Part shown: positions 1-64,000 of the stretch, one piece after another | Layout: each line of letters begins with the position of its first letter | Position numbering within the stretch: the stretch's first letter is position 1 | Origin: Candidatus Aminicenantia bacterium | GTDB lineage: Bacteria; Acidobacteriota; Aminicenantia; Aminicenantales; Saccharicenantaceae | Assembly: GCA_041479905.1 (NCBI GenBank) | Contig: JBGOYY010000009.1 | Span: forward strand, 653-64,652 | Direction of reading: 5' to 3' | DNA: 64,000 bases | Position numbers and translations under genes: made by a program | The notes under the pieces: model-generated | What the model saw: the letters and a program-made list of their open reading frames with translations, nothing else | The model's database searches: none | Told to the model about the DNA's origin: nothing

Positions 1-150
1 ACGGTCGTGACCATCCTCTATTATCTCCTGACGGCCTACGTCGCCGTCCTCCTCGTCGCGAATTTCCTGAAAAACAAGAGATGGCAGGACGAGGTCCTCT
101 ACATCATCGTCCTCATCCCGTTCGTCCTGAGACTGCTGAGGCTGAAATGA
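1..150 (+). CDS. C-terminal fragment of a membrane protein (gene runs off the left edge)
   Basis: Frame 1 is open from nt 1 to TGA 148-150 and encodes a hydrophobic tail (TVVTILYYLLTAYVAVLLVANFL...IIVLIPFVLRLLRLK). Its stop overlaps the ATG at 147 of the next gene (ATGA). Confidence 0.4.
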   Translation, partial: TVVTILYYLLTAYVAVLLVANFLKNKRWQDEVLYIIVLIPFVLRLLRLK

Positions 151-1298
151 CGAGGAAAGCCGTCATCGCGGCGTTAGGGGCGGCCCTGGCCCTCTTCGCC
201 GGGCTGAGCTTTTACCGAAGCCGCCATCTCCGGGAGCCGGTCGTGCCTGGTCCGAGCGTCTCCCGGGTGGCTCATCTCGGCGACTACTTCGGCCCCATCA
301 AGGGCACGGTCAACGACGTCAACGTCTACGTCCTCGAAGGGAAAGAGCCCGGCGGTACGATCCTTCTCCTCGGCGGCACCCACCCGGAGGAGCCGGCGGG
401 GCGGCTCGCGGCCTGGATCTTCGCCGAGAACGCCGAAATAGCCAAGGGCCGGATCTTCGTCATCCTCACCGCCAACCGCAGCGCCTCGACCGTGACCCGC
501 CTCGGCGGGGCCTATCCGCCCGACTTCACCATCCCCACGGCCTGGGGCGGCCAGAAGTTCCGCATGGGCGACCGCTGGTCCAATCCGCTCGACCAGTGGC
601 CCGACCCCGAAGTTTACCTCCACTATCCGACCCGCCAAGAGCTGGCCTACGTCGACATCCGCAACCTCAACCGGGCCTTCCCCGGACGGCCGAACGGGAC
701 ACTCACGGAAAAAACGTGCTACGCCATCACCGAGCTCATCCGCCGCGAGAAGGTCGACATCGCCATCGACTTTCACGAAGCCGAGCTCCAATACCCCGTG
801 ATCAGTACCATCGTCGCCCACCAGAAAGGCGCGGACCTGGCCGCCGCGGCGTCCATGTTCATCAGCAGCGTCGAGGGCTTCGCCATCGGCGTCGAGAACT
901 CGCCCAAGGCCCTCCACGGCCTGTCCCACCGCGAGATCGGGGACGCGACCGACGCGATTTCCCTCCTCCTCGAGGCCCCGGAGCCTTTCCTCGACGCCAC
1001 GCGCGGCCGGACCGACCGCAAGCTTCTCCTCACCGGAAAGGACGACTTCGTCGTCCGGGCCGGAAAACGCGGGCTCCTTTTCGAGAAAATCGACGAGAAG
1101 GGCTGGCCGATCGACATCCGCGTCGGGCGCCACACCTCGACAGTCCTCCAGATCCTCGAGATCTGGTCGGGCGACAACCCGGCGAAAGCCGTGGTCCTCT
1201 CCGGAGTTCCCCGCTACACCGACGTCGTCCGGGACGGTGTCGGCGCCTACCTCAAGGATCCGAAGACGATCGACCCCGCCAAGCTCTTCTACGAATAG
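147..1298 (+). CDS. Succinylglutamate desuccinylase/aspartoacylase-family (M14-like) zinc hydrolase, membrane-anchored or secreted
   Basis: N-terminal hydrophobic segment (AVIAALGAALALFAGL), a GGTHPEEPAG block (H-x-x-E metal site) and a DFHEAE block, as in AstE/AspA-type deacylases. ATG 147 is coupled to the upstream stop; the track start at 81 is an in-frame extension. Confidence 0.7.
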   Translation: MTRKAVIAALGAALALFAGLSFYRSRHLREPVVPGPSVSRVAHLGDYFGPIKGTVNDVNVYVLEGKEPGGTILLLGGTHPEEPAGRLAAWIFAENAEIAKGRIFVILTANRSASTVTRLGGAYPPDFTIPTAWGGQKFRMGDRWSNPLDQWPDPEVYLHYPTRQELAYVDIRNLNRAFPGRPNGTLTEKTCYAITELIRREKVDIAIDFHEAELQYPVISTIVAHQKGADLAAAASMFISSVEGFAIGVENSPKALHGLSHREIGDATDAISLLLEAPEPFLDATRGRTDRKLLLTGKDDFVVRAGKRGLLFEKIDEKGWPIDIRVGRHTSTVLQILEIWSGDNPAKAVVLSGVPRYTDVVRDGVGAYLKDPKTIDPAKLFYE

Positions 1299-1502
1299 TG
1301 AGGTACTTCTCCCGATTTCGGGGAACTCCCCTATTCGGCTTGGCGAAGGATATCACCCTTAGCCCCCCGGCCCCCCCGGGAACCAGTCCCGGCGGTTCCC
1401 CCGCCTTCGGCGGGACCCCCTCCGCTACGGGGGTCGTCAGGGCGATATCCATCGCCGCCTCATGACGGGCTTCCCCTTCATCGGAAGAAGTCCTGCCTTT
1501 CA

Positions 1503-2585
1503 CTAGAAGGGGCGGCGCCGCGTTGTGACCAGGACGACAAAAATCGATAGGATATATATTGTGGAAAGCACCGCGCCCGGCCATGAGCCGGCGGCGGCAC
1601 GACGAAAGAGCGGTCCGTCGCCCGGGCGGGGCAACGGCCGGGGGTCCCAGGGAAGGCCGTAGCGCTCGCAAAGGCCCTTGATATTGAGCAAGTGGATGAC
1701 CGGGATCTTTTCCGCGGCCATGGCCTGGAGAACGCCGCGCTCGGTCGGAGGCGGGACAAAAACGCCGGAGGCGAGCCCCGGCCGCAGTTTCAGCACTTCG
1801 GAGTTCGTGCCGATATTGGCCCAACTGCCGCCGATGTTGACGAACGCCTTGATGGGCCTCGTCCCGGCCCCTTCGCGGTAGAGTTTCATCCTCAGCTCGA
1901 CATTCCGTTCGAGGTCGGATTCCTCGAGGAACAGCACCCCGCCCGCGCGGATGCGCGACTCGAGAAGGGTGCGGCCTTCCGGGCTCATGTCCCGTCCGAC
2001 GTCCTCGTCCCCCCCGATAGCTCGGGCGAGGGGGGAGATCGCGAAAACGCCCGCGGCCCGAAGGCAATCTTCCATGTCGGTCCAGTTGAACCCGGGGATG
2101 TTGGCCCCCCACTCCGAAGCGCCCAGGGAGGAGATGACGACCGGCTCGAGTCCCATGACCTCGGCCGCGGAAAGAGTGGCGACGATGAGGGCCGGAAAAG
2201 AGCTCGAGGCGCCGACGGCGACGGCGTCTCCCCGCTTTGCTCCGGCTTCGTGAAAGAGGGATACGACGAGAGCCGCGAAGTTCGGGTTCGTCGTCGTCCT
2301 TTTCGCCTCGAGCCGGCCGGCCGAAGTCGTGATGGGCGACGTCTCCAGTCCGATGAACCCGGTCCCGTTCGGGTCGGTTTCGCGGTCGAAGGGGACGCCC
2401 TTCTCGACGCGGCAGGCCCGTATCGCCGCGGTCGCAGCGGCCATCGTGCGCGAGGCCTCGTTCATCTCCGCACGCACGTCCGGCTCCGCAAAAGGAAGGA
2501 ACCGGACGAGGAGAAGATAGGCGAAGCTCAACGCCGCGGCCGCATAGACGGGCCCGAACAGGCCTTTCCCGAAAAGCCGTTTCAT
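1503..2585 (-). CDS. Poly-gamma-glutamate system protein (accessory protein of PgsA-less pgsBC loci)
   Basis: TM segments at both termini. The gene lies directly downstream of pgsC with an ATGA overlap at 2582-2585. The family assignment is from memory of three-gene pgsB/pgsC/system-protein cassettes and was not searched. Confidence 0.6.
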   Translation of the reverse strand: MKRLFGKGLFGPVYAAAALSFAYLLLVRFLPFAEPDVRAEMNEASRTMAAATAAIRACRVEKGVPFDRETDPNGTGFIGLETSPITTSAGRLEAKRTTTNPNFAALVVSLFHEAGAKRGDAVAVGASSSFPALIVATLSAAEVMGLEPVVISSLGASEWGANIPGFNWTDMEDCLRAAGVFAISPLARAIGGDEDVGRDMSPEGRTLLESRIRAGGVLFLEESDLERNVELRMKLYREGAGTRPIKAFVNIGGSWANIGTNSEVLKLRPGLASGVFVPPPTERGVLQAMAAEKIPVIHLLNIKGLCERYGLPWDPRPLPRPGDGPLFRRAAAGSWPGAVLSTIYILSIFVVLVTTRRRPF

Positions 2586-3016
2586 AGGAGCGACACCAGC
2601 CGGACGACGGCAAAGGTCAGCGTGGCCGCGGCGGCGAGAGAGACCAGGGTCGGCAGGACCTTCTGCCGAGCCAAGCTCGAAGCCAGGATGCCGGGGATGA
2701 CCCAGCCGATGACGCGAAGCTCGACGGGCGCCGCGAACAGCCTCGGCAGGACGAGGAGCCAGACTTGCGAGAGGACCGCCCCGACGAGGACCATCAGGAC
2801 AAAGCGGCGCCGGCCGAAGAGGATGAGGTTGCGGGCGAGGAACCTGTAGATCGCCAGGGTCAGCAGGGCGACGACCAGAGTGGCGGCGGCGCGGAGCGGC
2901 CGGTCGAGATAGAGGGCGAAGTAGCCGGGCACGATGATGCCGCCGGGAGAGATGTCCGTGATCTCGGCCCAGAGGAGGGCCAGGGCGAGGCCGATGAGGA
3001 GCGTTTCAACGATCAT
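2582..3016 (-). CDS. pgsC: Poly-gamma-glutamate biosynthesis membrane protein PgsC/CapC
   Basis: About 144 aa and very hydrophobic (MIVETLLIGLALALLWAEITDISPGGIIVPGYFALYL...), which is CapC-like. ATG at 3016 overlaps the pgsB end (3006). The track ORF start at 3121 is an upstream extension. Confidence 0.8.
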   Translation of the reverse strand: MIVETLLIGLALALLWAEITDISPGGIIVPGYFALYLDRPLRAAATLVVALLTLAIYRFLARNLILFGRRRFVLMVLVGAVLSQVWLLVLPRLFAAPVELRVIGWVIPGILASSLARQKVLPTLVSLAAAATLTFAVVRLVSLL

Positions 3017-4241
3017 GCGGGGTCCCCTTCTCATCCCAAAAACGGACGAGCCGCTCGCCCGGCCCGACGATGTTGCCGAGGCCGATGACGACGGGTTCGC
3101 CCGGAACGGCCGACACGACACGGTTCATGAGCACTTCGTGAGACGACCCGTCGTAAACAGAAAAAACGGTGCCGCCCGGGAGCGGCGACTTCCGGATCTT
3201 CCGCAGGGCCGCCCGGGCCGGCGGGCCGAGAAGGACGACGCGGGCGAAGTCCCGAAAAAAGCTTTCATGAGCCGCCCGGACCCACTGGAGCGTCCGGTCG
3301 CCGCGGTCCTCGCGCAAGCTGAGGAGCCCGACCCACCGTCGCGATGCAGGCGGGAATTCCCGGCCGATCTTCAAGAGCGCCGCGGCCGAGGATTCCGGGT
3401 CGTTCGCGGCGAAGGCGCTGACGCAGACCGCCGGCCGGGGCGGATTGCCGAACCGGCCGCGCCAGGCCCTGAGGCTCCCGAAATCGGGCGAGGCGGCGGC
3501 GACCCCCCGCTCCGCCGTCTCTCTCCCGACGCCCAAGGATGCGAGGACGGCCAGCGCGAGCCGGACATTCGGTTCGAACTCTCCGAACGATGAATGCGGG
3601 CCCGCGCTCGATCCGGCGACCGCAGCCAAAGGGGCCACCGGATGGAGCCTCGACGCCGTCCGCGCGGCCGCTTCTTCGAAGACGGGACAGATCTCTTCCT
3701 CCGGGATGAAGATGTCCGCGCGTTCGGGGAACGCCGACGCGAGGGAGCGGGCGATATCGTCCTTGCGCCGTCCCATCTCGTCCAGGTGGTCGAGCCGGAC
3801 GTTGGTCAGGGCCAGGGTGCCGGGCCGGAGGATCCGCCGGGATTCCGCGGCCAGGCACTCCGCACCGACGCTCATCATTTCGGAAACGAGGGTGTCGGCG
3901 CCCGTCGCCGCGGCCAGCCGGATGAGCCGGACCTGTTCCCTGATGGATGCCGGTCCGGCCCGCAGGATCTCCCGTTCCGAACCGTCCGGGAAGATCAAAA
4001 CGGGCTTCGAACCGGTGGTCTTGGCCAGGACCCGGGCCCCTGACTCCCTCAGGCCGGCCGCGACAAGCCGGGTGACACCGGACTTGCCCCGGGTTCCTGT
4101 GACGGCGATCCGGCGTGGGACGCGCCCGAGCGCCCTCTCCAGCCAGAGACGTTCGATGATAAGATAGAAAATGAGGACGCTTAAGCAGGCCGAGAATACG
4201 AGAAACTCTCGCGTGGTGGATCTCTCCGGATTCCCGGGAAT
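3006..4241 (-). CDS. pgsB: Poly-gamma-glutamate synthase PgsB/CapB (Mur-ligase-like amide ligase); start codon unresolved
   Basis: Hand translation upstream of the track start (TTG 3998) gives a TM helix (FLVFSACLSVLIFYLII) followed by ERALGRVPRRIAVTGTRGKSGVTRL (P-loop), matching the PgsB N-terminus. There is no ATG, GTG or TTG between the in-frame TAG at 4247-4245 and 3998. ATT at 4241 is the first candidate. Confidence 0.8.
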   Translation of the reverse strand: MPGNPERSTTREFLVFSACLSVLIFYLIIERLWLERALGRVPRRIAVTGTRGKSGVTRLVAAGLRESGARVLAKTTGSKPVLIFPDGSEREILRAGPASIREQVRLIRLAAATGADTLVSEMMSVGAECLAAESRRILRPGTLALTNVRLDHLDEMGRRKDDIARSLASAFPERADIFIPEEEICPVFEEAAARTASRLHPVAPLAAVAGSSAGPHSSFGEFEPNVRLALAVLASLGVGRETAERGVAAASPDFGSLRAWRGRFGNPPRPAVCVSAFAANDPESSAAALLKIGREFPPASRRWVGLLSLREDRGDRTLQWVRAAHESFFRDFARVVLLGPPARAALRKIRKSPLPGGTVFSVYDGSSHEVLMNRVVSAVPGEPVVIGLGNIVGPGERLVRFWDEKGTPHDR

Positions 4242-4244
4242 CGG

Positions 4245-4889
4245 CTATTTCTTCTTCTTGAGGCCCTCGAGGTCCTGCTTGTATCGCTCGAGGTCGGTAA
4301 TGCCGAAGACCACGTTCTTGTTGTAGTCCTCGAGCTGGCCCAGGTATCTATTCCCGGTCGAGGCTATTTTCCACTGATTGGGCTGGGCGAAAACGAAGAT
4401 ATACTTGATGAGGTTCTGGCCAAAAGAGTAGATCCAAAGTTCGGCCCTGTTCCCCCCCAGGTCTTCGTTGCTGCGGCTCGTCGCCTGGGCGGCTTGGCCG
4501 CCGCTGAGCATCGTCCAGTCGACGTTCTGGTCAACCTCGATGGACGCGGGGTTTCCGGCGAGGAGGTAGACCCTCGACCGGTCGGTGTTCCAGGGCTGGC
4601 GGGCATTCTCCTTCCAGAAGTTTTTCATGACATAATCCATTCTGGCTTGATAGTCAGCCCGCGCCTGGGCGGTCCGGGCCGCCCAGAAGAGCTCCTGGAA
4701 GGCCTTCCGGCCTCCCTCCGACAACGTGCGGTAGGCCTTCCGCTCGAAATCCTGCATGATGATGTAGTGCTGGGTGTACCAGGCATCCTTTTTCGGGAGC
4801 GCGCTGACGCCGCGAGCGGTCAGGCCCAGAAGGGATAAAAGGATCGTGCCCAGGGCAAAAAGGATCCGGCGATTATATCCGTTGTTCAT
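4245..4889 (-). CDS. GWxTD domain-containing secreted protein
   Basis: Signal peptide (RRILFALGTILLSLLGLTA) and a QPWNTDRSRVYLLAGNP block that corresponds to the GWxTD motif. GGAGG lies 6 nt upstream of ATG 4889. Confidence 0.65.
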   Translation of the reverse strand: MNNGYNRRILFALGTILLSLLGLTARGVSALPKKDAWYTQHYIIMQDFERKAYRTLSEGGRKAFQELFWAARTAQARADYQARMDYVMKNFWKENARQPWNTDRSRVYLLAGNPASIEVDQNVDWTMLSGGQAAQATSRSNEDLGGNRAELWIYSFGQNLIKYIFVFAQPNQWKIASTGNRYLGQLEDYNKNVVFGITDLERYKQDLEGLKKKK

Positions 4890-5357
4890 GATCGACCTCC
4901 CCGTCGAAGAGGTATTCTGAGGTCAGTATAGTCTCGGAACCGGATCGAGTCAAATCGTCCCATGAGGGGTCATTAAACGGCTTCTTATTGGCTGCCTCCG
5001 AAAAGAGGGAAAGTCCAATAATTGAAGCAAAAACCAAATTTTTGGATAAATCCAAAAAACCGGAGAAAACGCGGCCTGAATGCTATCGTAACATACTCAT
5101 AATAAACATTATAAGTGTTAACAAGCATTGGCATGATACTTGCTAAATATATTGACTTAGATTCAATATGATTACCTATATTTTTGCATACAAAGGAGGT
5201 GAGAACAAAAGGGCGAGTACGCATGAGGGTAAGGGGAGGGGCAGGGACAAACATCTTTTTTGCCCCGGGGCGACCGCTGTCTCCGCCGGCGATCGGCCGA
5301 CGGAAAGCGGGCCGCCATTTGGCCTATGTTTATCGAAAGTTAGGAGGATATTTTTTC

Positions 5358-8300
5358 ATGAGTAAAAGACTAATCATCGCGGTCCTCGCCTTGTTCATGG
5401 CCGGGGTCGCCTTCGCCCAGCTCGTCCCGACCTCCAAGATGGAAGGAAAGGTCGTGGACAATACGGGCGCTCCGCTTCCCGGAGTTTCGGTCGTAGCGAC
5501 GAGCCCGAAGCTGGTGGGCAAGCAGACAGCGATCACCGACGGCGAGGGATTCTATCGTTTATTCTCGTTGCCTTCCGGCGTCTATGAAGTGACCTACACG
5601 CTTCAGGGCTTCAAGACCCTCATCCGGAAGGACATCATCATCCAGCTGTCTCAGACCGTCACGCTCAACGCGACTCTGGACCAGGCCGCTCTCGAAGAGC
5701 AGGTCACGGTCATCGGCCAGAGCCCGCTCATCGACGTCAAGAGCACGGTCAAAGGCATGACCATGACCAAGGAATTGTTCATGAGCCTGCCCCGCAACCG
5801 TAGCTTCGACGGCCTGATTAACACCATCCCCGGCGTCCAGTCTGATTTCAGAACGGGCGGCCTTTCGGTCGACGGCGCCACCGGTTCCGAAAACATGTGG
5901 TACATGGACGGCGCGGACATCAGCAACGTCCACGTCGGCACGAGCAGCCAGGGCGCGGTCATGGAGATAATCGAGGAAGTCAAGGTCACGGCCTCCGGCT
6001 ATAACGCCGAATTCGGCGGTGGGATGGGCGGTGTCGTCAACGTCATCACCCGGTCCGGCGGCAACTCCTTCCATGGCGACATCCTCGGCTTCAACGACGG
6101 CGGCTCCATGTTAATGGTCGCCAAGGCCAACACGTATTTCCGCTGGGATCCGAATAACAGCAACATTCCCCAGTACGTCAACGACGACACTCTCTATTTC
6201 AACCAAGGCAGGTCGCGGGATGATTACAAGCGCTTCGAAGGCGTCTTCAACATCGGCGGCTACATCCTGAAGGACCGGCTGTGGTTCTTCACGTCCTTCA
6301 ACCCGGTCTACTCCAGAACGTACGCCAATCGGTTCTTCAACAGCGATGTCGTCAATCCGGGCGATCCCAAGCCGCTCTATCCGTTCTACAGAAAGGACCT
6401 GGCCATGAACGGCTCGGTCAAGCTCACGGCCGCGCCTTTGAAGGGCCTGCGGCTGTCCGCCTCCGCGGTCGATAACTGGTCCAATTACAGGGGCTCCATC
6501 CCCACCATCCTCGGCAGCGACCAAAAGGCCTATACCTATGGGCTCACGGGCCGCGACTACCCGAACTGGAGCGCCGCCTTTACGGCCGACTACAGCGCCA
6601 GCAATAACTTCCTCGTCAGCTTGCGCGGCGGCTACCACCAGCATGGCCAAAAGAACGAGCAGATCGGCCCCACGGGTACGACCATCTATTTCAACTTAGA
6701 TAACCTCATGTTCGGGGCAGGCGGGGCGAAGGAAGATCCGTTCTTCGTCGCCAATCCGACCATGGCCCGCATAGCCGGCGCAGCCAATTACGCCGGTTCC
6801 TGGACGAAGTTCGACCACCAGAAATTCGAGAAATACTCCACCAACCTCGACCTCAGCTACTACGCCTCGATGGCCGGAGAACACGCCTTTAAGGCCGGCG
6901 TCCAGTTTATCCGCGACGTCGAGAGCCAAAACGACGGCAGCTCCTACCCGCATGTCAACATTAATTGGGACCAGGAGAGCTCCGCTCTCGAAGGCTATGG
7001 TGTTCCGCCATTCCGCGGTACGTACGGAAACTATGAGATTATCTCCGGCTGGAACTCCCCTTACGGCTATACCTGGGACGCCCACCGCGACGCCTGGGCC
7101 ATTTACCTCCAGGATTCCTGGACGATCAACGGCAAGCTGACCCTTAACGCCGGCCTCCGGACGGAAACCGAGTACATCCCGTCCTTCTCGACAGCCGTTG
7201 AACCCGAGAACATGGTTCCGATCAGGTTCCACTGGGCCCAGAAGTTCGCCCCCCGCCTCGGCGCCGTTTATGATGTCTTCGGCGACTCGAGCTTGAAGGT
7301 TTTCGGCAGCTTCGGCATCTATTATGACGTTATGAAGATGTACATCGCCGAAGGCGCGTTCGGCGGCTATAAGTGGAGCACCGACTACTACAAGCTTGAT
7401 AACCCGAACTGGCTGCAAATCGGGGCCACCAACAGCATCCCTGACCAGGCCAGCCAGGAAGCCGGCGGCCAGTACATGGGCCATCTCGACTGGAGAATCC
7501 CCTCGTTCGATACCCTTCAGCCGGACATGAAGCCCGTCGGTCAGAGAGAAATCTCCTTCGGTGTCGAAAAGAAGCTGACGGAAGACATTTCGGCTTCGGT
7601 CCGGCTCGTCCAGAAGCACCTTATTCGGACGATCGAGGACATCGGCATCGGCACGGCCGGGGGCGAGTCGTATTACGAGGGCAACCCCGGCAGCCCGTGG
7701 ATCGTGGAAAAGTTCAACGAACTCCTGCCTCCCATCACCGTCGGGCCCGGAACCGATTATCCAGACCTCCCCGCCGGAACCTGGGATTACTGGCCACAGG
7801 TCAAGGCCAAGAGAGAATATTATGCCATGAACGTCGACTTGGTGAAGAGGTTCAGCCACAACTGGCAGGGCGGCCTCAACTACACCCTGAGCTTGACCAA
7901 GGGCAATTACGGCGGCTTGTCCAGCACGGACGAATTCGGCCGGAACTCCCCGAACGTCGAGCGCTCGTTCGACCTCTGGTTCATGATGTACGAAATCGAC
8001 GGGACCCCGGTCGACGGGCCGTTGCCTCAGGACAGAACGCACTACGTCAAAGCGTACGGCTCCTATTCATTCCCGATCGGCCTGACCGTCGGCGTCACGG
8101 GCTACGCCCGCAGCGGCAACCCGATGAGCAGCCGGCTGCCCTTCACCAACTCCTACTTCTACCCCGACGGTTATGCTGATTTGGGCCGTCTCCCCTGGAC
8201 CATCTGGGGCGATGTCTTCGCCGAATGGGCCATCAAGATCGGCGGCAAGTATACCATCGCCCTGAACGCACAGGTCAGCAACATCCTCGACTGCCGAACC

Positions 8301-8576
8301 TGGCAGCACTACAGGTATGCGATGAACCGGCAATCCGGCGGCATGAGCATTCCGGATATTTATCTTCTCAACGGAGAAGCCAACAATCCGGACACGATTT
8401 ACACCACCCGACACGGCACCGCTCCGAATTATACGTACAGGACGGTGTACTGGGTGGATCGCAACCAGTACTACCGGCCCGACGTCAGCTATGCCGGCTT
8501 CGCGGACAGCGAGTACAAGTACAACACTCAGTACGGCAGACGGAGCCTCCGTCTCGGCGCCCGATTCTCGTTCTAA
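5358..8576 (+). CDS. TonB-dependent receptor with N-terminal carboxypeptidase-regulatory-like domain
   Basis: AGGAGG at 5343-5348 precedes ATG 5358. Signal peptide MSKRLIIAVLALFMAGVAFAQ, then GKVVDNTGAPLPGVSVVA (CarboxypepD_reg), a plug-like region, and a C-terminal LRLGARFSF beta-barrel terminus. The track start at 5184 is an extension. Confidence 0.85.
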   Translation: MSKRLIIAVLALFMAGVAFAQLVPTSKMEGKVVDNTGAPLPGVSVVATSPKLVGKQTAITDGEGFYRLFSLPSGVYEVTYTLQGFKTLIRKDIIIQLSQTVTLNATLDQAALEEQVTVIGQSPLIDVKSTVKGMTMTKELFMSLPRNRSFDGLINTIPGVQSDFRTGGLSVDGATGSENMWYMDGADISNVHVGTSSQGAVMEIIEEVKVTASGYNAEFGGGMGGVVNVITRSGGNSFHGDILGFNDGGSMLMVAKANTYFRWDPNNSNIPQYVNDDTLYFNQGRSRDDYKRFEGVFNIGGYILKDRLWFFTSFNPVYSRTYANRFFNSDVVNPGDPKPLYPFYRKDLAMNGSVKLTAAPLKGLRLSASAVDNWSNYRGSIPTILGSDQKAYTYGLTGRDYPNWSAAFTADYSASNNFLVSLRGGYHQHGQKNEQIGPTGTTIYFNLDNLMFGAGGAKEDPFFVANPTMARIAGAANYAGSWTKFDHQKFEKYSTNLDLSYYASMAGEHAFKAGVQFIRDVESQNDGSSYPHVNINWDQESSALEGYGVPPFRGTYGNYEIISGWNSPYGYTWDAHRDAWAIYLQDSWTINGKLTLNAGLRTETEYIPSFSTAVEPENMVPIRFHWAQKFAPRLGAVYDVFGDSSLKVFGSFGIYYDVMKMYIAEGAFGGYKWSTDYYKLDNPNWLQIGATNSIPDQASQEAGGQYMGHLDWRIPSFDTLQPDMKPVGQREISFGVEKKLTEDISASVRLVQKHLIRTIEDIGIGTAGGESYYEGNPGSPWIVEKFNELLPPITVGPGTDYPDLPAGTWDYWPQVKAKREYYAMNVDLVKRFSHNWQGGLNYTLSLTKGNYGGLSSTDEFGRNSPNVERSFDLWFMMYEIDGTPVDGPLPQDRTHYVKAYGSYSFPIGLTVGVTGYARSGNPMSSRLPFTNSYFYPDGYADLGRLPWTIWGDVFAEWAIKIGGKYTIALNAQVSNILDCRTWQHYRYAMNRQSGGMSIPDIYLLNGEANNPDTIYTTRHGTAPNYTYRTVYWVDRNQYYRPDVSYAGFADSEYKYNTQYGRRSLRLGARFSF

Positions 8577-8613
8577 GCAGAAAGCAGAAGCAGCAGCACA
8601 CGCAGAAGCACAA

Positions 8614-8647
8614 GGCCCGCCCCCTCCGGGGGGCGGGCCTTTTTTTT
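8614..8647. terminator. Rho-independent terminator between convergent genes
   Basis: GGCCCGCCCCC-TCCG-GGGGGCGGGCC hairpin followed by a T8 run, located between stop 8576 (+) and stop 8685 (-). Confidence 0.8.
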
Positions 8648-8684
8648 GGATGTTGTTATTTTTTGAGCGAAGCTTCGAGGCGCT

Positions 8685-9650
8685 TCACTTCTTGATGGCT
8701 TCGAGGATGGCCTTGGCCTGGGCCGTCCTCTCCGTCTCCGGCTCGAGTTTGATGAACTTCTCCAGGTTCTCGGCGGCCTTGGGATTGTCGCCCTTGTTGA
8801 GGTAGGCGTAGGCCAGCCTGAGGTACGGGTCCGGCCAGTCGGGCTTGATCTGGATGGCCATGTCGAAATAGCGGATGGCTTCGTCGATCTGCTGGTTCGA
8901 AAAGTAGATCTCGGCGACGTTATAGGGCAGGTTCTCGTCCTGGGGGGCCATCTCGATCGATTTCTTGAAGTAGTCCTGGGACTCGGCGAGTTTCCCCTGT
9001 TTCATGAAGCAAAGCCCTATGGCGGCCAGGCCCTTGGCGCTCAGGTTTTTTCCCATGGTCACGTCGCCGGCCGCCTGCTCGACGAGCTGGTTGTACTTCT
9101 CGATAGCCTTGTCGTACTCGCCCTTCTCCCGGTAACAGTCTCCGATGTTCAGGAGGACCTGGTAGGCCCCGGGGTTCTTGGCCAGGAATTCCTCGTACAT
9201 GGTGAGCGCCGTGTCGTATTTGCCGTCATTGAAGAAGGCGTTGCCCTCCTCCAGGGTCTGGAAGGTGGTCTCGTCCTGGACGACGCCCGACCCCGCCGCC
9301 TGCTTGGTCAGTTTCAAAGTGACCTTGGGGTTCTTGTCGAGCTGGCGGACATAAGCGTTGACGGTAACCGGAAGGTAGCCCTTGGCATTGGCGGTCACGA
9401 CCCAGCTCCCCGTTCCCACGCCGATGATCCCCCAGTCCCCTTTTTTATCGGTCGTCGTCTCGAAGGTGCTCCCGCCCGTCTGGTCGAAGACGATGGTCAC
9501 CTTGGCTCCCACGACGGGCTTGCCGTCGGCGTCGATGACGGTCCCGCCGAGCCTGGCGACGCCGCGGCCGGCCTGGCCGATGGCCAACCCGGCAGTCAAG
9601 AGGATGGTCACGGCGCCGGCCGCGAATTTCGAGAGAACTCGTTTATGCAT
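8685..9650 (-). CDS. Secreted TPR-repeat protein with N-terminal carboxypeptidase-regulatory-like domain
   Basis: AGGAGG upstream of ATG 9650. Signal peptide (MHKRVLSKFAAGAVTILLTAGLAIGQ), GTVIDADGKPVVGAKVTIV, then several TPR-like repeats (GNAFFNDGKYDTALTMYEEFL, GDCYREKGEYDKAIEKY and others). Confidence 0.75.
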   Translation of the reverse strand: MHKRVLSKFAAGAVTILLTAGLAIGQAGRGVARLGGTVIDADGKPVVGAKVTIVFDQTGGSTFETTTDKKGDWGIIGVGTGSWVVTANAKGYLPVTVNAYVRQLDKNPKVTLKLTKQAAGSGVVQDETTFQTLEEGNAFFNDGKYDTALTMYEEFLAKNPGAYQVLLNIGDCYREKGEYDKAIEKYNQLVEQAAGDVTMGKNLSAKGLAAIGLCFMKQGKLAESQDYFKKSIEMAPQDENLPYNVAEIYFSNQQIDEAIRYFDMAIQIKPDWPDPYLRLAYAYLNKGDNPKAAENLEKFIKLEPETERTAQAKAILEAIKK

Positions 9651-9997
9651 CAAGGCCTCCTGTGGCGGGCTCGACCGGGTTCGACGTCCTGCCGGTTCCC
9701 GCGTTACACGGATGAGATGATCTACCCCTATTATCCAACCTGGCCGTTTTTTTTTCAAGTTCGCCGTCACGGCCAAAATTGCCGGCGGAGCTCCCGGGGG
9801 AGATTCCATTTGTCGGGTGCACCGGAGTCGCGTTCTATCGGCCGTTTTTGGGCGCCTTGGCCGGGCTTCCCACCGGCTTTGCAGTGCCGGTGCTGGAAAC
9901 CGGCAGTCCCGGTCCTGGCAAGGCCGGGGCCGGCGGCGACACTCGAATTGACAACCCGCCTCTCCTGGAGTAAAAAAGAACGGCGGAGGTGAAGAAG

Positions 9998-11503
9998 ATG
10001 AAATATCCAAGAATATTCCGTTACTCGTTCATCCTGTTCCTGGCCCTGGCCATGGCCGGAAGCTTTCTGGCCGGCCAGAACCTCGAGGACAAGGTCCACT
10101 CCCGGACTCTCGGGAACGGGATGACGGTCATCCTCGTCGAGAGGCACGGCGCTCCCGTCTTCAGCACGATCTACGGCTTCAAGGTCGGCTCCGTCGACGA
10201 GATCCCGGGCATCACCGGGACCGCCCACCTTTTCGAACACATGGCCTTCAAGGGCACGCCCAGGATCGGGACGTCCGATTTCGAGAAGGAAAAGCCGATC
10301 ATGGAAAAGGTCAACCAGGTCGGCCGGGAATGGAGCCTGGAGCTCGTCAAGGGCGAGCGGGCCGACAAGGAAAAACTGGCCCGTCTGCGCGAGGAACTGA
10401 CCCGGCTCGAGGCCGAGCAGAAAAATTTCATCGTCAAGGACGAGATCGACGTCCTTTACAGCAACGTCGGAGGCACCGGGCTCAACGCCGGGACGGGCAC
10501 GGACCAGACGATGTACATCATCAACCTGCCCGCGAACCAGCTCGAGCTTTTCTGCCTGATCGAATCCGAACGGATCCGGAACACCGTTCTGCGCGAGTTC
10601 TACACCGAGCGGAGCGTCATCCAGGAGGAGCGGAAGCAGACGACGGACGCCAGCCCGGCGCGCCTGCTGAACGAGATGTTCATGGGGGCGGCCTTCCTCG
10701 CCCATCCCTACAACCACCCCGTCGTGGGCTGGGCCTCGGACATCGCCTCCGTGACCCTGGAGGAGGCCCGGGCCTTCAAGAACAAGTATTACACTCCTAA
10801 TAACTGCGTCCTGGCCATCGCGGGCGACGTCTATCCGGAAAAAGCCTGGCCCCTGATCGAGAAGTATTTCGGCGACATCCCGCGGGGCGAAGACCCGCCC
10901 GTCCTGAGGACGGTCGAGCCGAAACAGCTCGGCGAGCGGCGGGTCCGGTTCGAGTTCGACGCCGAGCCCATGCTCATGATGGGCTTCCACAAGCCCACCT
11001 TCCCGAGCAAGGAGGACGCGGCGGCGAGCGTGCTGGCCAGCATCCTGACCTCCGGACGGACATCGCGAATGAACAAGGACCTCGTCCAGGAGAAGCAGAT
11101 CGCGGTCTCCGTCAGCGCGAGCGCCGGCGGCGGCGGCGTCCGCTACCCGAATCTCTTCACCTTCAACGCGACGCCCCGCTTTCCCCACACCGTCGAGGAA
11201 GTGGAAAAGGCCATCCTCGAGCACATCGAAAAGGTCAAGGCGGAGCCCGTCAGCGAGCGGGAACTGCAGAAAGTCAAGAACAGCTGGGAGGCCTCCTACA
11301 TCCGTCAGATGAGCTCGAATATGGGGTTGGCGATGATGCTGACCCGATATCAACTGCTCTTCGGGGACTGGAAACTCTATCTTAAATACAAGGACATCCT
11401 GACCGGCATTACGGCTGCGGACGTCATGGATTTCGCCAAGACCTACCTAACGCCGGAGAACCGGACCGTGGCCTTCCTCGTCAAGAAGGCCAAGGCGAAC
11501 TGA
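9998..11503 (+). CDS. M16-family (pitrilysin/insulinase-like) zinc peptidase, active-site subunit
   Basis: HLFEHMAFKG contains the inverted HxxEH zinc motif, and a signal peptide is present. GGAGG at 9984-9988 fits ATG 9998 better than the GTG at 9989 given by the track. Confidence 0.85.
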   Translation: MKYPRIFRYSFILFLALAMAGSFLAGQNLEDKVHSRTLGNGMTVILVERHGAPVFSTIYGFKVGSVDEIPGITGTAHLFEHMAFKGTPRIGTSDFEKEKPIMEKVNQVGREWSLELVKGERADKEKLARLREELTRLEAEQKNFIVKDEIDVLYSNVGGTGLNAGTGTDQTMYIINLPANQLELFCLIESERIRNTVLREFYTERSVIQEERKQTTDASPARLLNEMFMGAAFLAHPYNHPVVGWASDIASVTLEEARAFKNKYYTPNNCVLAIAGDVYPEKAWPLIEKYFGDIPRGEDPPVLRTVEPKQLGERRVRFEFDAEPMLMMGFHKPTFPSKEDAAASVLASILTSGRTSRMNKDLVQEKQIAVSVSASAGGGGVRYPNLFTFNATPRFPHTVEEVEKAILEHIEKVKAEPVSERELQKVKNSWEASYIRQMSSNMGLAMMLTRYQLLFGDWKLYLKYKDILTGITAADVMDFAKTYLTPENRTVAFLVKKAKAN

Positions 11504-11516
11504 GGGGAGCAAGATC

Positions 11517-12974
11517 ATGAACAGCAAGAAAATCGTCAAAGGACTGGTTCTTGGATCGGTTCTCGCCGCCCTCGTCCTGACGGCCACCGCCCAAAAACAC
11601 CCGCGCGAGCTCGGCCCGGCGCCGGAACTCAAATTCAAACTGACCAAGCCGGTGATGTTCACCCTGTCGAACGGCATCCGGTGTTTTTACATGGAGGACA
11701 AGGAACTGCCTCTCATTTCCCTCCGAGGGCTTATCAAGGGCGGAAACTTCTGCGAGCCGGCCGATAAGACCGGGCTGGCTTCCCTCGTCGGCCAGGTCCT
11801 TCGGACCGGCGGCACCAAGACCCGCACCGGAGACCAGATCAACGAAGAGCTCGAGTTCATCGCCGCTTCGATCGAATCATTCGTCAACAATGAGTATCTC
11901 ACCGTATCCGGGATCTCCCTCAAAAAGGATTTTGCCAAGCTCATCGAGATCTATGCCGACATCCTCATGAATCCCGAGTTCCGTCAAGACAAGATCGACC
12001 TGGCCAAGAACCAGACTTATGAGGGGATGCGGCGGCGGTGGGACCAGCCCATGCAAGTGGCCATGCTCCTCTTCAACGAAAAGCTCTACGGCGCGGATAC
12101 GCCTTTCGGACGGAGGTCCACGCCGGCCTCGGTCAAAGCCGTCACTCGAGACGACCTCGTTGCCTTTTACAAGAGATATAGCGCTCCCAATAATTTCGCC
12201 CTGGGCATCACGGGGGACCTCTCGATGAGCGAGGCCAAGGCCGTCCTGGAGAAAGCCTTCGGCGGCTGGGCCAAAAAGAAGGTGACGTTCCCGGAGGTCG
12301 CTCCTCCCGTCGAGAAGGCCGACGGGACCATCTACTATGCCTCCAAGGACACGCCCCAAGGGAACGTTTACATGGGACACCTGGGCATCACCCAGAAAAG
12401 CCCGGACGAGTTCAAGGTCGAGGTCATGAACGACATTCTGGGCGGCGGCGGCTTCACGGCCCGCCTGATGAAAGAGCTGCGCTCGAACCGCGGCCTGACC
12501 TACGGGATTTACGGCGGCGTCAACGAGGGGACCGGAAAGAACAGAGGCACTTTCCAGATCGGCTCCCAGCTCAAGGCGGCCAAGTTCGTCGAGGCCGTCG
12601 AGACGATCAAGGGCATCATCAAGGACATGCAGACGACCCCCGTGACGGACGAGGAAATCACGACGGCCAAGAACTCCCTCATCAACAGCTTCGTCTTCCG
12701 GTTCGAACAGAAAAGCCAGATCCTGGCCCAATTCATGAGCCTCAAGCTCGACGGCTATCCGGACAGCTACCTCGAAACCTACATCGACAGCATCCGCAAG
12801 GTGACCAAAGCCGACATCCAGGACGCGGCCCGGAAGTATATGGACCCCGCGAAGATGATCCTCGTCGTCGTCGGCGACGAGAAGAAGTTCGACAAGCCCC
12901 TCTCGAGTCTGGGCAAGGTAGCGACGATCGACATCAAGGCGCTCCAGGAGGCGGAGAAGGGGCCGGCGAAATAA
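11517..12974 (+). CDS. M16-family peptidase, second (non-catalytic-type) subunit
   Basis: Lies 13 nt downstream of the first M16 gene, with a signal peptide and the same two-domain M16 length. I see no HxxEH, which is typical of paired M16B partners. Confidence 0.75.
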   Translation: MNSKKIVKGLVLGSVLAALVLTATAQKHPRELGPAPELKFKLTKPVMFTLSNGIRCFYMEDKELPLISLRGLIKGGNFCEPADKTGLASLVGQVLRTGGTKTRTGDQINEELEFIAASIESFVNNEYLTVSGISLKKDFAKLIEIYADILMNPEFRQDKIDLAKNQTYEGMRRRWDQPMQVAMLLFNEKLYGADTPFGRRSTPASVKAVTRDDLVAFYKRYSAPNNFALGITGDLSMSEAKAVLEKAFGGWAKKKVTFPEVAPPVEKADGTIYYASKDTPQGNVYMGHLGITQKSPDEFKVEVMNDILGGGGFTARLMKELRSNRGLTYGIYGGVNEGTGKNRGTFQIGSQLKAAKFVEAVETIKGIIKDMQTTPVTDEEITTAKNSLINSFVFRFEQKSQILAQFMSLKLDGYPDSYLETYIDSIRKVTKADIQDAARKYMDPAKMILVVVGDEKKFDKPLSSLGKVATIDIKALQEAEKGPAK

Positions 12975-13015
12975 TCCAAAAAACTACTAGAATCCTGGTC
13001 GTGAGAGGTGCTCCG

Positions 13016-13885
13016 ATGAAGCGCAGACCCGAGTTCGTCCCCGCCGTCGTCCTGGTCCTCGCCGCCCTGGCGCTTTTACCGTCCTCCTGTTCCCGCCGCC
13101 AGCCCGAGCCTGCCCCCGCCGCCCCGCAGACGGCCGACGATGTCCGGGTCAGGGAGACGACGGTCCGCAACGTCACCGAGAGTCCGGTCGCCTACAAGAT
13201 CTACCCCTCCGGCAAGCCGGAGGCGCGCGAGACGCGCGAGATCGCGCCCGGGACCATCGACCGCTTCCGGACCGCGACGCCTCTCGAAATCGAATTCAAC
13301 ACGGGCCGGAAGGACGCGATCTACTCCCTCGACCCGGGCAGTCCCTATTCCTTCCGCTACGACGAAGGGACGACGATCGAGCTCTTTCTCGGCTCCCACG
13401 GCCGGGCCGACGCCGTCGACCTCGCCCCCTGGGTGCCGACGCCCCAGCCCATCGTCGACCGGATGCTCGAGCTTGCCTCCCTGTCCGGCAAGGACGTCCT
13501 TTACGACATCGGCTGCGGCGACGGCCGCATCGTCATCACGGCGGCCCGCCGGTACGGCGTCCGCGGCGTCGGCATCGACATCGACAAGGCCATGATCGAG
13601 GAGTCGGAGCGGGACGCCAAGTCCGCGGGGGTCGAACGGCAGGTCAAGTTCATCTGCATGGACGCGACGAAGGCCGATATCTCGGAAGCGACGGTCGTCA
13701 GCCTCTACCTTCTGCCCGAATCGAACGCCCTGATGCGGCCCCTCCTCGAGGCCCAGCTCCGGCCCAAGAGCCGGGTCGTCTGCCACAACTACACCATCCC
13801 CGGCTGGGAGGAAAAGCAGGTCCAAAGCGAAACGGTCAAGGACGAGAACGGCGAAGACCATTACATCTACCTGTATATCCGCTGA
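13016..13885 (+). CDS. Lipoprotein with C-terminal class I SAM-dependent methyltransferase domain
   Basis: Lipobox-like LLPSSC. VLYDIGCGDGRIV is SAM motif I, followed by GVGIDID (motif II). GAGAGGTG lies 5 nt upstream of ATG 13016. Confidence 0.65.
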   Translation: MKRRPEFVPAVVLVLAALALLPSSCSRRQPEPAPAAPQTADDVRVRETTVRNVTESPVAYKIYPSGKPEARETREIAPGTIDRFRTATPLEIEFNTGRKDAIYSLDPGSPYSFRYDEGTTIELFLGSHGRADAVDLAPWVPTPQPIVDRMLELASLSGKDVLYDIGCGDGRIVITAARRYGVRGVGIDIDKAMIEESERDAKSAGVERQVKFICMDATKADISEATVVSLYLLPESNALMRPLLEAQLRPKSRVVCHNYTIPGWEEKQVQSETVKDENGEDHYIYLYIR

Positions 13886-13907
13886 TGCCGCCCAGGAGGA
13901 GCCGACC

Positions 13908-14240
13908 ATGAAAATTGCCGACGTGCCCTTCACGGTGACGGATTTTCAGTCCATCGCGCCCGTCGAGCATGAGGGCGAGACCGGGACATCCTTCTGGCGG
14001 GTTTTCGAATCCGGCAACGTCCGGGCCAGGGTCGTCGACTATTCGGCGGGCTACCGCTCCAACCACTGGTGCCCGCGGGGCCATGTTTTCTACGTCTTGG
14101 AAGGCGAGTTCGGCGTCGTCCTCAAGGACGGCCGGAATTTCCGCCTCGGGCCAGGGATGAGTTTCGCCGCCGGGGATGACGAGGCGAACCCCCATCTCGG
14201 TTACTCGGAGAAAGGGGCCCGGGTCTTCATCGTCGACTGA
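13908..14240 (+). CDS. Small cupin-fold protein
   Basis: 110 aa with HWCPRGHVFYVLEGEF...GPGMSF, a cupin-like two-motif pattern. Confidence 0.55.
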   Translation: MKIADVPFTVTDFQSIAPVEHEGETGTSFWRVFESGNVRARVVDYSAGYRSNHWCPRGHVFYVLEGEFGVVLKDGRNFRLGPGMSFAAGDDEANPHLGYSEKGARVFIVD

Positions 14241-14311
14241 CCGGACGCGGCAAGACGACATTTCGGCGCCGGCTTCAATCGTCGTCGGATGAGCCCCGGA
14301 ATTAGGAAAAG

Positions 14312-14343
14312 AAAAAAAGGCGCCTCCGCCCGGCGGAGACGCC
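14312..14343 (-). terminator. Rho-independent terminator of OMP gene 14379-14993
   Basis: On the minus strand a GGCGTCTCCGCCGGGCGGAGGCGCC hairpin is followed by T7. Confidence 0.7.
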
Positions 14344-14378
14344 TTGGTCGTCGATAAGTTTACAGGCTGGCCGTTGTC

Positions 14379-14993
14379 TCAGAACGCGATGCCGATCGTC
14401 GCCGACCAGACGCCGTTCTTGATGTCGGGCTGGTACCCTTCAACAATGTTGTACACCTTCTGTATACCCAGGCTGTAACGGGCGTCAACCATAAAATTGC
14501 GACCCAGGTTCAGGCCGGCCCCGAAGATGGCTCCGTAGTCGTTGTTCTTAAAAAGCGTATCGCTCAACGGAACGCCGTCCCCTTCGTGCTTCTCACTAAG
14601 CTTGAAGCCTACAGAAGGACCGGCGAAGACGAAGGGCTGGACAATCGGCAGGGGAATCCGGAGCTTCAGAAGCAGGGGGATCTCGATGTAATCGCCGTAG
14701 AGCTTCTCCGTGAACGTGTCGTCGAGAGAAATATAGGTCGCCCCCTTCATCGTGTACAGGACTTCCCACTGGATGGTCACGACTTTGCCGAAGTTGAACG
14801 CCAGGAAAATACCACCGATGAAACCTATTCTGTTTTTCAGGGTTCCATTAATGTCCTGTGTGTCGGCGCCGGTCGGCTTGGCCATGTTCCCGCCGGCCTT
14901 GATGCCGAACTGGACGCCGGCTGCGGCCGTTTGGGGAAGGGCGAAGAGACCCGCGAAAGCTGCGATCAAGAGAACAGTCGTCAATCTTTTCAT
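14379..14993 (-). CDS. Outer-membrane beta-barrel protein (OMP_b-brl/porin-like), copy 1
   Basis: Signal peptide ending in AAA, alternating beta-strand pattern, and a C-terminal aromatic terminus (TIGIAF). Confidence 0.75.
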   Translation of the reverse strand: MKRLTTVLLIAAFAGLFALPQTAAAGVQFGIKAGGNMAKPTGADTQDINGTLKNRIGFIGGIFLAFNFGKVVTIQWEVLYTMKGATYISLDDTFTEKLYGDYIEIPLLLKLRIPLPIVQPFVFAGPSVGFKLSEKHEGDGVPLSDTLFKNNDYGAIFGAGLNLGRNFMVDARYSLGIQKVYNIVEGYQPDIKNGVWSATIGIAF

Positions 14994-15147
14994 ATTGCCT
15001 CCTGGTATAGCGGATATCCGGACGCGTCTCTCGCGTCCACGCCCCTACTCTGCCAGCCCAGGCGTTTCCCGGCAATCCCCCCCGAGGAGGATTCGCCCGG
15101 GGATTATCGCCCCCCCGGGGGGTGAGGGAAGGGCCGTTTTCTCATCT

Positions 15148-15197
15148 CCCCATCTTGGCTAGTCGGAAAAAGGGGGCCGCGTCTTCATCGTCGACTG
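15148..15197 (+). pseudogene. Duplicated 3' tail of the cupin gene (relic of a tandem duplication)
   Basis: Matches 14191-14240 in 43 of 50 nt by hand alignment. The stop TGA is changed to TGT and there is no upstream ORF. Confidence 0.7.
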
Positions 15198-15236
15198 TCC
15201 GGCCCGCCCGGCGCCCTTCTTGGGGTGCCCCCGGGC

Positions 15237-15272
15237 AAAATACAAAAGGCGCCTCCGCCCGGCGGAAGCGCC
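15237..15272 (-). terminator. Rho-independent terminator of OMP gene 15298-15915
   Basis: Near-identical copy of the 14319-14343 hairpin (GGCGCTTCCGCCGGGCGGAGGCGCC on the minus strand), followed by TTTTGTATTTT. Confidence 0.6.
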
Positions 15273-15297
15273 TTTGCCGTTTCCGACGAAAAGCCGC

Positions 15298-15915
15298 TTA
15301 GAAGGCGATGCCGATGGTCGCTGCCCAGACGCCGTTCTTGATGTCGGGCTCGATCGTCCCATGCAACGTGTCGTAGACTTTCTGCAGGCCCAGGCTGTAA
15401 CGGACGTCGATCATGAAGTTCCGCCCCAGGTTCAGGCCGGCCCCGAAGACGGCGCCGTAGTCGTTGTTTTTGAGAAGGACGTCGGTCAACGGAACGCCGT
15501 CCCGTTCGAGCTTCTCGCTAAGCTTGAAGCCCAAGGACGGCCCGGCGAAAATGAAGGGCTGGATGATCGGCAAGGGGATCCTGAGTTTCAAGAGAATAGG
15601 GATCTCGATGTAATCGGCATAGAGCTTGTCGGTGTAGCTGTCGTCCAGGGCCACGTAACTCGCCCCCTTCATCGTGTAGAGGATTTCGGGCTGGATGGTC
15701 AGAACGCTGCCGAAGTTGAACGCGAAGAAGATGCCGCCCGTGAAGCCCACCCTGGATTTCAGCGTGGCCATGGGGTCGTCGGCATCGGCGCGAGTCGGCT
15801 TGGCCATGTTTCCGCCGGCTTTGATGCCGAACTGGATGCTGGCGGCGGCCGGCTGGGGAAGTGCGAGTAAACCCGCGAAAGCCGCGATCACGAGTACCGT
15901 TATCAGTCTTTTCAT
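15298..15915 (-). CDS. Outer-membrane beta-barrel protein, copy 2 (tandem paralog)
   Basis: Collinear with copy 1 (MKRLITVLVIAAFAGLLALPQPAAA ... ATIGIAF). GGAGG upstream of ATG 15915; the track start at 15951 is an extension. Confidence 0.75.
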   Translation of the reverse strand: MKRLITVLVIAAFAGLLALPQPAAASIQFGIKAGGNMAKPTRADADDPMATLKSRVGFTGGIFFAFNFGSVLTIQPEILYTMKGASYVALDDSYTDKLYADYIEIPILLKLRIPLPIIQPFIFAGPSLGFKLSEKLERDGVPLTDVLLKNNDYGAVFGAGLNLGRNFMIDVRYSLGLQKVYDTLHGTIEPDIKNGVWAATIGIAF

Positions 15916-16007
15916 ATTGCCTCCACATTCGAGACGGATGTCGGGACGCATTGCCGCGTTCCCGTATCCAGTATGGCAGGCCGAGGCTATTTTGGCAAAC
16001 CCCCTAT

Positions 16008-17036
16008 CTATAAATTGATCAGTTTGAACCCCGCTTTGTCTTTGAGACTCTTGATGTGGTCCTCGACGATCGTTCCCTGTTTCGCGTCCTTGAGCCGCGA
16101 TTCGATCTCGGCCCGGACCTCTTCGAAGGGCCGGGTTTCCTTCTTGCGGTCGACGACTTGGAGGATGTGGTAGCCGTAGGACGTCTCGACGACCCCGCTG
16201 ATCTGGCCGACCGGGACGGAGAAGGCCGCGTCTTCGAACGGCTTGACCATCTGGCCGCGGCCGAAGTTTTCATACAGGCCGCCGTTGTCCTTGGAGCCGG
16301 GGTCCTCGGAGAACTGCTTGGCCAGGGCGGCGAAATCCTCACCCGCCTTGGCCTTCACGAGAATGTCCTCGATCTTCTTGCGGGCCTCGGCCTTTTCCGC
16401 CTCGGTCTTGCCCTGGGTCAGCAGGAGGATGTGGCGCACGGATGCGGTCTTGTCGCCGGCCGTCTCCTCCTGGTAGGCCTTCCGGATGTCCTCCTCGGTG
16501 ACCTTGGCCTTGCCCGCGGCGATACCTTCGAGGTACTTGTTGATGACCAAGGTCTCTTGGACGCTCTTTTTGACGTGGTCGATCGAGATCTCCGCGCCTT
16601 TCAGGGCCTCGAGAAAAGCGGGCTCCCCGCCGGCCTGGGCATATTGGGCCTGCAGGGCCTTATCGACCTCTTCGGCCGGGACGACCGTCTTGGCCCCGGC
16701 GGCCGCGGCGAGAAGGAGCTTGCGCTCGGCGAGCTGGGTCGCCCCTTGTTCGATGATGTTCTTCAGCTGTCCGGCGTCGACGCTCTTGAGCTGGGCGGTC
16801 CGGGTCCCCAGGTTGTCCTGGATGGCCTGGATGACCTCGGCGGCCGTGATCGCCAGACCCTTGCCCTCGACGAGGAGGGTGACCTTGTCCGGGCCGAGCG
16901 CGGGCATGACCGCCGCGAGGTCCTTGGCCAGAGCGTAAGCCGGAGTGCCTTCCTTGAGCACGACTTTCTCGGCTTTCGGGGCGCAGCCGGCGAGGAGCAG
17001 CGTCGAGATCAGGGCTAAAACGAACATGTTCTTCAT
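16008..17036 (-). CDS. Parvulin-type peptidyl-prolyl isomerase lipoprotein (PrsA/SurA-like)
   Basis: Lipobox LLLAGC. Parvulin block SVRHILL...GSKDNGGLY...GQMVKPFEDAAFS...SYGYHILQV. AAGGAG upstream of ATG 17036. Confidence 0.85.
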   Translation of the reverse strand: MKNMFVLALISTLLLAGCAPKAEKVVLKEGTPAYALAKDLAAVMPALGPDKVTLLVEGKGLAITAAEVIQAIQDNLGTRTAQLKSVDAGQLKNIIEQGATQLAERKLLLAAAAGAKTVVPAEEVDKALQAQYAQAGGEPAFLEALKGAEISIDHVKKSVQETLVINKYLEGIAAGKAKVTEEDIRKAYQEETAGDKTASVRHILLLTQGKTEAEKAEARKKIEDILVKAKAGEDFAALAKQFSEDPGSKDNGGLYENFGRGQMVKPFEDAAFSVPVGQISGVVETSYGYHILQVVDRKKETRPFEEVRAEIESRLKDAKQGTIVEDHIKSLKDKAGFKLINL

Positions 17037-17117
17037 GCGATTCTCCTTGGGTTTTCGGGAAACATCCCGATATTTAACCACAGATGGGCGGGCAACGCAA
17101 AGGATTTCTCGGGCTTT

Positions 17118-18389
17118 TCAGCCGGCGACGACGCGGTGGAATTTCTTCTTGCCGGCCTTAAGGAGCATGCCGCCGTCGGGGCCGAGGTCCTTGACGGTCA
17201 CGAGACGCTCGACCGTATCGATGCGCTCGTCGTTGACATAGAGGCCGCCCTGCTCGACGAGCCTTTTCGCTTCGCGGCGCGAAGGCGTCAGGCCGACCTC
17301 GGTGAAGAGCTCGGCCGGGCTGATGCCGGCTTCGAGCCGGGCGCGCGGGACGGCCGTCGTCGGAAGGACGGTGATATCGCCCGTGCCGAATTGCCCTGTC
17401 GCCGGATTGGGATTAACCGTCTTGCCGCCGAAAGCCGCGGCCGTAGCAGATCTGGCCTCTTCCGCGGCCTTCTCGCCGTGCGTGATCTTCGTCGCTTCGA
17501 ACGCCAGGATGCGCTTGGCCTCGTTGACCTCGCTGTCCTTGAGCGACTCCAACCGGCGGACCTCGTCGAGCGGCAGGAGGGTGAAGATCTTCAAGAAGCG
17601 GCCGACGTCCCGGTCGTCACAGTTGACCCAATACTGGTAGAAATCGTAGGGACCGAACAGCGCGGCGTCGAGCCAGACGGCGCCCTGAGCGGTCTTGCCC
17701 ATCTTGGCCCCCGACGCCGTGGTCAGGAGGGGGAAGGTCAGGGCCTCGGCCGTCCCGCCTTCGACCCGGCGGATGAGGTCGACGCCGGCGAGGATGTTGC
17801 CCCACTGGTCGTCGCCGCCCATCTGCAGGGTGCAGCCGTATTTCCGGTAGAGCGTCAGGTAGTCGTAGGCCTGGAGGAGTTGGTAGTTGAACTCGATGAA
17901 GGACAGGCCCTTCTCGAGCCGGAGCTTGTAGGCTTCGGCGGCCAGCATCCGGTTGACGCTGAAGTGCCGGCCGATGTCGCGCAGAAAGGCGATGTAGTTC
18001 AGCGGCAGGAGCCAGTCGGCGTTATCCACGGCGATGGAGTTCGTCCCGTCGAAGCGGAGGTAGCGGGCCAGCTGGAAATGGAGGGCCTGGCCCTGGGCCC
18101 GGATAGTGGCTTCGTCGAGCATCTGACGCATCTCGGTCTTGCCGCTCGGGTCGCCGACCATGGTCGTCCCGCCGCCGACGACGGCGATGACCCGGTGGCC
18201 GGCCCGCTGGAGGTGGACCATGGCCATGATGGGTACGAGGCTCCCGGCGTGGAGGCTCGCGGCCGTGCTGTCGAAACCCACGTAAAACGTGATGGGCTTT
18301 TCCCCGAGCATCTTCCGGACGGCGCCCTCGTCGGACACCTGGGCGACGAAGCCGCGTTCTTTGAGTTCGTCGTAAACGTTACCGCTCAT
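17118..18389 (-). CDS. tyrS: Tyrosine--tRNA ligase
   Basis: GFDSTAASLHAGSL (HIGH-type motif), KMGKT (KMSKS motif) and a C-terminal S4-like domain (RREAKRLVEQGGLYVNDERI). Confidence 0.9.
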   Translation of the reverse strand: MSGNVYDELKERGFVAQVSDEGAVRKMLGEKPITFYVGFDSTAASLHAGSLVPIMAMVHLQRAGHRVIAVVGGGTTMVGDPSGKTEMRQMLDEATIRAQGQALHFQLARYLRFDGTNSIAVDNADWLLPLNYIAFLRDIGRHFSVNRMLAAEAYKLRLEKGLSFIEFNYQLLQAYDYLTLYRKYGCTLQMGGDDQWGNILAGVDLIRRVEGGTAEALTFPLLTTASGAKMGKTAQGAVWLDAALFGPYDFYQYWVNCDDRDVGRFLKIFTLLPLDEVRRLESLKDSEVNEAKRILAFEATKITHGEKAAEEARSATAAAFGGKTVNPNPATGQFGTGDITVLPTTAVPRARLEAGISPAELFTEVGLTPSRREAKRLVEQGGLYVNDERIDTVERLVTVKDLGPDGGMLLKAGKKKFHRVVAG

Positions 18390-18476
18390 GGCCTTTCCTC
18401 GAGAGTTTTATATCACAAGAGGTCCGGCCCCGTCCATCCGCGGCCTTTTTCAGATTCCTTAAATATTCTAGTGCTT

Positions 18477-19112
18477 TCATCGACTTATTTTGGTGAAAAT
18501 ATAACTCAAATAGATAAACCAAATAGACCAGCCAACATGGAAAAAGCGCTGCTTTAATCCGGGATAACCGCTTAAAATGTTTGGCAGAAATGCCAAGAGG
18601 CCTAACGACATTACAAAAAGACTTATTATAGACATTGTTTTAATGTACGATAATTTTCGACTCTTGCTCCATAACAATAGACTCAATAACGGGGAAAGGA
18701 TCAATAGAATGGAAGGCATGCCCATGATGAGATGTAATCTAAGGGGCAAGGGAAAAATCCCAGCTCCGGCAATCGATATTGAATAGGATAAGAGCAAAAT
18801 TACCGGCATGATGCTTATTCCGGTTGCTCCGCATTTTCCGTATAATCCAATGACGAACAGTACGCTTAATGCTGAACATAAAAGCAGTCCAGCCGAGAAT
18901 ACGTATTGAGATCTTGTTCCTAGAGCGCCCAATTCACTTACCATTCTGGATAAGTGATTGTAATTGCCGAGTATAAGTCCGCAAATAAATGTCGTTATAA
19001 AGAAGACTATCGGGATAGCGCTTCCGAGACGAATAAAATAGAATGCGGCAGTCTTTCCACCAGCGGGTTGGTCTTTGATTTCAGCTGGGGGTTTGTTCAT
19101 TTGGATGGCCAC
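18477..19112 (-). CDS. DUF998-like polytopic membrane protein (AT-rich, foreign composition)
   Basis: About six TM segments and an MVSELGALG block as in DUF998. The start is GTG 19112 or ATG 19100. Composition is clearly more AT-rich than the adjacent tyrS. Confidence 0.55.
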   Translation of the reverse strand: MAIQMNKPPAEIKDQPAGGKTAAFYFIRLGSAIPIVFFITTFICGLILGNYNHLSRMVSELGALGTRSQYVFSAGLLLCSALSVLFVIGLYGKCGATGISIMPVILLLSYSISIAGAGIFPLPLRLHLIMGMPSILLILSPLLSLLLWSKSRKLSYIKTMSIISLFVMSLGLLAFLPNILSGYPGLKQRFFHVGWSIWFIYLSYIFTKISR

Positions 19113-19346
19113 CTGGGTTTTATCCTTCGTCCATCGCCTTTGATTTCAATTGCTTACCTCCATCTTTCAACATAGAGCTTTCGGGTTTATGCGGACTGTA
19201 TAAACCGGGTCAAAGCCTATCGACCAGGCTCCGCACACCGTGCACTTTGCGATGTCTTTCATTTCGATCTCCATTTCGCCTCTCTAGTAGTTCACATGCC
19301 ACACAGAGGTGAATACGCTGCTCCGATTTATCCATATGATCTCTCT

Positions 19347-19405
19347 GGCTAACGTCACGGCTCACCGGCGGCGCAACAGCCGTCCGGTGCAGCGCCTTGT
19401 TAGAC
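19347..19405 (-). other. attC-like recombination site A (3' end of the type I R-M cassette)
   Basis: The minus strand reads GTCTAAC...GTTAGCC, beginning 7 nt after the hsdR stop. The plus-strand fold pairs 19359-19368 with 19384-19395 and leaves two bulged bases (C19390, G19394) on the 3' arm. Confidence 0.6.
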
Positions 19406-19412
19406 GGCTTCT

Positions 19413-22400
19413 TCATGCCGCCGCATACACACTGCGCCCCGCACCATAGTAGGCGTCATAGACGTGCTGGAACACAGCCGTCGTTTTTTGCTCGAATAGT
19501 TCCGGCGTGTAGACCTTCGGCAAGCCCTGGTCCAGCAGTTTCTCGATGGTCACACGCACCTCGGCGCGGGCCTGTTGGCGCTTGCGCCAATCGAGCACCA
19601 ATTTCCCCGCCTTGAGCGTGGCCAACAGCTCTCGGGCCGTGGCCTTCACCTTGTCCCGCTCCGCAGCGCTCAATTCAATCTGCGGCTTGGTCAAGAGGTC
19701 AAAAAGCGCGAGTTCTTCTTCGTTCAATTGTTCGCCCACGCTCCGTTGTTCTTCTTCATTCAGGCTCCGGGCGAAGGCCACCAGTTGCTGGAAGAACTCC
19801 TCGGCGTTGAGGCTGCCCGCATTGTAGGCGTCGATCATCGCCTGGAATCGCTCCAGATAATCCATACGCGTGCGATTGAGCCGCACCATGGCCATGAGCT
19901 TCTGCGCCACCGTCCCCTTGAGTTTCTCGTTCATGGTGCGCTTGCGGCTCGTCTTGAATTTCCCGGCCAGGGACTCGAAGTCAATTTTGCTCAGGTCAAT
20001 CCAATGCTCGTCGCCATAGGGATGGCTTACCTCGCGGATGATATAGCCCTCCGTGGCAATCGACCGATCGAGCAGTCCTTCCACCTGCTGCATGACCTGG
20101 GAGATGTCCGCCGGCGGTGTCAGCGCGCGTATTTTATCGGCGATGACCTGCATGGGCGTCACCTCAGCAGCGAAGGACTGGGCAGCCGGGTCGGGCAGTA
20201 CGGCTTGGTAGAGCCGCTGCACGTTATTGGCCTGATCGAGATAGCGGCGTTTGATCTCCTCGGACCTCACCAATGCTTCCACGGCGTCACCGAGCAGGCC
20301 GACGCGGGCAAATCCTTCAGCAGTCTGGATGGCCGCAAGGTTCACCCCTTGTTCCCGACACAAGCCCCGGGTTTCTGCCAACGCCTGCCGCAACTTCGCC
20401 ACCAACGCGGCCTTGTCCTCCACCGGCTTATCACCGCCGCCGCCCGCGCCGTAGATGGCCAGCGCCCGCTCCAAGTTGCGGAACACCCCCGCATAGTCCA
20501 CGATCAGGCCGCTCACCTTGCCGGGATAGACCCGGTTGGCCCGGGCGATGGTCTGCATCAGCGTATGGTTACGCATCGGTTTGTCGAGGTAGAGGGTCGA
20601 ACAGCTCGGCACATCGAAGCCGGTCATCCACATGGCGCATACAAAGACCAGCCGGAAGCGGTCGTCCGGGTCCTTGAACTTCGTCTCCAGATCTTCCTCC
20701 ACCATGCGCTTGCGGTGCGGGCGGATGTCCAGTCCCTTCTCGGCCATCGCGGCAATCTCGTTCTGCCCCTGGGAAACCACCACCGCCATGTCGGTCTCTT
20801 TCATCCGAGCGATCCGTTCTTCAAGCTCTCGCCGGGCATCGCCGATGACACCAGCACGTTCCAGCTGTAACGTCGCGATCTTGGCCCCCCAGTGCTTTTT
20901 CACCTTGTCGTACATGCGGATGGCCGTGGCCTTGTCGATGCAGACCACCATGGCCTTACCCTGAAAGCCTCGCCCGGTGAAATGTTCTACCAGATCTTTG
21001 GCTACCGCCTCCAACCGGTCGTCGCGCGTGATCAAGTGGTACTCTCGGGCAAACTCCCGCTCCAACCTCGATTCCTGGGCTTCGTCCAGCTCCGCCTCTT
21101 CCAGCAGGCATTCCATGTCCTGGTTGAGGTTCTCGTTGACCAGTTGCAGTTCAGGGATGCGATTCTCGTAATAGAGCGGCACCGTCGCGCCATCGACCAC
21201 CGATTGCTGGAAATTGTAGACGCTGATGTAATCGCCGAAGACTTGGCGGGTCTTCTCCTCGCCCACAATCAGCGGCGTACCGGTAAAAGCCAGAAAAGCA
21301 GCGTTGGGCAGAGCCGTGCGCATGTTGAGCGCCAGGGTGTCGTACTGGCTGCGATGGGCCTCGTCGGTGATGACGATGATGTCCCGCCGCTCGGAGAGCA
21401 TCGGGTGCGCCTCGCCCTGCTCGGTGCGGAACTTGTGGATCAGGGTGAAGACATAGCGATGATCCTCGCTGAGCAACTGCCGCAAGTGCCTGCTGCTTTC
21501 CGCCTGGGCGCGGCCTTCAGTCACCACTCCCGCCGAGGCGAAGTGCTTGTAGATCTGCCCGTCCAGCTCCTGCCGGTCGGTGACCACCACGAAGGTCCAG
21601 TTGCCCGGAATCTTGCGCAGCACCTTCTGGGCGAAGAACATCATCGCCACGCTCTTGCCACTACCCTGGGTATGCCAGAACACCCCCAGCTTGCCCTCCC
21701 GTTGACGGATGTCGGCCAGGGCCTCCAGCGCGTTATTGACGCCCAAGTACTGGTGATTCTTGGCCGTCAGCTTGATCAGCCCTCCGGGCGCTTCCTGGAA
21801 CAAGGTGAAGTTCTCCACCAGATCCAACAACCGCTTCGGTTCGCAGACGCGCAGCATGGTCTGTAGCGAGACCCGGCCCGCCTCGTCCTCGCTGTCCACC
21901 TTCTTCCACTCGGCGAAGTGTTCCCAGCCGGCGGTGATACTGCCCATCCGGCTCTGGCTGCCGTTGGAAAGGATAACCAGGGCATTGGGCCAGAAAAGCT
22001 GCGGCACCGTGTCCTTGTAGTCGCGCAGGTTGCCCGTGAAGGCGGTCTCCAGGCGGCGGTGTGCGGCCTTCAGTTCGATCAGGACCAGCGGTAGGCCGTT
22101 GACGAAGCCCACCAGGTCGGCGCGGCGGGTGTGCATCTCGCCCGTGACCCAGAACTGCGAGCAGAGCAGAAAGTCGTTGTTGGCTGGTTCATCCCAATCA
22201 ATCACCCGCACCACTTCCACCGTCTCGCCGTTCCCCTCGGGATCGGGAACGGGGACCCGTACGCCGTTTTTGAGCAGGTGATAGATCTCGCGGTTGGCGG
22301 CCACCGAACTCATGCGCGAGCGGTCGCGGGTCAGTTCCTCGATGGCCTGATTGATGGCCTCGGGCGGCGCATCCGGGTTAAGCCACTGCAGGGCCGGGCG

Positions 22401-22565
22401 AAGTCGGGCGGTGAGGATGACCTCGGCCCGGGTCTCCCGGCCCAGCGTGCTCGCGCCGTGGTCGAACTCGCCGAAGGCGTTGACCGTCTCCCAGCCCAAC
22501 TCCGCCAGCAGGACGATGGCCGGTTGCTCGACCAGGGAGTCTTCGGTGTAGCCGGTAGGGGTCAT
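19413..22565 (-). CDS. hsdR: Type I restriction enzyme R subunit
   Basis: Walker A TQGSGKSV and DEAH box (VITDEAHRSQ). 1050 aa. ATGA-type overlap with hsdS at 22562-22565. Confidence 0.92.
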   Translation of the reverse strand: MTPTGYTEDSLVEQPAIVLLAELGWETVNAFGEFDHGASTLGRETRAEVILTARLRPALQWLNPDAPPEAINQAIEELTRDRSRMSSVAANREIYHLLKNGVRVPVPDPEGNGETVEVVRVIDWDEPANNDFLLCSQFWVTGEMHTRRADLVGFVNGLPLVLIELKAAHRRLETAFTGNLRDYKDTVPQLFWPNALVILSNGSQSRMGSITAGWEHFAEWKKVDSEDEAGRVSLQTMLRVCEPKRLLDLVENFTLFQEAPGGLIKLTAKNHQYLGVNNALEALADIRQREGKLGVFWHTQGSGKSVAMMFFAQKVLRKIPGNWTFVVVTDRQELDGQIYKHFASAGVVTEGRAQAESSRHLRQLLSEDHRYVFTLIHKFRTEQGEAHPMLSERRDIIVITDEAHRSQYDTLALNMRTALPNAAFLAFTGTPLIVGEEKTRQVFGDYISVYNFQQSVVDGATVPLYYENRIPELQLVNENLNQDMECLLEEAELDEAQESRLEREFAREYHLITRDDRLEAVAKDLVEHFTGRGFQGKAMVVCIDKATAIRMYDKVKKHWGAKIATLQLERAGVIGDARRELEERIARMKETDMAVVVSQGQNEIAAMAEKGLDIRPHRKRMVEEDLETKFKDPDDRFRLVFVCAMWMTGFDVPSCSTLYLDKPMRNHTLMQTIARANRVYPGKVSGLIVDYAGVFRNLERALAIYGAGGGGDKPVEDKAALVAKLRQALAETRGLCREQGVNLAAIQTAEGFARVGLLGDAVEALVRSEEIKRRYLDQANNVQRLYQAVLPDPAAQSFAAEVTPMQVIADKIRALTPPADISQVMQQVEGLLDRSIATEGYIIREVSHPYGDEHWIDLSKIDFESLAGKFKTSRKRTMNEKLKGTVAQKLMAMVRLNRTRMDYLERFQAMIDAYNAGSLNAEEFFQQLVAFARSLNEEEQRSVGEQLNEEELALFDLLTKPQIELSAAERDKVKATARELLATLKAGKLVLDWRKRQQARAEVRVTIEKLLDQGLPKVYTPELFEQKTTAVFQHVYDAYYGAGRSVYAAA

Positions 22566-23746
22566 GCGCCGGCCTCCTCGGGAACGGCAATGTCCAGTTC
22601 CGATACATCCACCTCGCCGGAGATGAGCCGGAGCAGCAGCAGGTCGCAGGTGCGGCGGAGGGTCTGATTTCGGTAATTCAATGAATGGATCATCTCGAAT
22701 TGAAGGCGCGTGGTCATCTGGAAACGTTCGAGGATCGCGTCAGGAGGTTGTGCTAAGAGAAATTGATCAAAACATTCTTCGCGGACGCGTTGGCGACCCG
22801 TAGCGCCGGACATACTCTTGATGGCGTTATCACGGAATAGCTCACTGCGGGCCATAAGATAGACGTATTCCGGGCATACCGTTTTGGAGCGGAGGACGAT
22901 GAGCTCCGTCGAGCCACAGGCGACAGTGTTATCGGTTGGCAAGAACTGAACAAACCCTGTTTTACCATTTTCCAGACACGGCGTGATTCGTGCGAAGAGG
23001 GTATCGCCATTTTGGAAACGCGCTCCGCTGGCTTTTGGTCGATATTCGATCTCACAGATAAGCATCGAATTCTCCGACAAACTTCCCATTGCGACGAATG
23101 GGATTTGTCCGTTCTTGGGCACTGGAAGCGCTGGTCGAACGGTAACCGCATCGGGCATCGCTTTCACCTCCCACCCCTCCGGAATCCTGCCGAGAGGGGA
23201 ATCAACAAAACGGACTTGCTTATGACCAGGGAAGCAGAACTTGACGAACCACTCGCGGTAGAGGTTCTGCGCCATCTCCTCCAGAATCTTGATCCGCCGC
23301 AGGTTGTTCTCGACCAAGTCGTCGTAGGCCGAGAGAGTCGCCGCGATTTTCCGCTGCGTGGGGAGGGGGGGGATAGCAACATCCAGACCGTCCAGATGGT
23401 TGCGATTTAATGTTGGTACACCAGCCCCAGAGTTGTAGCGCTCCAAGCCGAGAGTCTGTAATAAATAGAAAACAAACTTGGGGTCATTGCCTTTGAAATC
23501 CTTGACCCAGAGCGTAGTGTTCAACGGCCAAAATGGTTTCTCAAGATATTGTACCGAACCAAGAGATCCGCTTCGTCCAGTAACAACGCCAGGCGGTTTT
23601 ACTTTGTATTCAATGTGATAGTCTTGAACGGAAGTTGAAGCCACCACAGGAAATACCCCAGGTTCTCGGTCCTGTTTTGGGAGGTCAAAACCTCTTTGTA
23701 GCGTCACGAAATTACTGAATGTCGTATAGTTGAAGGTCTTCGCCAT
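22562..23746 (-). CDS. hsdS: Type I restriction enzyme S (specificity) subunit
   Basis: Two target-recognition halves separated by conserved helices (NLRRIKILEEMAQNLYREWF; LRRTCDLLLLRLISGEV). ATG 23746 overlaps the upstream stop (TGATG); GTG 23749 is the track start. Confidence 0.9.
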   Translation of the reverse strand: MAKTFNYTTFSNFVTLQRGFDLPKQDREPGVFPVVASTSVQDYHIEYKVKPPGVVTGRSGSLGSVQYLEKPFWPLNTTLWVKDFKGNDPKFVFYLLQTLGLERYNSGAGVPTLNRNHLDGLDVAIPPLPTQRKIAATLSAYDDLVENNLRRIKILEEMAQNLYREWFVKFCFPGHKQVRFVDSPLGRIPEGWEVKAMPDAVTVRPALPVPKNGQIPFVAMGSLSENSMLICEIEYRPKASGARFQNGDTLFARITPCLENGKTGFVQFLPTDNTVACGSTELIVLRSKTVCPEYVYLMARSELFRDNAIKSMSGATGRQRVREECFDQFLLAQPPDAILERFQMTTRLQFEMIHSLNYRNQTLRRTCDLLLLRLISGEVDVSELDIAVPEEAGA

Positions 23747-23828
23747 CACTCCCCCTCCAACAACTTGGCCACATTCTCGGCGATCCGCGCTTCTAGTTCG
23801 CGAGCCTCAACGTTGAGGGTTTCCAGTT
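23743..23828. repeat. Direct repeat, copy 1 (hsdM tail / start-coupling junction)
   Basis: 86 nt with 6 mismatches to 24935-25020 by hand alignment. Confidence 0.85.
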
Positions 23829-23859
23829 TATTCGCCATTCTTTGTCCCGAATTTTCCAT
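23746..23859 (-). pseudogene. Relic copy of the hsdM 3' end (37-codon [40 protein letters not shown])
   Basis: The last 26 codons duplicate the hsdM C-terminus ([26 protein letters not shown]). The ORF is coupled on both sides (TAATG and TGATG overlaps). Confidence 0.6.
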
Positions 23860-24938
23860 TACTCCTTCTCCTCTATTTTCCCGCCCAACCGCTCCCGGGC
23901 CAAGGCAATCGCCCGGTGCAGTTTTTCGCCGAGCAACTTTCGGGGCGGCAGGGCGGTGAGGTATTCGGCGACATGGATGCCGGAGCTGCCCAATTCCAGC
24001 AGTTCGATCTGCTCCTGTTTCTTGCCGGCACAAAGGATCATGCCCAGGGGCGCCTCCTCGCCTTGCTTACGCTCGTATTTGTCCAGCCAGCGCAGATAGA
24101 GCTCCATCTGCCCTTTGTGCTCGGGCCGGAACTTGTCCAGTTTCAGCTCGATGGCGACCAGACGGCGCAGGTTGCGGTGGAAAAAGAGGAGGTCGAGGTA
24201 GAAGTCATCCTCGTCCACGGTAATGCGTTTCTGGCGGGCGACAAAGGAGAAGCCGATGCCCAACTCCAGGATGAAGGCTTCCATCTCGCGGATGATGGCC
24301 GCCTCCAGGTCTTTTTCCTGAAAGGCGCCTTTCAGGCCCAGAAAATCAAGAAAATAGGGATCGCGAAACACCAGATCCGAGGTGAGTTTGTCTTTTTCGC
24401 GCAGGGCGTCGAGTTCTATACGGGCCAGTTCCTCCGGTTTCTTGGACAGAGCGGTACGCTCGTAGAGCATGGAGCCGATCTTCCGCCGCAGGGTGCGGAC
24501 GCTCCAACGTTCGATACGGCACATTTCTGCATAGAAGTCGCGCTGAAGAGGTTTGTCGAGGGGGATTAGCGCGATAATGTGGGTCCAACTCAATTGTCGT
24601 ATCAGTGATACGACAATCCGCTCATCCGGGAATACCTCGGCAAATTGGATCATGCGGCGCATATTTTTTTCACCGAACCCATTCCCATAGTCACGCACCA
24701 ATTCTTGCGACAGTGTCGCAAGAATCTCTTTACCGTACTCCGCCCGTTCGCCTTTCAGAATTTCCTCGTTAATGCGTTTGCCGACGCGCCAGTAGAGCAA
24801 ACTCAGGGCAGCGTTGACCGTGGCGGCAACACCTTGGCGGGTTTCCTCGATCAACCGGCGGAGGTCTTCCAGAAGCGGGGGCGATGCAACCGGCAGCACA
24901 GGTTCTATTTTCACCAGGTCATGCTTTTTGCCGGCCAT
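23859..24938 (-). CDS. DUF1016/YhcG-family PDDEXK nuclease-domain protein inserted between hsdM and hsdS
   Basis: LYWRVGKRINEEIL...RNLRRLVAIELKLDKF (an E-x-K core), a family commonly embedded in type I R-M operons. ATG 24938 overlaps the hsdM stop (TGATG). Confidence 0.8.
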   Translation of the reverse strand: MAGKKHDLVKIEPVLPVASPPLLEDLRRLIEETRQGVAATVNAALSLLYWRVGKRINEEILKGERAEYGKEILATLSQELVRDYGNGFGEKNMRRMIQFAEVFPDERIVVSLIRQLSWTHIIALIPLDKPLQRDFYAEMCRIERWSVRTLRRKIGSMLYERTALSKKPEELARIELDALREKDKLTSDLVFRDPYFLDFLGLKGAFQEKDLEAAIIREMEAFILELGIGFSFVARQKRITVDEDDFYLDLLFFHRNLRRLVAIELKLDKFRPEHKGQMELYLRWLDKYERKQGEEAPLGMILCAGKKQEQIELLELGSSGIHVAEYLTALPPRKLLGEKLHRAIALARERLGGKIEEKE

Positions 24939-25020
24939 CACTCCCCCTCCAACAGCTTGACCACATTCTCTGCGATCCGCGCTTCCAGTTCGCGAGCCTC
25001 GGCGTTGAGGGTTTCCAGTT
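24935..25020. repeat. Direct repeat, copy 2 (authentic hsdM 3' end)
   Basis: Partner of 23743-23828. Confidence 0.85.
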
Positions 25021-26491
25021 CCTCGTTCTGCTCCCCCAGCCGCTCCTTGAAATCGAAGTCCTCTTCGGCGCGGGCGGCCACGCCCACATAGCGGCCGGGG
25101 TTGAGGCTCCAGCCCTGGACTTTGATCTCGGAGAGCGTCGCCACCTTGCACAGGCCCGCCACATCGACATACTTGGGTTTCTTGCCGAAGTGTTCGGCCA
25201 GCAGGTCGGCGCTGTCATGCAGGTTCTCGACGGCTTCACCCCGGTAGAGCCGGGCGATGTTTGCCAGGAACTCGATCTGCGCCGGGGTCCAGTCGCGGTG
25301 GGCGCGGTCGATCTGGCGGTAGAGGTGGCGGGCGTCAATGAAGAGCACTTTAGCGGCGCGGGCGGTCTTGCGCTTGCCCCGGTCGAAGAACCAGAGGGTG
25401 CAGGGCAGGGTCACGGTGTAGAAGAAGTTGGAGCCGACGGCCACCATCACATCCACGGCGCGGGCTTCTATGAGTTGGCGGCGGATCTCCAGCTCCGAGC
25501 CGCGGGCGTCGGAGGCGGAGTTGGCCATGACGAATCCGGCGCGGCCGGTGTCGGAGAGGGCGCTGTAGAAGAGCTGAATCCAGAGATAGTTGGCGTTGTC
25601 CGTCCGGGGCAGGCCGAATGGGAAGCGCGGGTCGTCCTTGAGCCGGTCCTTGTCCACCCGGTCTACATTGAAGGGCGGATTGGCCATCACGAAATCGAAC
25701 TTGCCGGTGGAGCGGTGCAGGTCTTCGTAGTAGGCGTTGCCCTGGCGGATGTCGCCGGCCAGACCATGCACGGCGAGGTTCATCTTGCCCAGCCGGACGG
25801 TCTCGGCCACCTTCTCCTGGCCGTAGACGCTCAGCTCGGCGCCGGGGTTCTTCTGGTGTTCGGTCACAAAACGGGCGCTCTGCACGAACATGCCGCCGGA
25901 ACCACAGGCCGGGTCAAAGATGCGGCCGTGGAACGGTTCGATGATGCCGACGATGAGCTGGACGATGGCGGTGGGGGTGAAAAACTCGCCGCCCTTCTGG
26001 CCCTCGCTCATGGCGAAGTGGCCGAGGAAGTATTCGTAAATCTTGCCAAAGGCGTCCCCCTCGATGTCCATGGGGACGGAGTTCATGGTCTTGAGCAGCT
26101 CTTTGAGTAGGGCGTTCTCGAAGCGGTTGTAGGTCTTGGGCAGGACGTCCTTGAGGTCGGGGTTCTCCTCTTCGATGGCGCGCATGGCGTCGTTGATGGC
26201 CGCGCCGATGTTGGCCCCTTCGGGCAGTTGGATCAGCGCCGAGAAACGCGCCACCTCGGGCAAGTAGAGCACGCCCCGGGCCTGGTAGTCCGCCGGGCCG
26301 ATCTTCCGTCGCCCGCCACCTTGTCCGGTCAGTTCCTTCGCCGCCGCCTGGAACTTGTGGGCGGCATAGCGCAGAAAGACCAGCCCCAGCACCGGCACGG
26401 AGTATTCCGAGGACTTCAGCTTGGAATTGGCCCGCAGTTCATCCGCCGCGTCCCAGAGCCGGGATTCGATGTTGTTGCCGTTATGATTCAT
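24938..26491 (-). CDS. hsdM: Type I restriction enzyme M subunit (N6-adenine methyltransferase)
   Basis: HsdM N-terminal domain ([14 protein letters not shown]), SAM motif I ([12 protein letters not shown]) and catalytic [10 protein letters not shown]. Confidence 0.92.
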
Positions 26492-26521
26492 AGTTTCTTC
26501 CTGCGTCTATTTCTATTTGCC

Positions 26522-26611
26522 ATCTAACGCTTCGGCTAACCTGCCGCGCCAACGAGTTTCCCGCATAGCGCCACCGCGCTTCTCGCGGTCAGGTTGAGCC
26601 GGTTGTTATAC
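26522..26611 (-). other. attC-like recombination site B (3' end of the membrane-protein cassette)
   Basis: The minus strand reads GTATAAC...AAGCGTTAGAT. The plus-strand fold has 16 bp (26533-26548 with 26584-26601) and exactly two bulged bases, T26589 and G26596, on the 3' arm, which is the classical T/G extrahelical pattern of attC bottom strands. Confidence 0.75.
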
Positions 26612-26627
26612 CTTTTTTCCTTTTATT

Positions 26628-27497
26628 TCATGATTTTGCACTCTTGAAATCTCGAACTGCTTCATCAACTTCTTTTTTATCCTTAAACCGTAAGGTATTG
26701 ATATGTTTAGACCATTTATTCAACACCCATAGATTTGTGCCGAAAGCAAGTATTGTTTTCTTTTTCACATATTTCAATAACGCTACATCCCTGACAAAGA
26801 ATCGAAGCCTGACAAATAGAGATTCGTAACCTGCATATAGCGCCGCAAAATACACGAATGGCAGGAACATGATTGAAAACAAGATAGGTAGATAATAGTT
26901 TTCTAAATTTTTAAAGGTAGCAAAGTGCTTAAAATCGGTAACCACCATATAGATGGCATAGCTTGTAAAGGCTAAACCAATAAAAGCCATGATGTAGTTT
27001 AAAAGTTTTTTTGCTATTTCGTATTTTTTATCTGTCCCGGCAATGGCTATCATTCCTCCTAAAATGACAAAAACTGGCACGAGGAATAGCTCAACCCATA
27101 AATCAAATACGTACAAGTTGATAAGGAATTCGAGAACGATCAAACCTTTGATGTTGTCTTTGATGGCGTCTTTAAAGAAGTTCTGATTACTTGCCTTTGA
27201 AAATTCAAATAGCATGACAAATGCAACGTACAAAACCCATAGGATAGTGATTTGTAAATGGGGCAATTTCCAAATACCAACTGCATTCAGAGGAATTATC
27301 ATAAGAGTAATGTACGAGAACATTATCACGTATGAAATTGCAAGTTTCCATGCGAAAAATGCTTTTAATACTTGAAATAATGATTTCCTGAGTTTGGGTT
27401 GGGAAAGCGCCCAGATGACGGCTATGAGTATCCATATTGCAATAGCAAGTTCTCGATTGCTGAATTTCTGGAACAAATTAATTGCCGTATTTATCAT
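26628..27497 (-). CDS. Polytopic membrane protein, no recognised family (AT-rich single-gene cassette)
   Basis: 289 aa with about 7 hydrophobic helices (IAIWILIAVIWAL, ISYVIMFSYITLMIIPL, ITILWVLYVAFVMLF and others) and a basic C-terminal tail. Confidence 0.6.
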   Translation of the reverse strand: MINTAINLFQKFSNRELAIAIWILIAVIWALSQPKLRKSLFQVLKAFFAWKLAISYVIMFSYITLMIIPLNAVGIWKLPHLQITILWVLYVAFVMLFEFSKASNQNFFKDAIKDNIKGLIVLEFLINLYVFDLWVELFLVPVFVILGGMIAIAGTDKKYEIAKKLLNYIMAFIGLAFTSYAIYMVVTDFKHFATFKNLENYYLPILFSIMFLPFVYFAALYAGYESLFVRLRFFVRDVALLKYVKKKTILAFGTNLWVLNKWSKHINTLRFKDKKEVDEAVRDFKSAKS

Positions 27498-27515
27498 TTT
27501 GGTAATTTTGTAATA

Positions 27516-27586
27516 GTATGACGTCTGCGGTGACCGGCGCGAAACCCGCCGCGGGTTTCGCGTACGTGTCGCCCGCCTTGTTCGCT
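27516..27586 (-). other. attC-like recombination site C (3' end of the 355-aa cassette)
   Basis: The minus strand reads AGCGAAC (5 nt after the stop)...GTCATAC. The plus-strand fold has an outer stem (27527-27536 with 27565-27576) with bulges T27567 and C27574, plus an inner 10-bp stem (27538-27547 with 27553-27562). Confidence 0.5.
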
Positions 27587-27591
27587 GTTCA

Positions 27592-28659
27592 TCATGTCTG
27601 CGGGTCTCTTTGTCCCGAAATAATGGCGATCAAATTCACAACTGCCGTAGTAGCCTCGGCACACATCGCAGCCGCTCGGAAGTCCGCCGTCCGCCTGTGC
27701 GTGACTTCGTTGGCGAAGTCCAATGATGATTTTGAATGTCGGCGTGCGGTTTCATTTGTTTGGCCGGGTAGCTTTGCCGCGAGATAGGCGTCGATCATTC
27801 TCTTCGCGTCAGTTGAGCTTGGGATGACACCATCCTCGGTGGGATACGCACCTGCATTGTAGACCGTCTGGGCTAGTGATATTAGAGTTTCTCGGCAGAG
27901 CAATCCAACGGCTTGAAACTGCTCCTCAGTTTTCGCTTGCGCGAGGCGCGTTCTTATCTCGCCAAGGGTTCGGTCAACACGAGTCCATCCAGTGGGTCCA
28001 GTGAAGATTATCTGTGTTGGCGTTATTTCGCCTTGCTTGAGCGCTTTCGCCACCGGACCGAACAGCCCGTTGATGTAGTTCCTTCGTGACTGGTAGGAGG
28101 GAAGGTCTCCGCTGCTCCATTTGCCGTACCATTCCCAGAGATCGGAGTACGGGTTGGGGTCTTCAATTTCTCTCTCTGCTAGCCCGGTGTGAATCAACTC
28201 GCGCCGCTCCTTGTAGTCGTGGTTAACAGTCTCGATGCGGGGGCCGCCAGTGGAGACGGATATCATTAGATTTCTCTGTGCATCGAGTGCTGTGAGCACA
28301 TCCGTGTTGGAGATCTGATGCGGTTGGATTGGCGTCTGTGTCGTAGTAATCAGTAGGGGCGAAACAACGACCTCTCCAATCCAAGTGTTCGGATATTTCC
28401 GCAGGATGGGTCGAAGCTTTTCCTTGATTGTCTCTTCAACGGTCTTCAGGTTTGCTTCGTAGGTTGCATAGATGTCTGTGGGCACTTCGAGGTATAGTCC
28501 ATAGATGTCGGTGCCACCATTCCAGTTGTCATAGCCGACTTGCTCAATTCGCGCTTGTGCAGCCCGCAGGATCTCGCTTTCTGGATAGCTGCCGTCGTGG
28601 TTGAACAGCTCTCGCAGTGTTCTGATCAGGGCGTCACAGTCTTGTGAAATATCGGCCAT
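27592..28659 (-). CDS. Hypothetical protein, orphan single-gene cassette
   Basis: Long ORF of intermediate GC. ATG 28659 is preferred over GTG 28686 because the latter would overlap attC site D. I recognise no catalytic motif. Confidence 0.6.
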   Translation of the reverse strand: MADISQDCDALIRTLRELFNHDGSYPESEILRAAQARIEQVGYDNWNGGTDIYGLYLEVPTDIYATYEANLKTVEETIKEKLRPILRKYPNTWIGEVVVSPLLITTTQTPIQPHQISNTDVLTALDAQRNLMISVSTGGPRIETVNHDYKERRELIHTGLAEREIEDPNPYSDLWEWYGKWSSGDLPSYQSRRNYINGLFGPVAKALKQGEITPTQIIFTGPTGWTRVDRTLGEIRTRLAQAKTEEQFQAVGLLCRETLISLAQTVYNAGAYPTEDGVIPSSTDAKRMIDAYLAAKLPGQTNETARRHSKSSLDFANEVTHRRTADFRAAAMCAEATTAVVNLIAIISGQRDPQT

Positions 28660-28668
28660 ATTCTTTTC

Positions 28669-28724
28669 AGCGAACGCAGAGCTCACCCGCCACTTTAAAG
28701 GTCGGGTGTAGCGACTGGTTAGCC
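28669..28724 (-). other. attC-like recombination site D (3' end of the dcm/GHKL/vsr cassette)
   Basis: The minus strand reads GGCTAAC (containing the vsr TAA stop)...GTTCGCT. The plus-strand fold has 11 bp (28681-28691 with 28700-28712) and two bulged T (28702, 28709) on the 3' arm. Confidence 0.65.
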
Positions 28725-29183
28725 GTATTTATTACCTTCGCCAGTATTTGTAGCTTCTTTTTTTCGTAACAAAACACGGGCGATTTCTTTAACACAAGTC
28801 GACGTATCTTTTTTTATTTCGAAATCCCAAAAACGAAAAACTTTCCACCCATCTTGCTTCAAGCGTATCGTGATTGCTTTATCTCTTCGTATGTTATCTT
28901 CAATTTTCTTGAGCCAAAAACCTTTTCTTACTTTTATTTTATTCTTTTCCTCCGACCAATTGAAACCATGCCAAAAAGAGGAGTCGCAAAACACTGCGAT
29001 CTTCCGACGTTTCCAACAAAAATCAGGCGTGCCGAGTACGCCCTTTAGATTCTTGCGATACCCGCGCAAACTTGAGGTCCAAAGCGCACTGCCCAGGATC
29101 TTTTCTATTCCCGTCCCTTTCGCTTTCACACAGGACATTTTGTATGAAACAATTTCCTTTTTACTTCGCTTTAAAAGAGTCAT
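28719..29183 (-). CDS. vsr: Very-short-patch repair endonuclease
   Basis: GTPDFCW...KIAVFCDSSFWHG core typical of Vsr. About 154 aa. Confidence 0.85.
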   Translation of the reverse strand: MTLLKRSKKEIVSYKMSCVKAKGTGIEKILGSALWTSSLRGYRKNLKGVLGTPDFCWKRRKIAVFCDSSFWHGFNWSEEKNKIKVRKGFWLKKIEDNIRRDKAITIRLKQDGWKVFRFWDFEIKKDTSTCVKEIARVLLRKKEATNTGEGNKYG

Positions 29184-29186
29184 TAC

Positions 29187-30863
29187 TTATTTATCTTTAT
29201 TAGACAACAGAGCTTTTATCCTCTCCTTTATATTGGAATAAACAGTAGTTAATTTACTTTTTGCCTCATCGGTTAGAAGGGCTGTATGTGCAAGGGCATC
29301 TCTAAGTGGTTTATACTCCTTTGCATCCCTCGAAAGACAAGCTTCCATCTGAGTATCTTTCTTGTCCACCATATTTGCAAGTGCATCCATTGCTAAATAA
29401 CTTAATATAGTATTTGTTTTTCTAATTTCTATGGATATGTTTCCTTTCTTTTTACTGTCCGTTTCTTTATTTCTCCATTTATCATATTCTTCTTTTGCTT
29501 CTTTAGAGAGGGGAACCTTCTTTTCTTGAATATATTTTCTGATTAGGTTTTCGGATATAAAACATTCCGCATAAGACGCAAAATTATATTTCGCATCAGC
29601 GCCCAAATCAATAACCCACCCATCAATAGTTTTACTATTCATTGAATCTTTAGGAAGAATATATTCTTCGGAAACTGCGTTATATAGTTCCTCAGCCTTT
29701 CTCTCTTTTTTGGTGATACTTGTATCCTCTGAATCACCATCATTTCTATGCTTTCTTCTCCAAGCATCCCAATCGTTAAGAATTTTACCTATAATTTTAT
29801 CTCTTAATGAATCTAGAAGCTCCTTGTATTTGGGGTCATCTGCAACGATGCTTTCACGACTACTAGTGAATCTGTCCACCACATCGTCCAAATCGTTAAA
29901 ATGAACCTGCCCGTATAAGTAACTTTCGACCACCCTAGCGGTGGGAATGTGTTTTAAAATGTCTCTTTCTCTTAATCTACCATTGACAAAAAGATCAACG
30001 CCGATCCTTTCGTCAATAGTAATTATTTTGAGATTCCTCGGCTTTTCGACAGAGGCAATAAATCCCTTAATATTTCCTTTTACATTAAGTTGTTTTTCTT
30101 CATTTTTGTCTGGAGTAAATTTCTCTTGAAGCTTCTGAATATAGGGATCGGGAAGATCGTTTATTTTCCATAGAAACTGCGTTTTTGAGGCAAGATCATC
30201 CAAACAATCCTGAGTAACCTTCTCATCGTCAATAAATATATCAAAGGCCTGATCCAATAAAGAGAATCGAAAATACAGAGCAATGATCTTTTTTAAGAAA
30301 CCTAAGCTATGTTTTATCCCGTCTTTGATATTTTCAAAATAAATAATAGTGCCTTGGTCATGATCTTTTATATGCTGGCTAAAAGTATCTATCCTCCATT
30401 CTCCTAATGGATATTCCTTTGGCGTCAAGTCGTCGGTTATGGCTCGATCCAAATCTGAATTATCAATAACCCCGCCAATATAATTCCCGCCGTGTGTTTT
30501 TGATATAATAGTAATTTTCTCTGCGCACGATAATAATGCTAATTTCCCGATTCCCTTTCTGCCGATGTATGGCCTATTTTTTTGGGGAGAAGCTTTTCCC
30601 TCTTTTCTTTTTGTATATCCGATCTTCAAAAACTTATTTTGGAAATCACCCGCAGTCATACCCACGCCATCATCTTTTATGAAAAAGTTGTTCTTTGCTT
30701 TATCGATATAAATGCTTACATTCTCAGCATCTGCATCCCATGCATTAGAAATCGCCTCCCCAAGAACAGTTGCGAAGCTTCTGTATAAATTTCTTCCCAA
30801 GTGATTTAGGACACTCAAAGAAATTTCAAACGAAAAATTATGACTTTCTGATTGGCTATTCAT
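29187..30863 (-). CDS. GHKL (HATPase_c, MutL/MORC-like) ATPase with long C-terminal extension and a possible HEPN-type Rx4H motif
   Basis: Bergerat-fold boxes EAISNAWDA (N box), IKDDGVGM (G1) and GRKGIGKLA (G2). LRDALAH lies 33 residues from the C-terminus. ATG 30863 overlaps the dcm stop by 8 nt. Confidence 0.75.
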   Translation of the reverse strand: MNSQSESHNFSFEISLSVLNHLGRNLYRSFATVLGEAISNAWDADAENVSIYIDKAKNNFFIKDDGVGMTAGDFQNKFLKIGYTKRKEGKASPQKNRPYIGRKGIGKLALLSCAEKITIISKTHGGNYIGGVIDNSDLDRAITDDLTPKEYPLGEWRIDTFSQHIKDHDQGTIIYFENIKDGIKHSLGFLKKIIALYFRFSLLDQAFDIFIDDEKVTQDCLDDLASKTQFLWKINDLPDPYIQKLQEKFTPDKNEEKQLNVKGNIKGFIASVEKPRNLKIITIDERIGVDLFVNGRLRERDILKHIPTARVVESYLYGQVHFNDLDDVVDRFTSSRESIVADDPKYKELLDSLRDKIIGKILNDWDAWRRKHRNDGDSEDTSITKKERKAEELYNAVSEEYILPKDSMNSKTIDGWVIDLGADAKYNFASYAECFISENLIRKYIQEKKVPLSKEAKEEYDKWRNKETDSKKKGNISIEIRKTNTILSYLAMDALANMVDKKDTQMEACLSRDAKEYKPLRDALAHTALLTDEAKSKLTTVYSNIKERIKALLSNKDK

Positions 30864-31929
30864 AATACTTATCAATATGCTTAATAATACTTTTTCCGAT
30901 TATTTCGCCTAATCGGACAGGTACAGCATTCCCTATGTATCTTCCTAATCTTTTAAGTCCCACAGGAGCAGTTGAAGGAATAAACTTATATTTTCTTGGA
31001 AAGGTTTGTAAAATTGCACCCTCTCGTATCGAAATGGCTCTATCTTGCTCAGGGTGACCAAATCGCCCTGTTCCAAAACTAAAAAACTGTGTGGTTATAG
31101 TAGGTGCCGGCTTATTCCATTCCATCCTTGCATAAACGGCACTATAAGTGTCGCCGGACTCTTTCCGATGACAATCCGCTCTTAATTTCTCATCCCAATC
31201 CCGCCATGAACTACCTGGCGCCGATTTTTTAATTCTTTCAAGATTGACTCCCGATAGAGCAGCCGATTTATGCAATCTATCCTTCCTTGATGATGTCCCG
31301 GCTTTAATTGACTCTAAATTACCGATAGCCATTTTGACTGTTTTGTAATTTTCTGGCTTATGTGTCGGAGCGATTAATTTTGTTTCTCCTAACTTTGAAG
31401 CAAATAGTACTAACCTTCTTCGATTTTGTGGAATTCCGTAATCTGGACAATATACAATTTGCCAACTGACATTATATTTTAACAACTTAAGACCTTCAAC
31501 AAAATCGGAGAAAACTTTATGTTTAGTTATCTGAGGAACATTTTCCATTGAAACTACTATGGGTTCCACTTTCTTAATCAATTTGAAAAAATGATAAAGC
31601 AATCCCCAATCTTCTTTAGTCTCTCTATCTTTTTCCTTTTGAGTATGCTTTGAGAATGGTTGGCATGGTGCACAACCTACCAAAACTTTCGAACTTTGGG
31701 TAGGATATAAATTTAGGATTTCTTTTGGTGTGATTTCTTTGATGCTCTTGTGAATAAACAATGCGCCATTGTTCTCTTCAAATGCAAATTTACATTTTTC
31801 ATCGACATCAACTCCGGCTACGACTTTAATACCGGACTTGTTCAAACCATAAGTCAATCCCCCAACTCCACAAAAGAGGTCTACCGCAACAATAGACAAT
31901 TTACTGTTTATATGAGATTTTGTATTCAT
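30856..31929 (-). CDS. dcm: DNA (cytosine-5)-methyltransferase
   Basis: Motif I DLFCGVGG, motif IV GCAPCQPFS, motif VI ENV, motif VIII QNRRRLV. Confidence 0.92.
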   Translation of the reverse strand: MNTKSHINSKLSIVAVDLFCGVGGLTYGLNKSGIKVVAGVDVDEKCKFAFEENNGALFIHKSIKEITPKEILNLYPTQSSKVLVGCAPCQPFSKHTQKEKDRETKEDWGLLYHFFKLIKKVEPIVVSMENVPQITKHKVFSDFVEGLKLLKYNVSWQIVYCPDYGIPQNRRRLVLFASKLGETKLIAPTHKPENYKTVKMAIGNLESIKAGTSSRKDRLHKSAALSGVNLERIKKSAPGSSWRDWDEKLRADCHRKESGDTYSAVYARMEWNKPAPTITTQFFSFGTGRFGHPEQDRAISIREGAILQTFPRKYKFIPSTAPVGLKRLGRYIGNAVPVRLGEIIGKSIIKHIDKYYE

Positions 31930-31999
31930 CTTTCTTCCGAAAAATCATCCATCATAAACACTCTTTACGTATCCGTTAGGTTATTTTTAGTTGTCATAC

Positions 32000-32062
32000 G
32001 GCTAACAATGATTATACAGTCTGTATAATTCTGGAAATACAGATCATTTCAACTGGTTATCT
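32000..32062 (-). other. attC-like recombination site E (proximal end of the array)
   Basis: The minus strand reads AGATAAC...GTTAGCC. AATGAT/ATCATT and TATACAG/CTGTATA stems lie between the cores. GTTAGCC is the exact complement of the inverse core of site D. Confidence 0.5.
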
Positions 32063-32186
32063 CCCTCTTTCAACACAGAGCTTGAGGAATTTTAGGGGTT
32101 TCGGGTAACAACGTGATCCGGTCTTTGGCCCCCTCGCCGTCGCGGATGATAATTCGGAGAAAATCAACTGAACCCCTTCAAGAGGG

Positions 32187-32215
32187 ATTCTAGATTGGCC
32201 CGGCCGGGATGTCAA
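32187..32215 (-). promoter_or_regulatory. Near-consensus sigma70 promoter reading into the cassette array
   Basis: Minus strand: TTGACA (32215-32210), a 17-nt spacer, then TAGAAT (32192-32187). It lies 21 nt downstream of the dcp stop. Confidence 0.5.
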
Positions 32216-32235
32216 GCCTGGAAATGCGTTCGGGC

Positions 32236-34350
32236 CTAGTCCAGGCCCCTCTTCTTCAAGAGGGGCTCGATCTTCGGCTCGCGGCCGCGGAAGCGCTTGT
32301 AGAGGACCATCGGGTCCTCCGTGCCGCCGCGCTCGAGGATGTTCTTCCGGAACGACTCGGCCGTGGCCCGGTCGAAGAGGCTCGTTTCCTTGAACGCCTG
32401 GAAGGCATCCGAATCCAGGACCGCGGCCCAGATGTAGCTGTAATAACCGGCCGAGTAGCCGCCGCTGAAGATGTGGGTGAAATAGGGGCTCAGGTAGCGG
32501 CTGACGATCTCGGGGATGAGGCCGATCCGGACCATCGCTTCGGCGTCGAACTTGACCGTGTCCAGCTCCTTGGCCTCGGTCCGGGTGTGCCAGTCCATGT
32601 CCAGGAAAGACGCGGCCAGGTACTCGACCGTCTCGAAGCCCTGGTTGAAGAAGCGGCTCTTCTGCATCCTCTCGAGCAGGGCGTCCGGGATGGGCTCCCC
32701 GGTCTTGTAGTGCTTGGCGTACATCTTGAGGACCTCGGGGTCGGCGGCCCAGTTCTCCATGATCTGGGAACAAAGCTCGACGAAGTCGCGGGGGACGCCC
32801 GTCCCCGACAGGCTCTCGTACTTGCAGCGGGTCAGGATACCGTGGAGGGCGTGCCCGAACTCGTGGAAGAGCGTCAGGGCCTCTTCGTAGCTGATGAGCG
32901 CCGGCTCCCCGGCCGTGGGCTTGGAGAAGTTGCCGTTGTTGGAGATGACCGGACGGATGTCTTTCCCGTCCCGGATCGACTGCTCGCGGATGTTGTTCAT
33001 CCAAGCCCCGCCCTGCTTCGAGGCCCGCGGGTAATAATCGACGTAGAGGACGGCCAGGTGGGAACCGTCGGCGTCCTTGACCTCGAACACCCGGACGTCA
33101 TCGTGGTACTTCGGGATGTCGGCCCGCTCGGTGAAGGTGATGCCATAGAGCTTGTTGGCGACCATGAAGGCGCCGTCACGGACGTTCTCGAGCTGGAAGT
33201 AGGGCCGGAGGGCGTTGTCGTCGAGGTCGTACTTGGCCTTTTTGACCTTTTCCGCGTAATACCACCAATCCCAGGGTTCGAGCTTGAAGTCCCGACCCTC
33301 CTTGCCGATCAACGCCTGCATGTCGGCCGCCTCGGCCTTGGCCCGGACGAGGGCCGGCTTCCATAGCTTGCCGAGGAAATCGTAGACGGCCTGGGGCGTC
33401 TTGGCCATGTTCTTTTCGAGGACGTAGTCGGCGTGGGTCTTGTAGCCCAGCAGGCCGGCCCGCTCGACGCGCAGGGCGGCTTCCTTCGAGGCCAGGGCCG
33501 TGTTGTCCAGCGCGTTGCCGTTCGCGCCCCGGTGTATATAGGCCTTGAACATCTTTTCCCGGAGCTCGCGCTTCTCGGAATATTGGAGGAAGGGGATGAG
33601 GCTCGGCTTGTGGAGGGTGAAGACCCATTTCCCCGGCTTGCCGCGCTCCTTGGCGGCGTCGGCCGCGCCGGCCACGACCGCGGGAGGGAGCCCGGCCAGG
33701 TCGGCTTCGTTATCGATGACCAGCTCGAAGGCGTTGTTCTCCTTGAGGATGTTCTCGCCGAACTGCACGGCGAGGACCGAGAGTTCCTCATTGACCTGGC
33801 GCAGACGGGCCTGCTTGTCCGGCGGAAAGCCGGCGCCGCCGCGGACGAAGTCCTTGTAGGTCTCTTCGAGGAGGCGGGCCTCTTCCGTCGCAAGGGTGAG
33901 CCGGTCCTTCTCGTCGTAGACCGCCTTGACCCGGGCGAAGAGGGCGGCGTTCATGGCGATGTCGTCGCCGTGCTGGGCCAGCTTGGGCGCGAGCTTCTTG
34001 TCGATCTTCTGGAGCTCCTCGTTCGTGTTGGACGAGGTCATGTTGTTGAAGACGCCAGCCACCTTGTTGAGGAGGGCACCGCTCCTCTCCAGGGCCTCGA
34101 CCGTGTTGGCGAAGGTCGGCGGCGCGGCGTTCGAAGTGATGGCCCCGACCTCTTTTTTCTGATCGGCCATCCCCCTCTCGAAAGCCGGCATGTAATGCTC
34201 GGGCTTGATGAGGTTGAAAGGCGGGACGCCGAACGGCGTCGCGAATTCGGAGAAGAAGGGATTGTCCATGACCGTTTTCTCCCCGGCCTTCTTGCCGCAG
34301 GCCGCGCAAACGAGGATCGAAAGCAAGAGAACGAAAAGAACTTTTTTCAT
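32236..34350 (-). CDS. dcp: M3-family peptidyl-dipeptidase (Dcp-like) lipoprotein
   Basis: Zinc motif FHEFGHALHG, length and layout of M3A peptidases, and a lipobox-like VCAAC. ATG 34350 (MKKVLFVLLL) is preferred over the track start at 34386. Confidence 0.85.
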   Translation of the reverse strand: MKKVLFVLLLSILVCAACGKKAGEKTVMDNPFFSEFATPFGVPPFNLIKPEHYMPAFERGMADQKKEVGAITSNAAPPTFANTVEALERSGALLNKVAGVFNNMTSSNTNEELQKIDKKLAPKLAQHGDDIAMNAALFARVKAVYDEKDRLTLATEEARLLEETYKDFVRGGAGFPPDKQARLRQVNEELSVLAVQFGENILKENNAFELVIDNEADLAGLPPAVVAGAADAAKERGKPGKWVFTLHKPSLIPFLQYSEKRELREKMFKAYIHRGANGNALDNTALASKEAALRVERAGLLGYKTHADYVLEKNMAKTPQAVYDFLGKLWKPALVRAKAEAADMQALIGKEGRDFKLEPWDWWYYAEKVKKAKYDLDDNALRPYFQLENVRDGAFMVANKLYGITFTERADIPKYHDDVRVFEVKDADGSHLAVLYVDYYPRASKQGGAWMNNIREQSIRDGKDIRPVISNNGNFSKPTAGEPALISYEEALTLFHEFGHALHGILTRCKYESLSGTGVPRDFVELCSQIMENWAADPEVLKMYAKHYKTGEPIPDALLERMQKSRFFNQGFETVEYLAASFLDMDWHTRTEAKELDTVKFDAEAMVRIGLIPEIVSRYLSPYFTHIFSGGYSAGYYSYIWAAVLDSDAFQAFKETSLFDRATAESFRKNILERGGTEDPMVLYKRFRGREPKIEPLLKKRGLD

Positions 34351-34438
34351 GGGAAATTCCCCCTTCGGTCGAGTCTTTTTACGCACGGGAAGGGTTCAAG
34401 CTACCACAGGGCCGGGAACGAAGTCAAAAAAACGGCGT

Positions 34439-34834
34439 CTATTTTTTCAGGGTCAGTTCGATAATGTCCGAATTCCCATCGGGGTCGGACCAGGCGCCCT
34501 TGAGGGTTTCGTTTTCGAGGGTCAGCTCGATCTTGATCAGCATGGATTCCGCGCCTTCGGCCAGGTCGAACTCGAAGGCGAGCTTGCCGTCCTTGAAGAC
34601 GATGTTCTTGAGCGGCGACTCGGGGACCGTTCCGGTCGAATCGTTGATCTTGCCCGTGTATCCGGCCTCGCCCTTGTCGATGACGACGGTGACGTCCACC
34701 CGGCCGCCGCCGCCGACGATGGCGAAGCCGATCCACGTGCCGATGACGTCGGGCTTTTTCTGGGCGAAAACGCCGCCGGCCAGGAGGACCAGGGCCAGCG
34801 CGGCAAAGGCCAGGATGAGCAATGTCTTTTTCAT
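34439..34834 (-). CDS. Small secreted protein of unknown function
   Basis: 131 aa with signal peptide MKKTLLILAFAALALVLLAGGVFAQ and beta-rich periodicity. The track ORF start at 35140 is an extension. Confidence 0.55.
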   Translation of the reverse strand: MKKTLLILAFAALALVLLAGGVFAQKKPDVIGTWIGFAIVGGGGRVDVTVVIDKGEAGYTGKINDSTGTVPESPLKNIVFKDGKLAFEFDLAEGAESMLIKIELTLENETLKGAWSDPDGNSDIIELTLKK

Positions 34835-35006
34835 GATCAGGCTCCTTTTAGAACGCACGAATCCTATCGACATAATAACAGACGCATTCTCCCCTCTTTT
34901 CGTTCCCCGATTCGAGGTTTTTTTACGATAAGCTCCGCTGGTGAAGGGCGCCGGCTTGACGGCCGCCAACGGCTCGGCTAGATTGGAGATGCTTGGAGAG
35001 ACGCCC

Positions 35007-36230
35007 ATGAGCAGAAAGCCGCAGGATCGACGGACGTTCATCAAAACGATGGCCGGAGGCGCGGTCGTCTGGAGGTCGTCGTTGGCCGGATTGTTCGGCG
35101 CCGGGCCGTCGGCCCCGCCGCGGCTCGAGAAGGACGGCATGTTCTATCGCCGGCTGGGCCGCACGGAATTGCTCGTCTCCGAGATCTCGCTCGGCAGCAG
35201 TCCCCTTCCCGACCCGACACTGCTCAGAGCCCTCGTCGACCGGGGCATCAATTACATCGACACCTCCCACAACTACGACAACGGTAACGCCGAGCGGCAG
35301 ATCGGCCGTCTGCTCAAGGACGTCGGGCGGGACAAGGTTCACGTCGCCACGAAGTTCCACGTCGCACCCCGGGACACGCCGGCGTCCATCATGGCGTCGG
35401 TCCACGGCAGCCTCAAGCGCCTGGACGTCGAGACGATCGACGTCCTGATGATCCACGGTGCGGAAACGGCCGGCGTCCTCGTCGACGAGCGCGTCCTGGC
35501 CGCCTACGAGCAGTTGAAGCGGGAGGGCGCCTACCGATTCCGGGGACTGTCCTGCCACGCGAACCATGACGAAGTCGTCCGCAAGGCCGTCACTTGCGGT
35601 CTATACGACATGGTCCAGGTCGGCTACAACGTCTTCGACATCCAGGAGTCCGCCCGGGAGGTCGAAACCTACCCGGACTATCTCGGCACGAGCGGCATCC
35701 GGGCTCTTCTCGAGCTGGCCCATTCCCGAGGCGTGGGCGTCGTCGCCATGAAGACGCTCAAGGTCGGCGGCCGGAGGCAAAATCTGGAGAAATATAGAAC
35801 CGGGGCCGCCTCCCTCTACCAAGCCATGCTGAAGTGGGTTCTCGACGACGACCGGGTGACGTCGGCCGTGACCGAGATCCTCAACAGACAGCAGATGGAG
35901 GAGGACCTCGGCGCCGCCGGGGCGCGATTGAGCGGGGCCGAGGAGCGAACGCTCGCCCGCTACGTCCGCGAGAACGGCAAGGACTACTGCCACGGCTGCG
36001 CCCGGTGCCGCCGAGCCTGCTTGTCGGGCGTGGCCACGACGGCCATCCTCCACGCCCTCGCCTACCACGAAAGCTACGGCAAGACCGTCCGGGCCCGGGA
36101 TTCTTACGCGTCCCTCGGAAGCGGAGAGAAAGCCTCGGCCTGCCGCGATTGCGGGGCGTGTGAAAAGGCCTGCCCTTACGGCGTGGCGGTGCGGTCCAGG
36201 GTCAGGGAAGCCGGACGCATCCTAGCCTGA
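35007..36230 (+). CDS. Tat-exported aldo/keto reductase with C-terminal Fe-S-type cysteine clusters
   Basis: Twin-arginine signal QDRRTFIKTMAGGA, an AKR core (GINYIDTSHNYDNGNAE, DVLMIHG), and C-terminal CHGCARCRRAC ... CRDCGACEKACP. Confidence 0.75.
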   Translation: MSRKPQDRRTFIKTMAGGAVVWRSSLAGLFGAGPSAPPRLEKDGMFYRRLGRTELLVSEISLGSSPLPDPTLLRALVDRGINYIDTSHNYDNGNAERQIGRLLKDVGRDKVHVATKFHVAPRDTPASIMASVHGSLKRLDVETIDVLMIHGAETAGVLVDERVLAAYEQLKREGAYRFRGLSCHANHDEVVRKAVTCGLYDMVQVGYNVFDIQESAREVETYPDYLGTSGIRALLELAHSRGVGVVAMKTLKVGGRRQNLEKYRTGAASLYQAMLKWVLDDDRVTSAVTEILNRQQMEEDLGAAGARLSGAEERTLARYVRENGKDYCHGCARCRRACLSGVATTAILHALAYHESYGKTVRARDSYASLGSGEKASACRDCGACEKACPYGVAVRSRVREAGRILA

Positions 36231-36246
36231 AAAAAGGCCCCCGTCC

Positions 36247-38547
36247 TCAGATCTGCCAGGCGTAGCCGACCTTCATGAAAAAGGTCCGGTCGGTCCGGGT
36301 GATGCCGACGCGGGCCGGGCCGAGCCAGCTGTCGAAGACGCCGCCCATCGAGTTGTCCGAATAGCCCAGGAAGAGGACGGTCCGCGGGTTGAGCTTATAA
36401 GAGAACAAGAACTGGGTGAAAAGCCTTTTGGTCCGCGAATCGACGGGGATAACGGACATGGCCGGGTTCTGCTCGAGGTCGCGGTACTGGAGGATGGCCC
36501 GGACGAAGGCGCGGACGCTGAAGTTCCAGAGGATCTTGGCCTGACTCAGGTTGGCCGTGTAGATCGTGTCGCCGGAGATCGAGAGGCGCTCGTAGGTATG
36601 GCCGAAGCCGAGGTTGAGCCGGCGGAAGAGGTTGAAAGAGGCGGTCGGCCCGGCGGCGAAGATATCGGCCAGTCGCGAACCGGCGAAGTCGATGGCCTGG
36701 CCGGCCATGCCCTCGACGCCGATCTCCGAACCGCTGAAGGGCCGGATGCGGAAGTCGAACGTCCCGTAAGCCGTGTCAAAATAGCGGCCGTCGTAGAAGG
36801 TCCTGACGAAATTGACGTTTACGTTGAGCTGGGTTTCGAGGTTGCCCTGATACATCCCTACCAGGGTTAGGCCACGGTCGGTCAGCGCGCCGTTATGATT
36901 GTAAACGACCTCGCCCCCGGCCCCGAGCCGGATGAGGTTGAACCAGCTCTTCGGCTTGCCCCAAATCTGGCGGAAGAGCGAGGCCTCGCCGCGCCGGGTG
37001 TCGACGCGGGGGACGAATCCGTAGTCGGCCCGGAATCCCGGGGAAAGGTCCTCATAGGAGGTCTGGATGATCCAATTGCGGGAGAAGTGCTGGAATTGGA
37101 GGTTCACCGCGTTGCCGCCGAACCGGGTGTCCCGCTGGCCGTAAGCGAGGGCGATGGCCTCGGGGTAGTCCGTCTCCGAATGGAGGAATTGGAAGATGAT
37201 CGAGCTCTTCTGGTCGAGGCGCAGGAAGCCGTCCGCCCCCGCGACATGGTTGTAGTAATCGTTCCCGGCGCGGCCCGTATAGAGGACGCCCAGCGTCGAC
37301 ATCCGGCCGATGTCCTGGCGGAGCCTGAAGACGCCGCCGTAGGCGTTCTGGTCAAGCGAGCTCTGGACAGAACCCTGGTTCGAGGGGAAGATGAAGTTCG
37401 TGATCTCGTCCTGGGCGCCGAAGAAGCCCATGGCCGTGCGCCCGGACTTGCCGGTCAGCTTCGTGCCCCACAGAGGGTCGGCCACGGTCCGGGTGAAGAC
37501 GGCCTGGACCGGAGTCAGGAAAAAATCGGCGCCTTCGAGGAAAAACGGGCGCTTTTCGGGATAGAACAGAGCGAAGCGGCGGTTGATCTCGAACTGGGCG
37601 ACGTCGGCCTCGACCTGGGAGAAATCAGGATTGGCCGTGGCGTTAAGGATGAAGTTGGGGGTGATCCCCCACTTGGCGGTCAGGCCGGGCTCATAATCCG
37701 GTTTTCCCCGTTCGAGCGACCCATCAGGATATTCCTCCGGTTTCATGGCGTCGGTCCGGCTGGCCGTGAAGGTCGGGTTGAGCTCGATGGCCTTCCCGGG
37801 AATGATCCCCTCGAAACCGGTCAGTTTGTTGAACTGGCAGAGGATGCAATTGACGTTCCTGGAACGGGGGTGGGAGGTCATGCGGTGCCGGGTGTCCCGT
37901 GGCCAAGACCGCTCGGCGCTGAAGCCCCACGTCTGGGGTCCTTCGGACTTGCGGAAGCGGAGCTGGCTGAGGGGGATGGCCACTTCGATGGCGTAACCCC
38001 AGTCGGTGATCTTCGCGGCAGCGGCCCAGATCGCGTCCCAGGAGAAATCCTCGTATCCCTCGAGCTCGCTGAATATGGCGTCGGCCTGGACGCCCATGGG
38101 GTTGACCCGGAACTGGAACGCCCGGCGCTCATCGTTGAAGGCGTCCACCATGAAGCTGATGTGGTCGTCGAGGATCAGGGTGTCCGTGTCGTCGCGGTCC
38201 ATAAGATGGGCTCGGATCTTGCGCGGCTCGGGGTCGAAACAACGGAAGCCGATATAGAGGTTGTGGATGTCGTAGGTGACCAGGCACTCTGTCCTGACCG
38301 GGGCGGGAATATTGTCCCCCGGCTGCCATTCGAACGGCAGGAGGATCGCCGGGGCCGCCGCCCAGGCTTCTTCGTCGAGGACGCCGTCCACCTCGATCTT
38401 CGAAAGGGCTTTGGTCACCTGGAACCGGGCGGATTCGGCGCGTTCCGGCTTGGCTGGAGCCTGGGAGGTTGAGGCGAAACCGGCCATCGCTGCACAGAGA
38501 AAGGCGGCTGCGGACAGGACGAGGGCAGGGCGGCGGGCTGGGTTCAT
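36247..38547 (-). CDS. CBM9-like / DUF5916-type large secreted (outer-membrane-like) protein
   Basis: Signal peptide; N-terminal IEVDGVLDEEAWAAAP block as in CBM9/DOMON-like modules; a long beta-rich C-terminal region ending in an aromatic residue (VGYAWQI). AAGGAG upstream of ATG 38547. Confidence 0.6.
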   Translation of the reverse strand: MNPARRPALVLSAAAFLCAAMAGFASTSQAPAKPERAESARFQVTKALSKIEVDGVLDEEAWAAAPAILLPFEWQPGDNIPAPVRTECLVTYDIHNLYIGFRCFDPEPRKIRAHLMDRDDTDTLILDDHISFMVDAFNDERRAFQFRVNPMGVQADAIFSELEGYEDFSWDAIWAAAAKITDWGYAIEVAIPLSQLRFRKSEGPQTWGFSAERSWPRDTRHRMTSHPRSRNVNCILCQFNKLTGFEGIIPGKAIELNPTFTASRTDAMKPEEYPDGSLERGKPDYEPGLTAKWGITPNFILNATANPDFSQVEADVAQFEINRRFALFYPEKRPFFLEGADFFLTPVQAVFTRTVADPLWGTKLTGKSGRTAMGFFGAQDEITNFIFPSNQGSVQSSLDQNAYGGVFRLRQDIGRMSTLGVLYTGRAGNDYYNHVAGADGFLRLDQKSSIIFQFLHSETDYPEAIALAYGQRDTRFGGNAVNLQFQHFSRNWIIQTSYEDLSPGFRADYGFVPRVDTRRGEASLFRQIWGKPKSWFNLIRLGAGGEVVYNHNGALTDRGLTLVGMYQGNLETQLNVNVNFVRTFYDGRYFDTAYGTFDFRIRPFSGSEIGVEGMAGQAIDFAGSRLADIFAAGPTASFNLFRRLNLGFGHTYERLSISGDTIYTANLSQAKILWNFSVRAFVRAILQYRDLEQNPAMSVIPVDSRTKRLFTQFLFSYKLNPRTVLFLGYSDNSMGGVFDSWLGPARVGITRTDRTFFMKVGYAWQI

Positions 38548-38724
38548 CTCGGCTCCTTTTATCTAAATACTCCGGAACGGGGCAGAAGGTTGTGAAAGAG
38601 GCAACAATCCGGTAAATTAACTTTACCGGAATTCGCGGCCTAAACGCAACGGGCGGTCCGGGCGAATTATCGAATGAGAGGAGCCCGGGGGTGAAGGGCA
38701 GCCGGGAATGGCCGAGGTGACGTC

Positions 38725-40353
38725 ATGCGGCGTGGCGGACAGAAAGCGATACTGATTTGCGCTCTATCCGGATTGGCCGCCTGCGCCCCCATGAAAAAAG
38801 CGACCGTCACACCGACGGCCCCGCCGCCCGTCGATTGGGGGGCAAGGATCGCGGCGGCCGACGCGCTCCATGCCCGGGGCCATTACACGGCGCTGCGGGA
38901 CGCTCTGAGAATCTACGAGGAGGCGTTGGCAATCCCGGAACGCCGGGCGGCCGTCTCGGAAAAATTCGTCCGCTCGGCCGTCGCGCTGGGCCTGCGCGAG
39001 AAGGAGCTCGGCATCCTCCCCAGGAAGCCGGCGCAAGACCTGGCCGCTTTCGTCGCCGCCGACCCGGCGCTCGCCCCCTACGCCTCGTCGCTGGAGCTCT
39101 TGGCCGGCCTGCCCAACAAGGTCAAGGGCAAGCCGGGGGATCTCGAGACGGGCGGCCGGACCTTGGAGGCCCAGCTCGACTGGGTGAACGCCAGGGTCCC
39201 AGACCTCGACAGGGAAATCGGGGAGCGGGCGCAAAGCGACGACCTGGCGGCCGCCCTCCGCCTGGCGCTGCGCGCGACCTATTTTTATAAGTTCCAGGAC
39301 AAGCTCGCGCCGGGGATATACGCGGACCTCCATCCCGGTTCCCGCCAGGCGGCTTTCCAGACGGCCGTCTCTCCGTCCCTCGAGCCGGACCGGCTCGAGG
39401 CGCTCCTCGCTCTCGACCCGGAATTCTCCGAAATCCACTACTACCTCGGCGAGGTCGCTCTTCTCGGCGGAAAACTCCTCACGGCCGAGCGGCATTACCT
39501 CACGGTCCATGAAAAAATCCCCGAATCTCTTTCCGTCCTCATCTCCCTGGCCAAGGTCGCCTTCCAGATGGAGGAAACCGAAAGCTGTCTTGGATACAAC
39601 GAAAAAGCCCTGGCGCTCTTCCCGACGTATCGCGACGCCCTGCTCGGCCAGGGCCTCTGCCTCGGCTACCTCGGGCAGAACGAAGAGGCCCTGGCCATCC
39701 TCGGCCGGCTCATCGAGCTCGGCACCTACTACATCGGCGAAGCCCGCTACTGGACGGCCTGGAACCTCAACGAGCTCGGGCGCCTCGAAGAGGCCCGGCG
39801 GGCGGTCGAATCGGCGAAGGTTTTCCTCGTCGGCGTGAGCGACGTCGCGGCGCTCTCGGGGATCGTCGCCTATCGGCAGGGACGCCTGGGCGACGCCGAA
39901 AAGGATCTCCGCGAAGCCCTGAACATCGAGCCGTCCGCGAGCGACGCGGCTTATTACCTCGGCCGGCTCTACGCCGACCTCAAGGATTGGATGAATTCGG
40001 GCATCTATTTCGCCGGGGCGGCGCTCTCGTTCGAGGACAAAGAAAGAAGCATGGAGAAAAAGATCGAGGAGATCGAGGCTTCCGAGATGCCGCCGGAGCG
40101 CCGGGCGCGTCTCGTCACGAAAAAGAGGGTCCAAATCCTCTCCGTCCAAGCGACCAAAGCGACCTGCCAGTACAACGGCGCGGCCGGCTTCCACAACGCC
40201 GGGGCCTTCGAACGGGCCCTCGACCTGGCCCGTCTCGCGGCCGCGCATCCCGCCTTCGCCGAGAAGGCCGCGGAGCTGCTCAAGTTGATCCGGGACCGCT
40301 CGACTCCGGCCCGGAATTGTTGTATAAATTGTTGTATAATAGGTCGCCAATGA
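38725..40353 (+). CDS. TPR-repeat lipoprotein
   Basis: Lipobox LSGLAAC and multiple TPR-like helices in the C-terminal half. The stop overlaps the next ATG (ATGA at 40350-40353). Confidence 0.65.
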   Translation: MRRGGQKAILICALSGLAACAPMKKATVTPTAPPPVDWGARIAAADALHARGHYTALRDALRIYEEALAIPERRAAVSEKFVRSAVALGLREKELGILPRKPAQDLAAFVAADPALAPYASSLELLAGLPNKVKGKPGDLETGGRTLEAQLDWVNARVPDLDREIGERAQSDDLAAALRLALRATYFYKFQDKLAPGIYADLHPGSRQAAFQTAVSPSLEPDRLEALLALDPEFSEIHYYLGEVALLGGKLLTAERHYLTVHEKIPESLSVLISLAKVAFQMEETESCLGYNEKALALFPTYRDALLGQGLCLGYLGQNEEALAILGRLIELGTYYIGEARYWTAWNLNELGRLEEARRAVESAKVFLVGVSDVAALSGIVAYRQGRLGDAEKDLREALNIEPSASDAAYYLGRLYADLKDWMNSGIYFAGAALSFEDKERSMEKKIEEIEASEMPPERRARLVTKKRVQILSVQATKATCQYNGAAGFHNAGAFERALDLARLAAAHPAFAEKAAELLKLIRDRSTPARNCCINCCIIGRQ

Positions 40354-42155
40354 ATGATTCCCGCACGCCCGTCGACGATGTGACCACCCTCAGCCGCCTC
40401 TTCCTCCAGGCCTGCCGGACACATAGGAAACCCGACAGGATGATGGTCAAAGAGGATGGCGCCTGGAAGTCCATCTCGACGGCGAAATTCGAAGCTACCG
40501 TCCGGCGTCTCTCGTTGGGTTTCCAGGCCCTCGGCCTGAAGCCGGGCGACAGGGTCGCGCTCCTCTCGGAGAACAGGCCCGAGTGGGTCATGGCCGACTT
40601 CGCCACGCTCACGGCCGGCGGAGTCACCGTCCCCATCTACACCTCCCTCCTCCCCGACCAGGTCCGCCACATCGTCGACGACGCCGGCGCGACGATCGTC
40701 GTCTGCTCCGATCGGGACCTCCTCCGAAAAGTCGAGGCCGTACGCAGCGCCCTCCCCTCGATCGAACACGTCGTCCTCCTCGAAGGCGAAGCGCCGGAGG
40801 GCACGCTCGCCTTAGCGGATGTCCTGGACAGGGGCAAGCGGCTCGAGGAGACATCGCCCGGTTTGTTCGAACGTTCGGCCGAAGCGGTCCGGCCCGGGGA
40901 CCTGGCCTCCATCATCTACACGTCGGGAACGACGGGCGTGGCCAAGGGCGTGATGCTGAGCCACGGGAATTTCGTCAGCAACATCAAGTCGTTGGTTTCC
41001 ATCCTCGACTTCCGCTCGACCGACACCGCCCTCTCCTTCCTCCCGTTGTCACACGTCCTCGAGCGTACGGCCGCCTTCATCTTCATCCACCGGGGCTCGA
41101 CGATCGCCTACGCCGAAAGCATCGAGGCCGTCGCCGCGAACCTCGTCGAGGTCCGCCCGCACGTCGTCATCAGCGTGCCCCGGCTCTTCGAAAAGATCTA
41201 CGCCCGGGTCATGGACCAGGTCCTGGCCGGCTCCCGCCTGAAGCGGGCGATCTTCGTCTGGGCCCTGGGGACGGGCAAAAAATACGCGGCCAAGATCATC
41301 GCCCGCGAGCCCGTGCCGAAAGCACTGGCCTTCAAGCGCGGCCTGGCCCAAAAGCTCGTCTTCTCGAAGATCACCGCCCGGACGGGCGGCCGGATGAGGT
41401 TCTTCGTCTGCGGCGGGGCTCCCCTCTCAAATGACATCACCGAATTCTTCTATGCCATGGGGCTCGTTATCCTGCCCGGATACGGGCTGACGGAAACCTC
41501 TCCCGTCCTCACCGGCAACACGTTCGAGAACTACCGGTTCGGCACCGTGGGCAAGGCCATCCCGGACGTCGATCTGCGGATCGCCGAGGACGGCGAGATC
41601 CTGGCCCGCGGCCCCAACGTCATGATGGGCTACTACAAGAACGAGGCGGACACCCGCGAGGTCATGAAGGATGGCTGGCTGCACACCGGGGACCTCGGCC
41701 GCTTCGACGACGACGGCTTTCTGATCATCACCGACCGCAAGAAGGATATGATCGTGACCTCGGGCGGAAAGAACATCGCCCCCCAGCCCATCGAAAGCCT
41801 TATCCAATCGAGCCCGTATATCGCCAACGCCGTGGTCGTGGGGAGCAGCCGCAGGTTCGTCTCGGCCCTCATCGTCCCGAACTTCGACAAGCTCGAAAGC
41901 CATGCCAGAGCCAAGGGCATCCCCTTCAAGGACCGGGCCGAGCTCTGCCGCCGAACGGAGATGATCGATTTCCTGCTCGACGAGGTCAACCGCGTGACAC
42001 CCGACCTGGCCTCCTACGAACGGGTCAAGAAAATCGCCGTCCTCGACCGCGACTTCGAGATGGGCCTGGGCGAAGTCACGCCGACGCTCAAGGTCAAGCG
42101 GAACATCGTCGAGAAGAAATACGCGGACCTCATCGAAGCCCTTTACCGGGATTGA
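40350..42155 (+). CDS. Long-chain-fatty-acid--CoA ligase (AMP-forming)
   Basis: AMP-binding signature IIYTSGTTGVAKGV, plus YGLTE and GWLHTGDLG motifs. ATG 40350 is coupled to the upstream stop; the track start at 39987 overlaps the TPR gene. Confidence 0.88.
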   Translation: MNDSRTPVDDVTTLSRLFLQACRTHRKPDRMMVKEDGAWKSISTAKFEATVRRLSLGFQALGLKPGDRVALLSENRPEWVMADFATLTAGGVTVPIYTSLLPDQVRHIVDDAGATIVVCSDRDLLRKVEAVRSALPSIEHVVLLEGEAPEGTLALADVLDRGKRLEETSPGLFERSAEAVRPGDLASIIYTSGTTGVAKGVMLSHGNFVSNIKSLVSILDFRSTDTALSFLPLSHVLERTAAFIFIHRGSTIAYAESIEAVAANLVEVRPHVVISVPRLFEKIYARVMDQVLAGSRLKRAIFVWALGTGKKYAAKIIAREPVPKALAFKRGLAQKLVFSKITARTGGRMRFFVCGGAPLSNDITEFFYAMGLVILPGYGLTETSPVLTGNTFENYRFGTVGKAIPDVDLRIAEDGEILARGPNVMMGYYKNEADTREVMKDGWLHTGDLGRFDDDGFLIITDRKKDMIVTSGGKNIAPQPIESLIQSSPYIANAVVVGSSRRFVSALIVPNFDKLESHARAKGIPFKDRAELCRRTEMIDFLLDEVNRVTPDLASYERVKKIAVLDRDFEMGLGEVTPTLKVKRNIVEKKYADLIEALYRD

Positions 42156-42187
42156 GCGCTGCCCGCTATCATGTTAGAAGTCGTCCG

Positions 42188-43363
42188 ATGACCAAGAAAT
42201 GCTATCTGTCGCACCTCGAGTGCGGGCTGTGCGGCGAACGCTTCGACGCCGACAAGCTGTGGAACCTCTGCCCCGCATGCCAGAAACCGCTTCTCGTCCG
42301 CTATGACCTGGATGCGGCCAGGGCCGGCTTCGCTCGCGGTCTCCTGGCCGGCCGCGAACCGACGATGTGGCGGTACCGCGAGCTTCTCCCGTTGCGAGAT
42401 GACAAGTTCAAGCTATGTCTGGGCGAGGGATTTACGCCCCTCTTTCGAGCGAGTCGCCTGGAACGGGAAATCGGCCACGCTCCTCTCTATATCAAGGACG
42501 AAGGCCTTAACCCGACGGGTTCGTTCAAGGCCCGGGGCCTGGCCGCGGCCGTCTCCCGCGCTTACGAGCTGGGTGTCAAGGCGGTCTCGATCCCAACGGC
42601 AGGGAACGCCGGGTGCGCCATGAGCGCCTACGCCGCCCTGGCCGGACTCGAGGCCCACGTGTACATGCCGGCCGACGTCCCCCGGCCGTTCATCAACGAA
42701 TGCCGGGTCCTCGGCGCGCAAGTGACGCTCATCGACGGCCTCATCACCGACTGCGGCAGGGCCGCCCGAGAGGGGGTCGAGAAACACGGGCGGTTCGACG
42801 TCTCGACGCTCAAGGAGCCCTACCGGATCGAGGGCAAAAAGACGATGGGCTATGAAGTGGCTGAACAGATGAATTGGGCCCTCCCCGACGTCATCATCTA
42901 CCCGACCGGCGGCGGCACCGGACTCGTCGGGATGTGGAAGGCCTTCGACGAGATGGAAAAGCTCGGCTGGATCGGCTCCAAGCGGCCGCGGATGGTCACG
43001 GTCCAGGCGGACGGCTGCGCGCCCATGGTCAAGGCCTTCCACGAGGGCCGGGAATTCGCCGAGCCCTGGCCGAACGCCCGGACGATCGCGGACGGCATGC
43101 GGGTCCCGGCGGCCGTGGGCGATTTCCTCATCCTGCGGGCCCTGCGCGAGAGCGGCGGGACCGCTGTGGCCGTCCCGGACGCCGGAATTCTGGAATCGAC
43201 TTTCCTCATGGGAAAGGCGACCGGTATCTGGCCGGCGCCGGAGGGCGGAGCGACTTTAGCCGCTTTCTTGCGTCTCAGAAAAGACGGCTGGATCCGGGAC
43301 GGGGAATCCGTCGTCCTTTTCAACACCGGCAGCGGGGCGAAATACTCCCACATCTGGGACTGA
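42188..43363 (+). CDS. thrC: Threonine synthase (short form with N-terminal zinc-ribbon)
   Basis: CGLCGERF...CPAC ribbon, PLP-lysine block NPTGSFKARG, and the glycine loop PTGGGTG. Confidence 0.85.
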   Translation: MTKKCYLSHLECGLCGERFDADKLWNLCPACQKPLLVRYDLDAARAGFARGLLAGREPTMWRYRELLPLRDDKFKLCLGEGFTPLFRASRLEREIGHAPLYIKDEGLNPTGSFKARGLAAAVSRAYELGVKAVSIPTAGNAGCAMSAYAALAGLEAHVYMPADVPRPFINECRVLGAQVTLIDGLITDCGRAAREGVEKHGRFDVSTLKEPYRIEGKKTMGYEVAEQMNWALPDVIIYPTGGGTGLVGMWKAFDEMEKLGWIGSKRPRMVTVQADGCAPMVKAFHEGREFAEPWPNARTIADGMRVPAAVGDFLILRALRESGGTAVAVPDAGILESTFLMGKATGIWPAPEGGATLAAFLRLRKDGWIRDGESVVLFNTGSGAKYSHIWD

Positions 43364-43394
43364 TCCGGCTCGCCGGAAAGGAGCCCTCGAGACC

Positions 43395-46091
43395 ATGAAA
43401 ACCGTGCTCAAGCTCATCCTCATCGTCGTCGTTCTCCTCATCGTCATCTTCAACCTGGCCGCAGCTGCGGGCGAAGACCTGGACAAATTCGCCTTCACCG
43501 CCGCCTCCTCCCCGGCGGCCTCTCCGGTCGTCGTGAACGGCCAGTTCAACGGTTACACGAACTACTGGCACAGCATCTACTGGAAGTGGCTGCAATACGG
43601 GAATCTCTACGTCGCGAGCCAGACCGACTTCGAGAGGTCGATCGCCCAGAATAAGGTCGACATCGCCGAGGAGCTGGGGATCCCGGGCCTGTCCCTGGCC
43701 GAGGGCTTCCTCGAAGCGTGGCTGAAGGCTCCCTTGGCCGAGCTCGATGATCCGGAGCCGGCGGCCCTCGAGAAGGCTCTCGACCGCGGCGACGTCCTCG
43801 TCTGGTCCAAGTCTGCAAGCCCCCTCGCGAAGAGGCTCGTGGGCAAACTGCCGGGCCAGCAGGCCATGCGGGATTCTCTCGGAAGCCACCAGAGAAATGC
43901 CCGGGACTATCACGACGTGTTTGCTTTTCCACTCGGCAGCGGTGAACGCCGGCTCTTCGCGGTCGTCGCCGACTGCGCCGACTGCCGCCGCCGCTTCAAG
44001 GAACTCCTCGGCGGACTGCGGTCCGTCATCGGACGCTACGACCTCCACCGCGGCTGGTTCGGGACAGGAACCCTTCTCCACAGCGTCACCTGCCATCCCG
44101 GCCATCCTCTGGAGATCATCGGCCGGGGCCTCGGCCAGGGAAACGACTGGTTCACGTTCAGCGGCTACATGGATTTTCTCATGCAGAGCGAGCTCGCCGG
44201 GTGGTTGGACAAGGTCGGCCTCGATCTCGCCGTCGACGTCGGCACGGGAAAGGCCACGCACAGCCTGGGGACGGTCGCATACGGTCTCGAGAACTACGAC
44301 GGCCTCAAAATCCAGGACATGCCGACCGAAGAGGAATGGATCCGGTTCGTCAAGGACCGCGGCGGATACATCTTCCGGCCGGTCTATAGCCCGGACTGCG
44401 ACAAGTACGCCTACGACGGCGTTATCGGGATCGACGGCAACAAAAAGCAGGTCGACACCGAGGCCGTCCCCTTCATCCTCCAGACGGGGCTCATCAAGGA
44501 AGAGGCGCCGTCCTCGATGGTTCTCTTCGCGGCCAAAGGGCGCCGCCTGACGCGCCGGGAAATGTGGAAGGCCATCCTCGACCGGCGGGCGGTGGGAATT
44601 CTGCCGCAGGGCCGGATGATGGGGCCGGCGCTCCTGCGGAACGCCCTCCAGATGCTCCTCCTCGACCGTGTTTATCTGGAAAACCTCTTCGCCGACAGGA
44701 TCCGGCTCGACGCCTCGGTGGAGGGTTACGAGCTCCGCGTCCGGCTGGCCAACCTCGGCGATTCCCCTCTCACGGGGACGCTCGAGGTCCGGCCCGCGCC
44801 GGAGCTCGCGGTCGACGGCGGATCGACCGAAGTCACGCTCCCTCCGGGAACCGAGCGCGCTTTCTCGTTCGCCGTCAGACCTTCCGCCGCGGCCATGGCC
44901 AAAGCCAATCCCGTCCTCGTCGAAATGCGCTGGAAGGGAGGCCAGAAAAGAACGCTCGCCGTCCTCGACCTGCCGCCGGCCGTATCCGTCCACAAGCTCC
45001 TCTACGGACAGGCGCCAGAAGTCGTCTATCCTGTTTCGATACATAATTTTACGGCGAAGTCGAGCTACCCGGTCGAGGTCAAGGTTTACGCCAAGGGGAG
45101 TCTGCGGACCCCCGTATTCGAAACCTCCCGGCCCGGGGCGGCCCGCACGAGCGAGCATCAGGAGATGGAATTCCGCCTGCCCCTCGAATCCGGTTCCTAC
45201 ACCGTCAAGGTCGCCGCGCTCGGCGCGTCAAACGAGACCCAACTCGGCGTCGGCCAGCCGGCGGGGAAGGTCACGGTTTCCACTGTCGACCTCGACGGCG
45301 ACGGGATCAAGGAGTACCGCCTGGAAAACGACAAGGTCCGGATCACCCTGCTCGCCATCGGGGCCAGGGTCATCGAGTACATCGTCAAGGAAAAAAACGA
45401 CAACGTCCTCTTCAAGCTCTGGCCGGAAAAGGAGGACACGGACAAGCGGCCTTTCCGCGAACGGGGCTTCTATCCCTACGGCGGCTTCGAGGACTTCCTC
45501 GGCCAGGCCTCCATCGAGACGCACAAGGTGTACGAGGCCGAGGTCGTCAAGGACGGCGGGACATCCGCCTCCGTCCGGATGGCCGCGGACTACTACGGGA
45601 ACCGCCTGGAAAAGACGTTCACGCTCGACGGGGACTCGCCGCTCCTCGAAGTCCGCTTCGCCCTCGAGTTCCGCAACCCCGAGCTGAACATGCTCGGGCC
45701 CCAGCCCATCCTGGCCCTCGGAGAGAAACATTGGACCGAGGATGTCTTCGTCGTGCCTGCGATGTCGGGCCTCCGCGAGGTCCGGATGCGGCCCGAGGAG
45801 TATTTCGGCGAGGTCTTCTTCCTCAAGGAGGGCTGGAACGCGGGCCGCGACACCGTCGAAGACGTCTCGTTCGTCGGGGCTTTCCCCGTGAGCGAACCGG
45901 AGTTCCTCCACATGTGGATGAACCACCCCTCGAACGGCGAGTCCCAGCACTATTACGCCGAGTTCCAGCCGTGGGTGCCCATCTTCCAGAAGACGGTCCG
46001 CTATTTCTCCTACTACCTGTGGGGCGCCGCCGGGCCGTGGGAGAAGGCGCTCGAGGAGCTCCGGCGGAGGAATCTCATCACTTCGAGGTGA
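43395..46091 (+). CDS. Large N-terminally anchored protein of unknown function
   Basis: An 898-aa ORF with one N-terminal TM (LKLILIVVVLLIVIFNLAAAAG). I recognise no motif. Coding is supported by length, while the opposite-strand ORFs look like high-GC shadows. Confidence 0.6.
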   Translation: MKTVLKLILIVVVLLIVIFNLAAAAGEDLDKFAFTAASSPAASPVVVNGQFNGYTNYWHSIYWKWLQYGNLYVASQTDFERSIAQNKVDIAEELGIPGLSLAEGFLEAWLKAPLAELDDPEPAALEKALDRGDVLVWSKSASPLAKRLVGKLPGQQAMRDSLGSHQRNARDYHDVFAFPLGSGERRLFAVVADCADCRRRFKELLGGLRSVIGRYDLHRGWFGTGTLLHSVTCHPGHPLEIIGRGLGQGNDWFTFSGYMDFLMQSELAGWLDKVGLDLAVDVGTGKATHSLGTVAYGLENYDGLKIQDMPTEEEWIRFVKDRGGYIFRPVYSPDCDKYAYDGVIGIDGNKKQVDTEAVPFILQTGLIKEEAPSSMVLFAAKGRRLTRREMWKAILDRRAVGILPQGRMMGPALLRNALQMLLLDRVYLENLFADRIRLDASVEGYELRVRLANLGDSPLTGTLEVRPAPELAVDGGSTEVTLPPGTERAFSFAVRPSAAAMAKANPVLVEMRWKGGQKRTLAVLDLPPAVSVHKLLYGQAPEVVYPVSIHNFTAKSSYPVEVKVYAKGSLRTPVFETSRPGAARTSEHQEMEFRLPLESGSYTVKVAALGASNETQLGVGQPAGKVTVSTVDLDGDGIKEYRLENDKVRITLLAIGARVIEYIVKEKNDNVLFKLWPEKEDTDKRPFRERGFYPYGGFEDFLGQASIETHKVYEAEVVKDGGTSASVRMAADYYGNRLEKTFTLDGDSPLLEVRFALEFRNPELNMLGPQPILALGEKHWTEDVFVVPAMSGLREVRMRPEEYFGEVFFLKEGWNAGRDTVEDVSFVGAFPVSEPEFLHMWMNHPSNGESQHYYAEFQPWVPIFQKTVRYFSYYLWGAAGPWEKALEELRRRNLITSR

Positions 46092-46103
46092 TGAAGCGGC
46101 CGG

Positions 46104-47204
46104 TCAGCTCCGGCCCGAGGCCTTCCGGATCTTCTTGGACGCGGCCTTGAGCTGGGGCAGACGCGCCGCCTCGCCCGGCTTGAGCCCATGCCAGATCGTG
46201 ACGATGTGCCCAAGCATCCGATCCGAGGGGACGGCCAGGGACTGGTCGATGAACATCTTGACGGCCTTGACGTCGCGGAAGCTCGTCGGCAGGACGCGGA
46301 AGCCCTTGTCGATGAAAATGCGGATCGACGGGAAGGTCGCCGTCTTCGTGCCCTGCTTCTCATACCTCCGCTCGTAGTGCCAATCGCACATGATGATGTC
46401 CTTGGGGACCATGTCGATCGCCGGGTGGGTTCCGTTCTTAGACGCCTCCCACAGGCCGTAGCCCGTGGCCTCGCCGTCGATGAAGCGGTCGGCCCACATC
46501 ATCATCTCCTTGCCCCTCTTCTTGACGATATGGTCGTGGGCGTCGTTGACCGCCCGGGCAAAGAGCTCGGCTGTGGGCTTCCCGGCACAGCGGGGGCAGT
46601 CGGCGTCGCCGATGATGAAGACCTCGTCCATGCCGACGTGCAGGGCGTCGGACTCGAAAACGTCGATAAGCTCATCGTAGAGGTCGGTGATGATGGGCTG
46701 GACGTCGGGGTGGAGCGGGCACCAGCTCCGGCAGTAGAAGTCGGTGCCCCAGGGGTCCTTGCCCTTGTTCCCGACGTACTTGCCGGGCGACTCGTCGAGC
46801 TGCGGGTACTTGATAAGGAGCGGGAAGGTCTTCTCGTCCCAGGACTGATGGCCGAGGCTCTGGAATTCGGGGACGAGGCGGATGCCGTGGGTGCGACAGA
46901 GCCCGACGATTCTCTTGATCGTCGCCGCGGGAATGGGGTCCTCCCCCCTCAGCTCGGGGTGCGAGACATATTCGAAGTTGTAGTCGACCTCGACGATGAG
47001 GAGGTTGACGCCCCTCTTAGCGAGCGAAGGGATCTCGCCGATGAGCGCTTCGGCCGCCTTGCTGCTCTCGCAGAGGACATGGAAGCCGAGGACGAGCGGA
47101 CGCTTGGCCGCCGGAACGGTCGCGGCCGGCTTGGGCACGCAGGACGTCAAGAGCCAGGCCGTAACCAGAAGGAACAAGACGAGACGACTGGAGGACTTGG
47201 TCAT
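46104..47204 (-). CDS. Glycoside hydrolase family 20-like lipoprotein
   Basis: Lipobox LLTSC; TIM-barrel-like blocks with LVPEFQSLGH and LHVGMDEVF (H-x-G-x-D-E type catalytic block). GAGGTG upstream of ATG 47204. Confidence 0.65.
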   Translation of the reverse strand: MTKSSSRLVLFLLVTAWLLTSCVPKPAATVPAAKRPLVLGFHVLCESSKAAEALIGEIPSLAKRGVNLLIVEVDYNFEYVSHPELRGEDPIPAATIKRIVGLCRTHGIRLVPEFQSLGHQSWDEKTFPLLIKYPQLDESPGKYVGNKGKDPWGTDFYCRSWCPLHPDVQPIITDLYDELIDVFESDALHVGMDEVFIIGDADCPRCAGKPTAELFARAVNDAHDHIVKKRGKEMMMWADRFIDGEATGYGLWEASKNGTHPAIDMVPKDIIMCDWHYERRYEKQGTKTATFPSIRIFIDKGFRVLPTSFRDVKAVKMFIDQSLAVPSDRMLGHIVTIWHGLKPGEAARLPQLKAASKKIRKASGRS

Positions 47205-47347
47205 GGGTTCACCTCGCCGCCGAGGATAATACGAACGCCGGGGACTTGGCAAGAGGTCCACCGGCGCCGGGTCGAGTTTTTTCTGGCGCGGCCCGAAAGA
47301 TTCCTGATAGAATGGGCCCGTAGCGAACCGACCGGAAAGGAGCTCGA

Positions 47348-48049
47348 ATGAAAACCACGAGAATCCCTCTCTTCGCCCTCGTCCTCGGGACGGTGTTTCT
47401 AGCGGCCAGCGCACCCTCCATGGAGCCGGCCGCGGCGGTGAAGCACCCCGATGTTTCAGGCTGGCCAAACCTCTTCGCGGCCGACCTCTCCAACGCCCAG
47501 TTCCCGGCCGGGGTCTGGACCGTCACCGACGGGGTTCTCACCGCTTCCGAGGACCAGGCCATCTGGACGGTCCGGGATTACGAGAATTTTATCGTCGACC
47601 TCGAGTTCCGGACGGCACCGGGGACGAACAGCGGCGTCATCGTCTACGCCTCCGACACCAAGGACTGGATCCCGAACTCGGTCGAGATCCAGATCGCCGA
47701 CGACTTCGCCGAGGAGTGGGCCAAACAGCCGGCGACCTGGCACTGCGGAGCGATCTTCGGACACCTGGCTCCGACGAAGAGCGCCGTCAAGAAGCCGGGC
47801 GAGTGGAACCGCTTCACGATCACCTGTCTCGGCAAGAGGATCACGGTCGTCCTTAACGGCGAAAAGATCACGGAGATGGACATGAGCCTGTGGACGTCGG
47901 CCAAGACGAACCCCGATGGGAGCGAGATCCCGGCCTGGTTGAGCCGGCCCTTTGCGGAGCTGGCCACGAAGGGGCGGATCGGTTTCCAGGGCAAGCACGC
48001 CGGCGCCCCCATCTTCTTCCGGAACATCAAGATCAAAGAGATGAAATAG
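47348..48049 (+). CDS. DUF1080 (3-keto-disaccharide hydrolase-like) secreted protein
   Basis: Signal peptide; EFRTAPGTNSGVIVY and C-terminal GRIGFQGKHAGAPIFFRNIKIKE, characteristic of DUF1080. Confidence 0.8.
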   Translation: MKTTRIPLFALVLGTVFLAASAPSMEPAAAVKHPDVSGWPNLFAADLSNAQFPAGVWTVTDGVLTASEDQAIWTVRDYENFIVDLEFRTAPGTNSGVIVYASDTKDWIPNSVEIQIADDFAEEWAKQPATWHCGAIFGHLAPTKSAVKKPGEWNRFTITCLGKRITVVLNGEKITEMDMSLWTSAKTNPDGSEIPAWLSRPFAELATKGRIGFQGKHAGAPIFFRNIKIKEMK

Positions 48050-48134
48050 GTCCGGCTGAGTTTACGTCATCTCGAATTAACCCAAAATCGATTCTGTGTT
48101 ATACGCGGCTAACACACAATGAGGCTTGATATCG

Positions 48135-48524
48135 CTATTTTCCATGCTTGAGAAGCCCCCGCAGGAATTTCCGGGCGGCCGGAGAGCGGGCAGCGACGCC
48201 GTCTTTCGGCTCCCACTGAAAGCGTTTCAGGTCGACCCGGCCGCCGAGGCCGACCACGACGTCCTCGGCGACGAGCCTTTTTTTTTGCTCCTCGAAACCC
48301 CGGCCGCGCCCGAGGGAGATCCCGCCCCGGCCGTTGATCACGCGATGCCAGGGAAGTCCCGCCGCGTCCGAGGAGGAATGGAGGACCCAGGCGACGCCCC
48401 GAGCAGCCCGCTCACGCCCGGCCAGGGCGGCGATCTGGCCGTAGGTCGCGACCCGGCCGCGGGGAATGGCCCGGATAACTCTCTTCGCCTCGCGCGTGAA
48501 AGGCGATTCCGGACTGGAGCCTAT
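48135..48524 (-). CDS. MGMT/ATL-family DNA-binding protein (alkyltransferase-like, no Cys in the PCHR position); start unresolved
   Basis: Hand translation gives ...FTREAKRVIRAIPRGRVATYGQIAALAG...AAGLPWHRVINGRGGIS... (PWHRV in place of PCHRV). The first canonical start in frame is GTG 48341, which lies inside the conserved core. The frame is open up to the neighbouring stop. Confidence 0.55.
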   Translation of the reverse strand: MGSSPESPFTREAKRVIRAIPRGRVATYGQIAALAGRERAARGVAWVLHSSSDAAGLPWHRVINGRGGISLGRGRGFEEQKKRLVAEDVVVGLGGRVDLKRFQWEPKDGVAARSPAARKFLRGLLKHGK

Positions 48525-49330
48525 TTTGTGATCCTGATCGAGCCGTTGGTCGTCTCGAGAGAGATCTCGGGGCCGCCCTGACCGATCTTCGCTTCCACGC
48601 GGTGTTTCGACTGGCTGAGGTTCTTCAGCGTCACCGGGAAATCCACGGTGATATGCCCATTGGTCGTTCTGGCCAGCAGGTTGGCGTTGAGGGTTTCGGG
48701 CGAGGCGATGCCCAGCGTGATGGAGCCGTTGGTCGTCTCGGCCACGATCCCGTCCTTAAAAGTCAGGCTTTCAAGACGGATGTTGCCGTTGGTCGTCCCC
48801 GCCGCGAGCTTGCCCTCGAAGCCACTGACTTGGATGCCGCCGTTCGTCGTTTCGGCCTTGAACTCGCCCGCGGCGTCTTTCACGACGATCGAGCCATTGG
48901 TCGTCTCCACAGTGGCTCGCCCATAGCGTCCCGTGACATCGACGCCCCCGTTGACGGTTTCCACCTTGTCGAGGATGACGCCCTCCGGGACCTTGATCTC
49001 GAAGTCGACGTTGACGTTGAAATGGAGGCGGAACTTCGGCCAAATGGCCTTGACCGAGACGGCGCCCGCCGATTCCTCGACCCGGATCTCGACGTCTTTC
49101 AGGTCCTTCTCGTCGTCCCGGGCGACCTTGACGGCCTTGATCTCGACGGTGTTCTCTTTCCAGGTGGACACGATCACCCCGCCGTTGACGTTTTCGAGGG
49201 AGAACCGTTCCCCCGCCTTGAGGGGCAGGGTTTTCGAAAAATCTTCCCGGTAGTCGGCCAGGGCCGCTGCGGACCCGGCCAGGAGAAGCACGAAGACAGA
49301 TAAAATGATCAGCATCCTAGATCTTGTCAT
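48521..49330 (-). CDS. DUF4097-type secreted beta-helix protein
   Basis: Signal peptide and iterated TTNG(S/G/N/H)I repeats (at least seven copies). Confidence 0.75.
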   Translation of the reverse strand: MTRSRMLIILSVFVLLLAGSAAALADYREDFSKTLPLKAGERFSLENVNGGVIVSTWKENTVEIKAVKVARDDEKDLKDVEIRVEESAGAVSVKAIWPKFRLHFNVNVDFEIKVPEGVILDKVETVNGGVDVTGRYGRATVETTNGSIVVKDAAGEFKAETTNGGIQVSGFEGKLAAGTTNGNIRLESLTFKDGIVAETTNGSITLGIASPETLNANLLARTTNGHITVDFPVTLKNLSQSKHRVEAKIGQGGPEISLETTNGSIRITK

Positions 49331-49395
49331 GGAAACCTCCTTGAAATTCGGCCTTCATACAAGGAGACGAAAATCCCCCCGAAAGAGTTGCCTCT

Positions 49396-50382
49396 TTAAC
49401 TCAGAAGCCCCATGAGCTTCTTGGCCCCCTCGAGCGTCTCCCGGGCGATCGTCCGGGCTTTCCGCGCCCCTTCCCGCAGGGCCTCCCAGACGCGTTCCGG
49501 ATCTTTCTCGAGGGCCTGCCGCCGCTCGCGGATCGGGTCCAGGACCTTCATCAGGTTCCTGAAGAAGACTTTTTTGCAGTCGATGCAGCCGATCGTCGCT
49601 CCCGTGCAGCCGTCGACGATCTCCCGGATTTCGCCTTCGGGCGTCACCAGCCTGTGATAGCTGAAAATGTTGCAGAGGTCGGGCGTCCCGGGATCGCTGC
49701 GGCGCTTGCGGGCCTCGTCGGTCTTGGCCGGCCGGAGCTTCTCCCAGATGGCGTCCGGGTCCTCGACGACGCCGATATGGTTCCCCAGAGACTTGCTCAT
49801 CTTCGACGCGCCGTCGAGCCCCATAACCCGGGCGCCCCTTCCGATCAGGGTCGCCGGCTCCGGGAAGTAGTCGCCGAATCGGCTATTGAAGCGGCGGGCG
49901 ACCTCGCGGGCGAACTCGAGGTGCTGGGCCTGGTCCTCGCCGACGGGCACGGCGTCAGCTTTGTAAATGAGGATGTCGGCCGCCTGGAGGATCGGGTAGT
50001 TGAGGAGCCCGGCCGTGACGTTTTCCCTTTCCCGTTCCGATTTCTCCTTGAACTGGGTCATCCGGCCGAGCTCGCCGAGCGGCGTCACGCAGTTGAGCAG
50101 CCAGCAGAGTTCGGTGTGTTCGGGGACGTGGCTCTGGACGAAGATCGTGCAGTGCTCCGGGTCGAGGCCGGCGGCCATGTTGTCGAGGGCGGCCTCGAAG
50201 ACCCGCTTCTGCAGGAGGGCCGGCTCGTAGGCGACGGTGATGGCATGGAGGTCGACGATGGTGAAGAAGCAGTCGTACTCCCGGGTCAGGCGGACCCAGT
50301 TCTCGATAGCCCCGAAATAGTTGCCGATGTGGATCGTGCCGCTCGGCTGGATGCCGCTCAGGATGCGTTTGCGCGTGTTCAT
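49396..50382 (-). CDS. trpS: Tryptophan--tRNA ligase
   Basis: GIQPSGTIHIGNYFGA (HIGH) and KMSKSLGN (KMSKS). ATG 50382 is preferred over the track start at 50439. Confidence 0.9.
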   Translation of the reverse strand: MNTRKRILSGIQPSGTIHIGNYFGAIENWVRLTREYDCFFTIVDLHAITVAYEPALLQKRVFEAALDNMAAGLDPEHCTIFVQSHVPEHTELCWLLNCVTPLGELGRMTQFKEKSERERENVTAGLLNYPILQAADILIYKADAVPVGEDQAQHLEFAREVARRFNSRFGDYFPEPATLIGRGARVMGLDGASKMSKSLGNHIGVVEDPDAIWEKLRPAKTDEARKRRSDPGTPDLCNIFSYHRLVTPEGEIREIVDGCTGATIGCIDCKKVFFRNLMKVLDPIRERRQALEKDPERVWEALREGARKARTIARETLEGAKKLMGLLS

Positions 50383-50448
50383 GGCCGGACCTCGATTCGA
50401 TTCCGGAGGTATTGTATAGGCCTTCGGGGAGGCAATCAAGAGCGACGG

Positions 50449-51078
50449 CTATTCCGGGCGTTCGAGCAGGGCCAGGAACTCGGCCAGGACCATGGCCGTG
50501 GCCCCCCAGATCTTCCGGCCTTCGAAATCGTAAAATGGCACGCTCGCCTGGCGGTCGTTGATGATCCAGGTCTCCCGGCGCTCGTTCCGGGTGTCCGCCA
50601 GATGGTCGACCGGGACCTCGATGACCTCGGCCACCTCGTCGGGCTGGAGATGGAATTCGAGCGGGCCCGGGATGAAGGCCACCGTTGGGTAGATACAGAA
50701 ATTGCTGGGAGGGATGTAGAGGGGCGTCAGCCGGCCCAGGACACGGACCGAGGCGAGGTCCGGCCCGAGCTCCTCCACGGTCTCCCGGAGGGCCGTGGCT
50801 TCGAGGGATTCGCCGGGATGCTGCTCGCCGCCCGGGAGAGAGATCTGGCCGCGGTGGTGGAGGAGGCGCTCCGTGCGCCGGGTCAGGAGCATCCACAGGC
50901 GGCCGTCCTTCTTGTAGAGGAGGATGAGGACTCCGGCTTTGAGCGAAGTGTCCTCGACCTCGAAATAGGCCTTTTGGCCCGGCCGCGGCTCCGGGACCAT
51001 GCGCAACTGGGCCGCGACACCGGGGAGCGGGGCCCAGAGGCCCTTCTCGACCCGGCTCAGGATGTCATCAGGATCCAC
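50449..51078 (-). CDS. Nudix hydrolase, CoA pyrophosphatase type
   Basis: LLTRR motif followed by the Nudix box GGEQHPGESLEATALRETVEELG. Confidence 0.8.
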   Translation of the reverse strand: MDPDDILSRVEKGLWAPLPGVAAQLRMVPEPRPGQKAYFEVEDTSLKAGVLILLYKKDGRLWMLLTRRTERLLHHRGQISLPGGEQHPGESLEATALRETVEELGPDLASVRVLGRLTPLYIPPSNFCIYPTVAFIPGPLEFHLQPDEVAEVIEVPVDHLADTRNERRETWIINDRQASVPFYDFEGRKIWGATAMVLAEFLALLERPE

Positions 51079-52056
51079 TTACGCCTTGCCAAGAACCATG
51101 GCCAGAAGGGCCATCCGGACGTAGAGCCCGAACTCCATCTGGCGGAAATAGGCGGCCCGGGGGTCGTCGTCGAAGTCGACATTGATTTCCGTGACCCGAG
51201 GCAAGGGGTGCATGACGATCATCTTCTTCTTCGCGCCGGCCATGATGTTCTTGTCGACGACGAAGGCCCCTTTGACGGAGTTGTAGACCTCTTCGCTCTC
51301 GAATCGCTCCCGCTGGACGCGCGTGACGTAGAGGACGTCGGTCTCCGGGAGGACCTTGTCGAGCGCATTGTGTTCGGCCTGCCGGATGCCCTTCGCCTCG
51401 AGCTCGGCGATGATCTCGGGAGGCATGCGCAGGATCTCGGGCGAGACGTAGTTGAGCTTGGCGTTGTAAAGCGAAAGCAGACGGGAGAGGGAGTGGACGG
51501 TCCGGCCGTATTTGAGGTCGCCGAGCATGGTCACGGTCAGGTCGTCCATCTGGACCAGTTCTTCATGGATGGTGAAGGCGTCGAGGAGGGCCTGGGTCGG
51601 GTGCTCGCCGACGCCGTCCCCGGCGTTGATGACCGGCTTGCGGGCGGCCTCGGCCGCGATGGCCGCCGAGCCGAGCTCGGGATGGCGGATGACGATGACG
51701 TCGGCGTAGCACTCGAGCGTCCGGATCGTGTCCGGCAGGCTCTCGCCCTTGGCCACCGAGGAGTAGCGCACTTCGTTGATGGAGATGACGCTGCCGCCGA
51801 GACGCTCCATGGCCGCCGCGAAAGAGGACGAGGTCCGGGTGGAAGGCTCGTAGAAGAGGTTGGCCAGGATCTTCCCCTTGAGCAGATCGAACGTCCCGAC
51901 CCGCTCGACCATGACCCGCATCTCGTGGGCTACGGCGAAGACGTATTCCAGGTCGGACCGGCTGAACTGCTTGACGGAGATGATGTCCTTGCCGTACCAG
52001 GGGGCCATGCGCTGGTCGCCGAAGGGCAGGTGGGGGTTCTTGGCGGAGGTGGGCAT
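51079..52056 (-). CDS. pyrB: Aspartate carbamoyltransferase catalytic subunit
   Basis: [10 protein letters not shown] carbamoyl-phosphate motif, HPTQALLD and HPLPR. AAGGAG lies 8 nt upstream of ATG 52056. Confidence 0.9.
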
Positions 52057-52189
52057 CGCGGGTCTCCTTAAACGTTCCATAATATGCTACATCAGGTCCG
52101 GAGAAAGAGTCAATCGCGGCGCGGCCGGATGAGGGCATCGGAAAGAGGGGATTGCCGTCAGGCCCGGGATATGGCATCCTGAGGGGAAC

Positions 52190-53761
52190 ATGACCTATGA
52201 CTATATCGTGATCGGTTCCGGATTCGGCGGCAGTGTCGCGGCTCTCCGGCTGGCCGAAAAAGGCCATTCCGTCTGCGTGATCGAAAGCGGGAAACGGTGG
52301 CGGGCCGAGGATTTTCCCAAGACGAACTGGGCCTTCTGGAAATTCCTCTGGGCGCCGGCCCTGCGCTGCTTCGGCATCCAGAGGATCCAGCCGCTCAACG
52401 ACGTGTTGATCCTCGGGGGCAGCGGCGTCGGCGGCGGCAGCCTCATCTACGCCAATACGCTGTTCGTCCCGCCCGACGTCTTCTTCGACGACCCCCAGTG
52501 GAAGGGTCTGGCGTCCGATTGGAAAGCGGAGCTCGCGCCCCATTACGAAACGGCTAAACGAATGCTGGGGGTCGTAACCAACCCGAAATTCTGGCCGACG
52601 GACCACATGCTGAAGGATTATGCCCGGGAGATCGGCCGGGAAGAGCATTTCAAAGCGACTGATGTCGGGGTGTTCTTCGGAAAGCCGGGTGTCACCGTTC
52701 CCGATCCTTATTTCGGCGGGAAGGGGCCCGACAGGACCGGCTGCACGATGACGGGACACTGCATGGTCGGCTGCCGCGACGGCGGCAAGAACTCCCTGGA
52801 CCGGAACTACCTCTATCTGGCCGAGGGGCTCGGCGCCGAGGTCGTCCCGGAACACAAGGTCGTCAACGTCAGGCGGGACGGGAACGGCGAGTATGTCGTC
52901 ATGGCCCTGAAAACCACGGACCGCATTTTCAAGAGGAAGCTCGTGACGAGGGCCGGGGGGATCGTTTTCGCCGCGGGCGTCATCGGGACCCTGGAGCTCC
53001 TGATGCGGTGCCGGGAAAAGGGCTCCCTGCCCGATCTATCCGATAAGCTGGGAGATGTCGTCCGGACGAACAGCGAGGTGCTGGCCGGTGTGACCTCGAG
53101 GAAGAACCAACAGCACTCCCTGGGCGTATCGATCACGTCGAGCGTCTTCGTCAACGACACGACGCACGTCGAATTGGTTCGCTACCCCAAGGGTTCTGAC
53201 GTGATGGCGGCTTTCGCCGGGCTGATGACGGACGGCGGCGGGAAGATCCCCCGCCCCCTGAAATTCTTCGGAAACATCGCCCGCCATCCCCTGCAATTCT
53301 TGAGGCTCCGCATCCCCATCAATTGGGGGCGCAACACTGTCATCCTGCTCGTCATGCAGACGCTCGATAATTACCTCACGGTATCGAGAAAGCGCCGCTG
53401 GTGGGCGTTCTTCTGTAAGGGGCTCGTCTCGAAGAACGGCGGCAAGAGGATCCCGACCTATATCCCGGAAGCCAACCGGGCCGTTCGCGGCATGGCCAAG
53501 AGAATGGACGCCATCCCGCAAAACGCGATCACGGAGGCGTTGTTCAACATCCCCATGACGGCCCACATCCTCGGCGGCTGCATCATCGGAAAGGACAAGG
53601 GCCACGGGGTGATCGACCAGCGCCACCGGGTGTTCGGCTACGACAACATGTACGTGACCGACGCCTCGGCGATCCCCGCGAACCTGGGTGTAAACCCGTC
53701 CCTGACGATCACGGCCATGGCCGAACGGGCTATGAGCTTCGTTCCGCCCAAAACGAAATAA
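52190..53761 (+). CDS. GMC-family FAD oxidoreductase (cholesterol-oxidase-like)
   Basis: N-terminal YDYIVIGSGFGGSVAALRLAEKG dinucleotide fold and a C-terminal GMC block (NMYVTDASAIPANLGVNPSLTI). Confidence 0.85.
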   Translation: MTYDYIVIGSGFGGSVAALRLAEKGHSVCVIESGKRWRAEDFPKTNWAFWKFLWAPALRCFGIQRIQPLNDVLILGGSGVGGGSLIYANTLFVPPDVFFDDPQWKGLASDWKAELAPHYETAKRMLGVVTNPKFWPTDHMLKDYAREIGREEHFKATDVGVFFGKPGVTVPDPYFGGKGPDRTGCTMTGHCMVGCRDGGKNSLDRNYLYLAEGLGAEVVPEHKVVNVRRDGNGEYVVMALKTTDRIFKRKLVTRAGGIVFAAGVIGTLELLMRCREKGSLPDLSDKLGDVVRTNSEVLAGVTSRKNQQHSLGVSITSSVFVNDTTHVELVRYPKGSDVMAAFAGLMTDGGGKIPRPLKFFGNIARHPLQFLRLRIPINWGRNTVILLVMQTLDNYLTVSRKRRWWAFFCKGLVSKNGGKRIPTYIPEANRAVRGMAKRMDAIPQNAITEALFNIPMTAHILGGCIIGKDKGHGVIDQRHRVFGYDNMYVTDASAIPANLGVNPSLTITAMAERAMSFVPPKTK

Positions 53762-53778
53762 CCGAAGGCCCGCTGTCC

Positions 53779-55488
53779 CTATTTTTCCTTGTAGAGCGCG
53801 TAGACGAACGGGTCGGTCGTCGTCTGCCAGCCGGAGCTCGCCCGCCGGCCGTCGCCGAGGAGCCAGGTGACCTCGTACTGGAAGCTCATGTCGTTCTCTT
53901 TGTGCAGGTACTCGTACTTGGTCAGGAGCGTCTCCGAGGGCAGGATCTTGGTCTCGCCCGTCTTTTCCCGGTCGAAGACCTTGTTCTTGAAGGCGACCGT
54001 GATCAGCTTGATGTTGAAGGCCTTGACGTTCTCCTCGTCGGCGATGACGTCAACCTGGCGGTAGCGGTGCGGCGGGAAGAGGTTGATCGCGGCCTCCTCG
54101 CTCCGGGTCCAGGTCCCGTCAACCTTAATGCCGCCCATGAAGCTCCAGGTCGTCTTGAACTCGTAGCCGAGCCAACTCGCTCCCTCGCCGAGCCGGGGGT
54201 AGACAAAAGGCAGCATGTTGCCCCGTTCGGCGAAGGACTGGGCGTTGAAAATGATGTCGCGTGTCGTCGGTTCGCCCGACGGGTGCGTCTTCTTGAAGCT
54301 CACCGTGACGAAGTTGATGTACTTCTTGAAGGTGTCGAAATCCTCGCCGTCGAGGATGGCGAAGACCTGCCGGTCCTGGAGGTCCGGGTCGTCGAGGTTG
54401 ATGATGTCGTAGACCTTCTTGTTGTTCTTGAATTTGCGCAGCGTATCGCCGATGCTGGCGTCCATCGGGCCCGTCTCGCGTTCCTGGCGGAGCCTTTTCG
54501 TCAAGTTGACCGTCCATGTGTCCGAGCGGGTGACACTCTTCATCGTCGTGCTGACACCGTAGGGCTTGTCCGGCTGCTTCGGGGCCTCGCCGCCCTCCTG
54601 GCCGCCGCCCTGCTCCCCTTCCTGGTTCTCGCCGGGGAGCTCCATTTTCATGTCGAACATCTCCCGCATGACCGAGTCGACGACGGTCTGGAGGATGGCT
54701 TCCATGTTCTGATCTTCGCCGGTCACGTCGATCTTGACGGCCCCGACGGATTTGAGGTCGTCGGAGATCCGCAGCTCTTCGCCCGTTCCCTTCTGAACGT
54801 ACCAACTCCAGAACATGAAGGTTTTCTTTTTATAGATCTTCCACTTCTTGTACTGCTCGAAATACGTGCGTACTTTCGACCAAGAGATGGTCGCGTTGGC
54901 CTGGTACTTCGGCGTCAGGCCCTCGTAGGTCATATCGAAGCGGACGCTGACCGGGTAGGTCGGCTGGCGAAGCGCCTCCTCGAGGAAGGCCGCGCCTTCC
55001 GGGGTCACGGCGATCGAGACCGAGACCTCGGAGCCGGTGATCAGAGGGGCCTTGCCCTCGCCGATGATCTTCCGGGTGAAAACTCCGCCCTCGCCGGCCG
55101 CGGCCGAAATGACCATGAACGTCCCTTTTTTAAAAACGATGGGGCCCTTGAGCTTGGCGCCGGGCTCCTGCTTGGTCAGCTCCTGGCGGACCTTGGCCAG
55201 CTCCTGTTCGTCGAGACCGTACTTGACGAAGAAATGGAGGATGCCGCCCTTGGCCTCCTCTTTGCCGGCCTTGGTGTATTTGAGGAAGGTCAACTTGGGC
55301 GTGCCGTCCGGCCAGAAGGCCAGGCGGGGCTGGTTCGGCATGTAGTAATAGGCCCCCGCCTCGGCCTGGTCCTTGAAGAGAAGGGCGTTGCCGATCTGGA
55401 GCGGCGCCTTGTCGAGCTCGATCTCCGCGGCCAGGAACGAGGCAACAAACAACATCCCGACGGCGGTCGCGAACAGTTTTTTCTTCAT
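53779..55488 (-). CDS. Secreted protein, uncharacterised paralog family, member 5 of operon (569 aa)
   Basis: Signal peptide MKKKLFATAVGMLFVASFLAAE. Shares N- and C-terminal modules with 55513-58296 and 59339-61009 (YYYMP, GGILHF, SAAAGEGGVF, ...FVYALYKEK end). Confidence 0.8.
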   Translation of the reverse strand: MKKKLFATAVGMLFVASFLAAEIELDKAPLQIGNALLFKDQAEAGAYYYMPNQPRLAFWPDGTPKLTFLKYTKAGKEEAKGGILHFFVKYGLDEQELAKVRQELTKQEPGAKLKGPIVFKKGTFMVISAAAGEGGVFTRKIIGEGKAPLITGSEVSVSIAVTPEGAAFLEEALRQPTYPVSVRFDMTYEGLTPKYQANATISWSKVRTYFEQYKKWKIYKKKTFMFWSWYVQKGTGEELRISDDLKSVGAVKIDVTGEDQNMEAILQTVVDSVMREMFDMKMELPGENQEGEQGGGQEGGEAPKQPDKPYGVSTTMKSVTRSDTWTVNLTKRLRQERETGPMDASIGDTLRKFKNNKKVYDIINLDDPDLQDRQVFAILDGEDFDTFKKYINFVTVSFKKTHPSGEPTTRDIIFNAQSFAERGNMLPFVYPRLGEGASWLGYEFKTTWSFMGGIKVDGTWTRSEEAAINLFPPHRYRQVDVIADEENVKAFNIKLITVAFKNKVFDREKTGETKILPSETLLTKYEYLHKENDMSFQYEVTWLLGDGRRASSGWQTTTDPFVYALYKEK

Positions 55489-55512
55489 TTTCTTTCCAGC
55501 CTCCTTTCGCGG

Positions 55513-58296
55513 CTATTTCTTCGTATAGACGGCGTAGATGAACGGGCTCTCCTTGGTCATCCAGTCCGTGTGGACCTCCCGCCCGTCGAGGAGCAGCCAA
55601 ACGACTTTGTAGCTGTATCCGAGATTTCCATCTTCGTGCAGGTACGTGTAGGCGGCCTGCAGGGGATCTCCCTTGTCGTAGTTGATGATGACTTCTTTCA
55701 GAATGTCTTTGCCGTAGATCCGATGTTTGATCTGCAGGGCCAGCGCCTTGACGCTATTCTTGAGGATGTTATCCTCGTCGACCGAGATCTCGAGCGTCCG
55801 GCGCCGGACCGGCGGCGAGAGCGTCAGGACCGAATCGGAGGTCTTCGTCCAATCGCCTTCCCACTCGACGCCGCCGTAGAAGCTCCACTTCGGCTTGTAT
55901 TCGTAGTCGAGCCACTCCGTCGACGCTTCGTTCAACCGCCCGTACTTGAAGGACAGGCAGTTGCCGCTCTGAGCGAACTGTTGGTCGACGAATTTTACTT
56001 CGCCCATCATCGGCGCGCCGGAGAACCTCTGCTTGCGGAAGAGGACCGAAACGCTGTTGATGTAGTTCTTGAAGTCCGAGGCGTCCTGGCCGTCGAGGAT
56101 GACCTCGACCGAACGCTCCTGGAAGGTCGGGTCGTCCAGGCTGACCACGGTGAAGAAACGCTTGTCCTCGCCGTATTTCTGGTAGATGCCGCCGATGTTG
56201 CCGCTCATGACGATGTCGCGGTCCTCGCGGAGGCGCTTGCGCATGTCCACTTCGTAGTTGCCCGACATCTTGACCCGCTTAAAGGAATAGCCGACCTGGA
56301 CACTGACGATGGGCTTGATGGCGGCATCGGGCTTGGCCCCGGGTTTGGCCCCGGGCTTGGCCCCCGGGGCCTGGGGTGTGGTCTTCGCCGGCGGCGTCTG
56401 GCCCGAGGGAGGTTTGGTCCCCTGTCCGCCCGAAAGGCCCTGTTGGCTCTGCCCGCCCGCGACGTTGGCGCCCTGGGTCTGGCCCGACGGCGGCTTGGCC
56501 CCCGTAGCCGCCGTCCCGGGCGGATTGGCGCCGGTGGTTTGCGCGCCAGCGGCCGCCGCTTGTTGGCCGCCTATTGCGGCCTGGGCCTGCCCCGTCTGGG
56601 TCTGTTGGGCAGCCTGCTGGGATTCCTGACGCCGCTGCCGCCGGGCCTCTTCCGCAGAGACCTGGGCTTGCTCGGTCTGCGGCCGGGCCGCGGCCGCTTC
56701 TCCGAGCAAGGGCCGGAGCGCGTCAATACACGCTTGGGAGGCCTCCACGTCGCCCTGGAACCGCTCGGGGTTCTGGCTGGTCGTGGCCAGACGGATCGCC
56801 GCTTCGAAATACTCGAGCGCTTTTTGGTAGTCCTCACGGCCGCCTGTCTCGTCTCCGATGGCCTTCTGACAGACCCCCAAGTTGAAGAGGAACACGGGCA
56901 AGGGGATGTGGCCGTAGAGCCAGCGGAATTCTTCATAGGCTTGGACGTATTCCCCCGCGTCGAATAGGCTATTGCTCAAGTCTAGGTGGCGAGCGTACTC
57001 GGAATAATCATTCAGGTAGGTTTGAGCCGTCGCCCGGCGGTCCGCGTACTCGGTCAGGCCCTCCGTCTTTTGCACGAATTCCTCAAAGGCGGACTTGGCC
57101 CGCCCATGTTCGAAAGCGCCAAAAGCCAGGATATCGGCCATCTCGTAGAGATAACCGGGATCTGGGCAGGACTCATACGCTTTTTGATACATGTCGGCCG
57201 CTTCGACGTACTTGCGCGCGCGGCGGAGCTCCACCGCCCTGCTGACGAACGATTCGGCGCTCTGCCGTGCTTGGGCATCGCAGGGAGAGCCGACGGCCCG
57301 CTGCGTCTGGACCTGGTCCTGGTCGGCCCAGGGACCGCCGCGGAGACACTCGTCCGCGGTGCGGATGACGTCCGCCAGGACGCTCATCGACCAGGCCGGA
57401 TGAGCTCCCGGCAGGTCCGCGACGACCGCCGGGACAGGCCGCTTTTTGGCCGGTGGGCTTGGCGCTTCCCCGGGGCCCATGGGCACCTTCTCGCACATGA
57501 GCGAGAGGAGATGAGCGTAGACCGTGTCGAGCATCTTCTGCATATTCTCGTTCTCGCCCACGATCTCGAGCTCGATCGCGCCTTTCTGGCGCAGTTCTTC
57601 TAAGATAGCCCTGACATCGGCTTCGATCTTGACGACCTTGATCTGACCTTCGGCATGGAGCTTGATGTCGTGCTGGGTGTAGACTTTGTCCCAGTTGACC
57701 TTGAGCTTGGCCTGGAAGGCCGGCGAAACGCCGGTGAATTTCAGGTCGAACATGACCGAGATGTCCGAGGTCGGGTTCTTGAACGACTCCCAGAGAAGCG
57801 AGGCCCCCTCCTCGGTCAGGGCGATCGAAACGGCCGCCTTCTGGCCGGGCATGATGGGCGCCTTGCCCTCGCCGACGATCCTGCGGCTGAAGATCCCGCC
57901 CTCGCCCGCCGTCGCCGAGACGACCTTGAACGTCCCCTCCTTGAACGGCACAGGACCGGCGATCTTGGCCTCCGGGTCCTTCAGACGAAGGGCCGATTCG
58001 GCCGAGCTCAACTCGCCCTCGGTCATGCCCCAAGTCACCAGGAAGTGGACGATCCCGCCCTTGGTCGCGCCGTCGGTCTTGGTGTATTTGATGAAGGTGA
58101 ACTCCGGCGTCCCGTCCCGCTTCGTCGCGAGGCGCGGTGCGTCCGGCACATAGTAATACTTGTGCGCGTCGGCGTGGTCCCGGTAAAGCACGAAGCGTCC
58201 GGCCTGGACGACCTCGTCCAAGGCCACCTCGGCGGCCAGGAAGAGTCCCGCCGCGAACACGAAAACGACCGCGAGGAGCGCTCTTTTCGATCTCAT
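55513..58296 (-). CDS. Secreted protein of the same family with inserted TPR-like and low-complexity segments (927 aa)
   Basis: Signal peptide; N-module (YYYVP, GGIVHF, SATAGEGGIF); TPR-like helices; a Q/A/G/P/K-rich tract; C-module ending FIYAVYTKK. GGGAGG upstream of ATG 58296. Confidence 0.8.
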   Translation of the reverse strand: MRSKRALLAVVFVFAAGLFLAAEVALDEVVQAGRFVLYRDHADAHKYYYVPDAPRLATKRDGTPEFTFIKYTKTDGATKGGIVHFLVTWGMTEGELSSAESALRLKDPEAKIAGPVPFKEGTFKVVSATAGEGGIFSRRIVGEGKAPIMPGQKAAVSIALTEEGASLLWESFKNPTSDISVMFDLKFTGVSPAFQAKLKVNWDKVYTQHDIKLHAEGQIKVVKIEADVRAILEELRQKGAIELEIVGENENMQKMLDTVYAHLLSLMCEKVPMGPGEAPSPPAKKRPVPAVVADLPGAHPAWSMSVLADVIRTADECLRGGPWADQDQVQTQRAVGSPCDAQARQSAESFVSRAVELRRARKYVEAADMYQKAYESCPDPGYLYEMADILAFGAFEHGRAKSAFEEFVQKTEGLTEYADRRATAQTYLNDYSEYARHLDLSNSLFDAGEYVQAYEEFRWLYGHIPLPVFLFNLGVCQKAIGDETGGREDYQKALEYFEAAIRLATTSQNPERFQGDVEASQACIDALRPLLGEAAAARPQTEQAQVSAEEARRQRRQESQQAAQQTQTGQAQAAIGGQQAAAAGAQTTGANPPGTAATGAKPPSGQTQGANVAGGQSQQGLSGGQGTKPPSGQTPPAKTTPQAPGAKPGAKPGAKPDAAIKPIVSVQVGYSFKRVKMSGNYEVDMRKRLREDRDIVMSGNIGGIYQKYGEDKRFFTVVSLDDPTFQERSVEVILDGQDASDFKNYINSVSVLFRKQRFSGAPMMGEVKFVDQQFAQSGNCLSFKYGRLNEASTEWLDYEYKPKWSFYGGVEWEGDWTKTSDSVLTLSPPVRRRTLEISVDEDNILKNSVKALALQIKHRIYGKDILKEVIINYDKGDPLQAAYTYLHEDGNLGYSYKVVWLLLDGREVHTDWMTKESPFIYAVYTKK
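56329..56364. repeat. 12-nt tandem repeat x3 inside the low-complexity tract
   Basis: GGGCTTGGCCCC / GGGTTTGGCCCC / GGGCTTGGCCCC, encoding (GAKP)x3 on the minus strand. Confidence 0.9.
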
Positions 58297-58318
58297 GCCG
58301 TCCTCCCTCTCAGGGAAT

Positions 58319-59335
58319 TCACGTTCGGCCGTCCTTGACGGCGATGTCGTATGTGGAGAGGTCGAGGAACGTCTCCCCGCCCTCCTTCCATGAACCTTTC
58401 TCCGAACGGCCGTCGGCGAAAACCCTGGTCAAGCGATATTTGTACGTTCCGCCTTTGGCCTCGGGGATGTCGAACTCGAGGTCCACTTGCGGCTCGGACC
58501 CGGCCATGAACGCGACCGTCCGGAAATCGCGCTGCTTCTTGGCCGTCAGGATCTCGACCTCGGCGGTGATCTTCACGACATCCTTGTTCGCCCCGTTGAC
58601 GAAGTCGAAACAGAGGATGCTCATCCTCCGGTAGTTGAAGGAGACCTTGTCGGCCAGGTTGACCAGCTTGAAGAGGCCCGGGTCGTTGGCCATGGAGACG
58701 GGCACGGCGAAGGACAGCCGGTGGTCCCGCTCGCCCTCCTTGAGCTTGCCTTCGTCGTCGATCTCGAAGCCGCCGAAGGTGAACTCGCATTCGACGGATA
58801 GGCCCGTCGCTTTTCCGTCCTCGAAGATCTTCCAGAGGTAGCTCGCCGAGTCGCGGCCGAGCGGCAAGGTGAAGCTCTTCCTCGCCCAGAGGAGCTCCTT
58901 TTTGGCCAGTTCCTCTTTCTTCTCCTCGGGATCCCCCGGTTCCAGGCGACTGTAGTTCAGGACACAGGTCAGCTTGTCGATGGGGACAGGCCGGTATTCG
59001 TAGGCGGGGCCTTTCGCCTTTCGGAGCGTCTCCGTCTCGTCCGCGAACTCGACGGCGAGGGCCAGGACACCGCCGGCGATCGTTTGGGGGCCTTCGGGCG
59101 CGTCGGCTTTGACGTAGACATACTTGTAAAAGAAGAATTGGGGCTTGTCGAACGATCGGACCAGGGCCAGGCCGGCCGGGACGTAATAGTAGACGTTCGG
59201 CGCCTTGTGGTCGGGGAAGATGAGGATGCGGCCGCCGACCGTCTCGGGCTTCGAGAGCAAGGGGTCGGCGAAAAGGCCGGAGACCGCCGCTCCCAGGAAG
59301 GCCAGAGCCCCGATGGCGGCCGCAGTCCGTCGCAT
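58319..59335 (-). CDS. Secreted protein, short member of the family (338 aa; shares only the YYYVP N-terminal module)
   Basis: Signal peptide; ILIFPDHKAPNVYYYVPAGLALV...FFFYKYVYV parallels the N-termini of the larger paralogs. The start is 3 nt after the upstream stop. Confidence 0.7.
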   Translation of the reverse strand: MRRTAAAIGALAFLGAAVSGLFADPLLSKPETVGGRILIFPDHKAPNVYYYVPAGLALVRSFDKPQFFFYKYVYVKADAPEGPQTIAGGVLALAVEFADETETLRKAKGPAYEYRPVPIDKLTCVLNYSRLEPGDPEEKKEELAKKELLWARKSFTLPLGRDSASYLWKIFEDGKATGLSVECEFTFGGFEIDDEGKLKEGERDHRLSFAVPVSMANDPGLFKLVNLADKVSFNYRRMSILCFDFVNGANKDVVKITAEVEILTAKKQRDFRTVAFMAGSEPQVDLEFDIPEAKGGTYKYRLTRVFADGRSEKGSWKEGGETFLDLSTYDIAVKDGRT

Positions 59336-59338
59336 GCC

Positions 59339-61009
59339 CTATTTCTCGTAGTAGGCGTAGATAAAGGGGTCTGTGGCGCTCTGCCAACCCGAGGAGGACT
59401 TGGTATTGTCCTTGAAAAGCCAGGTGATGTTGTACTCGTATTCGAGGTTGTTCGGCTCGTGAAAATAGACGTAGTTGATGTTGAGCGGTTCGCCCTTCCT
59501 CAGGACAACCTCCTTCTGGAGCTCCCGGCCGAAGTTCTTGTGGCGGAACTGGACCGCGATCCGGATGACGCCCTTCGTCGTCATGTTCTCTTCGTCCGCC
59601 AAGACCTCGATGTAGCGGTACTTGTGGGGCGGGGCCAGCGTGATCACCGGCTGCGACGTCGTGATCCAATCGCCGTTGACCTCGAGCCCGCCGATGTAGC
59701 TCCACAGGGGCTTGTACTGGTATTCGAGCCACTTGTCCGTGGCGTCGCCTTTCCGCCGGTACTTCAGGGACAGTGTGTTGCCGTTCTGTCCGAACTTGGC
59801 TTTGTCGAAGACGAGGTCCTCGGTGATGGACTTCATGTCCGCGTCCTGGTATTCCTTCTTGAAGGTGATCCCGGCGAAGTTGATGAACTGCTTGAAGGTC
59901 TCCAGGTCCTCGCCGTCGAGGATGACGCTGACCGTCCGCTCCTCGAAGGTCGGATCGTCGAGGTCGACGACGGTGAAGAGAGCCGGGTTCTGCCCGTGCT
60001 CCTTGTAGAAATGCCCGATATTCCCGGTGAGGGGGATCTCCCGGCTATCCCGCTTCCTCCGGGTCAGGTCGACCGTGTACTTCCCGGTCATCTTGACGGT
60101 CTTCTGGTAATAGCCCATGTGGGCCTGGCCAAAGAGCTTGCCGAACCAGTTGCCGCCCGTCGACGCCTGGGATTTCCCGATGTCCTCGGGCTTGACGGGC
60201 TTGGCGTCGAACATCATCTTGGCGATGGTGTTGTAGGCCGTCTCTAAGAGCTCGTCCATCTTGGTATCCTCGCCGATGACATCGAGTTTGATGGCCCCCT
60301 GCTCCTTGAGCTCGGCATAGATCTTCTGGATCTGGACGCTGACGAAGACGTTGCCGGCGTCCATCTTGAATTCCTTATGGTTATAGACCTTTTCCCAATC
60401 GACGGTCAGCTTCGCCTGGTAGGCGGGGGTCAGGCCCTGGTAGGTCAGGACGAATTGGACAGAGACATCCGACGTCGGCTGCTTGAAGGAGTTCAGGAGC
60501 AGGGTCGAGCCCTCTTCGGTCAGGGCGATGGACACGGCCGCCTCCGAACCGGTCAGGAGCGGGGCCTTGCCCGTGCCGCAAACCTTCCGGGCGAAGACGC
60601 CGCCCTCGCCCGCCGAGGCCGAGATGATGTGGAAATCGCCCTTGGTGAACATCACCGGACCGAGGATCTTGCCGTCCTTGTCCACCTTGGTGAGCTCCCT
60701 GCGGGCCGCGTTCAGCTCTTCCGCGGTCAGCCCGAATGTGCACAGGAAATGGAGGATGCCGCCGGTGATGTCCTTGCCGGAGCGGACGTATTGGATGAAG
60801 CTGAATTTCGGGACCCCGTCGGGCCAAGCGGCGATACGCGGTTCGAGCGGCATGTAATGATAGCCGTGGGGGTCGGCGTGGTCCCGGAAGAGCAGGGCGT
60901 TCTTGACCTGGATCGGCTCGACGTCGAGCAGGACCTCGGCCCGCAGGGCCAGAGGCAGCACGGCCGCCATAAGGCACAGGCCCAAGCCTAACTTCAGGAT
61001 TCGGTTCAT
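59339..61009 (-). CDS. Secreted protein, same paralog family (556 aa)
   Basis: GGGAGG upstream of ATG 61009. Signal peptide MNRILKLGLGLCLMAAVLPLALRA; YHYMP, GGILHF, SASAGEGGVF; C-terminus FIYAYYEK. Confidence 0.8.
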   Translation of the reverse strand: MNRILKLGLGLCLMAAVLPLALRAEVLLDVEPIQVKNALLFRDHADPHGYHYMPLEPRIAAWPDGVPKFSFIQYVRSGKDITGGILHFLCTFGLTAEELNAARRELTKVDKDGKILGPVMFTKGDFHIISASAGEGGVFARKVCGTGKAPLLTGSEAAVSIALTEEGSTLLLNSFKQPTSDVSVQFVLTYQGLTPAYQAKLTVDWEKVYNHKEFKMDAGNVFVSVQIQKIYAELKEQGAIKLDVIGEDTKMDELLETAYNTIAKMMFDAKPVKPEDIGKSQASTGGNWFGKLFGQAHMGYYQKTVKMTGKYTVDLTRRKRDSREIPLTGNIGHFYKEHGQNPALFTVVDLDDPTFEERTVSVILDGEDLETFKQFINFAGITFKKEYQDADMKSITEDLVFDKAKFGQNGNTLSLKYRRKGDATDKWLEYQYKPLWSYIGGLEVNGDWITTSQPVITLAPPHKYRYIEVLADEENMTTKGVIRIAVQFRHKNFGRELQKEVVLRKGEPLNINYVYFHEPNNLEYEYNITWLFKDNTKSSSGWQSATDPFIYAYYEK

Positions 61010-61032
61010 GATGTTCCTCCCGTCATCCATGG

Positions 61033-63213
61033 TCATTTCTGGAAGATCTTCTTGACGTGGAAAGTCCCCAAGGTGAGGTCCAGGGAATCCACGACCTTTT
61101 CCCAATCGGCCGACTCGGCGGATTCGCCCGTCTTGAGAACAGCCTTGATCTTAAATTCGAACGTCAGTTGCTCCTGGGTCGCGAGCGGCAGGTAGACCAC
61201 GACGAGGTCCTTGAGCTTGTTCTTGTCGAGGTCGACGGCGGCCATCAGGCCCTCCTTGGCCTGGGCGCTGAGATAGGGGGAACGGATCTCGACGTGGAGC
61301 TTCTCGACCTCGAGGGGCGTTTCGTAGGCCGCCGGGTCGAAGACGTTGGCCAGGGCTTCGACGTTGACCTTCCTCATCCGTTCGATGTAGGAGACGACCT
61401 CGATCGTCCCCCAGATCTTGTCCAGGCATGCCTGGCAGTCGAAGTCGGGGGCGGCTTCCATCCAGAAACTCCGGGCGTAGGTCTTGAAGAAGGTGTCCAT
61501 CTTCGGGTCGGCCGGAACGCTTTTTCCCGCCGGCTTGGCGGCCTCTTTGTCCTTGTCGAGCTTCTTGTCGAGCTCGTTCTTGAGGAGCCCCATGGCGGTC
61601 TCGAGGAGCGGGTTCTTCTTCTTGGGGGGCGGGGGCGCCGTCGGGTACAACTTGCGGTACTCGGCCAGAAGCTGGTCGCGGAGGACAAGCCGGGCTTGGA
61701 CGTCCCGAGATTCGCCCGGCGGGATGACGACATCCGGTTGGCAGGCGAGGCTCTTGTAGACCTCTTCCTTATTTGGGAGCCGGAAGCGCAGGCTGACGTT
61801 GGCGATCTTCAGGGGGAAATCGGAGAGGTTGCGGACGTTATGGAGGGTCAGGAGCGAGGTCCGCTCGTCGTAGGAGAAGCCGAGTTCCTCGAGGGGCGAA
61901 TACCACCGGCCGGTGAAATACTTCAGCCCGACCTTGATGGGGATCTCGCGTTCGACCTCCCCGGTCTTGATGCGCATGCCCGCGGTCAGACCCTCCTTCT
62001 CGAGAAGGGGCTTGAGCTGGGCCAGCGTCTCCGGAGTCATGCCTATGCTGATCGGGAGTTCGGTCTCGAGAGAGCCGAACGTCGGGATACGGATATTCTC
62101 GATCTGCCAGTCCTCCCAACCTTTCATGTCGATGATGTTGGCCTCGTCGTAGGGCATGGATTTGAGGACGGCCGACGTCCCTTTGGCCGCTTTGAGCGCT
62201 TCCTCCATGACCTTGACATCGCTCGGGTCGATGTTGGCCTGGAGCGTCAGCGTCGTCCGGATCTTCTGGTCTTGCGTCCAGACCGCGCTCACGCGGTAGT
62301 CCCCGGTCGCATTCTCCCGGATGAGGTTGATCTCACGCGGCAGAAAATAATAGGTGTTCGGCTTGGCATTGTCCTTATAGACCCTATTAAGCAGGGTCAG
62401 GGGCTCTTCGATGGCGAGGGGTCCGACGTCTTCGATGGCGTGTTTGGGCGGCGCGGATCCGGCGGGCGTCAGGGTGATCGGCCTCATGTTGACCTTGTTG
62501 AAGGCCGCCAGCTCCAGTTTGGGTTTCACCGTCATTCCCCCCTGGGGCAGAGCCATGGTCGCGGTCTTGGCGGCCGCCGTCGCTCCCATGGCCGGCGTCG
62601 ACAGCCGGCTCACGGCCAGATCCTGGGTGACGGCGGCCGAGGCCCAGACGGCCCAGTCCTGAGTTGCCGTCTCACCGGCCGCGACCTGGAGCCGGAACGT
62701 GACCGTCTTGCCCGCGTACGGGCCGAGGTCGGCCGCGAGTTCGTCGAGGACGCCGTCGTAACGGGCGTTCTTGGCGGCGATGAGCCGGACGGCCCCCGTC
62801 GTCTGGTCGACGACGTGGACCTCGAAGGTCGCGCCGTCGGTGGCCGTCGCGCCTTTCAGGAATCCGACCAACGCCGTGAACTTGGCGTTGGCGGGGATCT
62901 GGACGTTGGAATAAGTCCCGAAGATCATTCCGGCCTTTTTCCATTCGGGGTGTGTTTCAAGAACGAGGGCGAAACTCTTCCCGCTTTCCAAGGCGACATT
63001 CGTCAGATGACGGACGAAACCCCGGCTGTCGCCATCCGAGCCGTTCCAGGGCAGCTCGCCCGGCGCCGTGAGGACGCGGGCCCAGCGGGCCTCCGGGGCC
63101 TTTTGGACGAAATCATAAACGACGGCCGATCCGAGCGAAGAGACGGCCCCGAGAACGAGACCGGCCAGGATGAAGATCCGCGTCAGGCGGCGGAAAGGGA
63201 ACATGGCGTCCAT
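61033..63213 (-). CDS. Secreted or anchored protein, first gene of the operon (726 aa), distant relative of the family
   Basis: AAGGAGG lies 5 nt upstream of ATG 63213. N-terminal hydrophobic segment; a unique about 200-aa N-domain; then NTYYFLPREINLI, a block analogous to the YYYxP module. Confidence 0.75.
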   Translation of the reverse strand: MDAMFPFRRLTRIFILAGLVLGAVSSLGSAVVYDFVQKAPEARWARVLTAPGELPWNGSDGDSRGFVRHLTNVALESGKSFALVLETHPEWKKAGMIFGTYSNVQIPANAKFTALVGFLKGATATDGATFEVHVVDQTTGAVRLIAAKNARYDGVLDELAADLGPYAGKTVTFRLQVAAGETATQDWAVWASAAVTQDLAVSRLSTPAMGATAAAKTATMALPQGGMTVKPKLELAAFNKVNMRPITLTPAGSAPPKHAIEDVGPLAIEEPLTLLNRVYKDNAKPNTYYFLPREINLIRENATGDYRVSAVWTQDQKIRTTLTLQANIDPSDVKVMEEALKAAKGTSAVLKSMPYDEANIIDMKGWEDWQIENIRIPTFGSLETELPISIGMTPETLAQLKPLLEKEGLTAGMRIKTGEVEREIPIKVGLKYFTGRWYSPLEELGFSYDERTSLLTLHNVRNLSDFPLKIANVSLRFRLPNKEEVYKSLACQPDVVIPPGESRDVQARLVLRDQLLAEYRKLYPTAPPPPKKKNPLLETAMGLLKNELDKKLDKDKEAAKPAGKSVPADPKMDTFFKTYARSFWMEAAPDFDCQACLDKIWGTIEVVSYIERMRKVNVEALANVFDPAAYETPLEVEKLHVEIRSPYLSAQAKEGLMAAVDLDKNKLKDLVVVYLPLATQEQLTFEFKIKAVLKTGESAESADWEKVVDSLDLTLGTFHVKKIFQK

Positions 63214-63341
63214 TCGGTCCTCCTTCTTCAGGGTAATGCGACCTTTATCCAGGGAGAAAGATCTCCCCATTGCCCAAAGACTTTAGCCGGGCGAGCGGGA
63301 TGACGAAAGGCTTTTTCAACCTCAGCACGACCTTTGAGGCT

Positions 63342-63371
63342 ATTATAAGGCCGTGAAAAAAGAGATGTCAA
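63342..63371 (-). promoter_or_regulatory. Consensus sigma70 promoter of the five-gene operon
   Basis: Minus strand: TTGACA (63371-63366), an 18-nt spacer, then TATAAT (63347-63342). It sits about 130 nt upstream of ATG 63213. Confidence 0.6.
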
Positions 63372-63442
63372 CGGACATAGCCGGCCTAAAAAATCATTCC
63401 GGTTGAAAAAATGGCCCATATGGAGATAATAATCCTCTTGTC

Positions 63443-64000
63443 ATGAAAATGGGTCCTGGTCTCAAGGTCGTCGGCCTGGCCGTTGTCTTGGCGGCCGCGG
63501 CCGCCTGCGTCCGCTTCCATCCCAAGCCGATCGCGCCGGTGAAGGCCATGGAGGATTTCGAAGCCCGGCGGCTCGACGCCCCGGAGCTCAGAGACTTTTT
63601 GCTCCGAAATCAGGACGCCAAGGACTGGCCCCCGGCCGCCTGGGACCTCAAATCGCTGACCCTGGCCGCGTTCTACTATCATCCCGACATGGACGTCGCC
63701 CGGGCCCAATGGGGGGTAGCCCGGGGCGGCCGGATCACCGCGGGCGAACGGCCCAATCCGTCCTTGAATCCGCTCGTGGGATACAACGCCACGTCGCCGA
63801 GGAGCGAGGTCACGCCCTGGATCCCCGAGGTCTCACTCGAGATCGCCATCGAAACGGCCGGCAAGCGCGGTTACCGGATCGCCGAGGCCAGGTCCCTATC
63901 CGAAGCGGCGCGCTGGAACATCCTGTCCGCGGCCTGGGAAGTGCGCAGCCGCCTGCGCGGCGCCCTGCTCGAAGCGTACGCGGCCGGCGAGAGAGAGGCT
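63443..64000 (+). CDS. TolC/CzcC-family outer-membrane efflux lipoprotein (5' part; runs off the right edge)
   Basis: Hand translation is open to the window end: MKMGPGLKVVGLAVVLAAAAACVRF (lipobox) ... LKSLTLAAFYYHPDMDVARAQWGVARG ... ETAGKRGYRIAEA, typical of the N-terminal region of efflux OMFs. Confidence 0.7.
   Translation, partial: MKMGPGLKVVGLAVVLAAAAACVRFHPKPIAPVKAMEDFEARRLDAPELRDFLLRNQDAKDWPPAAWDLKSLTLAAFYYHPDMDVARAQWGVARGGRITAGERPNPSLNPLVGYNATSPRSEVTPWIPEVSLEIAIETAGKRGYRIAEARSLSEAARWNILSAAWEVRSRLRGALLEAYAAGEREA

Follow-up and report, generated by a model that had tools for sequence, protein, structure and literature searches.

Organization of the dcp-tyrS island

In the 64 kb stretch of DNA analysed here (the window), an island of 13.8 kb separates dcp from tyrS (about 32221-18439), and the features described below lie on its minus strand. 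The GC content varies from 36% to 65% along the island, compared with ~63% in the host, which we count in favour of an integron origin. The initial annotation, made from the sequence, had described the locus as an integron-style array in which five attC-like sites bound four cassettes; its observations were partly confirmed and its interpretation is supported.

The inserted leader starts with a predicted promoter-like site, TTGACA-17-TAGAAT (32187..32215; 11 of 12 consensus matches), which reads into the cassettes and would serve as the promoter of the array. Cassette 1 (28675..32005; 3331 bp, GC ~37%) encodes a Dcm methylase, a restriction enzyme of the BbrUII/HgiDII family and Vsr, as identified with Pfam, PADLOC and NCBIfam. 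The dcm ORF overlaps that of the restriction enzyme, and 4 nt separate the stop of the latter from vsr, so that no room is left for an internal site. Cassette 2 (27522..28674; 1153 bp) encodes a protein of 364 aa (355 aa in public gene calls) and cassette 3 (26528..27521; 994 bp) a helical membrane protein of 289 aa. Putative cassette 4 (19353..26527; 7175 bp) holds type I hsdM, hsdS and hsdR together with an inserted YhcG/DUF1016 nuclease gene (Pfam, PADLOC); hsdM starts 30 nt past site D, the hsdR stop lies 7 nt short of the R'' box of site E and a scan with our attC model (R2; see below) found no internal attC. The GC content of cassette 4 is host-like and yhcG is flanked by an 87-nt direct repeat.

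The identifiable cargo thus consists of two restriction-modification systems, type II with Vsr and type I with the YhcG nuclease. The initial annotation took every identifiable cargo to be defence-related; such an identification extends to cassettes 1 and 4 only, the proteins of cassettes 2 and 3 (364 aa and 289 aa) being without an assigned function. Among more than 2000 homologues of the cassette 2 protein none carries a Pfam domain; for both proteins, structure prediction followed by a PDB fold search gave no significant match, and PDB sequence searches were empty.

The tail of the island (18439..19352) comprises the stub of a fifth cassette, the second copy of a direct repeat, a DUF998 gene (18477-19112) and a right-end segment (18439-18460). 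Comparison with its homologue in the related locus L090, which holds an intact 130 aa gene, shows that the fifth cassette has been internally deleted, with about the first 40 nt and the last 30 nt being retained in the window (19352 to about 19283). The four cassettes first described are therefore accompanied by this deleted one and by the DUF998 gene. The right-end segment, common to L090 and L091, reads AAGGAAyCTGAArAArGCCGC and adjoins the host sequence GGATGGACGGGG. The direct repeat is 38 nt long, with copies at 32046..32083, overlapping the inverse core originally assigned to site A, and at 19143-19180 (87% identity); two matches were found in the window where 0.01 would be expected. Its interpretation as the C-terminus of an integrase was rejected, as no family matched.

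attC sites

A covariance model of attC was built in this analysis from nine class 1 integron cassette sites on plasmids, which score 24-66 bits under it, and is separate from the IntegronFinder model. Site D escaped the first version (R1), in which long variable loops were penalised; the second (R2) was rebuilt with real loop lengths. A scan of all 64 kb on both strands with R2 gave full-length matches only at sites E, D and B, all on the minus strand and at exactly the coordinates originally proposed. Site E, the attC of cassette 4 (19347..19405), scored 39.9 bits (E-value 1e-8; 41.9 bits with R1), within the range of the training sites; site D, the attC of cassette 3 (26522..26611), scored 39.1 bits (E-value 2e-8) and site B, the attC of cassette 1 (28669..28724), 26.7 bits (E-value 6e-5). 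By this model of class 1 sites the three are significant. The next best match in the window reached 14.5 bits (E-value 0.17) and there were none in 1.36 Mb from 80 control loci. Rfam, which lacks an attC family, returned no matches.

The geometry of sites B, D and E is that of canonical attC, with an RYYYAAC inverse core and a GTTRRRY core in inverted orientation at their ends; all ten core and inverse-core 7-mers cited in the initial annotation were recovered, in sequence and in position. The vsr stop codon TAA (28721-28719) is indeed part of GGCTAAC in site B and falls inside R''. In the model alignment the extrahelical bases are T28702/T28709 in site B, T26589/G26596 in site D and T19383/C19390 in site E. 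They follow a T-N6-(T/G/C) spacing along the plus-strand 3' arm, the same as that of class 1 attC sites. The pairs first listed for B and D are thereby upheld, while in site E the partner of C19390 is T19383, not G19394. Sites B, C, D and E occupy gaps between minus-strand gene blocks, and each of them, as single-stranded DNA, gives a better fold than dinucleotide-shuffled sequence (z = -3.75, -2.89, -3.16 and -2.14, respectively). Among ten environmental attC sites nine of the 12 pairs of the L-box helix are changed on both sides.

Relative to the attC sites of aadA2, aadB, blaVIM-2, aac(6')-Ib, dfrA5, dfrA27 and arr-3 in class 1 integrons, the order of elements is the same: a 7-nt R'', a 5-nt spacer, an L'' with two extrahelical bases 6 nt apart, a variable loop, L', a 5-6-nt spacer and a 7-nt R'. 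The sites here differ in that the second extrahelical base is T (site B) or C (site E) rather than G, and in their local L-box pattern GCTNCACCNGAC, part of which is also found in L091.

The remaining two sites depart from this pattern. Site C (27516..27586), following cassette 2, fails the attC model, which counts against an integron explanation. Its R' core is GTCATAC, with GTC replacing GTT, its L boxes pair at only four of six and two of three positions and the T-N6 extrahelical pattern is not clean. The cassette 2 homologue in L187 is followed by an attC that is homologous to the 3' arm of site C and in which L'' and L' still pair. By this comparison site C is a mutated attC of which a homologous intact copy stands beside a related cassette elsewhere, and mutation would have put it out of function.

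Site A (32000..32062) is not an attC, and its failure in every attC test counts against an integron explanation of the start of the array. On the minus strand it fails the model, and on the plus strand the R boxes alone align (8.8 bits); site A forms two small stems and no single hairpin (z = -1.98). Extrahelical bases are absent; R-type cores are present and the site holds the junction G|TTAGCC (32006|32005) at which cassette 1 starts. Beside the first cassette lie this junction and the conserved promoter-like site, candidates for an attI and a Pc promoter, and site A may be an attI-like, hybrid or decayed site. As site A is no attC, the five sites of the initial annotation become four attC sites, three passing the model and one decayed, and one attI-like or hybrid junction.

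G+C-rich hairpins placed directly after stop codons would also be expected of transcription terminators or of REP/MITE-type repeats in an ordinary defence island, the resemblance to integron cores being coincidental. There is scarcely any probability left for this explanation, which the data already contradict: a terminator scan listed none of the five sites, a model derived from unrelated attC sites matches at an E-value of 1e-8, such sites are confined to this array in the window and control loci, and the homology with other arrays is interrupted precisely at G|TT.

Cassette boundaries and proposed mechanism

The inverse core that ends each cassette complements the core at the 5' boundary of the same cassette, as had been noted, rather than that of its physical partner in the palindrome. 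Own-cassette matches are seven, seven, six and six of seven positions for cassettes 1 to 4 (26 of 28 in total). At the variable positions 15 of 16 agree, against seven of 16 for the physical partners, and the own-cassette assignment is the single best of the 24 permutations. In all four cassettes the 5' end TTRRRY complements the cassette's own inverse core.

In the established integron model, a circular cassette carrying one attC is recombined through the folded bottom strand of that site, with crossover at G|TT. Applied to this locus, each cassette would originally have been a circle closed through a single attC, and the folded bottom strand, here the plus strand of the window, would have been recombined by an integron integrase with crossover at the G|TT of the R' core. 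Such a crossover leaves each cassette starting with TTRRRY and ending with its own attC. The integrase would later have decayed, and further movement of cassettes would need an integrase supplied in trans.

Probable integrase relic

The segment VDFLRIIIRDGEGAKDRITLLPE (32097..32168), 35 nt upstream of site A and on the same strand as the cassettes, is a probable relic of an integron integrase. It was the best tblastn match to IntI1 in the window (58% identity over 19 aa, IntI1 165-183; E-value 0.005), and its ~24 codons correspond to IntI1 residues of about 161-183, outside the IntI-specific domain. The only NCBIfam models matching it with an E-value of ≤10 were two integron-integrase models (E-values 0.013 and 0.07), and four control peptides from nearby sequence gave no match. 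The relic gave no Pfam match and a search for its homologues found none; its shortness and weak E-values (0.005 to 0.07) count against an integron explanation. A tblastn search of the 64 kb with IntI1 as the sole query revealed no intact tyrosine recombinase, nor was an intact integrase gene found at the loci of close relatives. Given the relic at 32168-32097, the earlier statement that no integrase is present becomes one that no intact integrase is present.

The integrase gene may have decayed in place to this remnant, a history that would give the layout of an `inverted' integron. In inverted integrons, found in Treponema, Chlorobi and Planctomycetes, intI lies on the cassette strand. The relic likewise has the orientation of the cassettes and lies upstream of the first junction; here, unlike in those integrons, the ~24 surviving codons are too few to fix the orientation class or attI.

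Relatives of the locus

The same junction between dcp and tyrS is empty in six related loci (L002, L004, L007, L093, L095 and L096) and holds other cargo in five (L016, L090, L091, L092 and L133), with an attC of 40 bits in L091. Close relatives have either an empty site or different cassettes here. A leader of ~55 nt is common to four relatives with other cargo, and the promoter inside it is conserved in three of them; both the TTGACA and the TAGAAT hexamers are kept in L016 and L091.

It could be argued that an integron platform never existed here and that an integrase encoded elsewhere put cassettes into a secondary site of the attG type, later ones entering at the attC thus made. The first junction lacks an attC and consists of just G|TTAGCC, attG-type insertions are documented (10.1101/2022.09.11.507474) and IntI is encoded elsewhere in the genomes of half of CALINs (PMC4889954). 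We nevertheless regard this history as improbable, given the position of the integrase relic close to site A, and the shared leader and shared right end point instead to an inherited platform that later diversified.

Cassettes 2 and 3 each form a discrete mobile unit, encountered also in other metagenomic arrays. In L179 (96.6% nucleotide identity) the homology to cassette 2 starts at the core GTTCGCT behind a different attC, and in L187 the boundary is again GTTCGCT, behind a third attC; further homologues in L180, L181 and L186 have no recognisable attC. Cassette 3 is ~89% identical in nucleotide sequence to a cassette of L177, with homology running from G|TTATAC (G|TCATAC in the window) through the attC, which in L177 is homologous to site D and scores 30.7 bits, and stopping at G|TTAG. 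For cassettes 1 and 4 no second context was found, and exact-sequence look-ups of HsdR and Dcm returned the same array in other samples; as they are seen solely in this array, their status as mobile units is putative.

We conclude that the island is very probably a chromosomal integron without its integrase, and this loss makes it a CALIN under the definition used by IntegronFinder. A CALIN requires two or more attC sites that share a strand and are spaced by less than 4 kb, in the absence of a neighbouring intI (PMC4889954). Sites B and D lie 2.06 kb apart on one strand, and the tblastn search with IntI1 found no intact intI in the 64 kb. The proposal of an integrase-less cassette array is borne out by the model matches, the mobility of cassettes 2 and 3 and the empty junctions.

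Putative large cassettes

The candidates for large cassettes include one of 7.2 kb, with the type I system and its nuclease, one of 3.3 kb, with the type II system and Vsr, and, in L177, a two-gene cassette of ~5 kb with an SbcCD-like pair.

The largest known cassette is about 2 kb (Cury et al., 2016; PMC4889954), and in a 2026 preprint no copies were obtained of a cassette with attC sites 4 kb apart (10.64898/2026.03.17.712381). Cassettes 1 and 4 are above this accepted size, which counts against an integron explanation for them. True integron cassettes might then be limited to 2 and 3, both restriction-modification operons having entered or grown between existing attC sites by other means, such as homologous replacement, transposition or stepwise insertion; the 3.3 and 7.2 kb `cassettes' would never have been circles closed through one attC. 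Cassette size is held to limit recombination in both sources, neither operon was found in a second genomic context, and the 87-nt repeat around yhcG implies that cassette 4, with its host-like GC, grew by insertion at some time. Against this stand the complementarity of the inverse core to the cassette's own 5' boundary (seven of seven for cassette 1, six of seven for cassette 4), the tight packing of both cassettes, with the vsr stop in R'' and the hsdR stop 7 nt before it, and the occurrence in L177 of a two-gene ~5 kb cassette between two significant attC sites. In addition, site B has 59% GC and the L-box type of D and E despite the ~37% GC of cassette 1. On balance we consider entry of the operons by other means unlikely, with an appreciable chance of being correct.

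We put forward, tentatively and as a possibility rather than an expectation, that integron recombination in this lineage moves entire defence operons of several genes, 3 to 7 kb long, each as a single cassette. The accepted cassette limit of ~2-4 kb would then not be general, and default clustering of attC sites at 4 kb would systematically hide large cassettes in environmental genomes. Either operon offers a concrete candidate for a cassette far above the size assumed by current tools and models.

Comparison with known arrays

The kind of element is already known, namely a CALIN or degraded integron with defence cargo; what is unusual is the host phylum and the presence of multigene cassettes of 3.3 and 7.2 kb. 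As in CALINs, co-oriented attC sites bound promoterless-looking gene blocks with no intact intI nearby, and the probable intI relic lies beside the cluster, much as an intI pseudogene does in 15 of 279 published CALINs (PMC4889954). The array differs in having one decayed site, in its host, an uncultured Aminicenantes-like lineage, and in the distance of site E from site D, 7.1 kb and past the 4 kb default, so that IntegronFinder, run with its defaults, would probably list just B and D. The literature searched contained no paper joining the name Aminicenantes with `integron' and `attC', and, with the present locus, integron-type arrays bearing defence cassettes now include one from an uncultured Acidobacteriota/Aminicenantes lineage.

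Anti-phage defence systems have been reported in integron cassettes (Darracq et al., 10.1101/2024.07.02.601686; Kieffer et al., 10.1101/2024.07.02.601719; Getz et al., 2025). These studies stress small, streamlined systems, in which restriction systems of types II and IV predominate and long loci are absent. The present array is alike in carrying restriction-modification systems as attC-bounded cassettes in a chromosomal array and differs in their size, 7.2 kb for the type I system with four genes and 3.3 kb for the type II system with three. The probable integrase relic, the mutated attC and the internally deleted cassette would trace in one locus the decay of an integron to a CALIN. Candidates for functional testing are the protein families of 355-364 aa and 289 aa, which are found repeatedly in cassette arrays and defence islands.

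Locus organization and attC sites

The dcp–tyrS locus is a genuine integron-type array in which a functional integrase is absent. This reading, already put forward in the initial annotation, is upheld by three matches to an attC model, the logic of the cassette boundaries, the recurrence of two cassettes in other arrays and empty junctions in related genomes. Read along the minus strand, the locus comprises dcp (34386–32236), a 160-nt leader, site A (32000–32062), cassette 1 (28675–32005; dcm, a gene for a BbrUII/HgiDII-family restriction enzyme and vsr), site B (28669–28724), cassette 2 (27522–28674; a 364-residue ORF), site C (27516–27586), cassette 3 (26528–27521; a 289-residue ORF), site D (26522–26611), cassette 4 (19353–26527; hsdM, yhcG, hsdS and hsdR), site E (19347–19405), ∼230 nt of noncoding sequence, a DUF998 gene and tyrS. 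The closest relatives of Dcp (96–97% identity) come from MAGs labelled Candidatus Aminicenantes or Acidobacteria. The GC content varies from 36% to 65% along the island, compared with ∼63% for the host; another stretch below host GC (0.53–0.59) lies at 4001–9000.

A covariance model was trained on nine attC sites from annotated class 1 integron cassette boundaries on eight plasmids, independent of the window. These sites share one geometry [7-5-3-1-6-1 in the 5′ arm and 3-6-3-(5/6)-7 in the 3′ arm] and score 24–66 bits with the first model (R1). For the second model (R2), the real sites were re-aligned to learn loop lengths and the whole window was scanned with filters off. Exactly three significant matches were obtained, all full length and on the minus strand: site E (39.9 bits, E = 1e-8), site D (39.1 bits, E = 2e-8) and site B (26.7 bits, E = 6e-5). 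The next-best match in the window scored 14.5 bits, and 80 control loci (1.36 Mb in total) gave no match at E values up to 1. Three of the five attC-like palindromes originally proposed are recovered in place by the model; A and C fail it. The 7-nt cores quoted for all five are present at the positions given. When folded, sites B to E outperform shuffled sequence; no single hairpin results for site A.

In the model alignment the extrahelical bases are T28702/T28709 in site B, T26589/G26596 in site D and T19383/C19390 in site E, each pair lying on the plus-strand 3′ arm with a spacing of 6 nt; the pairs first reported for B and D are the same, but that for E had been given as C19390/G19394. Across ten environmental attC sites, both-sided changes occur in nine of 12 pairs of the L helix, a count biased towards structure given the model-fitted alignment. 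Site B has a GC content of 59%, compared with ∼37% for the body of cassette 1 (28725–32005), and shows the same L-box pattern as D and E, which suggests that this attC was joined to cassette 1 in a lineage other than that in which the genes originated.

The inverse core ending each cassette had been claimed to complement the core at the 5′ boundary of the same cassette, and the matches (7, 7, 6 and 6 of 7) indeed rank top of the 24 permutations. At the variable core positions, agreement is 15/16 within the cassette versus 7/16 for physical partners. The single mismatch of cassette 3 is a T-to-C change (GTTATAC to GTCATAC) in site C; the homologous cassette in the metagenomic contig L177 has GTTATAC intact. 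Site A contains the real start of cassette 1 (G|TTAGCC) with no attC structure; possible identities are an attI, a hybrid and a decayed site. Directly before the first cassette junction lies one copy of a 38-nt direct repeat (32046–32083 and 19143–19180, 87% identical), overlapping the inverse core of site A; the second copy precedes the DUF998 gene by ∼60 nt. Three of the five differences between the copies fall at third codon positions of one frame, and a family search gave no match.

A putative integrase relic

No tyrosine recombinase had been seen in the 64 kb. This holds for an intact enzyme (tblastn with IntI1 as the sole query), but a probable relic is present. The top IntI1 match (32153–32097, E = 0.005) lies within the leader on the cassette strand, and its translation, VDFLRIIIRDGEGAKDRITLLPE, can be aligned to IntI1. 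Among 18 950 NCBIfam models only two, both for integron integrases, matched at E ≤ 10 (0.013 and 0.07), while four control peptides from neighbouring sequence matched none. Since the segment is short, lacks an IntI-specific domain and found nothing in Pfam, we regard an integron-integrase relic as reasonably likely, short of proven.

Cassettes and junctions in other genomes

Cassette 3 is ∼89% identical in DNA to a cassette of L177 (∼40% GC), the homology starting at the 5′ core, spanning the gene and its 90-nt attC, and ending at G|TTAG. Cassette 2 is 96.6% identical to one in contig L179, where homology begins at GTTCGCT after a different attC (31.9 bits); contig L187 (76% amino-acid identity) shows the identical boundary after a third attC (20.3 bits). 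The attC downstream in L187 and the 3′ arm of site C are homologous; because the L187 copy retains L pairing, site C is, judged by this comparison, a decayed attC. The cassette 2 protein (27592–28686; family P0001–P0120) has a 59% homologue in attC-rich arrays and more than 2000 homologues in many phyla; in this family several W, R, D and H residues are invariant, and it has no Pfam domain. Its AlphaFold model is confident (pLDDT 86) with no fold match in the PDB. Neither this protein nor that of cassette 3 gave a family, a PDB sequence match or a significant fold match.

In L177 (1–16870; Logan SRR3951870) the BREX genes BrxHI, PglZ and BrxA precede the cassette 3 homologue and its attC; an SbcCD-like two-gene unit of ∼5 kb with a class 1-like attC at its end (13980–14041) and an OLD/AriA-like gene follow. 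This gene order places attC-bounded cassettes inside a defence island, and the link of cassette 3 itself to defence through these neighbours is only guilt by association.

Relatives with an empty junction exist: dcp and tyrS are adjacent in six (L002, L004, L007, L093, L095 and L096), separated by 32–190 bp. Close relatives with different content at the same spot were also found (L091, L090, L016, L092 and L133). The L091 array contains an HMA gene, a Cys-rich gene with a 40-bit attC, an IS-split CPBP gene and a decayed attC. An IS630-like insertion with two transposase ORFs (13460–14520) interrupts the CPBP-family protease cassette (12971–14872), and the decayed attC 3′ of this cassette starts with GGCTAAC. 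In L090, a weak attC-like site with GTTAGCC at its end precedes an intact 130-residue gene, which is reduced to stubs after site E in the window. L016, L092 and L133 carry other genes. The leader, with TTGACA-17-TAGAAT (11/12 consensus), is common to the window, L016 and L091, with the −10 half alone retained in L090, and a right-end segment is common to the window, L090 and L091. This shared frame with differing content fits the acquisition of one platform, which would then have undergone cassette turnover and deletional decay. In L092 (dcp 93% identical), the gap holds a pair of 77-residue genes (5356–5917), read by eye as a putative HicB/HicA-like toxin–antitoxin, with neither the common leader nor attC sites.

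Cassette size and cargo

CALINs (attC clusters without a nearby integrase), adjacent intI pseudogenes and integron-borne defence cassettes have already been described (PMC4889954; 10.1101/2024.07.02.601686); no paper linking Aminicenantes, integrons and attC was found within the literature searched. The main points of interest here are the large multigene defence cassettes and a decay that is legible step by step; cassette size and host stand out against known systems. Like the ∼5 kb unit of L177, the two unusually large multigene cassettes noted initially (3.3 and 7.2 kb) have strong attC bounds, the 5′ junction of cassette 1 being site A, with no space for internal sites, and all three are candidate single mobile cassettes. 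Cury et al. set a threshold of 4 kb, twice the largest known cassette of ∼2 kb (PMC4889954), Darracq et al. describe defence systems in integrons as compact (10.1101/2024.07.02.601686) and, in a 2026 preprint, a cassette with attC sites 4 kb apart yielded zero recovered copies (10.64898/2026.03.17.712381).

The restriction-modification system of cassette 1 is of type II and includes Vsr; that of cassette 4 is of type I and includes a YhcG nuclease. The yhcG (DUF1016) gene lies between hsdM and hsdS, with an 87-nt direct repeat on either side (23742–23828 and 24934–25020, 93% identical). The duplication has left a 37-codon copy of the 3′ end of hsdM, so that yhcG looks like an insertion into the type I operon.

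Follow-up and report, generated by a model that had tools for sequence, protein, structure and literature searches.

A three-gene block on the minus strand of the 64,000-nucleotide stretch of DNA that we analyzed (the window; positions 653 to 64,652 of contig JBGOYY010000009.1, assembly GCA_041479905.1, Candidatus Aminicenantia bacterium) is an integron-type gene cassette that encodes a DNA methylase, a 558-aa GHKL ATPase, and a Vsr endonuclease. As judged from its sequence, the GHKL protein is a relative of the BbrUII/HgiDII restriction enzymes with a family-specific helical domain in the place of their PD-(D/E)xK DNase. On balance, we favor the interpretation that the cassette is a horizontally mobile module for ATP-driven restriction or abortive infection that is guarded by methylation and has a HEPN-like effector.

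A three-gene integron-type cassette

The three open reading frames in the block are intact and co-directional (ORF check of the window): dcm, encoding a C5 cytosine DNA methyltransferase (357 aa; 30856-31929, minus strand; PF00145, 1.2e-60); the gene for a paraMORC-type GHKL ATPase whose presumed effector domain, at the C-terminus, has been swapped (558 aa from the ATG; 29187-30863, minus strand; PF13589, 5.4e-21); and vsr, encoding a very-short-patch T:G mismatch endonuclease (154 aa; 28719-29183, minus strand; PF03852). On recheck, the trio described in the initial annotation, its coordinates, the 8-nt overlap between dcm and the ATPase gene, and the 3-nt gap between the ATPase gene and vsr were all correct, as was the description of the block as AT-rich (36-37% GC in the trio vs about 60-65% in the flanks). 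Deamination of 5-methylcytosine leaves T:G mismatches, which Vsr repairs; the encoded protein scores 108.5 bits with TIGR00632 and so passes the family threshold (97.85). The same annotation had called the block tightly overlapping; the three genes are indeed tightly coupled and kept as a unit, and the closest relatives retain dcm, the GHKL gene, and vsr. All three genes are under purifying selection, with dN/dS values of 0.15-0.20 across the trio (0.18-0.20 for the GHKL gene and 0.18-0.19 for vsr); because the ORFs are intact and dN/dS lies in this range, we rejected the possibility that the trio is a decaying passenger.

The trio forms a true integron-type cassette, and its boundaries are confirmed on both sides. 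The cassette (3331 nt, 37% GC; 28675-32005, minus strand) starts with TTAGCC and ends with CTGCG; these boundaries were settled by comparison with an unrelated metagenome contig (L089) that shares 94.7% DNA identity over window positions 32007-28673 and has unrelated flanks. The homology breaks at GTT cores at both ends, that is, at the 5' recombination core GTTAGCC (G|TTAGCC; 32000-32006, minus strand), where it starts, and at CTGCGTT at the 3' end. The 3' boundary is accompanied by a 56-nt attC site (28669-28724, minus strand) with the boxes R'' GGCTAAC and R' GTTCGCT. The R'' box (28718-28724), which overlaps the vsr stop codon, is exactly complementary to a G followed by the six bases with which the cassette begins; the site forms an imperfect hairpin with bulged bases (z = -2.84 vs shuffles). 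A strict scan of the window for RYYYAAC...GTTRRRY returned no site; the cores GGCTAAC and GTTCGCT deviate from that consensus. The initial annotation had bounded the block with two attC-like sites, D and E: site D is the attC just described, but for site E only the GTTAGCC core is supported, the upstream 130 nt folding no better than shuffles (z = -0.99) and containing no attC-like hairpin. No integron integrase was found in the 94%-complete assembly, in which the best TIGR02249 match, located on another contig, scores 76.5 bits against a cut-off of 265.

The N-terminal module of the GHKL protein and the methylase

The N-terminal module of the GHKL protein consists of a Bergerat ATPase and a middle domain (residues 10-380; 29724-30836, minus strand). 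With NF050001, the profile for BbrUII/HgiDII, these residues score 302.9 bits (5e-90) and match only positions 1-372 of 659; the curated equivalog cut-off is 550 bits, so the protein falls short of membership, whereas L103 and L104, which are true members, reach 775-779 bits. The module shares about 30% identity with L103 and L104 across about 400 aa, and it is also matched by the PADLOC REase_II models PDLC03485 and PDLC03419 (about 1e-38). The Bergerat motifs that had been read from the sequence (EAISNAWDA, DDGVGM, and GRKGIGKLA) are present, together with the PF13589 match, and are invariant across 18 homologs, as are the ATP-binding residues E36, N40, D43, D64-G68, G101-G106, and G171-T172. 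In a full-length AlphaFold2 model made with 18 close homologs (pLDDT 49.6, and <50 over residues 250-441, the S5/middle region), the Foldseek neighbors of the GHKL part are Hsp90, MutL, and MORC2; an identity as an Hsp90/HtpG chaperone or a canonical MutL was rejected because those NCBIfam matches reach only 17-30 bits. The protein has >4800 homologs, the best 120 of which are 66-93% identical and nearly all full-length.

The N-terminal module is found with three alternative C-termini, that is, a PD-(D/E)xK domain (L103 and L104), a Ymh-type HEPN domain (L110), and the domain of the window protein. D...E[LI]K motifs are carried by L103-L109, and the D...ELK of L103 and L104 is that of a PD-(D/E)xK nuclease; this nuclease domain is absent from the window protein, which has an unrelated all-alpha domain in its place. 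L110 has the motif RNPISH in its HEPN domain and an adjacent dcm homolog; its methylase belongs to another clade (29% identity in the TRD).

The window methylase matches the PADLOC DrmMII/MTase_II models (5e-98), with a DrmMII model scoring best. It shares 46-51% identity (50-54% in the TRD) with methylases that adjoin true NF050001 enzymes, and those beside L103 and L104 nest within the clade formed by the methylases of the GHKL family. By way of these neighbors, the window methylase can be placed, with probability, in the M.HgiDII/M.BbrUII clade. Methylases of the M.HgiDII type have GTCGAC as their target (PMC5867850); since the methylases that accompany true BbrUII/HgiDII enzymes fall within its clade, GTCGAC is also the predicted target of the window methylase.

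These relationships bear on the suggestion that an ATPase had replaced the expected restriction endonuclease. The ATPase is not a stand-in for a missing restriction enzyme, because both its N-terminal module and the clade of its partner methylase are those of BbrUII/HgiDII. The protein was thus found to match, in part, a named restriction component with the same partners (NF050001 and PADLOC REase_II), an outcome that the initial annotation had regarded as counting against its proposal. The conserved linkage that it had asked about was observed: in 78 of 80 homologous loci, from bacteria and archaea of many phyla, an orthologous methylase adjoins the GHKL gene, usually immediately upstream, and a Vsr match was detected (tblastn) in 40 of the 80. 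Two of the 80 loci have a DISARM context with the GHKL protein last in the operon; in L005 and L008/L149 it follows drmA-drmB-drmC (PLD nuclease and helicases), and in L149 the orthologous dcm and the GHKL gene flank a DrmD-DrmMI-DrmA-DrmB-DrmC operon. Because it closes the DISARM operon in two loci, the GHKL protein is tied to phage defense.

The C-terminal domain

The C-terminal domain (residues 381-558, 178 aa; 29190-29723, minus strand) is family-specific, HEPN-like, and all-alpha, with helices throughout the AlphaFold2 model (pLDDT 90.5, pTM 0.81). The hallmark of the HEPN superfamily is an Rx4-6H motif. The Rx4H motif that had been noticed near the C-terminus (LRDALAH) is located at R521-H526 (RDALAH; 29286-29303, minus strand), and both R521 and H526 are invariant in 149/149 diverse C-terminal domains; the consensus is R-[ND]-A-x-x-H-T, with R-N-A-x-x-H-T in divergent members. 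The same 149 domains share a second invariant polar cluster, ENLIR (E438, N439, and R442; 29538-29552, minus strand), that may be located in the active site. The domain has 197 representatives in 1.84 billion and, among full-length matches, is confined to this architecture.

With Foldseek, the domain has no significant match in the PDB (best E-value 1.5, probability ≤0.28) and no matches in BFVD. The 42 weak PDB neighbors include five HEPN proteins (2q00, HepT 7bxo/6m6u, Csm6' 8pe3, HI0074 1jog, and AbiV 9bj7), four of which have the top probabilities (0.16-0.28) and TM-scores (TMt ≤0.49). Pfam searches gave no match, and no HEPN model, for the C-terminal pieces of the window protein and only noise for 78 homologous domains, in which the sole HEPN contact was HEPN_Swt1 (1/78, E = 0.013); the A2 profile retrieved noise alone from PDB sequences (DEPTOR and NF-YC); and Hypoth_Ymh (PF09509/TIGR02391) was absent from the domain at Pfam E ≤10 and NCBIfam E ≤0.1. 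In hhalign comparisons with Swt1 and Ymh HEPN profiles, enlarged alignments included, the motifs align with P = 0.03-0.6 (0.13-0.6 for the Ymh alignment), and a reversed control gave P = 0.15; because the positive control, Swt1 vs Ymh, also fails (P = 0.22), this comparison is powerless, that is, uninformative and not negative. The HEPN tail suggested by the initial annotation has stood as regards its invariant Rx4H motif, its predicted all-alpha structure, and the HEPN proteins that are its best neighbors, none of which is significant; a HEPN fold is likely, although membership in the superfamily is unproven.

Proposed function, alternatives, and known systems

In the mechanism that we infer, including its target sequence, sensing step, effector substrate, and toxicity, the methylase of the M.HgiDII/M.BbrUII clade would mark the host's own DNA, at the predicted site GTCGAC, and Vsr would mend the T:G mismatches left by deaminated 5-methylcytosine. 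The GHKL protein would be the 'restriction' arm, a dimeric clamp, powered by ATP, that detects target DNA lacking methylation, with its dimeric C-terminal domain as the effector, most probably a metal-independent RNA nuclease. This would lead to growth arrest or abortive infection; loss of the methylase would result in post-segregational killing, which would also stabilize the cassette. A more specific version can be offered only tentatively: the restriction arm would cut no DNA, and the GHKL clamp would read cytosine methylation at sites of the GTCGAC type and, on unmethylated DNA, unleash an unclassified HEPN-like RNase and abortive infection, the same module being reused with DNase, RNase, and TIR ends and as a DISARM add-on.

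It seems to us unlikely that the protein is instead a genuine Type II restriction enzyme that cleaves DNA, as an iso- or neoschizomer of HgiDII/BbrUII/SalI; the helical domain would then be a new DNase and/or DNA-recognition module, and ATP would only modulate cleavage. The C-terminal domain does sit where HgiDII/BbrUII have their PD-(D/E)xK DNase, the partner methylase is from their clade, both PADLOC and NCBIfam group the N-terminal part with restriction enzymes, and a 2008 study pointed to the C-terminal domains of GHKL restriction enzymes as possible new nuclease folds (PMC2441816); however, characterized HEPN domains are RNases (PMC3710099). In addition, we see among the invariant residues no acidic cluster of the kind with which DNases typically bind metal, and the conservation of the GHKL protein family across phyla (54-93% identity) is higher than is usual among Type II restriction enzymes. 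To our knowledge, no all-alpha domain of the Rx4H type cleaves DNA.

The invariant residues bear also on a different idea, that the GHKL protein is solely a sensor, clamp, or regulator, so that its C-terminal domain is a non-catalytic dimerization or nucleic-acid-binding domain and a partner (Vsr, or DrmC with helicases) kills or cuts. Five invariant polar residues, including the catalytic-type Rx4H, suggest chemistry over packing, and 38 of the 78 dcm-linked loci lack a match to Vsr (the only nuclease searched for there). Although the DISARM copies in L005 and L008/L149 would have a PLD nuclease and helicases at hand, paraMORCs have been proposed as DNA-looping engines alongside separate nucleases (PMC2292703), and GHKL C-terminal domains often dimerize (bioRxiv 10.64898/2026.09.30.754977), we regard this idea as improbable. 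We give very little credence to a role as a MutL-like accessory of very-short-patch repair; on that view, Dcm, the GHKL protein, and Vsr together would be a self-sufficient 'methylate and repair' unit that neither restricts nor is toxic. The location of the GHKL gene between dcm and vsr agrees with such a unit, as does the physical and functional interaction of E. coli MutL with Vsr, as cited in PMC2292703 (its ref. 18); however, linkage to dcm (78/80) far exceeds linkage to Vsr (40/80), the N-terminal module is common to bona fide restriction enzymes, the protein is found in DISARM operons, and an invariant Rx4H domain would be superfluous in a protein that only assists repair.

If, as we favor, the C-terminal domain acts as an RNase, this very widespread family would carry out methylation-gated abortive infection in the guise of a Type II restriction-modification pair, and the annotation of such pairs would change, including thousands of bacterial and archaeal homologs now labeled only 'ATP-binding protein'. 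The pair would then be a tractable two-gene model for methylation sensing by MORC-like GHKL ATPases, with relevance to eukaryotic MORCs; the occurrence of one sensor module with at least three alternative effectors, all alongside a single methylase clade, amounts to a comparative experiment provided by nature. As the cassette form shows, such modules travel via integron-type recombination, and they may stabilize cassette arrays by addiction.

The cassette resembles integron cassettes and CALINs (clusters of attC sites without an integrase) in its G|TT cores, the R''/R' complementarity in the circular form, and the near-identical copy in another context; it differs in its large size (three genes, 3.3 kb), in the lack of IntI in the assembly, and in a 5' neighbor without an attC-like hairpin. 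The methylase has DrmMII as its best PADLOC model, a likeness to DISARM (DrmA/B/C with DrmD/DrmMI or DrmE/DrmMII), but the cassette has no drmA, drmB, or drmC. PrrC/RloC anticodon nucleases, for which a functional analogy to restriction-linked HEPN effectors has been proposed (PMC3710099), also fuse an ATPase to a HEPN-type effector in a restriction-modification context, as a suicidal RNase guarded by methylation; however, their ATPases are of the ABC/Rad50 type and accompany a complete Type I/III system, whereas the window has no separate restriction enzyme. Tiamat and other GHL ATPases of defense likewise have a GHKL clamp, an exchangeable C-terminal effector, and methyltransferase neighbors, but Tiamat belongs to another GHL clade, with Hsp90 and sacsin, uses a PD-(D/E)xK nuclease as effector, and has neighboring methylases that are mostly adenine-specific (bioRxiv 10.64898/2026.09.30.754977).

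Closer relatives are the GHKL proteins of restriction-modification systems. The initial annotation stated that GHKL ATPases in such neighborhoods had been predicted by comparative genomics, and this is so (PMC2441816, PMC3710099): R.NmeAIP, of the NmeAI type, is a GHKL protein with Hypoth_Ymh (PF09509, a HEPN family) in restriction-modification neighborhoods, GHKL with Ymh-type HEPN beside dcm and vsr has been described in silico (both PMC2441816, PMC3710099), and the concept was predicted for this Ymh sister form (PMC3710099, PMC2441816, PMC2292703). The design of methylase, ATPase-HEPN-like protein, and Vsr is thus widespread and was predicted on paper earlier; in the literature searched we found no experimental study and no tested member, in agreement with the initial annotation. 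The NmeAI type shares the order of GHKL, middle module, and small helical Rx4H domain (as in L110); the window domain differs in having no PF09509/TIGR02391 match and a partner methylase of another clade. With the paraMORC GHKL proteins of restriction-modification systems (Iyer et al., 2008) the window protein shares intact Bergerat motifs and a methylase and Vsr neighborhood; the BbrUII/HgiDII family, which includes R.HgiDII, treated by Orlowski and Bujnicki, 2008 (PMC2441816), is probably their paraMORC3 family. BbrUII/HgiDII (NF050001) and the window protein have in common a homologous GHKL and middle module (about 372 profile positions, about 30% identity) and a same-clade C5 methylase partner encoded by an upstream, translationally coupled gene; they differ in that the window protein is about 100 aa shorter and has, in place of PD-(D/E)xK, the 178-aa all-alpha Rx4H domain.

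The gene block and its boundaries

The trio consists of three co-directional genes on the minus strand, found exactly where the initial annotation had placed them: dcm (30856–31929; 357 aa; PF00145 at 1.2e-60, TIGR00675), the GHKL ATPase gene (29187–30863; 558 aa from the ATG at 30863; PF13589, HATPase_c_3, at 5.4e-21), and vsr (28719–29183; 154 aa; TIGR00632 at 108.5 bits, above the cut-off). On recheck, the 8-nt overlap between dcm and the ATPase gene and the 3-nt gap between the ATPase gene and vsr are both correct, and the block is AT-rich as claimed (36–37% GC for the trio vs ~60–65% for the window). The three Bergerat boxes of the ATPase are present and invariant among homologs, and the RDALAH motif lies at 29286–29303. 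Purifying selection acts on each gene of the trio (dN/dS 0.15–0.20).

The trio is a genuine integron-type cassette (28675–32005, minus strand), because its homology to a groundwater metagenome contig (L089) breaks at the cores, the boxes are complementary, and the site downstream of vsr folds as a hairpin. The L089 copy is 94.7% identical to window 32007–28673 with unrelated flanks; the homology starts between G and TTAGCC and ends between CTGCG and TT. The GGCTAAC box that overlaps the vsr stop (28718–28724) is the exact complement of G + TTAGCC; such complementarity is expected for an attC in a circular cassette. Of the two attC-like sites said to bound the trio, site D is a real attC (56 nt, an imperfect hairpin with the GGCTAAC box); at site E the core is supported but the rest of the site is not. 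The 94%-complete assembly contains no integron integrase, so the array is a CALIN, that is, an attC cluster without integrase. In another locus (L086), the same trio (86% identical DNA) is located in ordinary chromosomal surroundings.

The C-terminus of the window Vsr (28719–28766 region) is 15 codons longer than that of the 94.7%-identical L089 copy (154 vs 139 aa) and runs on into the attC R'' box. Upstream of that copy, L089:1–353 contains a promoter-like sequence of the TTGACA type together with a 25-nt palindrome (GTAAGGCGAACTTAAGTTCGCTTAC), possibly an attI/Pc-like region; the contig ends ahead of any integrase. Two further attC-like hairpins (27498–27600, z = −3.3; 26520–26625, z = −3.1; both minus strand) accompany neighboring minus-strand cassette ORFs that encode a 364-aa protein (27592–28686) and a 289-aa multi-pass membrane protein (26628–27497), neither with a match in Pfam, NCBIfam, PADLOC, or PHROGs. 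The cassette logic is valid for the next unit too, because the hairpin at 27498–27600 starts with AGCGAAC, the exact complement of the GTTCGCT that starts the 364-aa ORF cassette. Just beyond both ends of the ~12.9-kb low-GC block that holds the cassettes are a 38-nt direct repeat (19143–19180 and 32046–32083; 87% identity) and, next to it, a 17-nt near-palindrome (19187–19203 and 32012–32028).

The N-terminal module and the partner methylases

The ATPase had been viewed as the replacement of a missing restriction enzyme; against this, its residues 10–380 match a named restriction enzyme family, BbrUII/HgiDII (NCBIfam NF050001), at 5e-90. The match scores 303 bits, below the 550-bit cut-off, and covers only profile positions 1–372 of 659; similarly, only the N-terminal part is hit by two PADLOC models of Type II restriction enzymes, at ~1e-38. 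For comparison we used relatives from genomes of the window's own phylum. Two of these (L103 and L104) are true NF050001 members (775–779 bits); at their C-termini and those of four looser relatives, PD-(D/E)xK motifs are clear (e.g., RVDIKYRT...VVELKR). A second signature example from this set (L103:1489–3429, L104:1498–3447, L105, L106, L108, and L109) is RPDFTLV..VEIKAVG; the BbrUII/HgiDII C-terminal domain, which in 2008 was 'unassigned to any known fold', bears plain PD-(D/E)xK signatures. In another relative, the 546-aa L110, the N-terminal module of the window protein is combined with a Ymh-type end (RNPISH), whereas the C-terminus of the window ATPase is neither PD-(D/E)xK nor Ymh-type. 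Because these three forms differ C-terminally, a single N-terminal module of ~375 residues bears at least three alternative ends.

The partner methylases of L103 and L104 are 46–51% identical to the window dcm; the identity of their TRDs (50–54%) is within the 39–62% range of the window family's own partner methylases, and in a maximum-likelihood tree they nest inside the clade of the latter. The methylases of other GHKL subfamilies are much further off (27–36% TRD identity). Because M.HgiDII methylates GTCGAC (PMC5867850) and the methylases beside BbrUII/HgiDII enzymes fall in the clade of the window dcm, the latter is predicted to target GTCGAC. The reports on M.BbrUII conflict: it is an N6-adenine methylase in PMC5829577, but a characterized 5mC methylase homologous to M.HgiDII in PMC5867850.

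The C-terminal domain

A phmmer search with residues 375–558 against 1.84 billion representative proteins gave 197 matches. Each full-length match is a protein of 550–590 aa that carries the domain C-terminally (the remainder are shorter and were taken as fragments), so the domain is specific to this GHKL-ATPase architecture. The structure prediction called for in the initial annotation, performed on the domain alone with 78 homologs, gave a confident all-alpha model (pLDDT 90.5, pTM 0.81). In 149 diverse sequences of the domain, E438, N439, R442, R521, and H526 are strictly invariant, and in divergent members the Rx4H consensus is HEPN-like, R-N-A-x-x-H-T.

A HEPN-like tail had also been proposed. 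Its Rx4H motif is invariant and its model all-alpha, but Foldseek against the PDB gave nothing significant (best E-value 1.5). The 42 weak matches include five HEPN proteins, 2q00, HepT (7bxo, 6m6u), Csm6' (8pe3), HI0074 (1jog), and AbiV (9bj7), the first four with the top probabilities (0.16–0.28) and top query TM-scores; by rough impression, this share is far above what we would expect from the small HEPN share of PDB chains. Searches of Pfam and BFVD, and of PDB sequences with a profile, came up empty. With hhalign, the Rx4H motifs align with those of the Swt1 and Ymh HEPN alignments at scores no better than the reversed control; the Swt1-vs-Ymh positive control also fails, so this test is without power. 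We conclude that the domain probably has a HEPN-like fold, and infer its nuclease chemistry. Another contig of the same genome encodes a 1127-aa open frame with an N-terminal Swt1-type HEPN (L090, G000:C6:17818–18162, minus strand; PF18731, 140.8 bits).

Conserved linkage, proposed function, and known systems

The neighborhood linkage proposed for the trio was borne out in 80 genome loci with full-length GHKL homologs (54–77% identity) from many bacterial phyla as well as Woesearchaeota, Thaumarchaeota, Thermoplasmata, and Iainarchaeota: an orthologous dcm (42–66% identity) adjoins the GHKL gene in 78, mostly directly upstream, and tblastn detects a Vsr match in 40. The GHKL ATPase is better conserved than either partner, and its closest relatives (P0001, 93%; P0003, 88% identity) keep the entire trio with overlaps unchanged.

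The best-supported reading, which we favor with a modest degree of confidence, is a methylation-guarded module with the GHKL protein as its restriction or toxin arm. As a dimeric clamp driven by ATP, the GHKL protein would sense target DNA that is unmethylated, and its HEPN-like effector would most probably cut RNA; the methylase would protect the host, and Vsr would keep C-to-T mutation low. A doubtful alternative is a genuine isoschizomer that cuts DNA by means of a new DNase fold. Less probable still is a protein that acts as sensor alone and depends on partner nucleases, and a MutL-like helper of Vsr, a gene matched in half of the loci, is quite improbable.

In the two exceptional loci (L005 and L008), the GHKL gene directly follows drmA-drmB-drmC. 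On the contig of the latter, from a Planctomycetota MAG, a co-directional operon of ~19 kb (L149:834–19499) contains, in order, a dcm ortholog, DrmD, DrmMI, two ORFs without known identity (473 and 331 aa), DrmA, DrmB, DrmC, and GHKL. Because the dcm ortholog (45% identity to the window) opens this operon and a GHKL-Rx4H gene (66% identical) closes it, a class 1 DISARM system lies complete between the two members of the methylase/GHKL pair; L005 has the same drmA-drmB-drmC-GHKL order.

A literature search turned up no experimental work on the trio, in agreement with the initial annotation, and Pfam has no model for the C-terminal family. In R.HgiDII, Orlowski & Bujnicki (PMC2441816) recognized a GHKL domain and left the C-terminal domain unassigned; they listed four more GHKL restriction-enzyme subfamilies, among them R.NmeAIP, which ends in Hypoth_Ymh. 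Iyer et al. (PMC2292703) defined paraMORC1-5, with dcm and Vsr as neighbors, and Anantharaman et al. (PMC3710099) later assigned Hypoth_Ymh, joined to 'paraMORC' ATPases in restriction-modification neighborhoods, to the HEPN families. For a sister form, the general design, GHKL plus a HEPN-type end in a restriction-modification setting, had already been predicted, in 2008 and in 2013. The window ATPase has its N-terminal module in common with the BbrUII/HgiDII enzymes but lacks their PD-(D/E)xK end; its module is also like that of the R.NmeAIP type, but it lacks the Ymh-type end. To these known systems the window locus adds precise cassette boundaries, controls that show profile comparison to be unable to decide the HEPN question, a methylase clade common to the PD-(D/E)xK form and the window's form, and a DISARM-bracketing variant of the methylase/GHKL pair.

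Follow-up and report, generated by a model that had tools for sequence, protein, structure and literature searches.

A conserved block of five paralogous, putatively exported proteins from Aminicenantes may encode an undescribed hetero-oligomeric assembly

Introduction

The type V pili of Bacteroidota (FimA-E, Mfa1-5) are encoded by one operon of about five mutually paralogous exported subunits, which serve distinct roles as stalk, anchor and tip. These subunits consist of tandem beta-sandwich domains and mature via a clan CD protease, and the operon encodes neither an usher nor an ATPase. Chaperone-usher pili (Fim/Pap) are likewise produced from operons of Sec-exported paralogous subunits, usually of ~150-300 aa, with a FimH-like subunit carrying an extra N-terminal lectin head. 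The backbone of sortase pilins (Spy0128, T-antigen) is built of two Ig-like domains. Bi- and tri-component toxins (leukocidins, Hbl/Nhe, AhlABC/SmhABC) are co-transcribed Sec-exported paralogs which act together, and alpha-2-macroglobulin, TEP and complement proteins contain strings of MG/Ig-like domains, alpha-2-macroglobulin in one chain of ~1,500 aa.

Here, we describe a block of five genes, designated G1 to G5, on a 64,000-nucleotide stretch of Aminicenantes DNA (contig JBGOYY010000009.1), the whole of which is referred to as the window. Sequence comparison and structural modelling favour, rather than prove, a hetero-oligomeric assembly of the encoded products.

Results

Organisation of the gene block

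A preliminary description of the window had listed five minus-strand genes separated by 3-24 nt, and adjacent open reading frames with exactly these sizes and spacing were found (Table 1), the gaps from G1-G2 to G4-G5 amounting to 23, 3, 22 and 24 nt. Strong Shine-Dalgarno (SD) sequences precede G1, G2, G4 and G5, and the start of G3 lies 3 nt past the stop of G2, which suggests translational coupling. For G1, an alternative ATG exists at 63270; it is the ATG at 63213, though, that the SD precedes at a distance of 5 nt. The short gaps, the SD sequences and a lone perfect promoter identify G1-G5 as one predicted transcription unit. The GC content of the block (0.60-0.65) resembles that of the window (~0.62), as noted before, and a recent import was rejected because the composition is that of the host. 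Opposite-strand reading frames, e.g. 53902-56967 (+), were dismissed as high-GC shadow ORFs because the dN/dS values given below back the minus-strand frames.

Table 1. Positions of the genes and sequence features of the block and domain composition of selected products.
Feature	Position	Strand	Description	Basis
Sigma-70 consensus promoter	63342..63371	(-)	TTGACA-18-TATAAT	12/12 match
5' leader	63214..63341	(-)	~125 nt	alignment of 10 orthologous leaders
Conserved leader motif	63282-63294	(-)	TCGCCCGGCTAAA	alignment of 10 orthologous leaders
Invariant SD	63219-63225	(-)	AAGGAGG	alignment of 10 orthologous leaders
G1	61033..63213	(-)	726 aa, class A subunit	ORF
G1 parts			signal peptide; NPCBM-like beta-sandwich head ~30-205 (sub-threshold); A/T/P-rich linker; divergent N-module ~255-460; C-terminal part	
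G2	59339..61009	(-)	556 aa, class D subunit	ORF; best cross-phylum matches are class D genes
G2 parts			signal peptide 1-24; N-domain 25-271; disordered linker 272-297; C-domain 1 298-458; C-domain 2 460-556	
G3	58319..59335	(-)	338 aa, class B short subunit	ORF
G3 parts			signal peptide; N-module 1-195; one C-type beta-sandwich	
G4	55513..58296	(-)	927 aa, class F subunit	ORF; best cross-phylum matches are class F genes, inserts variable
TPR-containing insert of G4	56737..57279	(-)	~residues 340-520	Pfam TPR_2, TPR_1
Low-complexity linker of G4	56302..56736	(-)	Q/A/G/P-rich, ~residues 520-665	translation and alignment
G5	53779..55488	(-)	569 aa, second class D-like subunit	42% identity to G2

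The textbook promoter reported earlier ahead of the operon matches the consensus throughout and occurs, equally perfect, once per locus in 10 Aminicenantes loci, 130-160 nt upstream of the G1 ortholog. Both hexamers are invariant across the 10 leaders, the surrounding DNA being 53% identical, and a perfect consensus promoter also precedes the first gene of an Armatimonadota block (L043). Conservation of such a promoter in ten diverged Aminicenantes loci and its presence ahead of the one Armatimonadota block make high expression of the block likely. Analysis of the leader alignment by RNAalifold revealed at most a weak possible SD-masking helix (-2.7 kcal/mol), and a search of block and leader against Rfam gave no match.

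Paralogy and domain architecture

G2, G4 and G5 are mutually 42-44% identical over ~270 N-terminal and ~260 C-terminal residues, which bears out the alignment made by eye in the preliminary description; the invariant columns include the motifs listed there and the ending ...PF(I/V)YA.Y..K. The N-terminal module had also been assigned to G3 and G1. For G3 this assignment holds: residues 1-195 matched the family N-domain with hhalign probabilities of 98.6-99% (E 7e-16 to 7e-18), and residues 196-338 matched the C-domains at 88-91%. It is less certain for G1, whose residues 255-460 reached 66-90% (E 5e-5 to 2e-6) and form the weakest link of the paralog set; the C-terminal part tentatively resembles C-domain 2 (49%, against 89.5% for the N-domain). 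As a G1 profile matched two Bacteroidota genes of class A with E values of 2e-8 and 6e-8, the relationship of G1 to the paralog set appears real but weak.

The putative head of G1 matched NPCBM/NEW2 (PF08305) with a sub-threshold score of 12.4 bits (cut-off 23.9), and sub-threshold NPCBM matches recur in 10 of the 14 G1 orthologs (best E 0.032). G4 possesses N- and C-domains of the G2/G5 type separated by an insert of ~370 aa, in which two stretches within residues ~350-505 matched TPR_2 with 27.0 bits, exactly at the cut-off of 27.0, and TPR_1 with 25.9 bits. G4 orthologs are annotated as TPR proteins and have TPR Pfam matches. The TPR assignment, reached just at threshold, thus applies to the insert of G4 and not to the whole family. 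The AlphaFold2 model of G2 has a whole-protein pLDDT of 78.9; the N-domain, modelled alone, reached 82.8. The brick from which all five subunits would be built is an N-domain of ~250 aa lacking any relative of solved structure, joined to one or two Ig-like beta-sandwich C-domains.

Searches against known families and folds

Searches of Pfam, NCBIfam, PADLOC and PHROGs with G1-G5 revealed no named family beyond TPR and the sub-threshold NPCBM, and for three sets of relatives (57, 14 and ~40 proteins) these two were again the only matches of use. PADLOC anti-phage defence profiles matched none of the five proteins, and the sole PHROGs match (0.024) fell on the TPR region of G4. PDB sequence profile searches from alignments A1, A3, A5 and A6 returned nothing below E 0.03; a match to nsp8 was rejected as a coiled-coil artefact. 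Foldseek comparison of the whole G2 model with the PDB yielded generic Ig-like strings and nothing specific, so the N-domain was modelled separately and searched again, with a best E value of 0.04, TM scores below 0.3 and no significant match. The C-terminal half likewise showed generic Ig-like similarity with TM scores below 0.3. In BFVD, one uncharacterised Medusavirus protein was matched, and a pattern scan of IMG/VR gave no relatives. Literature on Aminicenantes (S-layer, metaproteomics, signal peptides), on DUF7452 and on cross-phylum paralogs contained nothing relevant that we could find. The earlier statement that the products belong to no recognisable family is in agreement with these results, as neither the profiles run on the five proteins nor Foldseek with the G2 models pointed to a characterised family or structure.

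Distribution, subunit classes and selection

Order and content of the block are kept in ~30 Aminicenantes genomes while the flanks change, so we regard the block as an autonomous unit, as judged from gene order. Copy number varies in a few of them, G4 being duplicated in L020 and a sixth paralog present in L025 and L032. A divergent czcC/TolC-like gene, whose constant adjacency the preliminary description had raised, is absent from every other locus and was discarded as a linked neighbour.

An exhaustive HMMER search gave 2,540 cluster representatives at 50% identity. The family occurs in Acidobacteriota (Aminicenantes), Armatimonadota, Bacteroidota and Myxococcota, with one relative labelled Gammaproteobacteria, and the multi-paralog block recurs in at least three bacterial phyla besides that of Aminicenantes. 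By homology, the family constitutes a large cross-phylum superfamily which is not Aminicenantes-specific. A GTDB scan with one narrow peptide pattern retrieved Aminicenantes alone and is uninformative on the wider distribution; a homologue search from the diverse alignment A3 returned the same Aminicenantes set as before. Cultured bacteria with members of the family include Aurantibacter crassamenti, in which the block is complete, and Nonlabens xiamenensis, in which a distant relative occurs.

In Armatimonadota, Bacteroidota and further lineages, the relatives form re-ordered blocks of 5-8 genes with orthologous subunit classes, A to F, which were defined by reciprocal best matches and are represented by one or two members per block; G3 orthologs of 352-474 aa were found in L043-L048. 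A Myxococcota-type sister branch lacks signal peptides and has blocks of 4-6 genes with four orthologous paralog classes in tandem. Sequence relationships identify the subunit classes as old and non-redundant, both across phyla and in the signal-less branch. Such fixed sets of distinct paralogs resemble obligate hetero-oligomers.

All five genes are under purifying selection in Aminicenantes (dN/dS 0.04-0.35), with values of 0.14-0.29 for G1, 0.08-0.22 for G2, 0.14-0.33 for G4 and 0.04-0.14 for G5. G5 is the most constrained, at or below the dN/dS of the neighbouring ATCase gene, and constraint on the pair G2 and G5 equals that on ATCase. As estimated from these substitution rates, the pattern of selection is unlike that of an arms race.

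Predicted export signals

Signal-peptide-like starts, proposed earlier for every product, were recognised in 5/5 by a heuristic: the n-region is basic, the 12-mer hydrophobic core scores 2.3-2.9 on the Kyte-Doolittle scale, and position -1 holds a small residue. The cleavage sites, called by this heuristic alone, are predicted after LRA, LAA, LFA and GSA, ahead of E, E, D and V, respectively. Signal-less homologues begin exactly at the predicted mature N-terminus of the exported proteins, which supports the predicted cleavage. Mature N-termini lie 0-3 residues ahead of the first conserved strand in every class but A, and N-termini are of SPase I-type family-wide. A lipobox ([LVI][ASTVI][GAS]C) was not found within the first 40 residues of G1-G5, and the five proteins contain no recognisable enzyme, transmembrane segment, LPxTG, heme or thioester motif.

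Comparison with described systems

The number of paralogs, their predicted export and the beta-sandwich C-domains recall type V pili; as there, neither an usher nor an ATPase is encoded, and caspase-like peptidases adjoin the present block in some phyla. Among the Foldseek matches was 3pay, a type V pilin-like structure from JCSG, with a probability of 0.98-0.99, but with TM scores of 0.16-0.25 and an rmsd of ~12 A. Type V pilins are, however, lipoproteins, whereas G1-G5 have no lipobox; neither the five proteins nor 57 diverse relatives matched a FimA/Mfa Pfam family, type V pilins have no counterpart of the ~250-aa N-domain, and the present family extends beyond Bacteroidota and to proteins without signal peptides. 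Sortase-pilin backbones were the top Foldseek matches of the C-terminal half (probability 1.0 over ~290 aligned columns, identity 8-9%, TM ~0.25), yet the five proteins have no LPxTG, the conserved block has no sortase gene, the hosts belong to diderm phyla and isopeptide triads are not evident. In analogy to FimH, class A, to which G1 belongs, is alone in carrying an additional part ahead of the common module, but no chaperone or usher gene was found in or near the block, no pilin Pfam family was matched and the subunits are larger (340-930 aa). The searches revealed no similarity in sequence or fold between bi- and tri-component toxins and G1-G5, which have more components and housekeeping-like conservation. 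Foldseek aligned the whole G2 model over ~600 columns to MG/Ig-like strings of alpha-2-macroglobulin and its relatives (TM ~0.1), and TEP1 and C4 were among the weak matches of the N-domain; in contrast to these proteins, the five short paralogs have no CxEQ thioester motif and no A2M Pfam domain. No SLH or S-layer Pfam domain was detected in the five proteins; their strong conserved promoter would be compatible with an S-layer.

Discussion

No named family or structure accounts for the products and the block recurs across phyla; it is therefore probably an undescribed multi-subunit assembly, as far as homology can tell. We infer, at somewhat less than an even chance, that the products form an abundant Sec-exported hetero-oligomeric structural assembly made from one two-module brick. 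The five proteins would co-assemble outside the cytoplasm into a periplasmic or surface scaffold or fibre. The preliminary description had suggested either an assembly of this kind in the envelope or at the surface or a multi-component toxin or pore, and the present results favour the former. Roles of the single subunits can be suggested by analogy: G2 and G5, of class D and the most constrained, would form the core, the truncated class B protein G3 might act as adaptor or terminator, and the class A protein G1 could be an end, tip or anchor subunit with a lineage-variable, possibly sugar-binding head. G4, of class F, may use its long flexible linker to display a TPR platform. No factor for secretion, anchoring or polymerisation is encoded in the block, be it an usher, a sortase, a lipoprotein signal, a T9SS CTD or SLH. 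The existence of a signal-less sister branch indicates that the fold can occur independently of the cell envelope and counts against such an assembly. A more far-reaching proposal, according to which the block is the Aminicenantes form of a hitherto unrecognised, ancient cross-phylum class of self-assembling hetero-oligomeric fibre, sheath or scaffold with 4-8 fixed paralogs, a new N-domain fold, no dedicated usher, sortase or ATPase and both exported and cytoplasmic lineages, appears rather unlikely at present.

One alternative, to which we assign a low probability, is that the block encodes a toxin or pore of several components that damages membranes, or else an effector of suicide or defence. 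The N-domain would be active and restrained by the C-domains until cleavage of the linker releases it, as in gasdermin-caspase pairs or protease-activated beta pore-forming toxins. The succession of a ~250-aa N-domain, a disordered variable linker and C-domains would suit such a mechanism, as would the occurrence of exported as well as cytoplasmic versions and the resemblance of several co-expressed paralogs to bi- and tri-component toxins. In L044, L047, L048 and L050, the block adjoins peptidases of the caspase-like C14, papain-like C1 or subtilase S8 type, many of them with DUF4384, but the Aminicenantes block has no adjoining peptidase gene. Neither sequence searches nor the top 50 Foldseek matches of the N-domain included MACPF/CDC, aerolysin/ETX-MTX2, leukocidin, gasdermin, ClyA or Cry proteins. 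A search for a hidden membrane hairpin found no long alternating amphipathic one, the low-confidence helices being alpha- and not beta-amphipathic. Moreover, selection is housekeeping-like, the consensus promoter looks constitutive and five to eight components would be unusually many.

Equally improbable in our estimate is a periplasmic scaffold or carrier for envelope biogenesis or maintenance, which would tether or present partner proteins, lipids or glycans in the space between the two membranes, with the class F linker as docking or payload site. This proposal would fit export by Sec only, for which the periplasm is the default location in diderm phyla, as well as the strong purifying selection and the inserts of class F: G4 and P0184 contain TPR, P0185 a GDSL/SGNH hydrolase. 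In L044, the neighbours of the block are YdbH-like (AsmA family) on one side and YnbE/YdbL-like on the other, but this context was seen once. Foldseek matched neither the whole G2 model nor the N-domain to a TULIP, AsmA or LolA lipid-binding fold, a periplasmic role is impossible for the signal-less sister branch, and the exported branch has no conserved non-paralog partner.

Marginally less probable again is a co-regulated set of exported proteins which do not assemble but act separately, as binding proteins, adhesins or substrate binders of differing specificity, and which tandem duplication alone has left side by side: the variable class A heads (NPCBM-like and sub-threshold in G1, DUF7452 repeats in the L048 gene, a separate PKD-domain gene beside the class A gene of L047) and the varying copy number would be expected from it, but the classes diverged anciently and correspond one-to-one across phyla without lineage expansion or contraction, the evolutionary rate of G2 and G5 is as low as that of ATCase, Aminicenantes loci share one fixed gene order and G3 has no obvious ligand-binding add-on.

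Whatever its function, the family is clearly enough delimited to be taken up in Pfam curation and by structural biology. If the products indeed form a hetero-oligomeric structural assembly, they would represent a structure of the envelope or surface which is widespread, is probably expressed abundantly and is left nameless by databases. A new principle of assembly would join those of the few bacterial fibres and scaffolds, the N-domain would supply a new fold, and thousands of genes now annotated as 'hypothetical' would gain a function.

Results

A preliminary description had proposed a five-gene operon of secreted paralogs; the operon is real, its five minus-strand ORFs occupy exactly the positions first assigned to them, and the family it represents is larger than had been thought. 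The genes G1 (promoter-proximal) to G5 are spaced by 23, 3, 22 and 24 nt, the 3 nt lying between the G2 stop and the G3 start, and GGAGG-type Shine-Dalgarno (SD) sequences precede G1, G2, G4 and G5. The GC content of the block (0.60–0.65) is in line with the remaining window; long plus-strand ORFs overlapping it were rejected as high-GC shadows. The perfect promoter is found in 10 Aminicenantes loci, with one copy per locus at identical placement. The leader is 53% identical overall across loci, with the promoter hexamers and the SD as invariant islands, and its motif TCGCCCG(G/A)CTAAA is nearly invariant in 10 Aminicenantes loci while the flanking leader sequence has diverged. The leader had no match in Rfam and showed only a weak possible SD-masking helix.

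Coordinates of the block, its surroundings and related features
Feature	Position	Strand	Description
OEP/TolC-family lipoprotein gene	63443–64000	+	signal ...AAAAAC; OEP 23.5 bits; continues past window end
Promoter	63371–63342	-	TTGACA-18-TATAAT, 12/12 match
5' leader	63214–63341	-	~125 nt, promoter to G1
Conserved leader motif	63282–63294	-	TCGCCCGACTAAA-type
G1	61033–63213	-	726 aa
G2	59339–61009	-	556 aa
G3	58319–59335	-	338 aa
G4	55513–58296	-	927 aa
G5	53779–55488	-	569 aa
G2 N-domain	residues 25–271		alpha/beta (AlphaFold2 model)
G2 linker	residues 272–297		disordered (AlphaFold2 model)
G2 first beta-sandwich	residues 298–458		with inserted helices (AlphaFold2 model)
G2 second beta-sandwich	residues 460–556		AlphaFold2 model
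Low-GC island	24938–31929		GC 0.37–0.48 vs ~0.62
C5-cytosine DNA methylase	30856–31929	-	low-GC island
GHKL HATPase_c_3 protein	29187–30875	-	low-GC island
Two ORFs without Pfam match	26628–28686	-	low-GC island
Type I HsdM methylase	24938–26491	-	adjoins low-GC island genes
Sister-branch block, L041	4410–16698		signal-less paralogs
Sister-branch block, L049	498–15510		signal-less paralogs
Sister-branch block, L050	2424–16948		signal-less paralogs

At the N-terminus of all five proteins, a basic n-region is followed by a markedly hydrophobic 12-mer (mean Kyte-Doolittle 2.3–2.9) and Ala at -1; a lipobox or second hydrophobic segment was found in none. G2, G4 and G5 can be aligned over their whole length at 42–44% identity, an insert of ~370 residues separating the two conserved halves of G4, and the motifs listed in the preliminary description are invariant columns of this alignment. 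Profile comparison (hhalign) matched G3 residues 1–195 to the shared N-terminal domain of ~250 residues (N-domain) with 98.6–99% probability (E 7e-16 to 7e-18) and its C-terminal 140 residues to the C-terminal domains (88–91%). For G1, residues 255–460 matched the N-domain (66–90%, E 5e-5 to 2e-6) and the last 130 residues tentatively matched the second C-domain (49%). These matches and the alignment indicate that all five proteins are assembled from the same modules, G1 being the weakest case.

All close homologues are 'hypothetical' proteins from Aminicenantes or Saccharicenans metagenome-assembled genomes. The order G1 to G5 is kept in ~30 species-representative loci with identities as low as 49% (G1) and 66% (G2); occasional variants carry a duplicated G4 (L020) or a sixth paralog (L025, L032). 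Compared with three orthologous loci, dN/dS was 0.04–0.35 across the five genes, and G2 and G5 (0.04–0.22) are under as much constraint as two neighbours, the genes for aspartate carbamoyltransferase and GMC oxidoreductase. The flanks vary among sublineages: the divergent OEP/TolC-family gene, previously described as czcC-like, with the question whether it is a constant neighbour, adjoins the block in no other Aminicenantes locus, not even in those 92–97% identical in the block. Elsewhere in the window, the low-GC island was probably imported and would serve restriction-modification or defence.

With G1 to G5 as queries, Pfam, NCBIfam, PADLOC and PHROGs yielded nothing, with two exceptions. 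The insert of G4 contains TPR repeats scoring 27.0 bits, exactly at cut-off; the head of G1 shows an NPCBM-like match below threshold, and so do 10 of 14 orthologs (best E 0.032). Pfam scans of 57 diverse relatives, taken singly, NCBIfam searches of the other classes and PDB sequence-profile searches gave no match. Foldseek comparison of the G2 model (pLDDT 78.9) with the PDB revealed only strings of Ig-like domains, all with TM ≤0.3, including the Spy0128 pilin, MG-domain proteins and a Bacteroides pilin-like protein. As such matches might mask the N-domain, residues 25–275 were modelled separately (68 sequences, pLDDT 82.8, >90 over most of the first 110 residues); against the PDB the best match had E 0.04 and TM <0.3, and folds of pore-formers, gasdermins, lipid carriers and enzymes were all missing from the results. 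The sole significant structural match of the N-domain model was the BFVD entry A0A7S7YF07, an uncharacterised protein of 417 aa from Medusavirus stheno T3 (E 8.8e-5, probability 1.0, TMq 0.39, 215 columns). The block is unexplained by the databases searched.

When 1.84 billion cluster representatives were searched exhaustively with HMMER, 2,540 relatives emerged at E ≤1e-3 and 696 at ≤1e-30, nearly all with a Sec-type signal peptide followed directly by the conserved first strand. Named members belong to Armatimonadota, Lewinellaceae, Saprospiraceae, Flavilitoribacter and the cultured flavobacterium Aurantibacter crassamenti. A tandem block of 5–8 relatives was present in all contexts fetched (L040, L043 of Armatimonadota, L044, L045, L046 of A. 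crassamenti, L047 and L048 of Lewinellaceae). Reciprocal best hits defined orthologous classes A to F. Class A (~450–770 aa) includes G1, an assignment that G1-profile matches of ~1e-8 confirm, and has variable heads, e.g. three DUF7452 domains; class B (~340–470 aa) includes G3, class D both G2 and G5, and class F G4, while C and E have no Aminicenantes member. The class F insert varies, consisting of TPR, low-complexity sequence or, in a single relative, a GDSL hydrolase. In this class F-type relative, P0185, the GDSL/SGNH hydrolase domain (residues 597–876) lies at the linker position of the TPR insert of G4, which suggests that this linker is a general payload site.

Exported caspase-like C14 or papain-like C1 peptidases recur beside non-Aminicenantes blocks (L044, 17567–23195; L047, 2539–3933; L048, 21682–21764), those of L044 and L047 fused to or beside DUF4384. 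The L044 block is flanked by a YdbH-like gene on one side and a YnbE/YdbL-like gene on the other.

A sister branch without signal peptides occurs in Myxococcota, in a MAG protein labelled Gammaproteobacteria and at loci L041, L049 and L050. Its blocks of 4–6 tandem paralogs comprise four orthologous classes plus one or two extra paralogs, with a conserved unrelated partner of ~765–934 aa and with genes for Ser/Thr kinases or subtilases in the vicinity. One signal-less member, P0257 (L049, 2655–5510), carries at the linker position an isolated Baseplate_J match (PF04865, residues 272–370, 25.7 bits, E 8e-6, above gathering score); its surroundings showed no further genes of a contractile system.

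Discussion

We tentatively read the block as encoding an obligate hetero-oligomeric structural assembly, a reading we hold at somewhat below an even chance. It is based on distinct paralogs that have long formed a fixed set and co-travel across phyla in two cellular compartments, on the slow evolution of core members, on the conserved strong promoter and on the lack of any enzyme, membrane or secretion component. A protease-activated pore or toxin, which is suggested by the layout of N-domain, linker and C-domain and by the C14, C1 and S8 peptidases neighbouring the block in other phyla, appears unlikely; against it speak the lack of a pore-former fold and of a beta-amphipathic hairpin and the housekeeping-like selection. 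Equally unlikely is a periplasmic scaffold for envelope biogenesis, which is supported by the TPR and GDSL payloads and the YdbH context seen once. Independent binding proteins are slightly less probable still, and the one-to-one conservation of classes contradicts them.

Functionally, the putative assembly most resembles multi-subunit pili, type V pili being the closest analogy, or else multi-component secreted assemblies. Neither a lipobox nor LPxTG is present, the block carries no gene for an usher, a chaperone or a sortase, and it shows no family domain, thioester motif or clear fold match in the PDB. As the membership tests that gave a clear result for the family were negative, we rate the block as outside the known kinds, though its C-domains are ordinary Ig-like sandwiches and its function is inferred. 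Predicted cleavage places the mature N-terminus directly at the first conserved strand in all classes except A, which alone bears a lineage-variable, possibly glycan-binding head ahead of the shared module. This arrangement suggests that the assembly may have polarity, the class A layout resembling, by analogy only, the tip or anchor subunit of chaperone-usher and type V pili.
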